The notes under the pieces were generated by a model. The model did not search any database, was not told the DNA's origin, and saw only the letters and a program-made list of their open reading frames with translations. Shown in pieces: positions 1-62,000 of a DNA stretch of 62,000 nt. Within the stretch, counting starts at the first letter, position 1. Each line of letters begins with the position of its first letter. Position numbers and translations under genes: made by a program. Origin of the DNA: Vicugna vicugna (taxonomy: Eukaryota); the NCBI GenBank assembly GCA_013265495.1, contig MU058213.1, positions 5,413,149-5,475,148 on the forward strand, read 5' to 3'.

Positions 1-329
1 GAGGACAGAGGTCTCTTCTCTTGCATTGCTCGGTGACTGCCTGGCAAAGTGATACAAGAGAATGGGAAGTGTGGCCATTCAAATGCAACTGTATGACAGC
101 TAATTAATTATATGCCAATTTTTACCCCAGTACGGAATAATATTTGCATTTTTGTGTGCTTCAAATGTGAAGGATGTAGCATTTCTACATCCTGCGTACT
201 TCCAACATTAAACAAGAAACCATCTATAAAATTATGGAAAAGATTTGTAATCTGCCTTGATTCCTGGGCTAGAGTTTGATGTGTGTGGACTTTAGTCCAA
301 ACACCTGGGAGAGCTGATGTGAAATATCC

Positions 330-585
330 AGAATGGAAAAGTGCCTCCACAGAGATAGATAGTAGATTAGCAGATGCCCAGGACCGAGAAAGGGAGTTGA
401 GGGAAATGGAGAGTGACCGATAAGAGGTCTGGGGTTTTCTTGTGGGGTGATGAAAACTAACTAGAGTGAATTGTGGTGATGGCTGCACAACTTGGGGAAC
501 TCACTAGAAACCACTGGATTGTGCATATTAGGTGGGTGACTTGTACACGAATTAAATCTTGATAAAGCTATTAAAACAAAACAAG
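330..585 (+). mobile_element. Old LINE-1 (L1M-type) 3' UTR fragment
   Basis: Typical L1M 3' end motifs (TTTTCTTGTGGGGTGATGAAAA...GTGGTGATGGCTGCACAAC...ATAAAGCTATTAAAA). Family from recall; boundaries approximate. Confidence 0.7.
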
Positions 586-797
586 AAAACCCTGGGTCAG
601 GGTCCTAGCACTGCCACTTACTAGTTACATGCCCTTGAGAAAACTATTTACACTTGCCTCAGTGTCCTCATCTGTAAAATGGGGATGATATGAAAGCACT
701 GTCTCAAAAAAAGGATGTGAATTCTCAGTGCGATCACACATGTGGAGGACCTAGTACAATGTCCTGTATATGGTAGAGACACAATAAATGTCAGCTA
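586..797 (+). mobile_element. MIR SINE
   Basis: MIR core GCCACTTACTAG...CCTCAGTGTCCTCATCTGTAAAATGGGGATGATA and 3' end CAATAAATGTCAGCTA. Confidence 0.85.
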
Positions 798-1409
798 CCT
801 GTCCGTTTGTCCCAATATAAAAAAAAATGGATTCATATGAAAATCGAGGTTTGGGGTTAGATTGATAGCTCCCCGAACAGGGCCCTCAGACCTCCAGAGA
901 GCCTAGAAAATAGTCCTTAGGCTTCCTCTCACTGTCTCCTGCCAGAAAATCTACTTGAAGTTGCACAGTTCCCAGAGATCAGGCTGCCCCAGACTCCTAA
1001 AACCATCAGGTTTCTTTGCTTTAGGCCAGAGTTAGATGAACTCAGCATGATTCTTTGCAAATCGAAAGTTCACCTTGGCAATTATATTAAGCCTTTGGTT
1101 AATTATCTGATTATTATCTCGTAAATGCTGTTCATCTGGGGGACAAAAATCTTTCAAAACACAGGGCCCATGGAGGAAACTAATGGAAGGACTTTTGGTG
1201 GTGAAAGGGTGGAAAACCACCGAACCAGGTTTCTCTAAGCTCCTTCAGCTCTATTGTTTGTGTTGGGTTTTGGAGGAAGGGTGTTTGCCAGAGACAGAGA
1301 AGAAAGGCGTTTCGTCCATTACCTTGTGCTGGAACAGCAGCACACGTGACAGCTCGGAGCAGGAGACCTCTGAGAAGAAATGGGGAAGAGAAGAGAGTTC
1401 TCTGCTCCT

Positions 1410-1467
1410 TCTCAACCACTAAGACTTAATTCTGGCTCCTCTCAACCACTAAGACTTAATTCTGGCT
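1410..1467. repeat. Tandem duplication, 30-bp period
   Basis: TCTCAACCACTAAGACTTAATTCTGGCT is identical at 1410-1437 and 1440-1467. Confidence 0.95.
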
Positions 1468-2522
1468 GTAGGACTCAGGCATTTTGAAAGCCACTCCAAG
1501 GTCATCCAGATCAGATTCCTGTCTCTAACTCATCTTTTGTGATACAGCCGAGGTCAAAGCCACCGTACCAGGCACCATTATTCCGGGACAAATGGGAGCT
1601 TGATGTGGGTTATTTCACCTCCTAAGTCGACTCTTACAAAGCACTGTGAGTCTCCCTTGGCATCTGCCAGGCTCAACAGCAGAGTTAGGTGCTAGAAAGA
1701 AGAGTCACCTGGGACTGTGTTTCTGGGTGGATCTGATCCTGTTCAGGGTGCTCAGTGTCTGTCGCTGTAGGCAATGCACACAGCTCGCTGGACACTGGCA
1801 CCTTCCCAGACTTGGGAGCCGCCCCTTAGCCTATGTGTCAGCTGGCGCAGAAAGACTTCCACCTCCAGAAGGTCAAATAAGAAAAGGGCTGACAGCTGTC
1901 TTCTGAGAGGCTTTCCAATGTGGCAGTTACTCACTTAAGGACTTGACCGTGGTCCATGGTCTGACCTTTGGTCTTAGAGTAGACACACAGAGAACAACTG
2001 ACCGTGCTCACGTGATCAGTGCATAAAGCCATTCTCCCCCTGAAGATAACCTGGGATGGAAACCCACTCAATGGCTATTGAAAGGGGTTTTGTGGCCCTA
2101 GATCAGGACAGAGAGGAGTCAGGCAGGTGAAAGGTGGCGATTGTTAAGACTGCCTGGGGCAGTTATCACCACTGCAGGGTCAGTTGACATGAAATAGTAG
2201 GTTGAGAAGCCTTAAAAGATGATGGTTAATGCTCCTGGTACCACCACCAACTAAGAGAGAGCGCAGAGGGACTTTGCCCACCTCCGTCGTAGGTCCTCTC
2301 CTGTTTTTTAGCTTCCATGGTGACTATGCCCTTGTGACTGACTGACATCAGCTGTCTTTAAATGCATTAAAATAGTCAGTCAAATTAATCGAAGCTCAGA
2401 GGCTTGGGTGTGAAGCTGTCTCTCTCAGAATCTGCCCATAAATTCTGGAGTCTAGTTGGACCCTCAAAGGACAACTTAACTCCCTATTCTTTGAGGGGGT
2501 CTCCCTGCAGCCTCTGAGCATT

Positions 2523-2760
2523 AATAATCACAGACTAACATTTACTGAGTGCCTACAATGTGCCAGGCACCATGCCCAGCACTTGGCGTATGCTAACTCA
2601 TCCAGTCTTCATGAAAACCTCATGGGGGGGGTTCTATTACTATCCCAATTTACACATAAGAAACTTGAAGCACAGAGACGTTAAGTAACTTGCCAAAGAG
2701 CATGCGGCTCATAAGTGGAGGAGGCAGTATCTGAACTCTGGCCGTCCAGCTCCAACATCA
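2523..2760 (-). mobile_element. MIR SINE
   Basis: Antisense MIR: ACATTTTACTGAGTGCCTACAATGTGCCAGGCAC...GCACAGAGACGTTAAGTAACTTGCC. Confidence 0.85.
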
Positions 2761-4219
2761 ATACCCTAATACAGTGTGTCACAAATACTGACAACAGTCA
2801 CTGCTTGAAAGGTCTTCCCCAAGGAAAAGAAAATTAACTGGATTTCAGAGAAAACAGATGGAGTTTGCTGGAGATTGAAGACTCTTGCTGAGTGTTAAAT
2901 CTAGTCTTCATAAATAAGTAAATACGCAGTGGCTGGAAAGAGGAAGGAGGTGCAGGTAGGCGTCTTGCCCTGGGAACGCCCTCCCTTCAGTCTGGCTTGG
3001 AGTCCCTGCTTTTGCAGTCACTCCTTTGATTTGTTGTCTTATTCACTCAGCAGACTTGTATTGGGCACTTTCTAAGCAACAGACATGAGATGCCAAAGAA
3101 AGACAGAGAGTTGCTGCCCCAAAGGACTTCCCAAATATGGCAAGAGATTAATATTTGTTTCCATGTGTATTATCTAGTTAACCTTGGGCCACCCCATGAA
3201 GTAAGCAAGGTGGGAACTGACCTGCCTATTTTATGACTGGGAATACTGAGTAGCTAATTGCTCTGCCCCCATGTCTCTCATATCATGCCCACTAGAATTC
3301 CAAATGTAGCTCTATTTCAAGTGTTCTGTCTTCTTGCATCCATGTATATAAAGTACACTTACATGGCCTTTCTGTTAAGGAGGATTTCAATAGTCACCAA
3401 TGAAATGAGAAAAAAATGAGGATGATGGAGCATTTTTTCATTAAACTAAATTTCTTCTATTTAAAGAACTACCCATCTATTCTAAAATTATGTTCTTCCT
3501 ACTTTTGATATTAAAATGCCTTTTTATAAATATCGGTAGTTTTTTTTCTTTTTAATGCACTTACATGCCCCCCACCAAATTATTAGTAATTCTGATGTTT
3601 CCCAGATCGATTTGCTGGTCTTTGAACCATTGCCCTAAAATGCACACAATCCCTAAGAGAGACAGAAAGTCTATCCATCATCCAGAGGCCTAGATGAGCC
3701 TCCCACAAGCTGTTACCCAAGACCATGGCCTTGACTTGGGGGACAGGGACGCTTTGAGGAGGCTTGGATTGAGAAAAACAAAGAGCAGTAATAATATGCT
3801 GCGATCCCTTTACTCTGATTTACATAACACACGACTTTCCACAGCCATGGCATCTAGCCAAAAATGATAAGGCTGATTAATTCCACAAGTGCATTATTCA
3901 CATGTCACCAAATATTGACTCTTACCAACCCCCTTCCCCCCGGCCATCTGCCCTGGTGTGTCAAATCAAAATAAATCAACAAACAAAAAGTGGCAGGCAG
4001 ATGATACCCCAGGGATGCAGAGCCAACTGCACAGTTCCCAGTACTAGGCTGAGTCCTGAGTGGCTGACTCATTTCTCCATCTCCCTTCTTCCCCAGTGAC
4101 CAGGAGTGTGTAAGCACACGTGAATGCACACACACAAAGGTTTTAGATGGCAATGGTATGTATGTGAGGGGGAAAGGTTGGGGGCAGCTGGGGTGAGAAA
4201 GACTCAAAAGATCCTAGGA

Positions 4220-4440
4220 AGTAATAACAACAGTAGACCACCTACTGAGTTCTTACAATATACCAGGCATATTAATGCCACCATAATATTTAATCCTCAC
4301 CACAATTCCAAGATGTAGGAACTAATATTATCCCCATTTTAGAGACAAAAAAGTAAAACTCATTTATATTAACCAACTTGTTCAAAGCCAAACATGTAGC
4401 ATTTCAGGGTCTAAATTCAAAGTTAATGCTTTTCATCTCT
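4220..4440 (-). mobile_element. MIR SINE
   Basis: TTTAATCCTCACCACAA...ATTATCCCCATTTTAGAGA core, antisense. Confidence 0.7.
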
Positions 4441-4469
4441 ACATAAGCTAATTCACCTTCACTGCCTCC

Positions 4470-4635
4470 TGGATGTGTTTTTTAACCTCTCTGGGCTTCC
4501 GTGTCTGCATCATGATAATGGGACAACTATGGTACCCAGTTGACAGGGCTGTTGTGAGAAACCAATGAGCTAATACATGTAATGTACTTATACTAGTTTC
4601 AGTACATTTGTGCTTGATGTGTATTTGCTGTTCTT
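4470..4635 (+). mobile_element. MIR SINE
   Basis: TTAACCTCTCTGGGCTTCC...AGGGCTGTTGTGAGAA...AATGAGCTAATACATGTAA. Confidence 0.7.
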
Positions 4636-5959
4636 ATGATATTGTTACTTTTATTACACAGTATCATCTACCTTAGCTGGATGAAGGGAGTATCTCCAAA
4701 ACAGATTTAACAAGGAAAAAGGATATATTTGGATGTATGAGCATTCTTGGGGATCTAGTGCCAAGAGAACTACATTTCTATTCCCAGGCAGAGAATAAGT
4801 CATTTTCTCTACACCTGCCCACGCCAAGTTGTACATTTTCACGCCCTGTAGATTTCTGAGTCTCCTGTTCTCTTCCCTTCCGTCTGTCACCTCTCTTCTG
4901 ACAGCTCACCGGAGAGGCCACTCCTCCATCTTTCATAGCCCTCTCTCCAGAGTCCCAAGATGCTAGGGTACACAGCCCCTCTGCGGTGGTTACAATGAAT
5001 CGCCACATCGGTGGCTTGGTGGTGATGTGTGCCACACCTGCACAAACTCCCGCCGGAGCGTAGCGGATCAGCTCATCGCTCCACCCTGCTATTTTTTTTA
5101 AAGCAGTTTCCAGCATTTGCCCTCTTCACTGCTTTCCAGCAAACTATGGGAAAACCTCACAATTAATTGACTGTAACCTTCCTAACAGCTGTTACCCAAC
5201 TCCATGCAGGGCTAGTGGTACACACTAAGAACTTTGCATTTTGTCTTACTTTTTGTGACTTGGAAAATGTAACCAACCACCCCTGCGAAAGTGAGTTATT
5301 TCATGAATTTTCTTTTCCAACATCTGAAACTGATGACTAAAGTCCCAGGCACCAGCTTGAGTGGGTCGGGAAAATGCTTCTTTCCCACGTGACCTTCTTC
5401 CACCGCTGACTGCGTTTGCAAAAGTAGCCCAAGGCCAGAGAACAGCTGTTTGCTGGTTCTCTCAAGAGCAAGTTGCAAATGGTGCATCACTGGCTTGCGC
5501 TTTTTTCCCCTTCTTTTAGGGAAGCATTTAAATGTGCTAAATGGAAGCAAAGAATCATAGGGTGTTAAAATGGAAAGTTTCTACTACTCACCAAGATATA
5601 ACAGATGTGAGAGTAAAAAAGCAAAGTGTAAAGTTAAAAAAAAAACAAAACAAAAAAAAACCCAGCACCAGCTCCATAACTCCTTGTGCTGGATTGTTCC
5701 AGTGCCAACCTGTTTACACTGGGCACTACACTTTCCAGAAAACCTTACAGAGTGTTCTGGATTTGAATTTATCGCATGTGAATTTGGGAGGGATTTGGGA
5801 TGTGGAAGTGAAGCTGTCACCCTTACTCACTCGTGGTTGCTGTTAGTTAAGAGCAGTGAGAGACCAACGCAGAGGTGCCAATGGGTTCCAGTTCGTTTTT
5901 ACTTTTCTCTGCAGTGCGTCCAGCTCCCCTTCCAAGCCGCTGACCCCGCTGACCAGCAG

Positions 5960-6280
5960 TGACCCCAGACCCAACACAGGTGCTTAGACATGAACTCTGA
6001 GGTAGCAACTAGGAAGAGTGGACAACCTTCCACGGGCTTCTGTACCTGCCCCCTGCATGCACCTGCTCCAGCAGCGGGAAGAGCCCAGCTCCCCGTTGTC
6101 CCTGAGAACTCTGACTCATCCACCTGTACCAGGCCACGTTGTGACCTTTTCCTGACCCTTCAGCTCCTCTTTTCAAATCTATATTTCCCCTGTGCCTCCC
6201 ACAACTGTGTATGCAGCAAATTTCTTATTCCCTAACACTCATAAGGGTCTGTGTCCCTGGCTGGACCCTGACTGCTGTAT
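5960..6280 (+). mobile_element. Old ERVL-class LTR remnant (3' part)
   Basis: Ends TCTGTGTCCCTGGCTGGACCCTGACTGCTGTA, resembling ERVL LTR 3' termini (GGACCCTGACTGATACA). 5' boundary and family uncertain. Confidence 0.4.
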
Positions 6281-8400
6281 TCCTGGACCCCTGGGCCAGA
6301 TCAAGGATAAAAAGGAGGCAGAGTGTGACACAAAAAGAATTGTCAAGCAGTTTCCTTGAGAGATGCAGCTGCGGGCTGTGTGGCCACCTCCTCTCACACC
6401 TCAAGCCTCATGACGGACCACCATGGGCCCCTCAGAGAACTCTGACACGTGCTCCAGCAGCTGAGATAGGAGAGCTGCCACCTAACATATGCCTCAAAAA
6501 GCTGCAGCACAGGATCAAGGTGGCCGCACTGGGGTCCACGAGGTTGCCCGGAGTTTAGGGGGCTGTAGGGTTGTCCTGGGCCCTGACCGATAGGACTAGT
6601 GGAAGGGGCAGAGCAAGCCCGGCAGGAGGAAGCTGGTGGCGGACTCAGGATTCCCAGGGAGGAGGCATTACCAGCGACCACCAAGAATGGAGGTGCAGCC
6701 ACCAAATCAAGGGATCTGTGGGGGCTCCAGTGATGAGAATGCTGGAGGAGCGTGAGAAGGCAGTTCACTGGAAAAACAGGGGTCAATATCTGCTGACCTG
6801 GTGAGCCCTCATTTACCACTCCTTTCTCCCTCCTCTCTGACCCTAGAGAGATCACAAGTTGCCTAGCAAGCTAGAAAGGTGGTGGGGCAGACAAGGGGTA
6901 AAGATTTGCTGTAAATGAAGTTCAGAGTTTCGGTCAACCTCTTGGAGTGAACACAGCTGAATTGAGACTATGTCTTGGGACTTAAAGTGACCATGTTCAC
7001 TGAGAGTGAGCTGAAAATTATGAGTCTGCTGGAGTTTTTACCTAGGGGTGAAGAGAGTATTTCCATTTAATTTACCTAAATGTGGGAAAGGAAAATGGAG
7101 CTGTGGCTGCTCACAGCCAGAGGCCAGATGCTGTGAGAGCCAGTTACAAACACCGAGGCAGTGAGGGTCCAGGCCCTACAGACTCACTCTGAGCTGGTGG
7201 AGCCCTGGATGCCTCTGGTGAAGCCTCAAGGACAGGAGGGACCCCAGAGGAGGCTGAGAGTGTGGGATTTGGGGGTCGCCCCTCTGCAAGCAGAGCTTCC
7301 ACTACTTCTTATATTGGAGTTCCAAATAAGTTCTCATTTGAAGGTGGGAATAGAATTCCACCACTTTAAACAGACCTTGAAACCTACTTTCTGTCAACCC
7401 CCCCCCTTAACCAACAGAGAAATGAAGGGGATAGAGAAGTGATCTGCTGATGTACAAGCAGGAGCTGAACCAGGGCTATGACTCCCGACCCTAGACCTTC
7501 TCCCCACCACCCACAGCCCCAACCCCAGCATCCACACGGAAGTCTGCTAGGTGATTTCACATTTTTCAGTTCAAAAGCAAATGTAAGGGCACAGATGAGA
7601 CCAAGGTAGAAGACGAGATCAGCAAGTGCAGGGCCAAGCAGGAGGAAGGTCTTGGTGAGGAAATGAAAGACCCAGCTGCTGAGGAGCAAGCCTTGCCTCC
7701 AGATTGCTCTCGACCTCCAGTGGTGCCCTGTCACCTGGGGCACATGTGACAAAGCAGATTCCTAGTCCCCAGGTCACCTGGGGCACAACCCTGAACCTGG
7801 ATTTTAACAATCATCTCAGTGATTTAGTTGCCACGGCAGGTTTGGCTCCATGAGGTGGCTGCACACATCAGGCCCAGAATGCCCAGTGCACTGTGAAGGC
7901 AGCTTGCTGGCACTGGCCCTGGCTTCTCCCTCCCCACTGAGGCACGCTCTGGAGAAGTGCAAGGCAGTTCCTGCAGGCTGAGGGGTGACTGCGGTTTAAA
8001 GGAGTTTGAAAGGCTGATTTCTAGGCTGAGGAGTTACCACTGAGGGGCAGATGCTGAGGGAATCTGGGTTAATCTATGCAGGGACCATTCTAGAAACTGG
8101 CCTAGCAGAAGCATGGTGTCTGGCTGCATGAAGGACAGCAGCTAGAATGGAGCCAGAGGCAAGAGCTGGCCCCAAGCTAGGCCTGGGAGCAGGGCTATAA
8201 AGCCTGGGACATGAGGAAAGGTCAGGATTCCAGGTGATAGGGGCCATTTTGAGGAATGAGACACCAGAGAATGAGAAAAGATGCTAAACTGAGAATCTTT
8301 GGATAGCTCTTCGGCCACAGGCCCTTATGGAAAGGTTTTATGTTTCCATAACCAGCCAGAGTCCCAGAGCCTCTGAGAACATGTTACTCCTGTTCATCTA

Positions 8401-8567
8401 CAATAGTTCTCACCCAGGGGTGATTTTGGCCCCCAGAGGACATTTGACAGCATCTGGAGACATCTGGTTACAATTGGGAGTTGGTGGGTGGGCATCCCAC
8501 AACACATGGGCCCTCCCCACATCAAAGAACTACTCAGCCCAAAGGTGCCAGGCTGGAAAGGCACTGG
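8401..8567. mobile_element. MER20-like hAT DNA transposon remnant
   Basis: CAATAGTTCTCACCCAGGGGTGATTTTGGCCCCCAGAGGACATTTGACAGCATCTGGAGACAT matches the MER20 start as I recall it. Confidence 0.75.
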
Positions 8568-8645
8568 TCTGTGTATGATGCAATCACTACAGGAACCCAT
8601 TACAGGAATTCCATCTATGTATGATGGAATCATTACAGGAACCCA
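8568..8645. repeat. Imperfect local duplication, 46-bp period
   Basis: TCTGTGTATGATGCAATCACTACAGGAACCCA (8568-8599) versus TCTATGTATGATGGAATCATTACAGGAACCCA (8614-8645), 29/32 identical. Confidence 0.9.
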
Positions 8646-9831
8646 GTGTCCTTTGGGGACACCCACATCTGAGACGCCCATGACACGGAGCCCTGCGGTA
8701 ACTGCTCACACACACTGGAGTCCTCCCCTCTGGGGCACAGCCAGGCCTGGAACGGGGCAGGTGTGTGCAGATGTATGCTGACCACTATGTATCAGAGTAA
8801 GTTTTATTAAAAGACAAGATAAACAGCAACCCATTTTGTAACAGGCTAAGTAGATAGGTACTGAAGTCTGTTGGCCTCACACCCCGATAGCCCCTTCTGC
8901 ACCCGCATCTAGCCCTCGCTCACCGTCCTTCAGCGACGGTTCTGCTGATGATCCCAGAGCGTGGAACAAGCGCCTTTGCATTTCCCGCCTCCACCTCAGC
9001 CACTAGGACGCTGATCAGTTTCCAGCAGGCAAATCTGACATCTCTAGCAAACCAAGGGATCCAAGGCAAAGCTGGGGAGGGGGTGGGGGTTGGGGTCATT
9101 GCTCCTCTCAGAGGAGCTAGTTTACTTTCTTTGGGGGCTACTCATTTTGCAGATGGGGTGACTGCAACCCCACGCTGATCCTGGCGTATTTCCTACCTCT
9201 CAGCTATAGGTTAGGTGTGGGCATCGTGTCCCCAGGACACTGCTCCGACTTGTCCAGGCTGCAGCACCCCACTTTCTCCCAATTCATCCTTACTGAGGCA
9301 CTCAAAATTGTCCCCCCTAATATGCCAGGGCAGCTGGGTCCTCTGCATCTCTCAGAGTGTACGGCCAAATCCCTTAAAGGGCCTGGCAGGGAGCAGAGGG
9401 TGCGAGCTCAGATTTGCACTCTGTCTAGGCAGGGTGTTGCCAGATTTCTTTCCACACTGGAAAAAAACCTATTTAATATTTTGAGCTGTGACTGAGATGA
9501 CATTTATGACATATAGCAAAGCAGGAATTATCTTTAGGAGCAGAAAGACGAAGACATACTGTGGATCTGATAAGATAAAAGCAGCCGCAGATGAAAACAT
9601 TTACAAAGGGAGACGACGGCTATCTGCCAGACGAGAGCAAGGAAACTCACCCGCTAAACTCAAAGGAATGAAAAGAAGTCAAGCCAAATTCTGTGACGGG
9701 CTGCACACTAGCACGCCTCCTTTCCTGCAAGAAGATTCAGTAAAGGGAGAGACTCTCATAGTCAAGATGAGTTTAAGTAAGTAGGAGCAGGATAAAATCT
9801 ACATAAGCTGGGAAGCATCACATATTTAAGG

Positions 9832-9990
9832 GATGGGTTCTCAAACTGCATCGTACAACAGTGTCACGTAGGAGAGCTGTTAAAAATCCAGATTCTGGGC
9901 CCCACCCCCAGAGGTGCTGATTCTGTAGGTTTGAGCTATGTCCCAGGAATCTGGATTTTGGACAAGTACTTCAGGTAATTCTGAAGCAGG
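9832..9990. mobile_element. MER5A-like hAT-Charlie DNA transposon
   Basis: GGTTCTCAAACT...TGTTAAAAATCCAGATTCTGGGCCCCACCCCCAGAG...TGATTCTGTAGGT...CCAGGAATCTG. Confidence 0.8.
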
Positions 9991-9999
9991 ATGTCCCTA

Positions 10000-10110
10000 A
10001 GAACCCTATGAGGTAAAATACTGCTATGACTCCCATTTCACACATGAGGACACTGAGGCACAAAGTCTGATAACTTGCCCAAGTTCACCGCCTAACTAGT
10101 GGCAGAGCCA
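10000..10110 (-). mobile_element. MIR fragment
   Basis: CCCATTTCACACATGAGGACACTGAGGCAC...TAACTTGCCCAAG. Confidence 0.75.
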
Positions 10111-10569
10111 CCTCCCAAGAGATCTAGGGCTCAAGAGACAAGGAGTGAGGTGGTCTCGGTCCGGGTGGGGACTCTCCTCTCCACCCTGTCCTCTGAAGCA
10201 AGGAGCAGAGTTGCCCATTTCCAGAAATATCCCGCAGTCTCAGAAGTGCTGGACCTCTGAATCCCTTAAGCTTTAAGCAGACAAATATGCTCGAGATAGG
10301 TGCAAACAGATAAACTCATGAATGAAAGAGACAGAGGAGGAGGAAGGGAGGGAAGGACCACATTAAAAAGTATCTTTTATTTCAAATTTGTGCTTCTCTA
10401 GAGCACTTTAAAGATTTACCAAAAAAAAAATGCTCTAAAATGTGTCGATGCCAAGGTTATTAAAATGCTATTCTCTACCATCAGCATACAGCCAGGAGAA
10501 GGAGCTGCAACTAAGATGTCAGGTTTTCAGAAAATAATATTAAATGAGCAAGTAGAGTTTCAAACCCCA

Positions 10570-10745
10570 GAATCACCGAATAGTTGAGCTGGATGTACCT
10601 CTGGGAATTAACTCAATTAATCTCTCTATTTTACAGATGAGAAAACTGAGTCTAGGGGAGGGGATGTGCCAAGGTGGGTCAGCAGCCCCAACCCCAAACC
10701 TCAGGGTTCTGACCCCCTAGTCTGATGCTCATTTTGCTCCACACT
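10570..10745 (-). mobile_element. MIR fragment
   Basis: ATTTTACAGATGAGAAAACTGAG core. Confidence 0.65.
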
Positions 10746-12835
10746 CTGCCCTCTGTGAACACTGAAAGGGAAGGAAGCCCTTAACATAAGTTTCCTCCAA
10801 ACTCCATCTTTAACCAACATGTACCCTTGGTTGGAACAGCAGCTGCAAGAAGAATGAGCAGAGGTGTGGGGATGTAGTCAGCACGTGAGGGAGTCTCACA
10901 CAGTTAAGGTGCCGAGAGGGCCCAGGTCTCCAGCTCCCTCACAGAATCACAAATAGAAGGGACAAGCGACTGAGGGGAGGAGACCCAGGGAAGCTCCCCA
11001 GGATGTGCCAGGAGGGGTGAGCACGTACCTCCCCTCTCACTACCTTGCCGCCTCTGGTACCCAGGGACTCAACTAGAACATCCACATCTTGGAAACACAG
11101 GCTGCAGTGGCCAGAAGCAGAGGTGGGATTTTGGACAAGTGATTCACTTCCAGCTCAAAACCCTCACAGGAGCCCTTGACGAAGCACCGCAGGTCCACCA
11201 TGGTCTGGCTGCAGGCTGTCCACCCGATCTTATTTTCTGCCACTGCCTTGATAAAAGCACATGTCCTATACCTTGGATTATTCTGACCAACCAACAACCT
11301 GAGAAAAGCATTGGTGTCAGAGCGAGAGGCCAGCCCAGGGGCCGTCCTTGGCAGTGGAAGAGGAAGGATGTCCTGGGGACAGGGGAGTAGGAGGTGAGGT
11401 TACAGGGAGCAGTCCTGAGACCAGAGGCGAAGGGCCGCTGGCCTAGGCAAGGAGTAACCCAAGGCTCCTGCACCTCTCCCAGCCCATTCCATCAGCCCGC
11501 GTCCCTGCACACATGACACCACCGTGCAGCCACGTCACCAGCAGAGGGGGCATGGCCCAGCCCGAGCTTCTGAGCTCCCAACCCTCCTGCAACCAGATCA
11601 GTCAAGCTCAGTGCCAGCAAGAATGGCACAGAACAAGATGGAGGGGTCTGAATTTCCTGTTTCCTCTCCACTGAGAGACTGCAGCCAGGATCATTATCAC
11701 GGGCTGAGTAAGCCCTGAGACCATCACCAGAGCGGTGGTGAAGGATAACCCAGGATATGCTTCCTCCAGTGAAAGGTCAGGCAGGAGAGCTTGCTTCCCA
11801 CTCAAACTGGCAACACAGAGGTGACACTGGGACTGAGGTTATAGCCGCTCACTGGCTTTGGCTTTAACTTTGTTTAAACCAACTTGCAGAAAAGTAAAAG
11901 GGAAGATGCTCAAAGGGTTAGCCACGAAAATAACCCACTAGGTAACCCTCCACGCATCAGGCGTATCAAATTGTCTTCATTTCCTGAACAGAGCATGGTT
12001 GTGTGGCGACACCAGAAAGAATGATGGCCCTGCCAATCCGAGCAAGTCCCACAGAGCCTCTCAAGTTCCCCTTTTTCTGCGATTTATCTTGGTAATGAAT
12101 TCTCTGCGCCTTTGACCTGCCAGTTCAGTTATCTTCCCCATCTCTGACAAAAGCCTAGCTGTGGGGAAAGATAATATTTTCTTAATCAAATGAGCATCAG
12201 TGAAATCTATGGAACAGTTGCTAACGTTTTTTAATGACCTGAATCCTTAGAAGTTTCTCTTAGGAGAAAGCCTTTGAATATGGTAAGAATACGAAGAAAT
12301 AGTCTAGATTTATTCAACTCTTTTTTATTTTTTAAGCTTTAACAGTTGGCTGGAGGAAACCTTGAACTTTCTAGCCTTTTCTACAAAGACAATGGAAAGG
12401 ATGAATGTGAACAATTTTAAGGAAGATTTGATCAGTTTCCGCTTCCAGTTTGATTCAGTCTTAAGGCATGAGTACTTAGGGTTTTGAAAGACCTCGGTTA
12501 GAATCTTCCCTGTTACTTAATCCCTCTCTGCTACAGTATCCAAGCTTATACAAAGGGAGTATCATGGTGCCGGCCTCAGAGAGATATGGAGAGGATTACA
12601 TAAAATAGTGACTGTAAACATTTAACAAGGAGCCCAGCTCAGTAAATGTTTGTTTTTTTTCCTCTATCAACCAAAGGATTCTCTCAAATTTCCATCTGAT
12701 TTGCCTTCATAGACATGGCTTCTAGACATTCTGAGTGTCACGGGGCAGCTCTAATGGTGAACAAATAGCCTGAGTAAAATGCAGTCAGCACAACCTGTGT
12801 ATTTGTTACCTGGAAGGAGAAATTGGCTGGAGGAT

Positions 12836-13236
12836 TGCCATACTGTTTCCTGGAGCGGCCACCATGATTTGCCACAAACTGAGTGGCCTGAAAAAGCAGA
12901 CTGTTACTCTCATAGTTGCAGCAGAGCCCAGAAGTCCAAAATCAAGGAGTCGGCAGGGCGAGTTCCTTCTGGAGGGCTCAGAGGAGAACATATCCCATGT
13001 CTCTCCCAGATTCTGGTGGCTGGTGGCTGTCCTCCAGCTTCTGTCTCCATCTTTTCATGGCCTTTTCCTCTGTCTGCTCTTTCTCTTACAAGGACACCAG
13101 GCATTGGATTTAGGGCCCTCCCTAAATTCAGGACGCTTTTATCTTGAGATCCTTAATGAATTACATCTGCCCAGACCCCATTTCCAAATAAGTCCAAATT
13201 CATACCACTCATATTCACACTATTCAGCCCACTACA
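12836..13236 (-). mobile_element. MLT1 (ERVL-MaLR) LTR
   Basis: CCACAAACTGAGTGGCCTGAAAA...AGAAGTCCAAAATCAAGG...GATCCTTAATGAATTACATCTGC...CACTATTCAGCCCACTACA. Confidence 0.8.
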
Positions 13237-13417
13237 GTTACTTTATGTTCTTCAACTGCAATGTTTTTGCAATATATACATATGTTGAATCATTTATGCT
13301 GTACACCTGAAACTAGGTGGTGGAAGTTTGTCAATTCTTGTTATGTTTGGAAAGTTGAGCCAACATACTTTACTGAGAGATTGGGTAAGAGGTGTGCAAG
13401 AGAAAGAACAAAGGACC

Positions 13418-13892
13418 GTGTGGATGGCTCCCCAGAAGATAGCCCTGGAACCTGTGAATGTTACCTTATATGGAAAAGGAAAAGGTCTTTGCAGATGTAA
13501 TTAAGGAGTTACATGAGGAGGTCATATGCTGGATTACCTAGGTGGGCCCTGCATGCAATCACATGTAACCTCATAGGAAGGAGGGAGAGGGCTATCTGAC
13601 ACACAGAGGAGAAGTGATGTGAAGATGGAGCAGGGAGAGATTTGACAATGCTGGCCTTGAAGACTGGAGTGACGCAGATACAAGCTGAGGAATGCCAGCA
13701 GCACCAGAACCTGGAGGAGGCAAGGAAAGGATTCCTCCCTAGAGATGCCAGAGGAACCAACACTTTAATTCCAGCACAGTGATACTGATTTTGGACTTCT
13801 GGCCTCCAGCACCATGAGAGAATACAGTGATGTTGTTCTGAGCTGCCCAGTTTGCGTTAATGTGTTACATCAGCCACAGAAAACTATGACAC
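13418..13892 (+). mobile_element. MLT1 (MLT1C/D-like) LTR
   Basis: CCCTGGAACCTGTGAATGTTACCTTATATGGAAAAGG...TTTGCAGATGTAATTAAGG...TTGGACTTCTGGCCTCCAG...GCCACAGAAAACTA. Confidence 0.85.
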
Positions 13893-13904
13893 ACGCCCAC
13901 AACA

Positions 13905-14215
13905 GTTTCCCTCCCCACACTAAACATTGACTGTTGTGTGATTGACACATGGCCTGACACAAGTACGTGAACTTGTAAAAACTAGATTTCTGCTTGGAGA
14001 GTGTTTGTGTTTCTGACCAATATTATTCAGGTTGTACTGTCTTTTTTGTGCTAGACTTGATATATTACAGCATTCCCACACTCTCATGTGCATGCACACC
14101 TGGTTGGATGCCTCCATCCACTGCAGAACATTCTTCCTCCACCAGATACCCCTTTTTCATTTCTGTAGACATGGACATCTAGGTTGCTTCCAACTCACCA
14201 CTGTCACACTATCAC
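13905..14215 (-). mobile_element. Old L1 fragment, antisense
   Basis: ATGGACATCTAGGTTGCTTCCAA is the antisense of the L1 ORF2 C-terminal region; heavily degraded. Confidence 0.55.
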
Positions 14216-15057
14216 TTGAATAAAATTTTAAAATTTACTTCATCAAGAGGCAGAGAATTGCTGATGCAGTCTTTCCAGGACCAGGTGAAAAGAACATATT
14301 ACAGTTGGACCAAAACTACAAGATGATAAACTGTCAGCTCTGTAAGTGTTTAAGTGAGTAACCATTATGAATGATTCTTGGCTTCCCTTGGCCTAGCCTT
14401 TCCTTGCAGGTCTGTCTGCCCTGGCCTTCCCTCTCCCCAAGAGATCCCAGGAAACTGAATGGCTTAACAATTCCAGCTGCTTTGCTTGACAAATTGGAAT
14501 GGAAGTCGACAGCTGTTTTCCCTCCGGCATCCTCTGGGAAATCCAACCAACTACATGTTCCCAGCCTGCCCTTGATTTCAAAGCTATAACATTCAATACC
14601 AAGTGGCAAGTGCCACGTACAGGACATTAGTGTCGGGAAGCAGTTCCAGGGCTGGGATGGGCAGAGACAGCCCCTGGGAGGAAAAGAAGCTGAAGTGAGT
14701 TAGCTAGAAGAAACGAGGACAGGATGGTCTCAGGTGGCTCCAAGTGTATAAACAGTGATGCTAAACAATTGTGCTTCTACTGAATCAAGGAACGGACAAA
14801 ACAGACCTGAGCTGATAAGAAATATGTGGCTCAGACGTTCAGAAGGAATTTTTAAACAAGTAAAATTAGAGGAAACAATCATGCAGGATCGAAGCTGGAG
14901 GATGTGGATTCAAGTAAGCTCTAAAGCAAAGCCTTTGCCTGGAAGGGACCCTAACAATCTATCTTAGCTCTGTCACTACTTTGCTTCAGAACCTGAGCTA
15001 AGCCCCTTTGCTTTGGTTTCCTCATCTGTCAAGAGGAGGCTTCAAAAGATGTGACTG

Positions 15058-16185
15058 CACAAAATTAACTCAAAATGCATCATAGAACTAAATGTAAGAG
15101 CTAGAGGTATAAAACCTCAAGAAGAACACATAGGAGAAAATCTTTATGACTTTGAATTACACAAAGATTTCTTAGATATGACACCAAAAGCATGATCCAC
15201 AAAAGATTAAAATTGATAAGTTGGATTTTTAAAAAATTAAATAATTTTGCTCTTTAAATACTATTAAGAAAATTAAAATATAAGCCAAAACTGATAAAGT
15301 TATATAAACAGTAATTTACATAACTGATAAAGGCTTATATCCAAAATACGTGAAGAACTCTTAAAATTCAATAATGAGGCAAGATTTGAACAAATATTTC
15401 ACCAAAGATAATGGCTAAGAAACATGCAAAAAGATGTTTAACAACATTATACATTAGGGAAATGTAAATTAAAACCATAATAATTTATCACCACACATTC
15501 ATTAAAATGAGTGTAATCAAGAAATCTGATGATACCAAGTGTTCCCAAGGATGTGCAGAAATTGGAACATCCATACAGTCACTGCTGATAGGAATGTTAA
15601 ACAGTTACAACCACTTTGGAAGAAAGTTTGGTGGTTTCTTAACAAGCTAAACACACACCTATGAAATAATACAGCAATTTCACTCCTAGGTATATACCCA
15701 AGAGAAATGAACATATATGTCAACACAAAGACACATATGGGAACGCCCACAGCAGCATTAGTCACCATATCCCCACGTTGGCAACAATCCAAATGTCCAT
15801 CCACTGGTGAATGGATGAGCAAAATATAGTCTATCCATATGATGGAACAGGAATTCAGCAATATCAGAGCAAAACCACTACAAGCAATAACATGGTTGAA
15901 TCTCAAAAACATTCCTCAATGTGGGAGAACCAAACACAAATCACATACATGTGATTCCATTTATATGAAGTTTCTAGTAAAGGCAAACTATTGATACAGA
16001 GAGTTGTGGATCACCTGGAGCTGTGGATAGGAAAAGGAACTGAACATAAACAGTCACGACAGGATATGTGAGGGTGAAGGAGGTGGTAATGGCTTCAGAA
16101 TTGTATATATGTACTAAAAATCACCAGCTCTACTCTTAACAACCAGCAAATTCCATGGGTTATAAATTATACCTTGGTAAAATGG
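15058..16185 (+). mobile_element. Old L1M fragment (ORF2 3' part plus 3' UTR)
   Basis: AAAATTAACTCAAAATG...CAGCAATTTCACTCCTAGGTATATACCCAAGAGAAATGAA...CAAATGTCCATCCACTGGTGAATGGAT; reading frame disrupted. Confidence 0.9.
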
Positions 16186-17488
16186 GGGGGGGGAGCTGTG
16201 GCAAATGGGAGACTCTCCACATCTCCAAGGTTTGCACAAATTTTGGTTTTTGTTCAATACACACCCACTTGTTCAACAATCTAGTTAGAAAATGCCTAAG
16301 AACAGTGAACCAGGAGGTGGTGGATTTGTGAAATTTTATACAAAAATCAGGGGTGGTCTGGGTTAAAACTAAAGTAGGTGGCTTTGTCTCCTTTCTGCTA
16401 TCTGTCCTCTCCTCCAGGTTCTGGTCATCTCATTTTACCCTTTCTGTTAACCCTTGTCCTCAAGTAGATGAGAATTAGACAGACCTGTGTTCAAATGAGC
16501 AAGTTCCTTAGACTCAGAAGAGAGTTTTTCTCAGTGAAGTGGGAATAATCAAACCAATCTCACATACAGGAGCTGTTAGCTGCCAGCTTCCTCTCTCCTA
16601 TGCTCCTGCCCCAAACGTCTGCCAGGAAAAGAGGGTGCTGTTAGCCACTGACACCCTGCTGAGAATGACTGCATCAAATTCCTCCTCTGCAGAGTTGGAG
16701 AAAGGCTGGTTTTGCACTGAACGGGAAGATGGGCCCCAGCCAACTTGCAGCCCTTCCTAAAACTCCCCAAATCTCCCTCTGGTCTCCTTGTTTGACTGCC
16801 CACGAAAGACTCTGGAAAGAAGCTAATTTTTGGCTGCCTGAAAACTGCACTTTCCCATCTCGAAGTGCCTTGCTGTCTGTCACATGGTCCCCATGAAGGT
16901 AATGCTATTGGTAATCACTAAGTCAGCAGACACCCAGAATGCCGAGGGCATAGCCACAGCCAGAGCTGCCCAATGCTATGCGCTTTCAAGTGTGATTGTT
17001 ATTGAGACCGCTGGCGTGGAGCAGAGCTGGGACAAGGGTGAGGCAAGAGGTGCCTCGGAAGCAACATTTAAGGAGGCACTCTCTCTCAGGGTCGGAAGCA
17101 TAGGGTTGGCCCAGAGAGCGGCCTCCTTCGATGTTGCACCTCCTTAGTTGCAGCCCTGCGGGAGAGGGCTTGGCCCCAAGTCCATGTGCTGTAGTCACAG
17201 CACTCACCCTGCCACCCATTACATGTGTGGCTTGGGCACGTCTACGCCCCTACTCTTCCTGCCTGTTCTGGCTTCATGAGTCCAGGGCTACTTTACTCCT
17301 CTCCACATCAAAGCAAAACAATTATGGAAATATGCATTACCTCGATCTATTAGAACCCAGCTTAAATTTCCTGTCTTCACGGAAGCACTCCCTGGCCGTG
17401 TAAACCACCCTCTGTCATGTTCCATTAGCAACTTGTTCATTTTATTCACAGCGGTTATATTTATCGTAATTTTATTTTATTGCTTTAT

Positions 17489-17845
17489 GTCAGTCAAGAT
17501 AGTCCAGATTATGGTGCAGTGATAAAAACCTCAAAATCTCAAGAGCTTAAAACAGCAAGGATTTATTCCTTCTCTCTCCACATGTCTGTCATGTCAGCCG
17601 GGAGGCTGTGCTCAGGGACCGGCTGATGGAGCAGCTACACACATATGGGGCACTTAGCTGGTCACTGTGCTGGAGGGAAACAGAGCTCCAGGGGGCCGCG
17701 CATTAACTGCTCAACCCAGTAGGGACACACATCACTTCCAGTCATGATTCATTGGCCAGAACTCATCAATGTTCGCACCCACCCACCTGGGACCCCTGCC
17801 ACTGCGCTCTAACATGTGCCTAAGAGCCAGAAGGGTTTGGTGAGC
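17489..17845 (-). mobile_element. Old MLT1 LTR, apparently interrupting an L2 remnant (about 17330-18000)
   Basis: CAAAATCTCAAGAGCTTAAAACAGCAAGGATTTATT...CACATCACTTCC...TTCATTGGCCAGAACT; L2-like 3' sequence resumes after 17850. Confidence 0.6.
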
Positions 17846-18689
17846 CGCTCTAATGACTCTGCATTATTTACGGGGTTTGGTCTGAATCCCCGGACCAGCG
17901 CGGCCCACGGGGGCAGGACTCTCTGTCCTGTTGACCGTGTTGTCCCCAACGATGGCACTTAGCTGGTACTTAATAATGATCTATTGGCTGACTAAATGGT
18001 TCTGGTGGTTTAGGGTGGGGGCTGAGACTGCTGTTTAGACTAAGATCAGCTCCCAGCAAACTGCTCAGATCCTGGAGGACTCAGGGCCCCAGCCTTCCGT
18101 GTTCACCAGACCTTCCTAAAAGGGAAGAATAATTACTCTAACTGCTGTTTTTCCTCAATTTCTCCTGGAGTGTGTAACTGCAGAGGCCGATGAATAAGAA
18201 CCTCTAAGCATCTGGGAGCATGGTCCAAAGTCTGAAACTTCTTTGTAATTTTATTCTTCTTCATCCTAAAAGTTCATGTGAGATTTATATTTTGTTCTAT
18301 ATTATAGTCATAGTCATAAAAAAGTTTTAAAATATTTTTTAAAAGTTTTAAAATATTTAAACTTAAATTAATATTTGAACTTAAATTAAGGCTTCGAGAA
18401 TGTGTCATGCTTATCTCACAGCTTCAAGGTTCCCCTAATAGCCCACCTCCCCACACAACCCCGAGGTGGTTTGCCCCAAACCAGGAAACACAGCTCTAAG
18501 ACTCCTTAGATGGTTGCTGGGGCCTTAAGGCTCAAGCTTAAAGCATGAAGAATAGACTCTGCATTTTGCTTTCTTTCTGTGGTGATAACTTCTTTTCTCA
18601 TGGGAATAAAATTCCCCTTGCATTTGGGAATTTGCCGTTGTCTAATGAAACGAAGGAAAGTGTGGCATTAAAGGCTTCATTTTCTTTCT

Positions 18690-18827
18690 TTTTTTTTATT
18701 TTTTAACTTTTGGTGGGGGCAGGTAATTAGGTTTATTTATTTTTCTTAGTGGAGGTACTGGGGATTGAACCTAGGACCCCATGCATGCTAAGCATGCATG
18801 CTACCACTGAGCTATACCACCCCCCCC
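18690..18827 (-). mobile_element. tRNA-derived SINE (camelid Vic-1-like) with 20-bp TSD
   Basis: Minus strand reads GGGG...GGTATAGCTCAGTGGTAG (A box)...GGTTCAATCCCC (B box)...A-rich tail. AAAGGCTTCATTTTCTTTCT is identical at 18670-18689 and 18828-18847. Confidence 0.9.
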
Positions 18828-19008
18828 AAAGGCTTCATTTTCTTTCTCACAGGTTGATGGACTAAATTCTTCCAAACCCGTGTTTCTCATTTTTTCACGA
18901 TGACCCACCCTAAGAAGGACACTTTATATCACTTCCCAGCTGCTGAGTGTTGACTGGTATTTTCTATAATATTCTATCCTGTGGGTTTTTTTTTTTTTCC
19001 TCTCTTTC

Positions 19009-19473
19009 TGTAATTGAGCAGGATCCTAGGGACCTTCCTGGGACAGACCCTTCCCTCATCTCCTTTGTCATAGCTCCTCTCTGAGGTGCCTAGATCCCGG
19101 TATCTGATGCACATTTCCTTAGTTGTTTTACACATGCTAAAACCACCACCAAATGGAAGAAATTCACTACTCGATGATCATGAGCCCCTGACCTACATCA
19201 CCTAAGGACTGGTGATGGTGACCGCCCTGTTACCCCAAATTCAACCAGTCAGAGAGTTGTGCATGAGCTGATCACAGACCCTGCGATCCTCCTCCCTCAC
19301 CTGGCTTTTAAAAATGCTTTGCTGAAACCCTTTGGCGAGTTCAAGGGTTTAGAGCAGAAGCCACCCGTCCTCCTTGCTCAGCCCTGCAGTTAACCTTCCT
19401 CTGCTCCAAACCCCGAGGTTTTGGTTTGCTTGGCCTCACTGTGCGTTGGGCATGCAAACTTGCGTTAGTAACA
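19009..19473 (+). mobile_element. ERV1-type solo LTR
   Basis: TGTAA...GTAACA termini; TATA-like TTTTAAAAA near 19306; flanks CTTTC/CTTTG (4/5). Shares blocks with the LTR at 22457. Confidence 0.8.
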
Positions 19474-19779
19474 CTTTGTGGCCCTCTAATTTGATTTTAC
19501 TAATAGGTCACAGCCCAGAAATGTAAAAATCACCGCACTACACCTTTCCAAGTCAACCTTCTGGAGGCTGGTGTCCAGCACCTGGGTAGGTGAGGGAAAG
19601 GGACTCCGTCTCAGTGTGCGCAGCATCAAGGGTGTGGAGACGCAGGAAGTGGACCCCACAGGGCTGAGCCTCTCAAGGGAGCATCTGCGTCCTCTGCCTT
19701 CCGAACACAGAGGTGGCCACCGGCCTCCTCCACACTGTTCCTTGGGCTGCTCCTCCTTCCCCACAGGCAAACACGCTTA

Positions 19780-20240
19780 CTCAGGGCTTCAGTGGGAAAT
19801 GTGGGTTCCAAGGAGATGAAGCAGTTTTTGACCTTGTACAAACGCACAAAGATGGACACGTGAGAACATTTATTTCAGCGTCATGCCCAAACCTGAAACA
19901 TCCCAAACGGCCGTCACTAGATGAACCACAGTGCAACCAAAGGATGACCATGTGCCCACTAAAAATAATGAGGTAGATATCTAAGTACAAAGTATTTCCT
20001 GTGATACACCAAGTATAAAAATCAACTGGCCCTATAGTTCACCAATATGCTTTAATGTTTCTTAGTTAGTTTAATTTTTGCATAGTAAAAATGTGGAAAA
20101 AATATACTCAAAATTGTTTACAGTAATCATGAGCAGGGGAATGATTATGGAAGACTTTTACATTTCCACAACCTTTGAACAGTTTGCCACAAGCATAATT
20201 TACTTTTGAAATAAGAAAAAAGCAATCATTTTCACTTTAA
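19780..20240 (+). mobile_element. Old L1M 3' fragment
   Basis: Degenerate ORF2 end (CAAAGATGGACACGTGAGAACATTTATTTCAGCG...CCTGAAACATCCCAAACGGCC) followed by an A-rich 3' UTR. Confidence 0.55.
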
Positions 20241-21657
20241 AAAAGTAAAACACGAAAAGAAGCTATAAGGTGGCGGCGTGAGTGCCTTTGAAGTCACAAT
20301 AGCAGCCCTTCAGCAGGTAAAGTGTGTTTTCAAGAGTCTGAGATAGAAACCATTTCTAGGAGTTCATGCTCCGAGGCAACATTTTCGCTCCAACATACAG
20401 AAATGTTAGATAAAATACAAATTGAGGAAATTTGTAAGTCATGGCAAAGCCCAGAAACTAGGTAAGTGTCGCCGTGCACCAGGAACAGAAGAAAACCCCC
20501 TATCTGGGAGCAGGACTGAGGTTAGGGTCTTCGAGGCAGGTTTTGGAAACAGACAGAAGTAGCTCCAGCAGGACCACAGGGTTGGCAGGGGGAGGGTGGG
20601 GACGGGTGGTGTGGAGCTGTAGTGCGACGCTCACTGCTGGCAACTGGGCCTGGAGGCCAGCCCCCCAGCTGGTGAAAGGAAGCTGGCAAAAGCTGTCTGG
20701 TGTTTTTCGTTTGTTTTGGTTTTTTTAAAATCAGGAATTGTTACCCTGGCTGCATCTTAAAGTCACTTGGAGACTTTTTTAAAAAACGTCATTGTCCCTG
20801 GAATTCTGATTTAATTTTAAAATTCATCCTCTCTCTGTCTCTCTCTTCTACAAGTCTCCCTTGGAGAGCCTAGTACACATCCAGGTTTGAGGAGACCTCA
20901 CTGAAACCCTGGGTCTATGTAGGGATTGGAGGATACAGACACAAAGTCCATCCAGGCACTCTACCAAGCAAGCAACCAAGTTTGGTGATAAGATCTGGGA
21001 TTTCCTGATTATGATCCCCAGAGGGGGCATTTCTAACAATCTACAAGGCCTGCTTTTGGACTGGAAGCCTTGGGGAGGAGCCTAACAGGGTCAGGGTGGG
21101 GTAAAGAGACAGAGAGATAAACGGGGAAGAAACGTCCATCCATACGTTAATGGGCGAATCCATGCCATACGTGACATATTCACATAACAGAGTACCACAT
21201 AACAGTGAAATTCAGTAACCCAGCATTAACAGTGTGCCTAGATGCATAACCCTGCAAAAACAAAATGGCGAGTTATAAAAGCAACTTACAGCATGGCATG
21301 TTTTTTATAATACCATTTATTTAAATTTTGAACTCTAGGATACAACAAAAAAATGTATATTGTTTTGTGACTAAATACATATACACTAAAGCTATAAAAA
21401 TATTTCTGAAAATCAACCATACCAATTTAAGGACTGTGCTTACCACTGGAAACAGGAGAAGGGGCAGACAGGGAGTGATAAAGAGGAACAACCCTGGATG
21501 AACCTCAGGGCATCACACTGTGTGTAAGAAGCCAGTGTTTAAAAGGTCACATGGTTTATGATTCCATTTACGACATTGGTGAAAAGACAGAACTACAGTG
21601 ATGAGAATGGATTAGCGGTTGACAAATTTCTACATAATCAGAACACCCAAATAAGTT

Positions 21658-22213
21658 TGTATGGGAGCAAAACTTGCCACCCTAAATGATTCTTTGGCAT
21701 GCAGATTATTTTGAGCTGAAAGCAATCCAGGCCCAAAAGACTTAGAAAGAAACCTTGACTTTCCCCCTAACTGCCTAAAAGAATTTAGATAGAGAGGCTG
21801 TTCCTCTCTATCACCAGAGATTTCTGCAAAGAATACGGGCTAATTGTGATGGGGAAACTCCATTCAGGTCCTAGAGATCAGAGCCCGCTCTGGGTCCCAC
21901 TGTCTCTGTGTGGCCCAGCAAACATTTGTTTACCAGACATTTCCTTTCCAACTTCATGTGACTTGCCTTCCTCCCCTTTGAATTCCCAAGCCACTACTCT
22001 CAATATCCTCTTTTGCTTTTAGCTGAAAATAGTATTTACAGCAAGAGCTTCGGCCGTTTTGATGAGTTACTCAGTTTTCCTGGGTCTCCCCATTGTACAT
22101 ACGTTATTAAACTTTTGCTTGACTTTCTCCTGTTAATCTTTTTCATTCAACTTAATTCGTAGACCAGCCAGAAGAACCTAGAAGGGTAGAGGGAAATTTC
22201 TCCCTCTCTGACA
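21658..22213 (+). mobile_element. MER34-like ERV1 solo LTR
   Basis: TGTATGGGAGCAAAACTTGCCACCCTAAA...GATTATTTTGAGCTGAA...ATTAAACTT...GAAGGGTAGAGGGAAATTTCTCCCTCTCTGACA; TG...CA termini, TSD not clear. Confidence 0.75.
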
Positions 22214-22456
22214 ATATTCTCAAGAAAAGAATTAAAATTTAATCAGTAGCTCTCTTCAAAAGAAGTGCTAAAATGATTTTAAAAGAAAAAATACACAAAA
22301 ACGTGTCAATTTTAGTCTGAGCTACTCAGATTGATCTCATAAAGCATTTTAATTTGTTTCATCTAACTTTTGCTTCTGCCAGTCTTTGTTCTCACCCTAG
22401 TCTCCTCCTCTTTAAGTACAACTTCATACTGAATGATTTCTGTGACTTCCTTTCAC

Positions 22457-23114
22457 TGTAACCAAGCAGGACCCTATGGGGCCTTCCTGGTGCAGACCCC
22501 ACCCCACCCGCACTCCACCCCTTGTCCTCTGCCCACCTCTTCTTTGTAGAAGAGCTGTCCTTTCCCAGCCCTGAGTCACAAAAGCCTGGCCCAAGTATTG
22601 ATGATTGAAAGAATGTAAGCACATAGTAACAACAAAAAATTGCAGCTGGGCCAGAAGAACTGGCAACAATCTAAATGGTAAACCAGCCATTTAGCTGTTA
22701 CAGAATCTTTAGTCTCTCCCTGAAGGAAGGTAAGAATATCTGGTGCACATCCCTGAGTTGTCTTACAGATTCTAAAATCCCCACCACGTGGAAGAAGTTA
22801 ACTACGTGATGACCATAAGCATGTAGCCCCCAGACTGACTGGAGCCTGAGGACTGATAACGTTAACATCTGTAACACCACCCTGCTACCTCACCATCAAC
22901 CAAAGAATTGTGCACGACCTCCTCACACACCTTATGACTCCCCTTCCTCATCCTGCCCTTAAAAATTCTTCCCTGAAACCCACCGGAGAGTTTAACTTTT
23001 TAGAGCATTAGCTGCCCGCACTCTTTGTTCGGCACCTGAAATAGACACTGCGGTTTCCTTCACCGTAGCCCCTTTACTGCGTGTGAGTGAGTGGACTTGT
23101 TTACTTTGGTAACA
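22457..23114 (+). mobile_element. ERV1-type solo LTR with 4-bp TSD
   Basis: TGTAACCAA...TTGGTAACA inverted termini; TCAC at 22453-22456 and 23115-23118. Confidence 0.9.
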
Positions 23115-23849
23115 TCACCCCACTTCTAGAGTGAGGGTTACTCTCACTACAGTTAGAATGATCTTTCTTTAGAATGTAGTACTCTGCAAAATTTTTGGGT
23201 GAAAAAATTCTTCCATTGCATCTTCAGGGTTCTTGGCTGCAACAGAACTGACCCCAAAGGTCAGGGAAAACCAAGCCTGCACAGGGAAAGATGTGGGGGA
23301 GAAAGCCCACCCAGGGACCCCTCGCTTTCCACCAAAGAGGACTCAGCTTGAGACAGTACTACCTTTGGAACCATCACCCCCAGCTGGATTCCCACTGTGC
23401 TGCAGCCATCATGAAGAATTCCTCAGCTGATGGAATTCTCTGTGTCATTCCATCACAATTGAAGGTTCTGGGTGTGGCCATCCAGTTGGCAGAGGCTGGG
23501 TCCTCAGTGCATTCTCTAGCTGCCAGGAGCTTCTTTAAAAGGAATCCGAGCCCCACACTCCAACAGCACTCAACGAAGGACTCTCATTTCATAGGAAGGG
23601 AATTCAACAGTGGGCAGCAAAACAAGCAAGAACTACGCTAATAGATTTCCACGGACTTCCCAGCATCCACATGTGCTCTTCTTCCCTCACTTAAATTCAC
23701 CTCACTGCTTCCCCCTCCCCCTCCCTGTGCCCCGCCCCCATACTTCCATCCAAAGCAACTGCAACTTTCTTTTGCACAACCAAAAATATACTTGCCTTTG
23801 CCCAAAGGGACAACACAATTCTGACACCTTTGAAACTCTTGCTTCTCCT

Positions 23850-24400
23850 CTTCTCCACACAGCAACCAGGATGATCCTTCTAAAACCCCAAACAGATCCT
23901 GTCACTCCTCTGCTGAAAGCCCTCCAATGACTCTCAGGTCCCTCACAGAAAAGCCAAATCTTCACAATGGCCACCTAGACCTTACGTTACTCCTCCCACC
24001 CCACCTGCCTGACCCCACCTCCTAGCACTCTCCCTCTCACTCTGCTCCAGCCGCCCAGCCTCCTCTGTGTTTCCCCCACACACCCAGCTTGTTTCCATCC
24101 TGGGGGCTCTGTTTACCTGTCCTTCCATCAGATAAACACATAACTTGCTCCCTGTACAGATAGTCTTCCCTGACTCCCCCTAAATTAAAGAGCACCACAC
24201 CCCTCTTCCCCCACCCCATATCCTACTTAACTTTTCTTTATATAATCACAGCTGATGGTGTTCTGCCTGGCCATCGTTTATCATGCATCTCCGTCTGGAA
24301 TATAAACCCTACGCATCAGTGGTTTGTGTTTCCATTGCAATATCCCCAGAGCCTGAACGGGGGCTTGGTGGAGAGCAGGTGCTCAATAAACATTAGTTGC
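23850..24400 (+). mobile_element. L2 LINE 3' fragment
   Basis: CTCCACACAGCAACCAGGATGATCCTTCTAAAAC...GTCACTCCTCTGCTGAAAGCCCTCCAATG...GCAGGTGCTCAATAAACATTAGTTG. Confidence 0.8.
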
Positions 24401-24479
24401 TACTCAAGTGGGAGGTGAAGTCATCTGCTGAGAATAAACAGTGGGGAGGAGAGTGAGGGTGTCTTCGACTGAGGAGGAG

Positions 24480-25060
24480 TGTGGATGGGGTTTGAGAAGG
24501 CGTCTCTGCTAAAGTAGAGACAGCTGACCAGGAAACGGAAAGGTTTGTCCCTACAGTGATGAAGACACAGATGGGGATGGAGATCAGGTGATGGGGCAAC
24601 TGTTATTCTTTCAGCCCCACTCGGCAGCCTAGAGGTAGGTACAGAGAAGCCGTGTTGCGTTTATCCACCAATAGGGGATGACCATGCGGGTAGAGTAAAG
24701 GGGACAGGAGGCAAGGACCTTGAGATTCATTAGCAAGAGCATATTAAAGGGAAAGGACTTTGGGCTTTCAGTTGCTTCAGGAGAAAAGACAAGGAAGTGG
24801 TACAGAATATGCAGATGCCGGCAGGTGAGGGACGGCATTCTGTCCAGAGAAGCTTAATGAATGGAGCCATCTGGAGGATTGCTCCTGATGGGTGGAGGGC
24901 CAGGCCAGTAGTGAGAAGAGTGGGAGAATTAATGCACAGGAAGTGTGGGTCGGAGGGAGGGTAACTGAATCTGAGATTTTTAGCAAATCAGTCTCGGGTT
25001 ATGTGTGTGGACAGGTTAATAGCAGGCAGATGTACAAGTGTGATCTTTGTAGATTTTCTG
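24480..25060 (-). mobile_element. Degraded L2 fragment, antisense
   Basis: Purine-rich sequence resembling antisense L2 ORF2; highly diverged. Confidence 0.45.
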
Positions 25061-25209
25061 GACTCATAAATCCTTCAGCTGCAAGAGTATCTTTTCATTT
25101 TTTATTGTTGTCTAATACATTATTACCTAGTTGAAATGATTAATTTCCCAATGACACTTAAAGATCCTTTTCGTTGTTGAACTACTCAGGTATTACCATT
25201 TGAGAGGAA

Positions 25210-25468
25210 CGACTGTAAAATATGGTGACTATAGTTGATGACACTCCATTGCATAGCTGAAGTTAAAATTTGCTAACAGAGTAGAAATTAAATGTTCTCG
25301 CAAAAAAAAAAAAAGACAAATATGATGGGTGATGGGTGTGTTAACTCGCTGGATGATGGAGGAAATTCTTTTACAATGTACACATACAGCAAATCACCAT
25401 GAGGTACACATTAAATATCTTAAAATTTTATTATCACTTATACCTCCATGAAGCTGAAATTTAAAAAA
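25210..25468 (+). mobile_element. L1 3' UTR fragment (L1MA-like)
   Basis: ATGGTGACTATAGTTGATGACACT...AATTTGCTAACAGAGTAGA...TTTTACAATGTACACATAC...TTATACCTCCATGAAGCTG. Confidence 0.8.
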
Positions 25469-25899
25469 TGCATGAGAGTATTTGAACAAAAAGTTTTATA
25501 GTAACCTTTAGCCTAATAATGCTCTGACTCCCAGGACAAAGATGAAAACTGACTCCTTTGAGCAGGACGATTGGCAGGGTATTGGGGAGCGCTCTTGGAT
25601 TGATAGAAAAACTGGAAAGACAAACTCAGAAAAGGGGCAGAAACCAGAGAGGCAAGACATCATGGAATGCAGCCAGAAAGTCAAACAATGTCTGCTTTAG
25701 TCATATTAGAAGCTGCTAATGGAGTAGTGAAGTTGACCCCATGGGGTCTGGATCTCCCCACAGTGGCTGCAGTGACCTTGTACTACCCACTAAGTTTCTG
25801 TTGCCTACAAAATCAGAGTCAAGCCCATGAACATGAAATGCTAGGTCCTCCACCACCTGGTAGCAACTGACTTTTCCAGTGTCACCTCCTGTGGCTCTG

Positions 25900-26365
25900 A
25901 GCTCTTTCCTTCATGCATATTGTTCCACTGCAGTCTTCACTGATCCCCAAACACACCACAGCCCTTATGCCTCTGAGCCTTGGCACAGGGCTTCTTCCCA
26001 TGCCCTAGAATGCCCTTCCCTCTCCTGCTGCCTTTATCAAGCTGATGAACTCCTACACACACTTCAAAACCCTGCCAGTATCACCTCTTGTATGAAGCCT
26101 TTCCCTAGGCTCCAGGTACACGGTGTTCCCACAGCATGCAGGTAGTATCTCTAGGATAGGCCTGAGTGTGTTATCTTTCAAGGATCTGTTTTCAAGTCTG
26201 GACTGTTACCTAGCAGAGGGCAAGGTCGGTGTTTGATTAATCTTAGTTAATTAGTTGGGTTACGCTAATTAACCTAAACGGTAGGGCCTGTTATTTGCCC
26301 CAATGGAGAGTACAGTGTCTGGCACATTTGCATAGTCAATAAATAATTTAAGTAGTTAAATGAAG
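25900..26365 (+). mobile_element. L2 3' fragment
   Basis: CCTTATGCCTCTGAGCCTTGGCACAGGGCTTCTTCCCATGCCCTAGAATGCCCTTCCC...TACAGTGTCTGGCACAT...TCAATAAATA. Confidence 0.65.
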
Positions 26366-26546
26366 ACTCAGAAAGCTGGCCAGTGTCTCATGATGCCACA
26401 TAAGGGATTCTTCTACTTTCATGCACAGTCCTCTGAAATGTGGTCAATCTTTTCCTTAAACCTGGGAAGCCTTTGGGCAGACATTCTAATATCTCCTCTC
26501 CTCTACCTGAGGAAATGTCTTTATGCCTAGTGTAGATTCCTCCTAA

Positions 26547-26863
26547 TGTGTCGGAGGCACCCCCTCCGTCCCGCTGGCCTCTCCGTTGGAGAGGGGGGGA
26601 CCCAGCGAACGAGTGTCAATCCTCCTTTGCCGCTCCCTCCCCACAGGACCGGTCCTGCACTGTTTTGCTTTTTCTTCTTTCTTTTTTCTTTTCTCCTACC
26701 AGATTTTTGACATCTCTGTCTTTCGAAGAGGGCGATGTTCTGTCAGCACCTGTTGGGCAGGTGCTCTGGTTGGCTGAGTGGGTCTGTGGATGTGAGTTTT
26801 GGTGTATTTGTGGGAGAGGGTGAGCTACAAGCATCCTTCTACTCCGCCATCTTGCTTCTCTCC
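26547..26863 (-). mobile_element. Isolated LINE-1 5'-UTR (promoter) fragment, no poly(A), flanked by an 8-bp direct repeat
   Basis: Minus strand begins GGAGAGAAGCAAGATGGCGGAGTAGAAGG...CTCACCCTCTCCCACAAATACACC, like artiodactyl L1 5' ends with the YY1 site. CCTCCTAA at 26539-26546 and 26864-26871. Confidence 0.7.
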
Positions 26864-27009
26864 CCTCCTAAAGCGTTCTGCCCATGCTCTTGAATCCCTC
26901 AAGCCGTGGACAGAGAACAGCTCATCACCATCGCCACACAACAGCTGAAATAGGTACCAAAGCAGGTAGGGAGAGCTGCACTGGCCTGCCCGTAGAACCT
27001 TCTTGAACA

Positions 27010-27365
27010 GTCGGCTGTAGTTACCATAACAAAATTCCAGACTGGGCGGCTTAAACAACAGAAGTTTATTCTCTTATGGTTGTGGAGGCTGGAAGCTCCA
27101 GATCAAGGTGGTTTTCCCCGAGGCTGCTCCCTTTGGCCTGCAGACGGTGCCTTCTCACTGCCTCTCCGTGTGGTTGTCCCTCCGCATGCGCGCCCTGGTG
27201 TCTCTCTGTGTGTCCTAGTCTCCTCTTCCTACAGGGATATGAGTCAGACTGGAGAGGCCAAACGTATCCAATCTTATTTCAACTTAATTCCCTTTACATA
27301 GGCCTATCTCCAATACAGTCACATTCTGAGGTTCCACGAGAAGAGATACAGTTCAATCCTTGACA
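27010..27365 (-). mobile_element. MLT1A-like MaLR LTR
   Basis: CCATAACAAAATTCCAGACTGGGCGGCTTAAACAACAGAAGTTTATT...TCTCCAATACAGTCACATTCTGAGG...ACAGTTCAATCC. Confidence 0.85.
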
Positions 27366-28479
27366 CCTTCCAAGGAAGCGTTCTGTCTCAGACAATAAAT
27401 TCAAAGAAAAGCTCACTTGTAGAAAGCCTCAGTACACCTTCCTAACTCATTCTTTCATCCACTTTTATTCCACCAATATTTAATGAGAGCCATTGATATA
27501 ATGACACAGTCTATATGAAACCAACAGAGTGATCTTTCTAAGACGTATGTCTGATTGTGTCTCCCTTCAGAAACTCCTGAATAGCTCCCAGTACCCTTAG
27601 CAAAATTCCCAGATCTTAGCATTGGTGTGCAAGATATCCCAGGGTCTGGATTCTGTATACTTACACAGTCATAATTCCCTCACATGCCTGTTGCTCCAAC
27701 TAAGCCCCTTAAGTAGAGTGGCTCCTCAGATAAGTTGAGCTAAGTTACTCCTGGCTGTGTGATCTCAGGCAAAAATCTATTGGCTCAAAAAGTATTTAAT
27801 TGTTGTCTCCTTTCTGGAGCTGTGCTAGACTCTGGGGCAGGTCACAAAACCCCATCCTCCAAGATCTCCTAATATGAAAGAAATGTTAGACAAGTAAACA
27901 AAAATTATAATTAATCGATAGGCGATAACAGTCTAGATAAATGCAAAAATATGGTCAGGAGCTCAGAAGAGGATCTCCCTAAATTCACAGAGCATTAGTT
28001 TCTCTAGTGAAGTAATACATCAATCTCTAAGATTAAACTAAGAAGTCGTCCAATTTATAACACAACCTATATGTTAATGTATTGCTGAAATAAATCAGAA
28101 ATATGGTTCCAGTTATTAAGAATGAGATAAGTGACACCTTACATGAGTAATGAAATGGAAATTGGTCACACGCCCACCAAAGGATGCTGAACCCTGAGTG
28201 GAAATTGAAAAGCTCTCCATGCCAGCATGAATCCATCCCTGGAGTGTTTTTTAAATGCACACATGAAAAGTCATGTGGGACAACCCCTGTACAAGCCTCT
28301 CCACCAAAGCCCAAGGAAGTCGAGTTCATTAATCACCTGAAACTAGCAGCTGTCCTCTACTGATATACTTTTAGTATCATGCAACGTGTAGTGAGAGCTA
28401 TTTTATTTGTGTTTAAAACCACCAAGCACGTCTCTCAAGAAGTTACCAGGTCCAGGAAGTTGGCAAAGAACAATGAAGA

Positions 28480-28960
28480 AAGAACAAGAAAAACTATTGT
28501 TAAACTGCGAGAGCAACACAGACTGAAAACCCTCCCTCTAAGGCCACTCAGAAATGCCAGGTGTAACACATGCCTCTTTGTTTTTAGTGCACAACTGACT
28601 TCACAACCCGAGTGATCCTAACAAAGAAAGAGCATAAAGGAAAAGCAGTAAGTGATGAGCTGACCGAGCAGCGACTCAACTAGGTGAAGTGATACTGATA
28701 CCAGTTTCCAAGAAGTTCGGGTTTTAATGCCCACGTGGGAACAGGAAAGAAGTCCTTGAGCCCAAATGAGGTGGGAAGTGGGAAGAGGGCCCCCGCGTAA
28801 GGACAGGACTCTCAAAAGGGCGGCACCATCGGAGAAAGGCAGACGGACAGTAAGTGGACGCCCCGGCACACAGACAAGGAAGTGTGTCTTCACCCACATT
28901 CTGGGTAAAGAGGAACGGCAGTCCTGATAGGGCACTTAACGTACTGCCTCTCAGGTACAA
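28480..28960 (+). mobile_element. Ancient L1ME-type 5' region (appears to resume after 29606)
   Basis: GGGTTTTAATGCCCACGTGGGAACAGGA...CCTTGAGCCC...GAGGTGGGAAG resembles L1ME 5'-UTR sequence from recall. Confidence 0.5.
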
Positions 28961-28973
28961 ATTCGTCTTTTAG

Positions 28974-29605
28974 TCCCTGGTCTGTGATAATGGATTGGCT
29001 GCCTTAAGCATTTCTCCTTTACAGTAAAGCAGGATGCGATGCTTTGTCAGCAGAGGGCGCTGGAGGGACACTGCAGGAGGAAAGGGGCTTCTCTTCCCGG
29101 TTCCCGTGTGCTGGGTTTGCTTTTCCTCGCTCTTGTCCCATGTTGTGTCAGCAGTGTGGGTGTGCCGGGACACCCAGTGGTATTCTTCACAGCCTCTCGG
29201 TGACCTCAATGTCCCAGCCCAGGCCTGGAGACCACACAGATACCGTGTGCTCCGGGTTTCATGCCCACGATGGCGTCCCAGGTCTCTGCGTGCACCCACA
29301 TGACGGCCTTGACATCTGCGCCCCAGAGGGTTGCTTCCTGCCTGCGCAAGATCTGTGCATCCACTGGAGTCTGGGCAGCCCAGAGAGCTTCTCTGCTTTC
29401 CCATGAGCTTGACCGCCCCTCACCAAGGAGACCTGCATCCCAGCCTGGGGGAGAGCTCCCTTTTCAAGTTTGTTTTTCCCGTCAGCATTCTCTTCATTCT
29501 TTTTCTATCTTTTTAGATGTCCTCTTATAGCTTAGTAATTCCTTAAAGTAACCTATTTAAATTACTGTGTGGTTTCTGTCTCCTGATAAGACCCAGACTA
29601 ATACA
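28974..29605 (+). mobile_element. LTR41-like ERVL solo LTR
   Basis: GGTCTGTGATAATGGATTGGCTGCC...CAGCAGAGGGCGCTGGAGGGACACTGCAGGAGG...AATTACTGTGTGGTTTCTGTCTCCTGA...GACTAATACA. Confidence 0.75.
29045..29063 (+). promoter_or_regulatory. CTCF-binding motif
   Basis: TGTCAGCAGAGGGCGCTGG is close to the CTCF core CCASYAGRKGGCRS. Binding is not demonstrated. Confidence 0.6.
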
Positions 29606-29922
29606 ACTGAGAAATCAAAATCCTTGGCCTATGCCTTATTGAGGTTCAAGTTTACATTACCAAGCAGGAGCAAACGCACAAACATCGTGGAGGGCTGTTT
29701 CCTCGCCCTAGTTTGCATGGTGTTCTCACAGAGAAAGCGGGCTGAATATGAATTCACGATCCAAAGTTTTAAAACTCACAAATAAGTAATCCTTCATGAG
29801 GAAGTGTTGCCAAATACAATAATTATGGTCCTTAGAATTACAATAACTTCTGACAATTAAATAATCTTAAAAGAAAAAATTAAAAGTATGCTTGAAAGAA
29901 AATTGTAACTTAAAAGAAATTA

Positions 29923-30029
29923 AATGTGACAATGAGTGTGTATATGTCCATGAATGAAAAATTGTGCTGAACACTGGAATTTGACACAACACTGTAAAAT
30001 GATTATGAATCAATAAAAAATGTAAAAAA
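29923..30029 (+). mobile_element. Very short 5'-truncated young L1 (3' tail) with 11-bp TSD
   Basis: Same 3' UTR as the 38326 and 42366 copies (ACACTGGAATTTGACACAAC...CAATAAAAAATG). AAAAGAAATTA at 29912-29922 and 30030-30040, at a TT/AAAA endonuclease site. Confidence 0.9.
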
Positions 30030-30941
30030 AAAAGAAATTATTTAAAATGTAAAGGGACTCAGCAGTTGAATTAAAAGACAAAAATAGTAAGATCTTTTGT
30101 TTTATTTCCTGATTTGAATGTTGTCCCATGGATATGTTCACTCTGTGAACATTTATATGGGTATCCTTTTATAATTATACACTTTCCTGAATGCATCATA
30201 TTTTTTATATGTTTCTAAAATACGTGTGTTTATACATAATTTATAGGCCAAATAAACTAGAAATATTTTAGAAATAAATCAATAAAACACTATATGTCAA
30301 AAGTTTGCGAATGTAGATAAAGCAGTACCTATAGAGAAGAAATTCATGACTTTAAATAATTATACCAATAAAGGAAAATCAATCAGCTAAGAAATTAAAC
30401 AAAGACATTAGGCAAAGAAAATAGTAAATTTCAAAGAATGTAGACGTTTAGGGAAAACATGCCTGAGAAATTGCAAGTATTAGCAGATCTTTTCGGTGTT
30501 AATTCGTCCTTGCCTGCATGACAGAAAGCCCATCTGCGCAAGTAGGACACCTGAGCCTTGACATTGCTTTTGGGCTTTGGTTGATCTAGGCAAACTCGGA
30601 CTTCAAGTTTGGTAGCCTCACGGAGTGACGGAAAAAAAAAAAAGTAACTGCCCAGGGCTCATCCTGAACCTGGGTCTCTAATAGAAAGCCCTTTTCCAGA
30701 TCAAGCTGGTTTCGAAAGACTACACACTCAGGGGAGGATAAACTATAAGTAAGTCTGCCCTGAACCCATCTGAGGGCACTAGTGAGGGCTGCCTTGTGCT
30801 GGCTGAGGTCAGCTGGTATGCAACTGACCTCCCTCAGTTCCTCCTTTTCCTCAAATTCTGGCCGGACAGTTCTTTATGATCTTATCATTTCTATAACACT
30901 TTTTTACTAGATTTTGAAATATGACTTAGGGAAAAAGTATA

Positions 30942-30979
<38 letters not shown>
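30942..30979. repeat. Compound (TGTC)n(TATC)n microsatellite
   Basis: Read directly. Confidence 0.95.
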
Positions 30980-30980
<1 letters not shown>

Positions 30981-31329
30981 ATAACATTTACCTGTATTTA
31001 CCATGAGGAAAGGCTTGAATTACCTAGCCCAATGTTATCAGAAGCCAAACCTTTTTATGTGGTGAGAGTATAAAATCTCTCTAAAAAAAGAAAAAAAAAT
31101 CCAAGAGTTAACACATGCCAGCTTTAGGTTAAAAGTTACCTGTGGGATGGAAGGGAAGAAGAAGAGAGAGCGATGGGTCTTTACTTTTATTTGTAGTGTT
31201 TTATATCTTCAAAAGAAAACAAAAGATCTGAAGCAAAGTTGCAGAATACGAACATCTATTAAGTCTGGCAGAAGCAGACATTGGTGTGTTACTTGCCCAA
31301 TGTCCACTCTTTCATATTTACAAGCCCCA

Positions 31330-31750
31330 GTTTTGATGGGGTTGGTAATGCCCCAACCCAAAGTTTCTTATAGCCTGGAACGGCCATATGACATTGATCT
31401 GGCCAAAGAAGAGGGGGGCAAAAGTCCCAGGGAAGGCCTTTCTGATGCAATAAAGCAAAATTAATAAGGTTCTGTGTATGTCCTTTTCTGTCTTCTTCCT
31501 GCCTGGAATGGACAAGGTGACAGCAACCAACTGCAGATCATCAGGAGGATCGAAGCCACTTAAGGTAGTGCTAAGGGTAGAGGCGAAGCCAGAGAGAAAG
31601 CTGGTCCTTGCAGGCCTCTTTAAGCTACTATATCAGCTTCAGACCCCCTACTCCCAAACTTCTTGTTACAACAGAAAAATTAACTTTCTAAAGCCACTCT
31701 TTTTCATTTTTGGGGTTACAAGCCCCTGAAACCTAGCCCTGTATAGTACA
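31330..31750 (+). mobile_element. Old MLT1-like LTR
   Basis: TTCTTCCTGCCTGGAATG...CTCCCAAACTTCTTGTTAC...TCTAAAGCCACT...TGGGGTTACAAGC. Confidence 0.5.
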
Positions 31751-32457
31751 TTGGTCCATGGCTTTTATTAAATTATTTTATACATGTTGAAATGTCTCAT
31801 GACTTTATTTTAATAAATTGTTTTAAAATGTAAAGAAGTAACAGAAAATATAGGAAAGTAGAAACAATTTTGCCAAGTGAGTTCAGCCTCTCTGTCCAGA
31901 CTGGCTGAAGGGAGTTAATGGTTGTATCAATGTCATTCCTTTTGTTTCTAAGAAGTTTCCTGTACAGAATTGGTTCCTATTCTAGGTTTGAGGAAGAAAT
32001 CAAAGGAGAGAGGTCTTCAATTCTTCTGTGTCAGATACTTTCTTCTCTGGTTCTGAACACCGGTAGGGATGAAGACAGTCTTCTTGTTTGCTCGATTCTA
32101 CAGTTCCAGCTGGCACAGCTAAGCCACTTTGACTGAAGTTATCGACATCACTTACTATGACACTGCTTGGTGGCCGGTGACCCTTAAACACTGTGTCATA
32201 AGGTGACTCGTTACGGAGTTTTGTTACTAAACAACAGGACGTAACAGGGTAGTATGGGCAGGAAGAGAATGTACGGGAAGTAAGCTCAGTGACTGAAAAG
32301 GGGGCTGATGAAACCAGGGGGGGAAAGTGTAGAAAGAGATAATCTTCAAAGATTTGAGAGACGGGAATAGCTCAAAGGTCTTGGCAAATCATTGATTAAA
32401 TGATTCCAATCATTTATCTCATCTTTGTGACACTCCAGTACAAATTCAAATTCCCAA

Positions 32458-32471
32458 GTGTGTGCATGCGT

Positions 32472-32507
<36 letters not shown>

Positions 32508-32526
32508 CAGAGAGAGAGAGACAGAG
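32458..32526. repeat. Compound (TG)n(AG)n microsatellite
   Basis: Read directly. Confidence 0.95.
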
Positions 32527-35199
32527 GCGGGGGGTGGGGGCATTTACTAGCTAAGCATAAGCCTGGGGTCTTCCTGTCTGCTACCGGGGTTTGGATTTGA
32601 AGCATGTGACAAACAGAGCATTTAGATTCTGAAGGGAAGAGCATACCACGGATCTGTCATCCTGCTGCACGTGTGTGGAACGTTGCTCTGAAAGTCATTT
32701 AGGCCACTGTGACAAAGGGGTCTGGATGCCAGGTAGCTAAAACAATGACCACCATCTGCTGTCATGACCTGTCTATTGTCAAAGTATATGTGCAGAAAGA
32801 AACTGGTTTATTTATCCTGGAGCTCTCTTAACCACTACTTTCCTACAGTATTGAATTATACAAATACTGCTAGTGGAGAATCCTGCTTTTGCCGGTAATT
32901 TTCAAAGCAAATTTCTGAACGTTCCTGTCAAATGAATGCATACGTATTGTTATCAACTGAAAAGTATAACGCTCAAAGCATGGACTTGTCAGATACTAAG
33001 ATGAGAAAAGAGCAGCCTTTCAACTTATTTTTAAGAAGACTTGGTCTTCTTAAACTATGGTCATGTCAGTAACTTGTAGTTTTAGTGAATAAGGATAGTT
33101 AATATTACAAAAACCCAAAGACCACTCCAAGGTAAAGTGTTACCTTGCAGTGTCATTTATTCAAACAAATATTTTAAATAAGTTAACGGGTGGACAATGA
33201 CCCTCTATGTACAACAAGTTAGACTTACTTTTGAAAAAAACCTTGAAAATCTCTGGAAATTACTTTCTAGCAGTATTAATTTTCCCCATAATTTTGAAGT
33301 TTGTTAATTAAATGGCAATTTTGTTTTCCTTAGAACTTAAGTTGACAATCTATTGACTTTTCATCTACCTTTTTTTGGTGTGCAATTAAAGCCACTGAAG
33401 AACAAAGCAGAGCGTATTTAAATCTTCAGTTTGAAAAAACTGTTCTGGTTTGGACTTCAGAATAATGCATGAACACAATACATTTATCTACTCTTTCTCC
33501 AGAGGCTACATTAAGATGAAACTTAAAAAAGAACAGAGTCAACAACAATGCAGAGAATCAGAAATGATCATGAGTGGATGAAAGATTTCAACACATGTAC
33601 ACAAGATGAAAAGCAGGTAGAGACTTTTACTTCTGGGAGCAGAGCGGGTTGAATATTCTGAAGCGTCCTGTCACTAAAAATTAAGTCCTGCGTAAATGAC
33701 AACAAACATGGCTCCAGATGTGTTGCTGAGATCACAAGAAAGTGAACAAAATTTCTCCAAAAGCCGAAGTCAATAAAAGAGGAACAGAAGGAAAGGAGAG
33801 GGACATTAAAAAGGGAGAAGGCAAAGCAGACAAAAAAAAGTAAGTGAACGGGACCCAAAGGAGGGAGCAGCTACCTGCATGACGTGGCTTCACCCTCCAA
33901 GCCGTCTATGTGTTTGTAAAATCACTAAGCCACGGAATTTTGCATAATAAAAAGAACAGGATACACAGGAAAGCTGGGATTAGGAAAAACACTCTAAACC
34001 TGTATAGTCTCATTAAAAAAAAATCACTGAAATATCATAATAAAAGTAAACAAATACATATGTAAATGCTACTGCCAGTTTCATTTTCTAATAATAAATA
34101 CAATAGCAGTAATCATAGACAAAACGTGTAGGTTTGTTTGCTGCAGTGAAATGTCACAGCTTTGGAGTCGAGGAGAAGAGGGAGAAGGAAGGGCAACGTC
34201 ACTCTTAGGCTGAAATGCTGTGACACCAGTGGTGGAGGGTTACGGCTCATTGTTTCTCTTTCTTTTGCTCTGGCTTAGAATAGGAACCCTACCTTTGTTG
34301 TCTCCCAGAGCTCTCCTTTCACAAAGAAGCTCCCCATGCGTCCAGACATGGGGTGCCGTCCTGCTGCTCTGAGCACTGTCGCCATTAGCTCCAACCCCTC
34401 GCAAATGCTTCCCAACCCCAAGTAACACGGAGGATAACTGGGGGGCACCCACTTCTCCTTTTACTTTCTTCACAGTGTCATCGCTGATGGAATGCAGTGT
34501 GGCCTCCTTTGTTCCTTGAATATCACACATTCACTCGTTTCTTTTAAAACTATAACTCCAACCTTCCCTTCAATACTTCAAGGATTTTTGTTGTTGCTGT
34601 TCACCATTTGGATTCACATAACCAGAAAGTTGACTTGCATTTGGAATGCTGTCTTAAATATTTAAATTAAAAAGAATACACAAGCTTTGGACAACAGTGC
34701 AATGCACCCTTAAAGGATAGATGGATAAATCGTGGAAAGACGGACATTGAAATGTGTGTGTGTGTGTGTTGTAGACCTCCATGAAACACTGTGTTTAGCA
34801 GGGTGGCTTTTTTGTTTAATTCTGACATTTGGCTCAAGCACAAGCAGAGTGAAAATGTGAAAAATCATGGATAGGCCAACACAACTTCTAGTTTTGGTGA
34901 TTTTATTCTTTTGCATGTTTATCTTGAGTATATAAGTTCACTCATCACAAACAAAACAGAAGAAACTGTAATGATGCTAAAGGCAAGACTGCTCCAGAGG
35001 CAAATGTTGGTAACAGTTCTGCAATCTGGAGACCAACCCTTTGGCCCACAGCAAAGTGAGTGAGCTAAATCTCAGATTCATCCATTATGATCATTACAAC
35101 GGGCTGAAGCATTCTTGGTGGCACCCCTAGGTCCTAGTTGCTATTAGGACCAGAAAACAAATGTCCAGTCTCTCTAGAAAAACCAAATTTAGGCTCTCA

Positions 35200-36730
35200 G
35201 GATTTCTATTTCTATAAGCCCATCTTCTTCATGAATATAGAGGCATAAGTTTAAAACAAAAAAATCAACAAATCAAAGCCAGTGACATATGAGAGGACTG
35301 TACATCACAATTAGGTAGTGATTATTGTAGGAGTTCAAGGGTAGTTTAATATCTGTGACTCAGTTCATGTAATTCACCACATAAATAATAAAAAAGAGAT
35401 ACTGATCATGTGAGCATCTCCATAGGTACAGAAAAAGCATTTGATAATTACTCTTAGCAAATTAGGAACAGAGGTAAACTTCCTTAATCTGATAAAGAAT
35501 ATCCCTATAACAATCTATAGCAAATGCCTTACTTCATGGTGGAATATTAAAAGCATTCCCTTAGAGACAGGAAGTGAAACAAAGATGGCTTCTATCTTAA
35601 TTTTTGTTCGCCACTGTATTGGTTCTAGTCAATGCAATAAGGCAAGAAAAGAAATCATAAGGATTGGGAAGAAAGAAATAATTCTACTTTATCCACAAAT
35701 GATATAGTTATGTACATAAAACTCTAAAAACATCAAAAGATGATTTCAGAATTATTAAGTAAATTTAGCAATGTCATTGGATACAAGATCCAAAACACTG
35801 CTCTTTTTATATGTCAGAATAAACAATTGGAATATGATAAATTGAAATGATCCCATTATAGTAGCATCAAAAACTTCAAACCTTAAGGAAAATACTAATT
35901 AAAAAGCACAGTATTATGTGACTTCCCACCCAAAAGAATGGTTGCAACAAAAAGTCAGAGGATACAAGATGGTGCCAAAGATCTGGAGCAACGGTAACTC
36001 TTCTACGCTGCTGGTAGGAGTGCGAATTAGGGTAACTACTTTGGAAAACTGGCACTAACCAGCACAGCTGAACATACAGGCACTCTGTGATCTAGTTCTT
36101 CCACTTCTAGGCCTATATCAATAGAAATGTACACATAAGTTCATTTTTAAAAAGTATAATAATGCTTACTGTAGCACTTCCAAATGTCCAAATATTGGAC
36201 AGACCTGAAGTGTCCATCAACATTAGACTGGATAAATAAAGTGTGGTATTTTCATATAGTAAAATACATTGCAGAAATAAGAAGGAATGACATATACGTA
36301 CATCAGCAACAGGGATAAATCTCACAAACATAATGTTGACCAATAACAAAAAAGCCAGCTACAATGGCGAGCATACCGAATAGTGACATTTACAGTCAGC
36401 CTTTCGTATCTGCAGGGCCAGCTGTAGGAGACTTGAGCACCTGCTGATTTTGGTTTCTGTGCTGGTCCTGGAACCAACTGAGAGTCAACTGTATATGAAA
36501 CTTAAAAAGAGGCTGAACTTATCTACAGTTTCAGAAGTTAGAAAAATTACCACATTTGGTAGAAAGCTGTAAGTAGGAGCCAGCAGGAGGGGACTTCCAG
36601 GTGGTGGTAAAGCTCTATTTCTAGAGATAAGTGCTGGCTGCAGAGGTGTGTTCAGTTATCAAACTTCTCACTAAAGATTTCTGCACTTTTTGAGTATAAC
36701 TATATTTCACTTGAAAGTTCTCTAGAAAGG
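35200..36730 (+). mobile_element. Old L1M fragment (ORF2 RT-region pieces to 3' UTR)
   Basis: ORF 35441-35707 gives TLSKLGTEVNFLNLIKNI (L1 ORF2-like); GCAGAAAAAGCATTTGATAA-like motif; 3' UTR to about 36730; internally deleted. Confidence 0.85.
36393..36491. mobile_element. MER2-like (Tc1/mariner-Tigger) miniature element nested in L1
   Basis: TA|CAGTCAGCC...GAGTCAACTG|TA with TA target duplication and imperfect terminal inverted repeats; internal GACTTGAGCACCTGCTGATTTTGG...GGTCCTGGAACCAA. Confidence 0.75.
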
Positions 36731-37029
36731 AAAGAAAAGGTAGAGCCTAAAGAAATCAGGAGGTCAAAGGGGATGATACAGGTAGACAGAAGGGAGGAAA
36801 CAGTAATGCTTCCATCTTAAAAAGTGGGGAGTCAATAGATATTATTATTAATGGAACAGGAAATGTAGGCTTAACTAATTTGAAGATGCAAAGGTGATGA
36901 ATCGAGAAACCAAGACTAGTATCAAAACTATAAAATGAGGGTGTGTGGGAGAAGGGGATGAAGTAACGGACTAAATCTTCATTTGTCATAGCAGAGAATG
37001 AATGGACAATGCCAAAACTAGATGAAGAA

Positions 37030-37525
37030 TCTTAGTATCTTAAAACAACAACTATTTGTTATTTCTCATAATTCTGTGGATTTGCTGGGTAGTTCCCCCA
37101 CTGATTTTGCTTGAGGTCACCCAGGGGCTACATTCCCCTGGAAAGACTGGCTGGGCTGGGCTGGACCATCCAGTGCGAGGTGGCCTTCCTTGCACATCTG
37201 GCTGTTAATGCTGGCTGTCAGCTCCTACATGGCCACTCACTTCTGTAGGCTAGACTGGCTTCCCTAAGTGACGGTCTCAGGACAGCACTCCGAATGGCCA
37301 AAAGCAGAAGCTGCAGAGCCTATTAAAGAAAGGCTTAGCTTCAGATTTTGCAAAATATCACTTCTGCCTTACGTTATTGAACAAAAGATGTCCCAGGGCC
37401 AGCCCGGATTCGAGAGGTAGGGAAATAGACTCTGCCTCTTGATGGAAGGAGCCGCAAAGTCACGTTGTAAAGGGGTGAACATGACAGGAGGAGGAATCTG
37501 TGGGCACATTTGTAATCCACTACCA
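37030..37525 (-). mobile_element. MLT1 (G/H-like) LTR
   Basis: CTTAAAACAACAAC...TTCTCATAATTCTGTGG...TCACTTCTGCC...GGCCAGCCCGGATTC...AAATAGACTCTGCCTCTTGATGG. Confidence 0.75.
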
Positions 37526-38325
37526 TCTGCCCTCTGTTCACAATTATTTACACGTCTGTCTCACGCAGAAAAACAAAAACAAAGTTCAGACTGACTGTTT
37601 CTGGGAAGCAGAACAGGAGGTAAGGAAGAGGAGGGTTTGTTTGTTTGTTTGTTTAACTCTAAGCCCTACCATGTCATTCTTTTTAAATACATGCATGTTG
37701 TATAAAAATTAATATTTCTAATGTTATACAAGGTTTGATGCATATAAATCCCTTGCTTTGAACAGAACAACAGGGAAGGCAGCTCCTCCTACTCTCATTT
37801 AATAAATGCTGAACAGTATTTATTGAATATGGATTTTAAGAACTGTAAGATTATCAAACCACTGAGAAGCAATAGTCTTCAGTTTTGTCCTACCTACTAA
37901 GGAGTCCATCAAAAAATGTGATTGTATATATGAAAAGTGCTTCTTAAACTATAAATGCTTTATAACTCACCAGACATTATCCATTGCCACTGTTTCCATG
38001 TTGTGCCCAGCACTGTATGAAGCTGCGTGTAGGCCGCAAAAGGTGCAGAAAATCAGGTTCCTGCCAGCAAGGAACTAACAGTCCAGGTGACGAGAGAATG
38101 CAACACCCACAAACCAATTATGAGACACTGTGCTAGACCGTAAGGGTCCAAGCAGACAGGGACTTCACTCTCGTTCACTACGGTCTCATCAGGACCCCAC
38201 ATGTAATAAGATCTTGACAAACAGGTGTTAATGGAGGGATGGATCCATCACCTGGCAGCCCACAGTTCAGAGCCTGGACACAGTGCCGACTGGGGGTGCT
38301 GGGGGCGTCTAAGAGGCAGTGATCA

Positions 38326-38579
38326 CCTGCACCCTGATGTTCATAGCAGCACTATTTACAATAGCCAAAACATGGAAACAGCCTAAATGTCCATCAACAG
38401 ATGACTGGATAAAGAAGAGGTGGTATATTTATACAATGGAATACTACTCAGCCATAAAAACTGACAACATAACACCATTTGCAGCAACATGGATGCTCCT
38501 AGAGAATGTCATTCTAAGTGAAGCAAGTCTGAAAGAGAAAGAAAAAGACCATATGAGATTGCTCATATGTGGAATCTAA
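38326..38579 (+). pseudogene. L1 ORF2p C-terminal remnant, uninterrupted frame
   Basis: CTLMFIAALFTIAKTWKQPKCPSTDDWIKKRWYIYTMEYYSAIK...FAATWMLLENVILSE is the canonical ORF2p C-terminus; no authentic start. Confidence 0.95.
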
Positions 38580-38886
38580 AACAAACAAACAAAGCATAAA
38601 TACAAAACAGAAATAGACTCATAAACATAGAATACAAACTTGTGGTTGCCAAGGGGGCGGAGGGTGGGAAGGGATAGATGAGATTTCAAAATTGTAGAAC
38701 AGATAAACAAGATTCTACTGTATAGCACAGGGAAATATACACAAGATCTTATGGTAGCTCACAGAGAAAAACATATGCCAATGACTATATGTATGTTCAT
38801 GTATAACTGAAAAATTGTGCTCTACACTGGAATTTGACACAACATTATAAAATGACTATTACTCAATAAAAAATGTTTAAAAAAAA
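38326..38886 (+). mobile_element. Young 5'-truncated L1 with 16-bp TSD
   Basis: TAAGAGGCAGTGATCA at 38310-38325 and 38887-38902; ORF2 C-terminus, 3' UTR, AATAAA and A tail. Confidence 0.95.
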
Positions 38887-41799
38887 TAAGAGGCAGTGAT
38901 CAGAGCAGCTGGCTGCACTCAGCCATGGCACCAAAGACAGGCTTTATTTCCTATCATTCCTATCAGGATACGACAAAGTCATAGTGCCACAAGAGGGGAA
39001 GATGAATACTCCAGCCTGGGAGAGCCCAGAAAAGGAAAAAGTCAGAGGTGGGGAAAAGTTCAAACCACCCTGGATGGCAGCAGAGAAAGTGAGGGCTGTG
39101 CAGGGTCTCCAAGAGAGCCCACCTTCTGCCCCTGGGGCAGCCGGGCAGACAGAGCGAGCAGGGGTGGGGAGAAGCGGGCAGAATGGAGTGGCAAGGGATG
39201 GGAGGCGCTCAGGGCATCAGAGAAGGAGGGAGGGAACAAACCCCACCGCCCAGACACAGGTGCTGCCGCCCGTCTATATAGAAGAATCTCACCTTTCCTC
39301 ACACGTTTATTCAGCGCCCCATTCATACTAGAATTAGCAGGGGAAACAGGTGAGGTGGACATTCTCACTCTCACCAGTACATTAAAGCCTTTTACATTCG
39401 GAGAGATGCTAATTACACAATAACCAAGGGCCTCGGAGCATCCCAGAGTGGTGGAAAACCAGGCTCTGAGCGCAGGCACCCCTGGGTTCCTATCCCGGTT
39501 CCAGTGCTCACAGCTCACGATCCTTAGGCAAGTTAACCTTTCTAAGTCTGTTTTGTCACTTGAGACCCGTCTCTTCCTCATAGGTGGTGAGGACGAAATG
39601 AGGTCCTCCAGGTAAAGTCTCAGAGGACTCCATGAGCCTCACAGCTGTTGGGCAGAGCCACGGCTGGGAGACCAGGGAGACTGGGTGGAGGGGCTGCCTT
39701 TGGATCTGGGGTCTTGAAAGTGAGTAGAATGTGGACGTGCAGAGACGGGCAAGCCAGGGCTTCCCACATGAGAGCAAGAACAAAGCCCTAGTGCAGAACA
39801 ACGGTTTGTGGAGGGAGCCACAAAGCTTTCCACTGGCCTGGCCGTGGGGGATGCAGGGGGGCTGTCTGGAAGGGCAGGCAGGTGTCCTGGGTGTCCTGGG
39901 ATGCCCAGAGCAAGAAACACAGACCCCGTCCTGGAGTCAGCGGGGAGCATAGAAGGTTTGAGCAGGGAAGTGAGTGGGGCAGAGGTGGGAGGTGGGGTGG
40001 GAGGCTGGTGAGGATGCCCGGATGTGAAGACCCCGTGTGGGCCCAGGCCCAACTCCTGGATGCGACAGGTGGGTGCATGCCTTTCAAATAGATCACCTCT
40101 GACAGTTTCTAGCAAAGACCTAGGGTTGAGAAGTAATTCTTAGGACTTTATGTTTTCACTACTGGCTTTAGAGGGGAGAAGACTGGGTGACAAGAGAGGA
40201 GGTAAAGGGCCATGTTAATGATTGGAGAGGCAACATGGTTCAGGAAAACACTGATACGCCTCTTCTAATCATTCACCAAGAAGGTGCGTGCAAGGGAGCC
40301 ACACGGGAAGCACAGCTCTGCAGCCCCGACAAGAGCTGAAGTCCAGACATGCTGTGGCCTTAGACAAACTGAAAAGCGGATTGCTCTCTACATCACCCTC
40401 ACCCCTCTTTAGGGTCCTGTTGTCCCGTTGCACTATTAGCTCCTCCCCTTCTCTCAACCGCCCAGAGCACACAGCCACATCCAGATACACTGTATGCACG
40501 TGCAGGTGGGGGTAGGCGTGTGAATCTCCACCGAGCTGCTCCCCGGCTGTGGGACTCTGGGCAGGCGACTTGTCTTGGTCATTCAAGACCTCTGCAGTAA
40601 ACTGAGAAAAAGGAGAACCCCTCCTGCAGTGGACTTACTGCCAGGGGGCCTTAGTCTCTTTCTCCAGTGGAGAGGGAAGTCTATTAAAAATCCTACAGGC
40701 ACTGGACGAAGGCCCTTGCATGTTCCTGCCCCCAAGGGCTGCTGAGTGTATGCTCAGGGAGCCCATGGGCTCCCCTTTCAGGTTGATCCTAAATACACAG
40801 ATGCTGTTTGCTCATAAAACAAAGATATGGGGATATCTGTGAGAACGTCTGAACTTGTAATAAACTTAGAGTCAGGTAATGGGGTAAAATGTTCCACAGA
40901 CTTGCAGGTGTCCTCAGACCAAACTGTTTTTCTATGAAGAAATCACAGAAAGTGTTGACACCGGTAGAGCAATTCCAAAATGAAATCTGGTTCCATTCAT
41001 TTTTTTTCTGCTGGTTTTAAAGCAAACAGATTTATATAATATTACTTCCCCCTTGAATCTGACAACCATCTAGTAAGAACGCTGTTATTGCCACTGGTAA
41101 GTCTCCACGAATATCAAGCCACCTACGTCTGTATGACATACAAATGGACCCTCTCGTGCTTTCTCACTGGGAAAACCATGCTCAGGACAACTTTCACGCT
41201 CACTAACTCAAATTCTGATTAGGGTTTTGGGCTAGAGTTGAAGTTTCTAACGTCATATTAAACAGGCTATTCTGGAATGAACGCACCTGGTGTAAGACTA
41301 TGCACCTCACGTTTGTCCACGTGAAACTCTGGAGAGTGTTCAAGTGCATTAGAGGCACCATTTACACAGAATATATTCTTACCCGTTTGAGCTCTAGTGT
41401 GCTTTACCTGCAGCATTTTCTTAGCTCAGGTGAAGTTTCTTATAAAAAAGTGAAAATAATAAAACTATGCTTTAAAACACCTCTGAGTAATTCAAGCTGG
41501 ACTTGCTCCTGTTTTGTCTGAACATGTCAGGTTTTACCTGCTGGCATTAAGAATAACTTTGAAGGCAACCTTGCAGTTATTTTCAAACTGTTCAGGTCTC
41601 CCCCGTCATCACAGTTACCTCATGAAGTGGTGTAAACGTAAGAGGCTAACGATCAGACTTCTTCCTCGCTGAGAACTGAAGTAGACTCATGAACTCAAGC
41701 AGAAAGCGATTATAGTGGATGCACACTCGAGAGCTTGAAGAATCAACAGAAATACGTGTAAGAAAACCAACAGCAGGGAAAAATGAAAAACTAGCTTAA

Positions 41800-44500
41800 A
41801 ACTAAAAGAAAACTTGATTTGAGGAGTTAGAAATAATTCAAGGACCAGAGAGTATCAAGACACAAGCAACCAACAAAGTTACCCACAACACAAGACAAGA
41901 CCACCTAAAATCAAAAGCGAAATATGAAAATGTACTATATTTATTATATATACAGTATAGTGCCAATATATAAATTATATATATGTATACAAACTCAGGG
42001 TTTGTTTTATATTATTGTTATTACATATGTACATAAAAGTTATGCTACCCTTTAGCAAGAATCAAAAAACAAGGCTTGAAATGATAAAAAAAGATTAAAA
42101 ACTTAACAGCAGGGCTAAAGATAAAATATAAGTCTTTTATAGTAAGCAGCCAAAACACAGATAGATAAGAAATATGTTAGGTAACATGAGACATGGAAAG
42201 AATATCTATCATTCTAGGAGGCCTATTATCCAATTAACAGGTGTTACAAAAAAAAGTGAAGAAACGGAGAGAAGGAATTTATTAAAAAATAATAGAAAAA
42301 TTCACCCAAAATGAAAATTTTAAGTCATCAGACAATGACTTTTGCCCAGTACAATAAAATTTCTGGTCCATCAACAGATGACTGGATAAAGGTGTGATAT
42401 AATTATGCAATGGAATACTATTCAGCCATATAAACCGACAACATAACGCCATTTGCAGCAACATGGATGTCCCTGGAGAATGTCACTGTAAGTGAAGTAA
42501 GCCAGAAAGAGAAAGAAAAATACCATATGAGATCGCTGAAATGTGGAATCTAAAAAACAAACAAACAAAACAAAAACATAAATATAAAACAGAAACAGAC
42601 TCATAGACATAGAATACAAACTTGTGGTTGCCAAGGGGCAGGGGATGGGAAGGGACAGACCGGGATTCCAAAATGTAGAATAGATAAACAAGATTATACT
42701 GTATAGCATAGGGAAAGATATACAAGATCTTGTGGTAGCTCACAGTGAAAAAAAAATGTGACAATGAATATATGTATGTTCATGTATAACTAAAAAACTG
42801 TGCTCTACACTGGAATTTGACACAACACTGTATAATGCCTATAACTCAATAAAAAGGTGTAAAAAATTTCTTTAAAAATAAAGTTAATATTCAAATCAAA
42901 AAAAAAATTTCTGAAAGATCCCCAACTAGACATACAAGACCAAGACCAGGAATAAAGAAATGCAAAGAGCCCCCATGGTGCTGGGTAGGGGGGCAGAGTA
43001 ACTTCCTACAAAAGACAAGAAACATTCTGACACTGCACTCCTCACAAGCAATACTGGATGTCAGAAAAGCTGGGGGGGAGTGAATTTTGAAGATAGAATT
43101 GTATACCCAGTCACGCTGTCAACCAAATATGATCCATCTGAATAATTTTTAGACAAACAAAGCCTCAAAAAACTGCGTCCTCCTTTCTTAAGAAGTTCCT
43201 TAGGGACGTACTCCAGAGAGAGAAGGATGCCGGGTGCAGGAAACAGGAAACCTACGAAGGTTGTATGGAGAAATCTCAGGACAGCTGTTCAGAAGAGCGA
43301 GAGGTCCTAACTCAGGTCCGGGAGCCAGGACAGGACAAAGACAGGCGCTCTGCAAGAATGGCTACATCTGAAAGGGTTACCAGACTTGGGGCTCTGGGAA
43401 AGGCACACTCTTCTCTTTGCCAGAAAGGAAAGATGAAAGAGAGGGAGGGAGGAAGATTTGAAAAAGAAAGATAAAAGATGAGAAACAGCAAGAAGACCAG
43501 AGGCTATACAAGAAGGTCGTGATCCAGACACAAAGCAAATGAAAAGTGACACAGTTTTAAATAACCACTTGTCTGAAAGGAAAGAAAAACCATTGACCTT
43601 GATGCTGCAGCGTCTGTTCCCTCTCACGTAGCCCATAGATCCTGACACCGGCCCGTGGAGCAGTGCACAGAGCCCCAGGATACTGCCCCTCCCTGCAGTG
43701 GGCAATACTTAGGTAACCATAATAATGCAAATGCCTTTTCTGCGCGTTACAACTTTTAAAATCAAACCATAGAGAAAGCAGGGAAGCCTTTATTACAGTT
43801 GCAGAACTGAATGCAAATCTTATGAATGTTAGTAACGTAGAAGGAAAGTGTGGCTGGCAGAAGGGGCTCTAGGTCAGTTCAGTGAGTTAGTCGGCATCTC
43901 CATGCGAACGGAAGTGCCGAGGAGGAATCCAAAGCAATCACGTCACTACAAAACACCAAAATCCTAAATTTGGTAAATTCATCACATTTGCTATTCATCA
44001 CATCGCATTTTAGAGAACTGGGCTACTTCTTAAAGGAGGTAAGCGATTAAAGAGAAAAGAGTGATACCTGAAGGGCAGAAGATACCGACTGAAGGTGAAA
44101 GAGCAAAAATGAGAGGTTTTAAAATTACAGGTATTGAAAGTTTGAAATATCAGCATTAGAGGAATTTTTAGAAAATAATATAACCATCCAACATCCGGAG
44201 GGGAAGAGGGAGGGGAAGTACCAGGCCCTGGGCCCTAAGTCCTCATCTGTCATAACAGGGAGTCGGCAGCATGTTCTAAAGGCGAGGAAATGAGGCAAGG
44301 GTGATATAAGCTTATTATTTTGAATTACAGAATAAACCACAGAAGAGTGAAAAAGAGTGACAGCCAATGAAGTTTGCCTCCAGAGGATGAGGTGAGGGCT
44401 TGGGCAAGGCAGGCCAGGAGATGGAGCTTTTCAGTGTAAGACTGCTCTTGCAATTCTTCCTTTATATCCAGTGCATCAGCTGTGTCAGAAATACTTTCAG
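41800..44500 (+). mobile_element. Ancient L1M fragments (ORF1 region onward) hosting a younger L1
   Basis: ORF1-like GAATTTTGAAGATAGAATTGTATACCCAG (about 43082) and CAGCAATACTGGATG-type motifs; very degraded, boundaries approximate. Confidence 0.55.
42366..42903 (+). mobile_element. Young 5'-truncated L1 with at least 10-bp TSD
   Basis: Colinear with 38390-38880 (GTCCATCAACAGATGACTGGATAAAG...). AAAATTTCTG at 42356-42365 and 42904-42913. Confidence 0.92.
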
Positions 44501-44599
44501 ATGTCTACGTACGTGTATGTGTTTTCCTTACAGGCAAGGATCATACCTTAGCCATCTTTGTTTTCCTAGGTCTACCCTATTAGTTGGCTCGATAACCAT

Positions 44600-44850
44600 A
44601 AAATAACAACAGTAAAATCATCAATTTGCTGAGCGCCCACCCTCCCCCAAACACATGCAAGTACCTCACCTAAATATGGTTATTCCTGACATAACCCTGC
44701 GAGGTAAATATTCTATCTTTCCAATAAGGAAATGGATGTAAAGGAGTTGAAAAAAATAAATTCTCCAAGGATACACAGCTGGTTAATGGCAGAGTTTGAA
44801 CCTAGGTTCTGAAAACCAGCAGGATTCGAACCTAGCCTGACTGCCTCTAC
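44600..44850 (-). mobile_element. MIR
   Basis: TTTGCTGAGCGCC...AACCCTGCGAGGTAAATATT...CCAAGGATACACAGCTGGTTAATGGCAGAG. Confidence 0.65.
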
Positions 44851-45679
44851 AACGTTTTTTTTTTTTTAAACGAAAGCAACATTTGAAGGAATTATTGTGA
44901 AAGAATAACTGTGAATAAATGGATGCCTACAAAACTTAAAATGAATGTCAGTTACATTGTTCCATGTCTCAAAAAGTACCATTCTATCTTGCTACAAGCA
45001 TCACCATCTAGATCCAAAAAGCTTCAGATTCATAAACATCCTGTGCCTGAAATAACTTGAAGAGTCTATTATGTGAAGCAACAAATAAGGTCTGGTGGAA
45101 GCCAGAGGGAAAATTTAGATTCTCAAAAGTAAGAGGACACATTTTGTCCAGCAATAGAACAAATGGAAATAATCCAGGCTGAAGAAACACTGGGTAGGAA
45201 ATACATATTGAATCAACCTCAACATTTTCAGCCCTCTGGACTTAAAATATTATTTTCATGCAAATTTTAATGGCTTAGGGATTAGGGCTTAATGCAAAAT
45301 TAGTTTGCCTAAATGGCTGTGTCTCTGAGCCCAAAGAAGGTCACACAGATGCAAGAGCATGCCCTGCCTCCGGAGCACAGCACGGGTCCCCACGCCTTTT
45401 GGATCACTTACTCTATCCACGAAAAGGTGGCGTCCGCTCCTCTCCCTTGCATGTTATAACTGAATAAAGATGTGCGTTACGGCACATATACAGATACAGA
45501 GAACTTAAGGGAATGAAATAAACAGCACGTTAACAGAAGTTCTACTTTTTCTTCTCACCCTCTTGTACAAGCCCAGCTACATCCAACTTGGGAGAACACC
45601 GGTCTATGTGGGTTACAACGCACTGAGCAAGTAGCCATGGAGAAAAGGTTGTGTATAAAATAAAACAAAAATATTATCA

Positions 45680-45885
45680 TTTGAGCCAGCATTTATTAAG
45701 CACTTATCTGTGCCAGGTACTGTTCTAAGCAGTCTTGTGTGCTTTAACTCATTTAATTCTTATAATTACTCTATGGGCAGGTTGCATTATTAACTCCCAT
45801 TTTATAAAAAACATGATTGATGCACTGAAAGATGAAGTATCTTTCCTGAGGTCACACAGCTGGTAAGTGCTGGATCCAGGCTGCC
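45680..45885 (-). mobile_element. MIR
   Basis: AGCATTTATTAAGCACTTATCTGTGCCAGGTACTGTTCTAAGC...GAGGTCACACAGCTGGTAAGTG. Confidence 0.85.
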
Positions 45886-45890
45886 TTTTT

Positions 45891-45933
45891 TGTGTGTGTG
45901 TGTGTTTTGTTTTGTTTTGTTTTGTTTTGTTTT
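45891..45933. repeat. (TG)n(TTTTG)n simple repeat
   Basis: Read directly. Confidence 0.9.
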
Positions 45934-45939
45934 ATTTTT

Positions 45940-46450
45940 CTCCCCACCTACACATATATACTCCCCTACCCTCAAAAATCCCTCTTCAGTGTGGCATATT
46001 TGGTACAATCGATGAACAAACATGGACATATTATTACCAACCAAAGTCCACAGTTTACATCACTCTTGATGCTGTACATTCTATGGGCTTTGACAAATGA
46101 ATAATGACATATAGCCACCACTGTAGTATCATGCAGAATAATTTCATTGCCCTAAAAATCCCATGTGCTCTGTCTATTCATTCCTTCCTCCCTCTCCCCA
46201 CAGGCTGCCTTTTTAAAAAAATAAACCTTTTGTTTCAGAATAAGGTTTAATTTACAGGAAAGTTGCAAGGATAGTACAGAGTTCTCATAGATCATCACAC
46301 AGCTTCCTTCAGGGCTAAATCAAATGTACCAGGGTACATTTGGCAAAACTAAGAAAACAACATTTGTACATTAACTAAATTCTAGGTCTTATTTGGATTT
46401 TACTAGTTTTCCCACAAATGCCCTCTTTCTGTTCCAGGATCTAATCCAGG
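45940..46450 (-). mobile_element. Antisense L1MC/MD-type 3' UTR fragments (two pieces)
   Basis: ATTTGGTACAATCGATGAAC...GTACATTCTATGGGCTTTGACAAATG...TTCATTGCCCTAAAAATCC, then TTTACAGGAAAGTTGCAAGGATAGTACAGAG. Confidence 0.75.
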
Positions 46451-46539
46451 GATACTATCCAGAAGCGGTACCCCTTCTGATACTGTGCATCCGTCACAGT
46501 AGGATGTGGAGACAGATACAGATATTGTGCCTGCACTTG

Positions 46540-46790
46540 CAGGCGACTGTCTTCTCCCTGATTCTGCACATCATCTTTCCTCTACACATGTCTTTCTCTG
46601 TGTCCACATTTCCCCCTTTTATAAAGACACAGTCGTATCGGATTAGAGCCTGACTAACGACCTCATCTTAACTCTATCGTCTACAAAGATTCTATTTCCC
46701 AAAAAAGGTCACATTAACAGGTACTGAGGGTGAGGACTCTGCATTTTGGCAGCCGGTGGTGGGCGGGGATGTCACAATTCAATCCATAAC
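46540..46790 (-). mobile_element. MLT1A-like LTR fragment
   Basis: TTTCCCCCTTTTATAAAGACACAGTCGTATCGGATTAG...GGTCACATTAACAGGTACTG...CACAATTCAATCCATAAC. Confidence 0.75.
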
Positions 46791-47095
46791 CAGGCACATC
46801 TGAAATCAAGAGGGCAGGCCAGGAAGGGCAGGCTAGAGATTCAGGCAAGCCTGAGCTGCTGTCTACAGGCAGAATTCCTTCTACTTCAGGGAATCCTCAG
46901 CTCTGCTCTTAAGGCTTCCCATCTGATTCAGTCAAGTTCACCCAGATTATCTAGGATAATCTTCCTTATTTAGAGTAAACTGACTATGGACTGTAATCAC
47001 ATCTACAGAACACATTCACAACCACGTCTAGATTAGTGTTTGAGTAACAAGTGACTACAGCCCAGCCTCACTGACACATAAAACTGACCATCACA
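46791..47095 (-). mobile_element. MLT2-like ERVL LTR fragment
   Basis: GGCAGAATTCCTTCTACTTCAGGGAA...TAATCACATCTACAG...CTAGATTAGTGTTTG...TGACACATAAAACTGACCATCACA. Confidence 0.8.
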
Positions 47096-47741
47096 TATAA
47101 TAATTTAGATTCATTTGCCAGAGTCGGCTTTCCACAGGATGCTTTTCGAGGCCCTTTTGAAAATCCAAACCAACCCCAGAAAGTGCTGTAACCACGAGCA
47201 TCACTAGGAAACCTTATGCATGTACTCACTGATGCCAGACATGCTCCCCATGCATTATCTCATTTAATCCTAGCAAGAGCCCCATGAGATAAGGGTGCCA
47301 GCCCCACCTGACAGACAAGGAAAGAAAGAGACTGGTGGTGGCAGAAGCAGGATTGGAACTGAGGCAGGTGTGTCTGGCTCCAAATCTTTGGGGCCCAAAA
47401 CCTTCACCACGATGCTGCAATGCCTCCCTGACCCCAACTGAGTCTTCTCAAGCATACACAAGAAAAACTCCAGGGGGCAGTTTTAAGCATTTAAAAGTCG
47501 TATGATTTTCACTTATCCAAAATAATTTCATTTTTAACATCAGCGCATCAGGTTTTTTTTTCATGAGGACAAAGTTCCCTTTGTCACTTTTTCCAATTCT
47601 TTTTATTCTGATAAAATACACATAAGTTTTGATTCCTTAACCATCTTTAAGTGTACAGTTCTCCCTCTGTCTTTTGCAGTTAAACAGGTCTTCTGCAAAG
47701 CCCAGACACGCCTCTAAAGGTGGCTGGATTACTACTAAGGC

Positions 47742-48435
47742 TGTGATGACACCTTCCCTGGCTAAGAGCAGAAAGGAAAAACCTGGAATAAGAAATGTTC
47801 ATAGACCAAGGGCAGTGGGCTTGGCAAGGTGAGTGGAGTGGGCAGGTGAGACGGGAGGTGGGGGAGGGCACAACCAGTGAAGGAATGACACCGCAAGGGA
47901 GGGCAGGACAGACTGGTTACAGCCAGGATGGCGGAAGATTTGACTTCCAGTAGACCTTGAGCCTCAAGGCACACCCACGGGCACCACGACAGTTCTAGGC
48001 TGCTTGTAAAAGTCAAAAAGTAGGTGGGGGTCGGGGGCATCCAATTCCCTGGAAATTGTTGCTCCTTCCCCAAACTAACTGGAATAATCTTTCTACTCAT
48101 TAGCATGTGAACCGAACCCATGAAAACTAAAACTTTGCACCTCCTGGTCTCTCTCTTTTCTGAGACAACCCGCACTTTGTCTATGGAGTGTGTGTCTACT
48201 TTTACTTTGAACTAAACACCCCAACACATTTCGGCCTCTCTCCCTCTTGCCTTCTGAGACAGCCTCCATTCTGCCTATGAAGTGTGTGTCTCTGAAGCTG
48301 TTTTCCCTTCTGAATGAGACAGACCCCACTCTGTCTATGGAGTGTGTATCTCCCTGAATAAACTTGCTTTCACTTCGCTATGCCTTGCTCTTGAATTCAT
48401 TCCTGCACGAGACAAGAACCTATTCTCCAGCAACA
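47742..48435 (+). mobile_element. MER41-like ERV1 solo LTR
   Basis: 3' end AATAAACTTGCTTTCACT...TTGAATTCATTCCTGCACGAGACAAGAACC...CAACA is MER41-like; three internal ~37-bp repeats. 5' TG placed at 47742 tentatively. Confidence 0.75.
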
Positions 48436-49429
48436 CAAGGTCCCCAGGGTTGTGCCTGCACTGATGGCATGTTTGGATGGCAGCTCTTAGCTGGGTGGCA
48501 GAGGTCATGAATGCAACAGGGCCTGTGCAAACCTCTACAACGTTTCATCGAGGGACAGTGTACTGTACAACTTTCCTTCCTGTCTTCCCAATCTTTAAAT
48601 TACTGTCAAGTCCTCAAGTGAGGATCGTGATAATAAACCAAAAGAGAGCAGAAACCATCTTGGGTTGCGTGTGGATTACCAGAATGGCAGTTATGGGAAA
48701 GCAGTCCCCTCCACCCTACCCTCTGCAGGCAACGAAGAACTTACAGTCCTGAAACTTTATCATTAACCACCTGGTGACCCCCCAGCAATGTCCAAGATCC
48801 AGGTGAGGTCACATTTTCTATCTTTCACTACTTTAGACATGTTTTAACAGAAAGGGTTACAAGATGGTGTCCTTAAAATCACTGCAGAGACAGGAGGACA
48901 GAGTCGTGGGACAGTGGAAGGAGCCTCCTTGGATGAGGGGCCCCCATTCATCCGCTCTCACCTGCTCACCTGCAGCCAGCTCACTTGCAGCTCTGCTCTG
49001 CAGATAAGCGCGTCAAAACCGGGTCAGACTTTCAAGATGGAACGAGGAATTCCACAACCCTGGCAATCTGTCCAGTCTCCTCCACGTGGCCCACACAACC
49101 TACCCCACCACACAGAGGAGATCTAATGCCTTGCCCTCCTCGGGGTCCACAATTACTGCTCAAATGCCACTGGGAACAACAGTGACCCAAAGCAACCCCA
49201 GACACCCGTGGGCATCTTCAGGAAATTCTCTCCAGCTTTCCAGTCAGAATGTGAGACCCATCTGAGATGAGGACTAGATGTCTCTCTCTTCTGCTACAGG
49301 AGCTCCCCTGGAGTCAAGGGTGTTACAATGTGAGGCTAATTACTGTAGCCTTTTAATATTCTCTTCTCCGAAGCCCTCCCGGGAAGGCTAAAATAAAACA
49401 CTGCATGGTAATAGGTGAAATGAACGGCG

Positions 49430-49610
49430 GACTGGGAACCTTCAGTAGCTGCGCGACCTTGGACAAAGCAGTTGACCCGGACTTGTGATCTCATTAACAC
49501 AAAAGAGAGAGAGGGAAAAGGCCCCTTCCTCTCGCGTGCCAGGGTGCGGAGGCTCCGGCCGGAGCCGCGCCGTCAGCACACCCGAGGCGGCGGCGCGCCT
49601 GTGGGGGAGG
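49430..49610 (+). mobile_element. GC/CpG-enriched MIR remnant
   Basis: AGTAGCTGCGCGACCTTGGACAAAGCAGTTGACC aligns to MIR ACTAGCTGTGTGACCTTGGGCAAGTTACTTAACC; the downstream part is very GC-rich. Confidence 0.5.
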
Positions 49611-50200
49611 CAGCGCCTGGCAGTTCTCCCCGACACACGCCCCGCAAGTTCCGTTCAGCTGACAGCCTCAATTTTATTTGCCCAATGACTTCTGTTTTGC
49701 TTTCGTTGTGAACTATATCCTATGCACAGAAGGGTGCAAAAAGCTTATGTACAGTTTAGAAACTAACAACAACATGAACACCTGTGTATTTGTCACCGGC
49801 AAAGCCCATGAACAATTCCCAGGAAATAAAAATAGAGTCTGGGTAAGAAAATAAAAGCTAACCTTTTTTTCCTTTCCTTTGTGCTTAGCCTAGTTTCACT
49901 TGCTCAAAGGGTGTCGCCTGCAGAGGCCTTGCTCGCAACATTTCAGTCCAGTTCCTGGTACGAACTGGCTGCTGGGGGCCGCTCCGCGGAGGACCGAGGG
50001 CAGAAGCCCTGGGCGCCGCACGACAGTCCAAGATGGCGGGGCCGGCCGTGTGCAGCCGCGGCCCGGGCACTGCCGTCTGGGGCGTGAGCCGCGTGCCTGC
50101 GCCTGCGCCTGCGCCGCGAGACCCCCGCCCCTCCCCACGGACGCAGGCCCCGTGAGGCAGCCCCGCCCACAGCCTGTCCAGGAAAGCGTGGACTCTAGGG
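49530..50200. promoter_or_regulatory. Bipartite CpG island, candidate promoter
   Basis: About 29 CpGs by hand count in 49961-50190, plus a CpG-dense patch at 49530-49655. YY1 CAAGATGGCGG (50029-50039), NRF1-like TGCGCCTGCGCCTGCGC (50098-50114), GC boxes (50123-50131, 50161-50168). Confidence 0.65.
49670..49790 (-). mobile_element. Extreme 3' end of an antisense L1ME-type element, split by an LTR
   Basis: TGTGAACTATATCCTATGCACAGAAGGGTGCAAAAAGCTTATGTACAGTTTA...TGAACACCTGTGTA; continues at 50330 (CACCACTCAGG...). Confidence 0.7.
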
Positions 50201-50325
50201 CCAGAGCTCCCAGCTCTCCATTCTCTGATCAAAGAATAAAGGCTTCCTTTGCTTCTGAACCAAACTCACTGTCATTCTGTTGGCTCCAACGACCCCGGCA
50301 GGAGGATCCTTGCTGGTCGGTAACA
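49791..50325 (+). mobile_element. ERV1-type solo LTR (535 bp) with perfect 4-bp TSD
   Basis: TGTCACCG...CGGTAACA inverted termini (7/8); TATT at 49787-49790 and 50326-50329; AATAAA at 50235-50240; no primer-binding site after the CA. Confidence 0.85.
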
Positions 50326-50329
50326 TATT

Positions 50330-53300
50330 CACCACTCAGGAATAGAAATAGACTCTTACCATGCCTTGAAAGGCCAGCGTGCCTCCTCAAGACCACTTTC
50401 TCCTTCCTCTGCAGAGCTAACCTTACTAGCCTGATTTTTGTGTTAATGGTTCTGTCTTGCCTTTTCTTATCACCTGTGAATATGCCTCTAAAAAAAGAGA
50501 TAAATTTTGTTTCTGACATTTATGTCAATGCAGTCATGCTGTGATGACTTCATCTGTGACTTGCTTCTTGTGCTGTTTTGTTCCTAAGATTCCTTTGTGT
50601 TATCGAGGGCAGCTGTGTGCGGTGTGTTCCTTTTCACAGCTATATCGCATTGCTTTCATATCCTGAGTCAAACATAACAGAATTTATGCATTCATTGTAC
50701 TGTTGATGGGCATTTGGGTTGTTCCCAGTTTGGAGCCATTAAGATCAACGCAGCTATGACTGCCCTTCCATGTGTCTCCTGGCACACGTGTGTAAGAGCT
50801 TCTTCAGGTACCTGTGGAATTGCTGGGCCACAGCGTTGCTAGGCAATACCAGGTGAGGCTATCCTGTCTGTCAAAGTGGTTGTGCCGATTCATATTCCCA
50901 CTAGCAGTTAGTAAGTTCCTTGCACACCCTCAACACTACCAATTACCACCTTGGTGGTTGTTTTTGTTAATTTGTTACTGTAACTTGGCTTCTCATTGTA
51001 GGTGGTAATCTTTTGATCTTCTGTATGAATTTAAGACTCTGCTGGTCATGTTCTATCAAAAAAAAAAACCAACTTCCTACTGGAATTTCATTAACTCTAT
51101 AGATCAAAAACGGAGGAATTAACATTTGACATCGTTATACTGTTTTTTCTATTCAAAAATCTGGTACACATGGTGTATATCTGCATGGTTTTAGGACCAA
51201 GACTTTAGGACTAAAGTCCATCAGTAAGGTTTTAGAGCTTTATCTATAAAGATTTACATCTCTTATAAATTTATTACTAAGCATTTCATATTTTTATTGC
51301 TAGTATAAACTTTCTTTTAAACTTACATTTTTCTAGTTGCCTCTGGTATATAGAAACGCAACTGATTTTTATTAACAATTTTATATGCAGACATCTTGCT
51401 AAACTCTTATTAACCCTAATGATTCATATATAGATTATTTTGGAATTTCTACACCTGCAAATAGTGACAGTTTTGTTTCTTCCATTCCAACTCTTAGAGT
51501 TTCCATTTCTTTCTCTTGGTTCACTACCCTAGCTATGACCTCCTGTACAGAAGTGGGCCTCTCTATCTTATCCCTTGAACTTGAACTTACGATTCTTAAT
51601 AATGACGTTTGCAGTAGGTTTTCAGGAGGTCATTTTCCAAATTAACAAATCTCTCTTCTATTCCTAGTTTGCTTTAAGTGCATTCCAGAAGTTTTAAAGC
51701 ATCATATTCAGTTCTGTGTATTTTTAAATTTCCATTATGACATCTTCCTTGATCTGTGAGCTTTTAAAGTGTGCCTTTTGTTTCCAAATGTAAGGTTTTG
51801 TCTCATTATATTTTTGTCATTTGTTTCTAACTTAATTGCATTTGAAATTTATTCATAGGAAATTCCATGAGTGCTTAAAAAGAAGCAATAATCTCCGACT
51901 GCAGAGTGCAGGGTTCTCCATAGGCCCGTTTTATCAAGTTTATTAGCGTGTTCTTTAAATCTTCTATATCCTTACTGATTTTTATCTGTTCATTCCATGA
52001 ATTACTGAGAGAAGTGTGTTGTAATCTCCCACCAGCATAGGGGATCGGTCTGGTTTCCCTGGTAGTGCTGACATTTTGTTTGCTTTGTGTATTTTGAGGC
52101 TATGTGCACACATATAAATTTCGTATTATATATTAGAACAAAAATATATGCTTTATTCTATGTAAGTGGTACCTCATATATGTCATCTATTATATATATA
52201 TCTTACAAGCTTAGAATTATTACTTATTTTGGAGAAATTAAGCATTTTGCCATTATGTGGTGCCTTTTTTATCACTCATAAAGCTGTTTGCCTTAAGTCT
52301 GCTTTTTTCTGCTATTAACGTATTTTTCCATCATTCTTTTGACTTGCACTTGCCTGTTAAATCTTCTCCTGCCCTTTAACTTCTGATATTTCTTCATCCT
52401 TATGTTTGAAAGTGTCTTGTGTAAACAGCATATGCCAGATTATATTTCTTTATCCAGATTATCAATTTTTGTCTTTTAACTGAGGATTTCAGTCCTGTTT
52501 TATTTATAGGAATTACTACTGCATTTGAATTTATTTCTAACATCCTGCTATGTGGTTTATACTTGTCTCACTTTTCCTCTTCTCCCTTACCCTACTTTTT
52601 GTGAATTAAACAAGATTGCTTTGGTTTGTATTTCATCATCTTGTTTGTTTCGAAGTGATCATATCCGTATCTTTTTGTGGTTTGCCCTAAAATTTTAAGA
52701 TGCATTTTTAATAATTCTAAAATTAATATTTTAACTCCCTCTTGAAAAATTCAAGGTTTCTAATTTTTTTTTTTCAGATTCCAGTTATCTGCCCACCTAA
52801 TCTAATGCTTGTTTTGTCTGGTATTTTACTTCTAATATGCTTTTTATTCCTGAAAATATAACATTTTTTATTATGTTATAGTGTTAAGGTTTATTTAGAT
52901 TTAAGTTAAGTTTAATTTATTTTTTTTAATTTTTCTTAAAAAAATTTTGGGGTTATTTATTTTTCTAGTGGAGGTGCTGGGGATTGAACCCAGGACCTGG
53001 TGCATACTAGGCGCGCACTCTACCACTGAGCTATATGCCCTTCCCCCAAGGCTAATTTATTTTTATCTACGCATTTATGATGTTTCTGTTCACCATTCCT
53101 TCTCATATCTCTTATCTTTTAGACTACCTTTCTCTTACCTAGAGTTTATTATGTAGAATTCCATTCCGTGGGGATCTTCTGGTGGTAACTATCCGTTAAA
53201 CTGTTGTTTATTACTTTTATTTGAAATATCTTTACTTTGTCTTCATTTTTTGAAAAAATCATTTGGCCACATACAGAATTTTTGTTAAAAATTATTTTCT

Positions 53301-54590
53301 CTCAGCACGTTATACCCTCGGGCTTCCGTTGTAGAAGCCAGCACTAACCTCTAATTGCCATTCTTTTACAGAAGGTCCATCTTTCCTCTCTGACTGCTTT
53401 TAAGATCACCCTTTTCTTTATTCTGTAATTATTCTAATGTGTCTAGGAGTGTGTTTCTTTTTATCTACCCTCCTTCAGATTTGTTGAAGATTAGTGTCTT
53501 TCAAGAATTCTAGAGGATTCTCAGCCATTTTCTGTTGAAATTAAATCCCCTCCCCATATCTGACTGAAATCTTTCACTTTGTCCTCTTTTTTTCTTTTTT
53601 GCCTTCCACCCCCATTTTAAAATTACTTCCAAATGTATACCCATGATAATGCCACTGCATCCATCTCCATTATTTACCTCTAATTATATCTAGTTGTCTG
53701 GTTACTCTATCCATTGAGGTTTTAATTTCAATTCATATATTTTATTTTTCAAAAGTTATGTTTTTTTTCCCAGTCTACTTGCTTCCTGACCAAATTTTCC
53801 AGCTTTCCTCTTCTATCTTTAAACATGTTTTGCACAGTTATTTTACATTCGGTGTTCAATAAATAATGTCTGACGCTCTTGCTGATCTGTTTTGACTTTT
53901 TTGTGTTTTGCTTTTTTGCTGGTTCTTATGATCCTAATACTTCATTACCTTGTGTGTTTAGTGATTTTTGACTATAAGCTGCTCATTCTCCTTGGACATA
54001 ATCTGGAAATTCTGAGAGGACTGGGCTGCAGCCGGATTCCTCCAGAATACATTTATGTTTATTCAGTTGGTCAAGTGAGGTATTACCAAACTGAGATCAC
54101 ATTGAATTTTCAGATTTAGATATTTAGGACCACACAAGTGGTATTTGCATTTAAACTGCAGACACAAGTGAGGGTCACTTTATGCCAGGCCAAAGTGATT
54201 ACCTGGGTTGAGACAGACAAGCTTTCTTGCTCCTCTTTCTCTGTTCACCATAAAACATGTGTAACCTTTTGGGATTCCAGCTTTATTTAAGGATCTCCTA
54301 TAGGTACCCCACCTTGGTCAAGCCTGGACTTAAACTCTTGTATCCCATCCCCATACAATCTCCAAGGCAATAGCCCAAACTGTCCGCATCTGGCAGAAAC
54401 TTCCAGGGTGAAAGCAAGCTTTGGTATTCACTTACCTCCCAGAGCTCCTGGTTTCAGTTTGTTAGGGAGCTCCATGTCAGCTCAGAGATGTGTTTTTAAG
54501 ATTTTAAAATATATTTTGTTCAACATTTCAGTTGTTTTGGATGGGAAAATTACTCTGGCTATCTAATTCACTCTATTGCTGGAAAGAGAA
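50330..54590 (-). mobile_element. Long ancient antisense L1M (3' UTR, ORF2 and ORF1/5' pieces, fragmented)
   Basis: GATGGGCATTTGGGTTGTTCCCAGTTTGG, AAATAGTGACAGTTTTGTTTCTTCC, TCTTGTGTAAACAGCATA and CTCTGACTGCTTTTAAGAT motifs in L1 antisense order; T-rich plus strand. Confidence 0.8.
52925..53047 (-). mobile_element. tRNA-derived SINE (Vic-1-like)
   Basis: Minus strand GGGGGAAGGGCATATAGCTCAGTGGTAGAG...GGTTCAATCCCCAG; imperfect TSD AAG(TT/GC)TAATTTATTTTT at 52908-52924 and 53048-53064. Confidence 0.88.
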
Positions 54591-54829
54591 ATGATCAAGC
54601 TGGTTTATTTTTAGCCAAGGCTAATTTCTGCATCACTCTGCACCTGTGAACCGGAACCAATCTGCATGAGTGTGCATTCCTTTTCTGGCTAAAAAGAATT
54701 TTCAGAGAGGCTAACCAACGGACTTCTGTTGGAGAAAAACACATAGCACGCCAGCCTACCCGTCCCAGAGGCTCTCAGAAATGACAATTCTAGCCTACAT
54801 TTGAAACTATCACATCAAATGTGTTCATA

Positions 54830-55070
54830 ATAATACCTAATGTTCATCAGGGTAAGGCTTATTATCATTTGTAAAACACTAGGTGTATGATATGCATTAT
54901 CTCAGTTTTCACAACAACCCTCTGAGCTAAGTATTATTATTAGTCCCATTTTACAGATGAGAGAAACTAAAGAGCAAAACGGCCAAGTAATTTTCCCAAA
55001 GAATGCAGTGGAAACGGGAGACAGTTGGGCTCCAGCACACATGTCCCTAGCCTTACTGTTAGGCTGTCTC
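54830..55070 (-). mobile_element. MIR
   Basis: CACAACAACCCTCTGAGCTAAGTATTATTATTAGTCCCATTTTACAGATGAG. Confidence 0.8.
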
Positions 55071-55159
55071 TGTCAGAAGATAAGCAGTCAGTGAAAAACT
55101 AGCTTCCTGAGAAATATGGCCCAAATTAGATGATTCAGGGGAGATTATTCCTCTAGCAC

Positions 55160-55335
55160 TAGGTCTCTCAATCTGAGCAGCCCATCAGAGGTACCCAGGG
55201 AACGTTTTCAAGACACACTTGGCTCCTCCCAAGAAGAGATTCAAATTTAGTTGGTCTGGGGTGGGGCCCCAACATCTTTATTTCGTCAAGCCTCCCCAGG
55301 AAGTACTGGTGAATTCCCTTGATTAGAATCACCCC
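55160..55335. mobile_element. MER5-like DNA transposon remnant
   Basis: GAGATTCAAATTTAGTTGGTCTGGGGTGGGGCCC...CCTCCCCAGG. Confidence 0.55.
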
Positions 55336-56689
55336 TCTGTGGGTTATTCGGGGCCACCACGCTGGATAGCTTCCTCTCTCCCTTTGTTCATGTGTGAGGA
55401 CACTTTACCAGGTCTCAGCTTCCCAGAAAAATGGGTGTTGGGCAAGAAAGAGTTGTCATCTCACTAGCCACCACCTGGATGTCCTCAGGCAGTTAAGACT
55501 CGGGTTTCTGAGTGGCACTGAATAAACCCAGGCTCTTTTGGATCAGCACCGTGTATCAGCAGGTCAGGGCTGGGGGAAGGGGAGTTCTGGCCTAAAGTAG
55601 TCATGGGATGGCTTACGCACTCCATATAGCCATCACTCCGTATGTGTGGATATTCGGGAGTGAGAGTCACTGTGAGATGCTGCCACCGAAGTGGTCCTGA
55701 ATGGTCTCCAGCACATTTTCTGTCTCTGAAAGCCCATCTTCTCTCTATCCTAGTTAAGTGCTTAAGAAAAGCAAGAAGTACAATTTAACTGGGGAAGAGT
55801 CACTAAGGGACAAAGTCCTAAAAAAGAAGGAGACCCAGATTGAGAATGCCACCCACCTCCACACACACACCCTTCTGTCAAGGCTGCTGAAGCCATCTGG
55901 GCAGAAAGAAGCTGCTTTTAAGGAATTTGGCTTTGTTGGGCCTGCATATAAAATTCCAACACAGATGTTCCTTGGCAACCTGGCACCTGGCTTCTCTGGA
56001 CAACACGGCAACAACTCTCCCTCCCTGGCTGGTTCTGGCCTTGGGTTTGCATCACCAACTTGGTCCTTCTGTTCAGCACCTCTGTCCCGAGCCCTCCTAA
56101 CTGCACTGGATCCCTTCCAAGAGTAACCAAATACTTCACCACTGGGCCGAGCCTGGAATCCCTCCTCAATGCTCCCTGCCCTGTGCTTCATAGGGTTTCT
56201 CAGCTCTGCTCTGTTCTCTCACAGCATCCCCAGCCCTCAGAGGTCAGGGGCAGGAGTCACTCCATGTGCAGTTATAAAGGTGCCAGGGGAACATGCTGAG
56301 CTCTCTGAGGACCCCTGAGAAGCCACAGGCCATGATGCACAACCCAACCTCATCCACTTCGGGCAGGACTCCCCTCAGAGGTAACCCGGCTTCGCCACCA
56401 GCCCCAAGCCTGTCTGGATCACCGGCTGAGCCTGGCCGTATCTCCTAGACTCCCAGACCTCCTGTGGCTGCCTCTGTAGGTGAGCCCCAGACAGGTTATC
56501 AGATCTCAAGGACAGGGCTCAGCCAATACTCTGCTTCCCTCTCAGCAGACAGGCCTTAGACAGGCCTCTGGACACAGGGCTGGAGGGGGGAGTGGCAGGG
56601 GGACTGGAGGCCAAGAGGACCCGGTTCTGTCTCAAATGAGCCCATGTGCTTAGTGTGTTACCTACAGCATCGTAAGGGCTCATTACCCC

Positions 56690-56925
56690 GGGCTATTACT
56701 GCGGAGTGCTAGGCGGCAATGGTCTTCAGATACCGTGTGCAACACTCTACATATACTCTCCACGAATCCTAATAAAGTTCCTGCAGGATGGGTATTATTA
56801 TCATCACAATTTTAGAAGTTTAGAGAAAGTGAAGTAACTTGTCCAATGTCACACAGCCAGTGACAGAGTCTGGATCCAAATCCAAATGGGTCCAACTCCA
56901 AAACTGGACCCTTGCCTACTACTCC
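56690..56925 (-). mobile_element. MIR
   Basis: GGGTATTATTATC...AAGTGAAGTAACTTGTCCAATGTCACACAGCCAGTG. Confidence 0.7.
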
Positions 56926-57974
56926 AGGTTGTCATACCTCCTTTACAAAATGGCAAGGTTCTCACTGCACTTGCTTCTTAAAATGACTAACAAAGTACTT
57001 TTTTAAAGTCTTAAAAGAGCTGTGAGGGAAAAGGCCAAATGACAATCATTACAGTCAGTGTGATTACTGTAACTGAGAATAAAACTGCCCTGGCCGCTTC
57101 ACAGCCCAAAGAGGGAAATAAAGTGGGTGAAACTTGTCTTCCTGGGTCCTCCCTTTCTGGTGGCTCTTGCTTCCACCACACTAGCAGCTAGCTCTCTCCC
57201 TCTTCCAGAAGGTTCTAGTGCCCAGTGCTTGATCCCCACCCAGAGCAGCAGCCCGTGCCTCACCCCATCTCTCTTCCCTCAGCCTGCCAGCCATCGGTAA
57301 TCATTTTTTCCTATATTCTGTGCATGCATAAAAATAAGAGAATAAGCTACATGCAATAAAGGACAGATGTGGGCAGCACAGGTAAGTACAGGGCACAGTA
57401 GGGTGAAAGGACGAGTTTGAGGTTTAAACAGGAAGGGCAGCAGGCACGTCTCCAGTGCAGGAAACATCTCCCATGGTGGGCAGGGGTATGAGGGAGAATT
57501 CAGAATGTGGGTATCTTTGGAGACCCTACATCATGTGCCCTAGAGCCCCTGTCTGCTCTACCATGGGTTGAGTTGCTCATTCTCTCTTAACAAGTCTGTA
57601 CAAGGTCAAGCAAGTTTCACTAAATAATCCTGGAAGAACAGGGCTGCTTCCCGGGACAATGAATCTGTTTCCTACTGTTCTGGTGCACAGGGCAAAGGCA
57701 GTTAATGAAATCCTATATACAAGGCAGAGTAGGTCAATCTGTGCTTCCTAATTCCTTGAGACTGAAGGTATTTTGAGCCTGAGAATCCATAGCATTTACT
57801 GTAGACTCAATCACCACGTCTCCCACTACTATTAGGAGCCACCATCTCACACAAGTACCGGACACTACTGAGTTTGTTGTCTAGGTTCTTTTGATTTTAA
57901 GGAACAAAGTCATAAAGAAGTGCTCTTTGGTAGCAATGCCGTGGAGTGGTGAAGAAGGCAGACTCTTCCACGGT

Positions 57975-58256
57975 GCTTCAGCCAGATTTCTCCAGAGAAA
58001 TAGAACTAATAAAGGCAGGAGTTGATGCTGCAGTCTTAAGGCAGCATTTCTTCTCTGGGAAACCTCAACTTTTTCTTTTAGCTGATTGAATGAGGTCCAA
58101 CCACATTACTGAGGGGGAAATACCCTTAACTTAAATTCAACTGATCGTTAATGTTAAACGCATCTACAAAATACCATCACAGCAAAACCTAGATTAGAAT
58201 TTGGTTAAATAACTGGGCAGTATACTAGTCAAACTGACATAAAACCAACCAACACA
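57975..58256 (-). mobile_element. MLT2-like LTR, internally deleted
   Basis: TTCTCCAGAGAAATAGAACTAATA...TGATTGAATGAGGTCCAACCACATTA...CATCTACAAAATACC...CCTAGATTAG. Confidence 0.75.
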
Positions 58257-59224
58257 CATGCACATCTGGGAACAGGAGTCATCATGGCCTCACGGAGGCA
58301 GAAAGGAAGGTTTTCCACACCGACTAGTACCCAGACATTAACGTGACTCAGCCACCTCCTCGTGTCTCCTCTTTTCCCAAGTAGCGAGTTCTTTTTGAAC
58401 GTTCAGTTCACGTTTCTAAGAGAGAAAATCTATTTATTGAGGCCATTTTTTCATACTAGACAACATTAAGGCCATTGTGGGGACAGACTGTCCTAGAGTC
58501 AGGCAACCTCCCCACGGCTCAGTCAGTGGTTACTCCCGTGCAAAGACCAGCCAAGGGCTCCGTCTCAGAGCAGGTGGCTGGAGGCCCAGGAGTTTGAGCT
58601 CGAGGAGAACACGGAACACAGCAGACGCCTTACTGCCCACCTGCAACACATCCTTCTGTCTTCACGGCTCCCACCCAGCGTTCCAAATCATAACACACAC
58701 AGCTGCACACAACTCACCTGCTCCCAGCAAGGAGACAATCAAATGTGCACGTCCTGCAGGTATCGTGTGCCACGGCCATGTCACACCGCCACTGACAAAG
58801 CTGTTTTTCAGCATCAAGCCCACGATCTCCTGAGGGTACTCACTCTCCTTGTGTTCCCTCTGCTACCATTTCTAGGGGTTATTCCTCATTATTTCGCAGA
58901 CTCAGGGCAAATGGTGAATGTCACCACCACCAATGCACCTGATAAACATGATGGAAGGAAAACAGAACATTCTTAAGCTGGCAGTAGCTAAAATAATAAC
59001 ATCTGTCTTGTTTTATAAAAATGGTGGTGGCAGAATAGGGTATAATTCCTCAATTTTCAGACACTTTAGCAAGGAGGGGAAAATAAACCTGAAAAAGAGG
59101 TAGGGTATGCCCTTAATTCTACAATTGATCCTGAGGCTGTAGTTAATGGACATCTGTAATTCCCTTCACTCATCTTCCAGGTTCTCTTTGTTTTTTGCCC
59201 AACTGAGTGATTCTACCTTTTGCT

Positions 59225-59665
59225 ATCAAGAAATCTCTTAGCTGCAAATAACAGAAAATCCAGATAACAGTGGTTTAAATACAGGGATTTGTTTTTCTCA
59301 TGTAACAAGAAATTGAAAGCAATTTCTGGGGTAGGTTTGGTTATAATGTCAGGTCTCTGGGTCACATCTCCACTCCACTCCTGCCCTTTGCCTCACGATC
59401 ACAAGATACCATCATGGGCACCTTGGCCATGTTCACAGCAGGAAGACTAGCGAGAGAATGGCACTGGCTAGCGGCTTTTCATCCGCAAAGCCACAGCTTT
59501 CCTCTGGGCTTCCAGCAGGCTTCTCCTCCCATCTTCTTGGCCAGAACCACATGAGGTGACAACTCCTGCTACACTGGAAGCTGCGAATCACGTATCTAGC
59601 AAAGGGAGAGGGGAACATTATAACTGAGTTAAACCAAATGCAATTCTTTAGCTGGGTCATGACAG
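59225..59665 (-). mobile_element. Old MLT1 (J/K-like) LTR
   Basis: TAGCTGCAAATAACAGAAAATCC...AGTGGTTTAAA...TCTCATGTAACAAGAA...TTGGCCAGAAC. Confidence 0.65.
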
Positions 59666-61299
59666 ATTACCTTCTTTCAATCAAGATGAACAAGAAAGAG
59701 GTGGGGGAAGGGTCGCTGATACACCTGCTTACCTGGTGTAGTCTGTTTTCTGTTGGCCTTGACAGTCCCCTGCCCTCTGTTTGACAGCAGTGCCTCCCCT
59801 GGATAATCAGCATAGGGCTCCTTTGCCAAGACCCTGTAGGCTCAGCATTTATCACAGTCTAGTCCTAGTTCTAGTTCTGTAGGATTTTACCCTGTGTCTC
59901 CATGGAACTGTCTCTCCACTGGGTAGGGAAACTTCCAGACCAACAGAGTCCAGCCACAGCGGTGAGACTGCATCATCGGGTGTAGGCGTGAGCAGCCTCC
60001 GGTGTCCACCTGCAGGTTCCTGGCTGTGGGAGAAGACGGCATCGTATAGAGAACTGAGAATTATTAATGAACTCACAGTTGCTTTTTCTCATTATCTATT
60101 TGCTCAACCAGTCATTACCAAGCAAGAGTTACATGAGTGTCTGTGAAATGGTTTTGACTTCCAAAAGGGTTCCTGACAAGTGAACGAAGATGGAGGCTCA
60201 CTGATCCAGCGGGAAGACGCCCAGCAGTGAGAGGCTTTGTGTGTTAAGCCTGGCCCTGCGGCCGGCTAACCAGCTGTCTACTAACTTACTAGGACCTTAG
60301 GATTCTAAACTCCGGATCCTATCACTTTCAGGGTTAAACTTTCCTGCTCTTCTTAGCTGGCTTTCATTTTAGGCACTAGGGGTGGACATCTTCTCATTTC
60401 CCCTTGAGGGGATGGGCTTTCTCTCTGGACTAACTATTCAGAATGTTGCAGCAGCCTCCCCGTGGTCGTCAGTCATCCTGTATATTCACAACTTCTATTT
60501 TCAAAAATTAGAAAAAGAAAAAAAAAAAGGAAGGAGTTCAGTTCAAAAAATCTTAAATCCCCCACCAAAGAAAAATAAAGCCACTTGACACTATCTGGAT
60601 ATTACCGGGGCCTTTGACCCTCTAGGCTAATTGGCAATGCATCAAAAGAATCACAAGGTTCTAACAGAATTCATTAACGCCAAAGTTCATTTATTCACAC
60701 ATGGTGCAGAAGTGATGGTGTACCATGGCGAAATAAATCTTCATTTAAAAAATAAATGTCAAGGCTGTTTGAAGATTTTTTTAAAAAGTTAATTCTTTGG
60801 GTTTTTAGGCCTCTCCTTTTTCCTCATGGATGGTTACACAGTGTGCTACAAAGAGCCCAGAGCTGGGAATCCATCATCAAAACCGCCTGGCTGCAGTAAC
60901 TGTGTGGTCCTAACCAAGTCCTTTTACACTCATTAGCTTTAAAACAGAAAGAATAATAATGAACACTCAGGGCTTTGGTGAGAATAAGATCACACCAGAA
61001 AAAATACGGTAGTAAATGCCAAAGTTTTTGTGATAAAATAATGTAATTAAAATTAAAAACTCCTTATGAACTAATATGGAAATGGCGAAAAAAGAATAGT
61101 TTGCAAACTATATGATTTGTGATTAACAATTTTGTTTGAAGTTCAAAAGATTCTCTACATCTGAGTTTTTAAAGATATGTTTGCCAAAGTTCAAAGCAGC
61201 TGAACTCACATAGTTACACACACGCGCACGCTTCTTTAGTAGGATTTTAGATGTTTGTTTTCATTGATCCAGAAAAAGAGGGAAAATAAATTCTTTTCA

Positions 61300-61488
61300 A
61301 TACCGTCATTGTAGTTACTGTTTTACAGGGGTATATGTAAGTCAAAACTTACCAAATTCTACACTTAAAATACAGGCAGTTTATTTATTTTTTAAATTTT
61401 TTTAACGTTTTTTATTGATTTATAATCATTTTACAATGACAGGTAGTTTATTATGTATGAATTATACCCTAATAAAACTGTGAAAAAA
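61300..61488 (+). mobile_element. Old L1M 3' end interrupted by a young antisense L1 tail
   Basis: GTCAAAACTTACCAAATTCTACACTTAAAATACAGGCAGTTTATT|...|ATGTATGAATTATACCCTAATAAAACTG. Confidence 0.75.
61386..61438 (-). mobile_element. 53-bp young L1 3' tail with 14-bp TSD
   Basis: Minus strand CATTGTAAAATGATTATAAATCAATAAAAAACGTTAAAA matches the tails of the 29923 and 38326 copies. ACAGG(C/T)AGTTTATT at 61372-61385 and 61439-61452. Confidence 0.85.
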
Positions 61489-61506
61489 TGACCTCCTAAA
61501 AGGTCA
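61489..61506. promoter_or_regulatory. Perfect nuclear-receptor everted repeat ER6 motif
   Basis: TGACCT-CCTAAA-AGGTCA read directly; function untested. Confidence 0.35.
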
Positions 61507-62000
61507 TTTAACACAGAGGATTATATCCTGGTTGACTCACTCTTCTGGCTTCCCTCTCCTGCATTTTCCTTCATTCCTGGAAATTTTCTGAGGGAACCCT
61601 AGCCTTGAGCTGCTTCCAGCTGGAGTTGGCCTGAGACCAAGACTTCACTACCACCTCTGCAGTAATGAGGGGGGAAATGAAGACCGGGAGTCTGGAAGAA
61701 TCTCTGTTCCTGGTGGGAGCTCAGCTGTGAACTAGCAGGTGGGAATAGAACCAACCAGCTCCTGCCCACTTCTGGAAATCCTGACTCAAACGCTTAGCTT
61801 GTCTTTCTCCAGGGATTCAGCAGCACAGGGCAGGCTGTCAGCACATTCCCCAGGGAAATAGATAGGGGTGGGAGGTAGGGGATGCGAAGCATTAACAGGG
61901 CCTGAGTTCAGAGTCTGATGCAAAAGCAAGAAAAGTCTGGTCGCCTTGAAATCCGTGCCTCCCAGCATCCTTCCCCTTGTCCTGATGCTTGGCTGCAGGG

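What the first reader, a model, noticed from the sequence alone, without database searches (positions are those of the whole stretch)
49791..50325. The window's only CpG-island core is a solo retroviral LTR: candidate exapted promoter
Seen: TG...CA termini with 7/8 inverted ends, a perfect TATT TSD and an internal AATAAA. The element splits an old antisense L1, whose halves rejoin (...CACCTGTGTATT|CACCACTCAGG...). Its middle holds about 29 CpGs in ~230 bp with YY1, overlapping NRF1-like and two GC-box motifs, while the other four ERV1-type LTRs here are CpG-poor by comparison. Established: LTRs are normally methylated and lose CpG; YY1, NRF1 and Sp1 together typify active TATA-less promoters; 4-bp TSDs typify ERV1. 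Inference: this copy has stayed unmethylated in the germline and acts as a promoter for an unannotated lncRNA or an alternative first exon. A strong plus-strand donor TGG|GTAAGA lies at 49843 and a weaker GGC|GTGAGC at 50084.
Basis: partly seen in the sequence, partly recalled or inferred. Interest (0 to 1): 0.72.

Follow-up and report, generated by a model that had tools for sequence, protein, structure and literature searches.

The report
CpG-rich retroviral remnant beside CpG patch
A leftover retroviral end-piece in this mammal's DNA still has a CpG-rich promoter-like middle, but a second CpG patch sits just outside it and nothing found shows that the host uses it as a promoter, so it is most likely an ordinary case.

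Summary
The solo LTR at 49791-50325 is real: TG..CA ends, TATT duplication, AATAAA at 50235, inserted into an antisense L1-like repeat whose halves are contiguous on another copy. Its core has 29 CpG in 231 nt with YY1, NRF1-like and GC-box motifs. It is not the window's only CpG core. A second cluster (49420-49660, 23 CpG, o/e 0.91) lies outside the LTR and includes a MIR-like piece with mildly raised CpG. The four CpG-poor LTRs show no homology to it, so they are no control. The core's CpG count also fits a methylated copy that lost 20-30%. Both named donors are ordinary and lie upstream of the LTR's expected start. No family copy was obtained and no reads were laid. Best reading: a GC-rich viral U3 inserted beside an older small CpG patch, kept by local germline hypomethylation, with no host use shown (0.45). 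Rivals: young and methylated (0.25), GC-biased gene conversion (0.15), exapted promoter (0.15). A new member of a known kind.

The parts
49791..50325 (+). Solo LTR, class I (ERV1-like) by its 4-bp duplication and end motif; family not identified
   Evidence: Ends, duplication and AATAAA; 35 CpG, GC 60%, o/e 0.72; shares the ending GGTAACA with the LTR at 22457-23114. The class label is recalled, not tested against a repeat library.
49787..49790 (+). Left target-site duplication TATT
50326..50329 (+). Right target-site duplication TATT
49960..50190 (+). GC/CpG-rich core of the presumed U3 region
   Evidence: 29 CpG in 231 nt, GC 77%, o/e 0.85, CpG/GpC 0.76 against 0.32 in 34 GC-rich tiles elsewhere in the window, p 0.0006
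50030..50038 (+). YY1-like motif AAGATGGCG
   Evidence: one other in the window, at 26845; binding not tested
50099..50114 (.). Two overlapping NRF1-like motifs within a short CCTGCG tandem
   Evidence: the only two in the window; binding not tested
50123..50168 (+). Two GC boxes (50123, 50161)
   Evidence: 0.9% of core shuffles give two
50235..50240 (+). LTR polyadenylation signal AATAAA; fixes the plus orientation and places the expected sense start at about 50190-50215
   Evidence: the start position is inferred from general LTR layout
49920..50030 (+). Possible internal repeat, 31 nt at 49920 and 50000 (22 of 31 identical); the copy nearer the core has G/C for A/T at 6 positions and the reverse at 1
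   Evidence: borderline (13 of 300 shuffles over all spacings, 6 of 500 for this pair); the 6:1 count is read by eye from the aligned pair
49420..49660 (.). Second CpG cluster, outside the LTR
   Evidence: 23 CpG, GC 65%, o/e 0.91; 49530-49660 has 18 CpG, GC 75%, p 0.003 against GC-rich tiles elsewhere
49447..49531 (+). Piece of an ancient SINE (MIR-like; name recalled) with mildly raised CpG
   Evidence: Aligns to positions 49-135 of the majority sequence of 11 window copies, 0 of 1000 shuffles; 3 CpG in 85 nt against 5 in 847 (p 0.014, post hoc); A/T>G/C: G/C>A/T = 14:5 against 100:81 (p 0.15)
49661..49790 (-). Left half of the interrupted L1-like repeat (its 3' end); AT-rich, 1 CpG
   Evidence: Aligns to 36639-36766 (2 of 300 shuffles); substitution direction 8:6; left boundary approximate
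50326..51200 (-). Right half of the interrupted L1-like repeat (continues further right)
   Evidence: Antisense matches to 15545-15833 (E 4.6e-9), 36001-36636 (E 1.1e-5) and 38340-38430 (E 0.012); direction 22:22; o/e 0.26 over 50326-51000

Best explanation
A class I retrovirus integrated about 120 nt inside the 3' end of an old antisense L1, right beside a small pre-existing CpG cluster, and recombined down to a solo LTR. The GC-rich U3 with YY1, NRF1-like and GC-box motifs is the virus's own promoter equipment. The LTR core and the older cluster share a promoter-like patch with low germline methylation, which has slowed CpG loss in both. Weak two-way initiation is possible, but no host function is shown. 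Shown: the anatomy, the two clusters and the SINE piece. Inferred: order of events, methylation state, and inheritance of the motifs from the virus.
For: The only two strong CpG clusters in 62 kb lie 300 nt apart; a 500-nt zone on each side of the LTR is 1.6% of the window. The outside cluster overlaps an ancient SINE piece with more CpG than 11 other copies, which points to long-lived local protection. The repeat DNA between and right of the clusters shows no A/T>G/C bias (8:6, 22:22). Gammaretroviruses favour promoters and CpG islands as targets (PMC4176367, passages). SP1 and YY1 sites are enriched in many HERV LTR types (PMC5529029, passages). Hypomethylated islands influence flanking CpG sites and neighbouring islands (PMC4509998, passages).
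Against: No methylation, chromatin or family-copy data. The 299 nt between the clusters hold only 4 CpG, and the LTR's own 5' and 3' parts have o/e 0.36 and 0.34, so the patch is not continuous in sequence. The SINE signal rests on 3 CpG and is post hoc. The origin of 49532-49660 is unknown. The core's count does not require protection. That the outside cluster predates the LTR was not tested.
Confidence: 0.45

Rival explanations
1. The LTR is simply young or from an intrinsically CpG-rich family, and is methylated and silent. The neighbouring cluster only explains where it landed.
For: Losing 8-12 CpG from a start of o/e 0.99-1.05 gives the observed 29. Duplication, ends and AATAAA are intact. 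Young LTRs are CpG-rich and silenced by methylation (PMC6071641); they easily meet the island definition (PMC12582260); LTR12 is CpG-rich yet heavily methylated (PMC11853044); all read as passages.
Against: Intact ends are a weak clock: the CpG-poor LTR at 22457-23114 has equally intact ends. No look-alike of the LTR was found in the scan's earlier windows (sensitivity about 90% identity, 131 windows of this genome), mildly against a large young family. The stretch is held at 0.89 in a second organism label (1 row).
Confidence: 0.25
2. GC-biased gene conversion at a promoter-type recombination hotspot rewrote the middle of an older LTR and the neighbouring DNA from A/T to G/C, creating both clusters and perhaps the motifs.
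For: The LTR core is 77% GC between parts of 44% and 52%. The possible internal repeat differs 6:1 towards G/C on the core side (borderline). The SINE piece leans 14:5 (p 0.15). The process is described in dogs and many placentals (PMC4350167 abstract; PMC11161765 passages). Unchecked notes of this scan report it elsewhere in this genome; these are a lead only.
Against: The L1 pieces between and beside the clusters show no bias, and the AT-rich gap of 299 nt is untouched, which a single hotspot should not spare. The idea that the SINE continues, rewritten, through 49532-49670 failed: no better than shuffles (645-824 of 1000 reach it) and no transition excess.
Confidence: 0.15
3. One reading: the LTR has been exapted as the promoter or first exon of a spliced host transcript and is kept by selection.
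For: Intact motif cluster beyond shuffle expectation. Two RNA runs of one study hold 0.30 and 0.26 of the words of 49400-50500. ERV1 LTRs are over-represented among TE-derived starts in humans (PMC12963367, passages).
Against: Those two runs' contigs total 937 and 839 million letters against 2016-2151 for the 14 best holders, so such shares could be background (inference). The other 4 RNA-place rows hold 0.05-0.10. Both named donors are ordinary and lie upstream of the expected sense start. I recognised no gene or exon in the window by reading it (no gene finder run). 0 of 3 open frames over the LTR match Pfam. Human TE-derived starts tend to be narrow, TATA-type and CpG-poor.
Confidence: 0.15

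Closest known systems
CpG-rich young human LTRs such as LTR12C/ERV9 solo LTRs (PMC6071641, PMC11853044; passages read)
   Same: Solo LTR with high CpG density and SP1-type sites, able to act as a promoter.
   Different: Non-primate host; family unknown; no homology tested; here an independent CpG cluster lies outside the LTR; methylation state unknown.
TE-derived transcription start sites, ERV1 class (PMC12963367; passages read)
   Same: Full-length ERV1-like LTR with general promoter motifs including YY1.
   Different: Those are defined by capped 5' ends linked to downstream exons, which are not shown here, and they tend to be TATA-type and CpG-poor.
Repeat-derived CpG islands of 200-400 bp and neighbouring-island effects (PMC12582260, PMC4509998; passages read)
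   Same: Short island-like stretches made largely of repeat DNA; two clusters close enough to influence each other.
   Different: Two different origins side by side (retroviral U3; SINE edge plus unassigned DNA) separated by an AT-rich gap.
CpG islands made or enlarged by GC-biased gene conversion at PRDM9-independent hotspots (PMC4350167 abstract; PMC11161765 passages)
   Same: Non-genic CpG cluster over repeat fossils.
   Different: No A/T>G/C bias in the flanking L1 pieces; only weak hints in the SINE piece and the internal repeat.

Membership tests
Solo retroviral LTR | TG...CA ends with short inverted repeats | tested here: met
   7 of 8; not unique by itself, 8 such spans in the window
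Solo retroviral LTR | 4-6 bp target-site duplication flanking a single LTR | tested here: met
   TATT on both sides; range from PMC4176367
Solo retroviral LTR | Clean insertion into continuous host sequence | tested here: met
   Flanks end at 36636 and resume at 36639 on another L1-like copy, 1 of 12 references tried
Solo retroviral LTR | Poly(A) signal near the 3' end; no partner LTR nearby | tested here: met
   AATAAA 90 nt from the end; no second copy in the window
ERV1 (class I) family assignment | Homology to a named ERV1 LTR family | not testable with these tools
   No repeat library or whole genome available; no relatives found. The link of 4-bp duplications to ERV1 is recalled.
CpG island (Gardiner-Garden and Frommer) | At least 200 bp, GC over 50%, CpG o/e at least 0.6 | tested here: met
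   49797-50311 (o/e 0.72) and, separately, 49343-49788 (o/e 0.83)
Germline-unmethylated island | Low methylation in sperm or oocytes | not testable with these tools
   No methylation data; the sequence fits either state
Exapted LTR promoter | Capped transcript start within the LTR joined to downstream exons | not tested
   Only word shares of RNA runs were seen; no reads were laid
Exapted LTR promoter | This copy keeps CpG and motifs better than its family; purifying selection | not testable with these tools
   No paralogues or orthologues obtained
Exapted LTR promoter | Usable splice donor downstream of the LTR's start | tested here: inconclusive
   The named donors lie upstream of the expected sense start; downstream GT sites of 6-8 of 9 exist (50316, 50788, 50808, 50853) but such matches are common
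GC-biased gene conversion tract | Excess of A/T>G/C over G/C>A/T substitutions | tested here: inconclusive
   Not met in the L1 flanks; 14:5, p 0.15 in the SINE piece; not testable in the LTR core

The most novel reading that the evidence does not exclude
The LTR landed beside an old orphan CpG patch and took it over as a two-way promoter. An antisense start near 50045-50060 would have YY1 just downstream and NRF1 and both GC boxes 40-120 nt upstream, all in their preferred positions. It would transcribe leftwards, past a donor at 49862 (7 of 9), towards the older cluster. The resulting open chromatin would keep both clusters unmethylated and feed GC-biased conversion. That would be a lineage-specific antisense LTR promoter maintaining its own island.
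Probability: 0.1. Interest if true: 0.45.

Novelty: new member of a known kind. Interest (0 to 1): 0.22.

Why it matters
If the best reading holds, this is a small example of a retroviral LTR keeping its CpGs by sitting next to an older protected patch. It also warns that CpG density compared across unrelated LTRs cannot show exaptation. If the promoter reading held, it would add one lineage-specific LTR promoter to a class with thousands of human members (26,056 TE-derived starts, PMC12963367). Either way it changes no general view.

Tried and rejected
No whole genome is held for this window. No read-level data were obtained, so expression and family depth stay open. A 20-nt LTR motif gave 1 locus in viral contigs and 8 in metagenome contigs; 9 of 9 match only 20-23 nt and are chance. 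Look-ups of earlier findings by place, sequence or relatives were empty, as was one by words. A profile of window SINE copies first missed 49420-49520 in a whole-window search and gave only a marginal 32-nt hit locally; pairwise alignment then found 85 nt. The idea that the whole outside cluster is a rewritten SINE was rejected: tolerant scoring also scored the reverse complement (24-27 of 1000), and the anchored extension failed. Homology of the LTR to the four other LTR-like elements: none. Eleven of 12 reference stretches did not give both L1 flanks. A Pfam test of the L1 frames was not completed. Open frames over the LTR: 0 of 3 Pfam hits. Rfam on 47500-62000 found only a tRNA-like SINE. 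The bacterial promoter scan is irrelevant to a mammal. Nine literature searches showed no paper on this locus, but the family is unnamed, so this is weak. No supplements were read; repeat libraries in supplements of PMC8605555 might name the family.

Full report
Observation. The element at 49791-50325 begins TGTCACCG, ends CGGTAACA (7 of 8 inverted), is flanked by TATT on both sides and has AATAAA at 50235. That terminal pattern alone occurs 8 times in the window for spans of 300-800 nt, so it needs independent support. The flanks give it. Aligned separately to another L1-like stretch in the window, the right flank ends at 36636 and the left flank starts at 36639 (4 of 300 and 2 of 300 shuffles; this was 1 of 12 reference stretches tried). 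The right flank also matches three L1-like stretches in antisense. The names L1, MIR and ERV1, and a camelid-like look of the young L1 ends and SINE, are recalled; no repeat library was available. The core 49960-50190 has 29 CpG, GC 77%, o/e 0.85, with the YY1-like, NRF1-like and GC-box motifs where stated; all three types together occurred in 0 of 3000 shuffles, with the caveat that they were picked after viewing.

The LTR is not the only CpG core. A second cluster at 49420-49660 lies outside it, with 23 CpG and o/e 0.91. The best 200-bp windows hold 27 CpG (LTR), 20 (outside cluster) and at most 10 elsewhere. Both clusters exceed the CpG/GpC ratio of 34 GC-rich tiles elsewhere (p 0.0006 and 0.003). 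They are separated by 299 nt with 4 CpG. The four other LTR-like elements, which I delimited by eye, have o/e 0.24-0.30 and GC 43-51% but show no homology to this LTR, so they say nothing about its family. One of them, 22457-23114, has equally intact ends, so intact ends do not date a copy.

The outside cluster. Its left part, 49447-49531, aligns to a majority sequence of 11 ancient SINE copies from the window (0 of 1000 shuffles), although a whole-window profile search had missed it. It has 3 CpG in 85 nt against 5 in 847 for the other copies (p 0.014, post hoc), and A/T>G/C versus G/C>A/T changes of 14:5 against 100:81 (p 0.15). I tested whether the SINE continues, rewritten, through the GC-rich 49532-49670; it scored no better than shuffles and showed no transition excess, so that part stays unassigned. 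The L1 pieces show no directional bias (8:6 and 22:22).

Does CpG density show an unmethylated copy? No. If the core began at o/e 0.99-1.05, losing 8-12 CpG gives today's 29. Young LTRs are CpG-rich and mainly silenced by methylation (PMC6071641, passages), easily meet the island definition (PMC12582260, passages), and LTR12 is CpG-rich yet heavily methylated (PMC11853044, passages). SP1 and YY1 sites are enriched in many HERV LTR types (PMC5529029, passages; NRF1 is not mentioned there). The deciding comparison, with other copies of the family, could not be made: no genome is held, a motif scan gave 9 of 9 chance loci, and look-ups of earlier windows were empty.

Promoter geometry. The AATAAA fixes the LTR on the plus strand and puts the expected sense start at about 50190-50215 (inference from general LTR layout). 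Both named donors lie upstream of it, and both are ordinary: 49843 matches 6 of 9 consensus positions like 561 of 3123 plus-strand GT sites, and 50084 matches 5 of 9 (no weighted splice model was available). NRF1 and Sp1 sites work upstream of a start, YY1 sites just downstream, and NRF1 downstream of a start represses it (PMC11269187, passages). A plus-strand start before 50084 would therefore have NRF1 on the wrong side. An antisense start near 50045-50060 would have all three motif types in their preferred positions; the strand preference of YY1 was not checked. This is a prediction, not a result.

Sequencing runs. Of 24 rows listed for 49400-50500, 14 hold 0.89-0.99 of the words (6 studies, one row a possible source; 13 rows organism A, 1 organism B from the same study as that row). 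The LTR is half of the stretch, so it is present in those samples; the list is ranked by share, so fixation is not shown. Two RNA runs of one study hold 0.30 and 0.26, four more 0.05-0.10, and four rows hold next to none. The two best RNA runs have 937 and 839 million letters of contigs against 2016-2151 for the top 14, so such shares could be background. No reads were laid, so which part is held, its strand and any junction are unknown.

Mechanism. Most likely (0.45) a class I retrovirus integrated beside a small older CpG patch, a target type favoured by gammaretroviruses (PMC4176367, passages), and collapsed to a solo LTR whose GC-rich U3 has been partly protected from methylation by that neighbourhood (PMC4509998, passages). 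Against this: the gap and the LTR's own ends are CpG-poor, and the order of events is untested. Rivals: young and methylated (0.25); GC-biased gene conversion (0.15), described in dogs and many placentals (PMC4350167 abstract; PMC11161765 passages), raised by unchecked notes from this genome, weakly hinted by a borderline internal repeat that differs 6:1 towards G/C and opposed by the unbiased L1 pieces; and true exaptation (0.15). I recognised no gene in the window by reading it, and 0 of 3 open frames over the LTR match Pfam.

Novelty. Solo LTRs with CpG-rich promoters and TE-derived starts are a large known class (PMC12963367, passages). A survey of camelid transposable elements (PMC8605555, passages) did not help name the family. 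Nine searches (listings and abstract starts) showed nothing on this locus. Verdict: real element, overstated claim, new member of a known kind, interest 0.22.

Noticed in passing
window 49532-49660: GC-rich core of the outside CpG cluster (about 75% GC, 18 CpG) with no YY1, NRF1-like or GC-box match and no assigned origin; possibly the real host regulatory element here.
   Followed up: partly
window 48957-48990 and 48728-48811: Three close minus-strand donor matches (48961, 48969 at 8 of 9; 48984 at 7 of 9) and a plus-strand exon-like stretch ending in an 8 of 9 donor at 48803; could be chance.
   Followed up: no
window 19009-19473 and 22457-23114: Two related CpG-poor LTRs, about 68% identical over 300 nt; the second has a perfect TCAC duplication.
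   Followed up: partly
window 47742-48437: Older LTR-like element with three internal repeats of about 54 nt, 1.3 kb left of the finding; o/e 0.26.
   Followed up: partly
window 21656-22213: LTR-like element with no clear duplication; weak antisense match to 59215-59570 (E 0.019).
   Followed up: no
window 38389-38884 and 42366-42866: Two 5'-truncated copies of a young L1-like 3' end, 86% identical and 4 kb apart; shorter tails at 29922-30036 and 61392-61438.
   Followed up: no
window 52947-53053 and 18727-18834: Two tRNA-derived SINE copies, 81% identical; the first scores as tRNA in Rfam.
   Followed up: partly
window 26513-26880: Mildly CpG-rich stretch ending in the window's only other YY1 9-mer (26845, minus orientation); looks like the 5' end of an old antisense L1 (recalled).
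   Followed up: no
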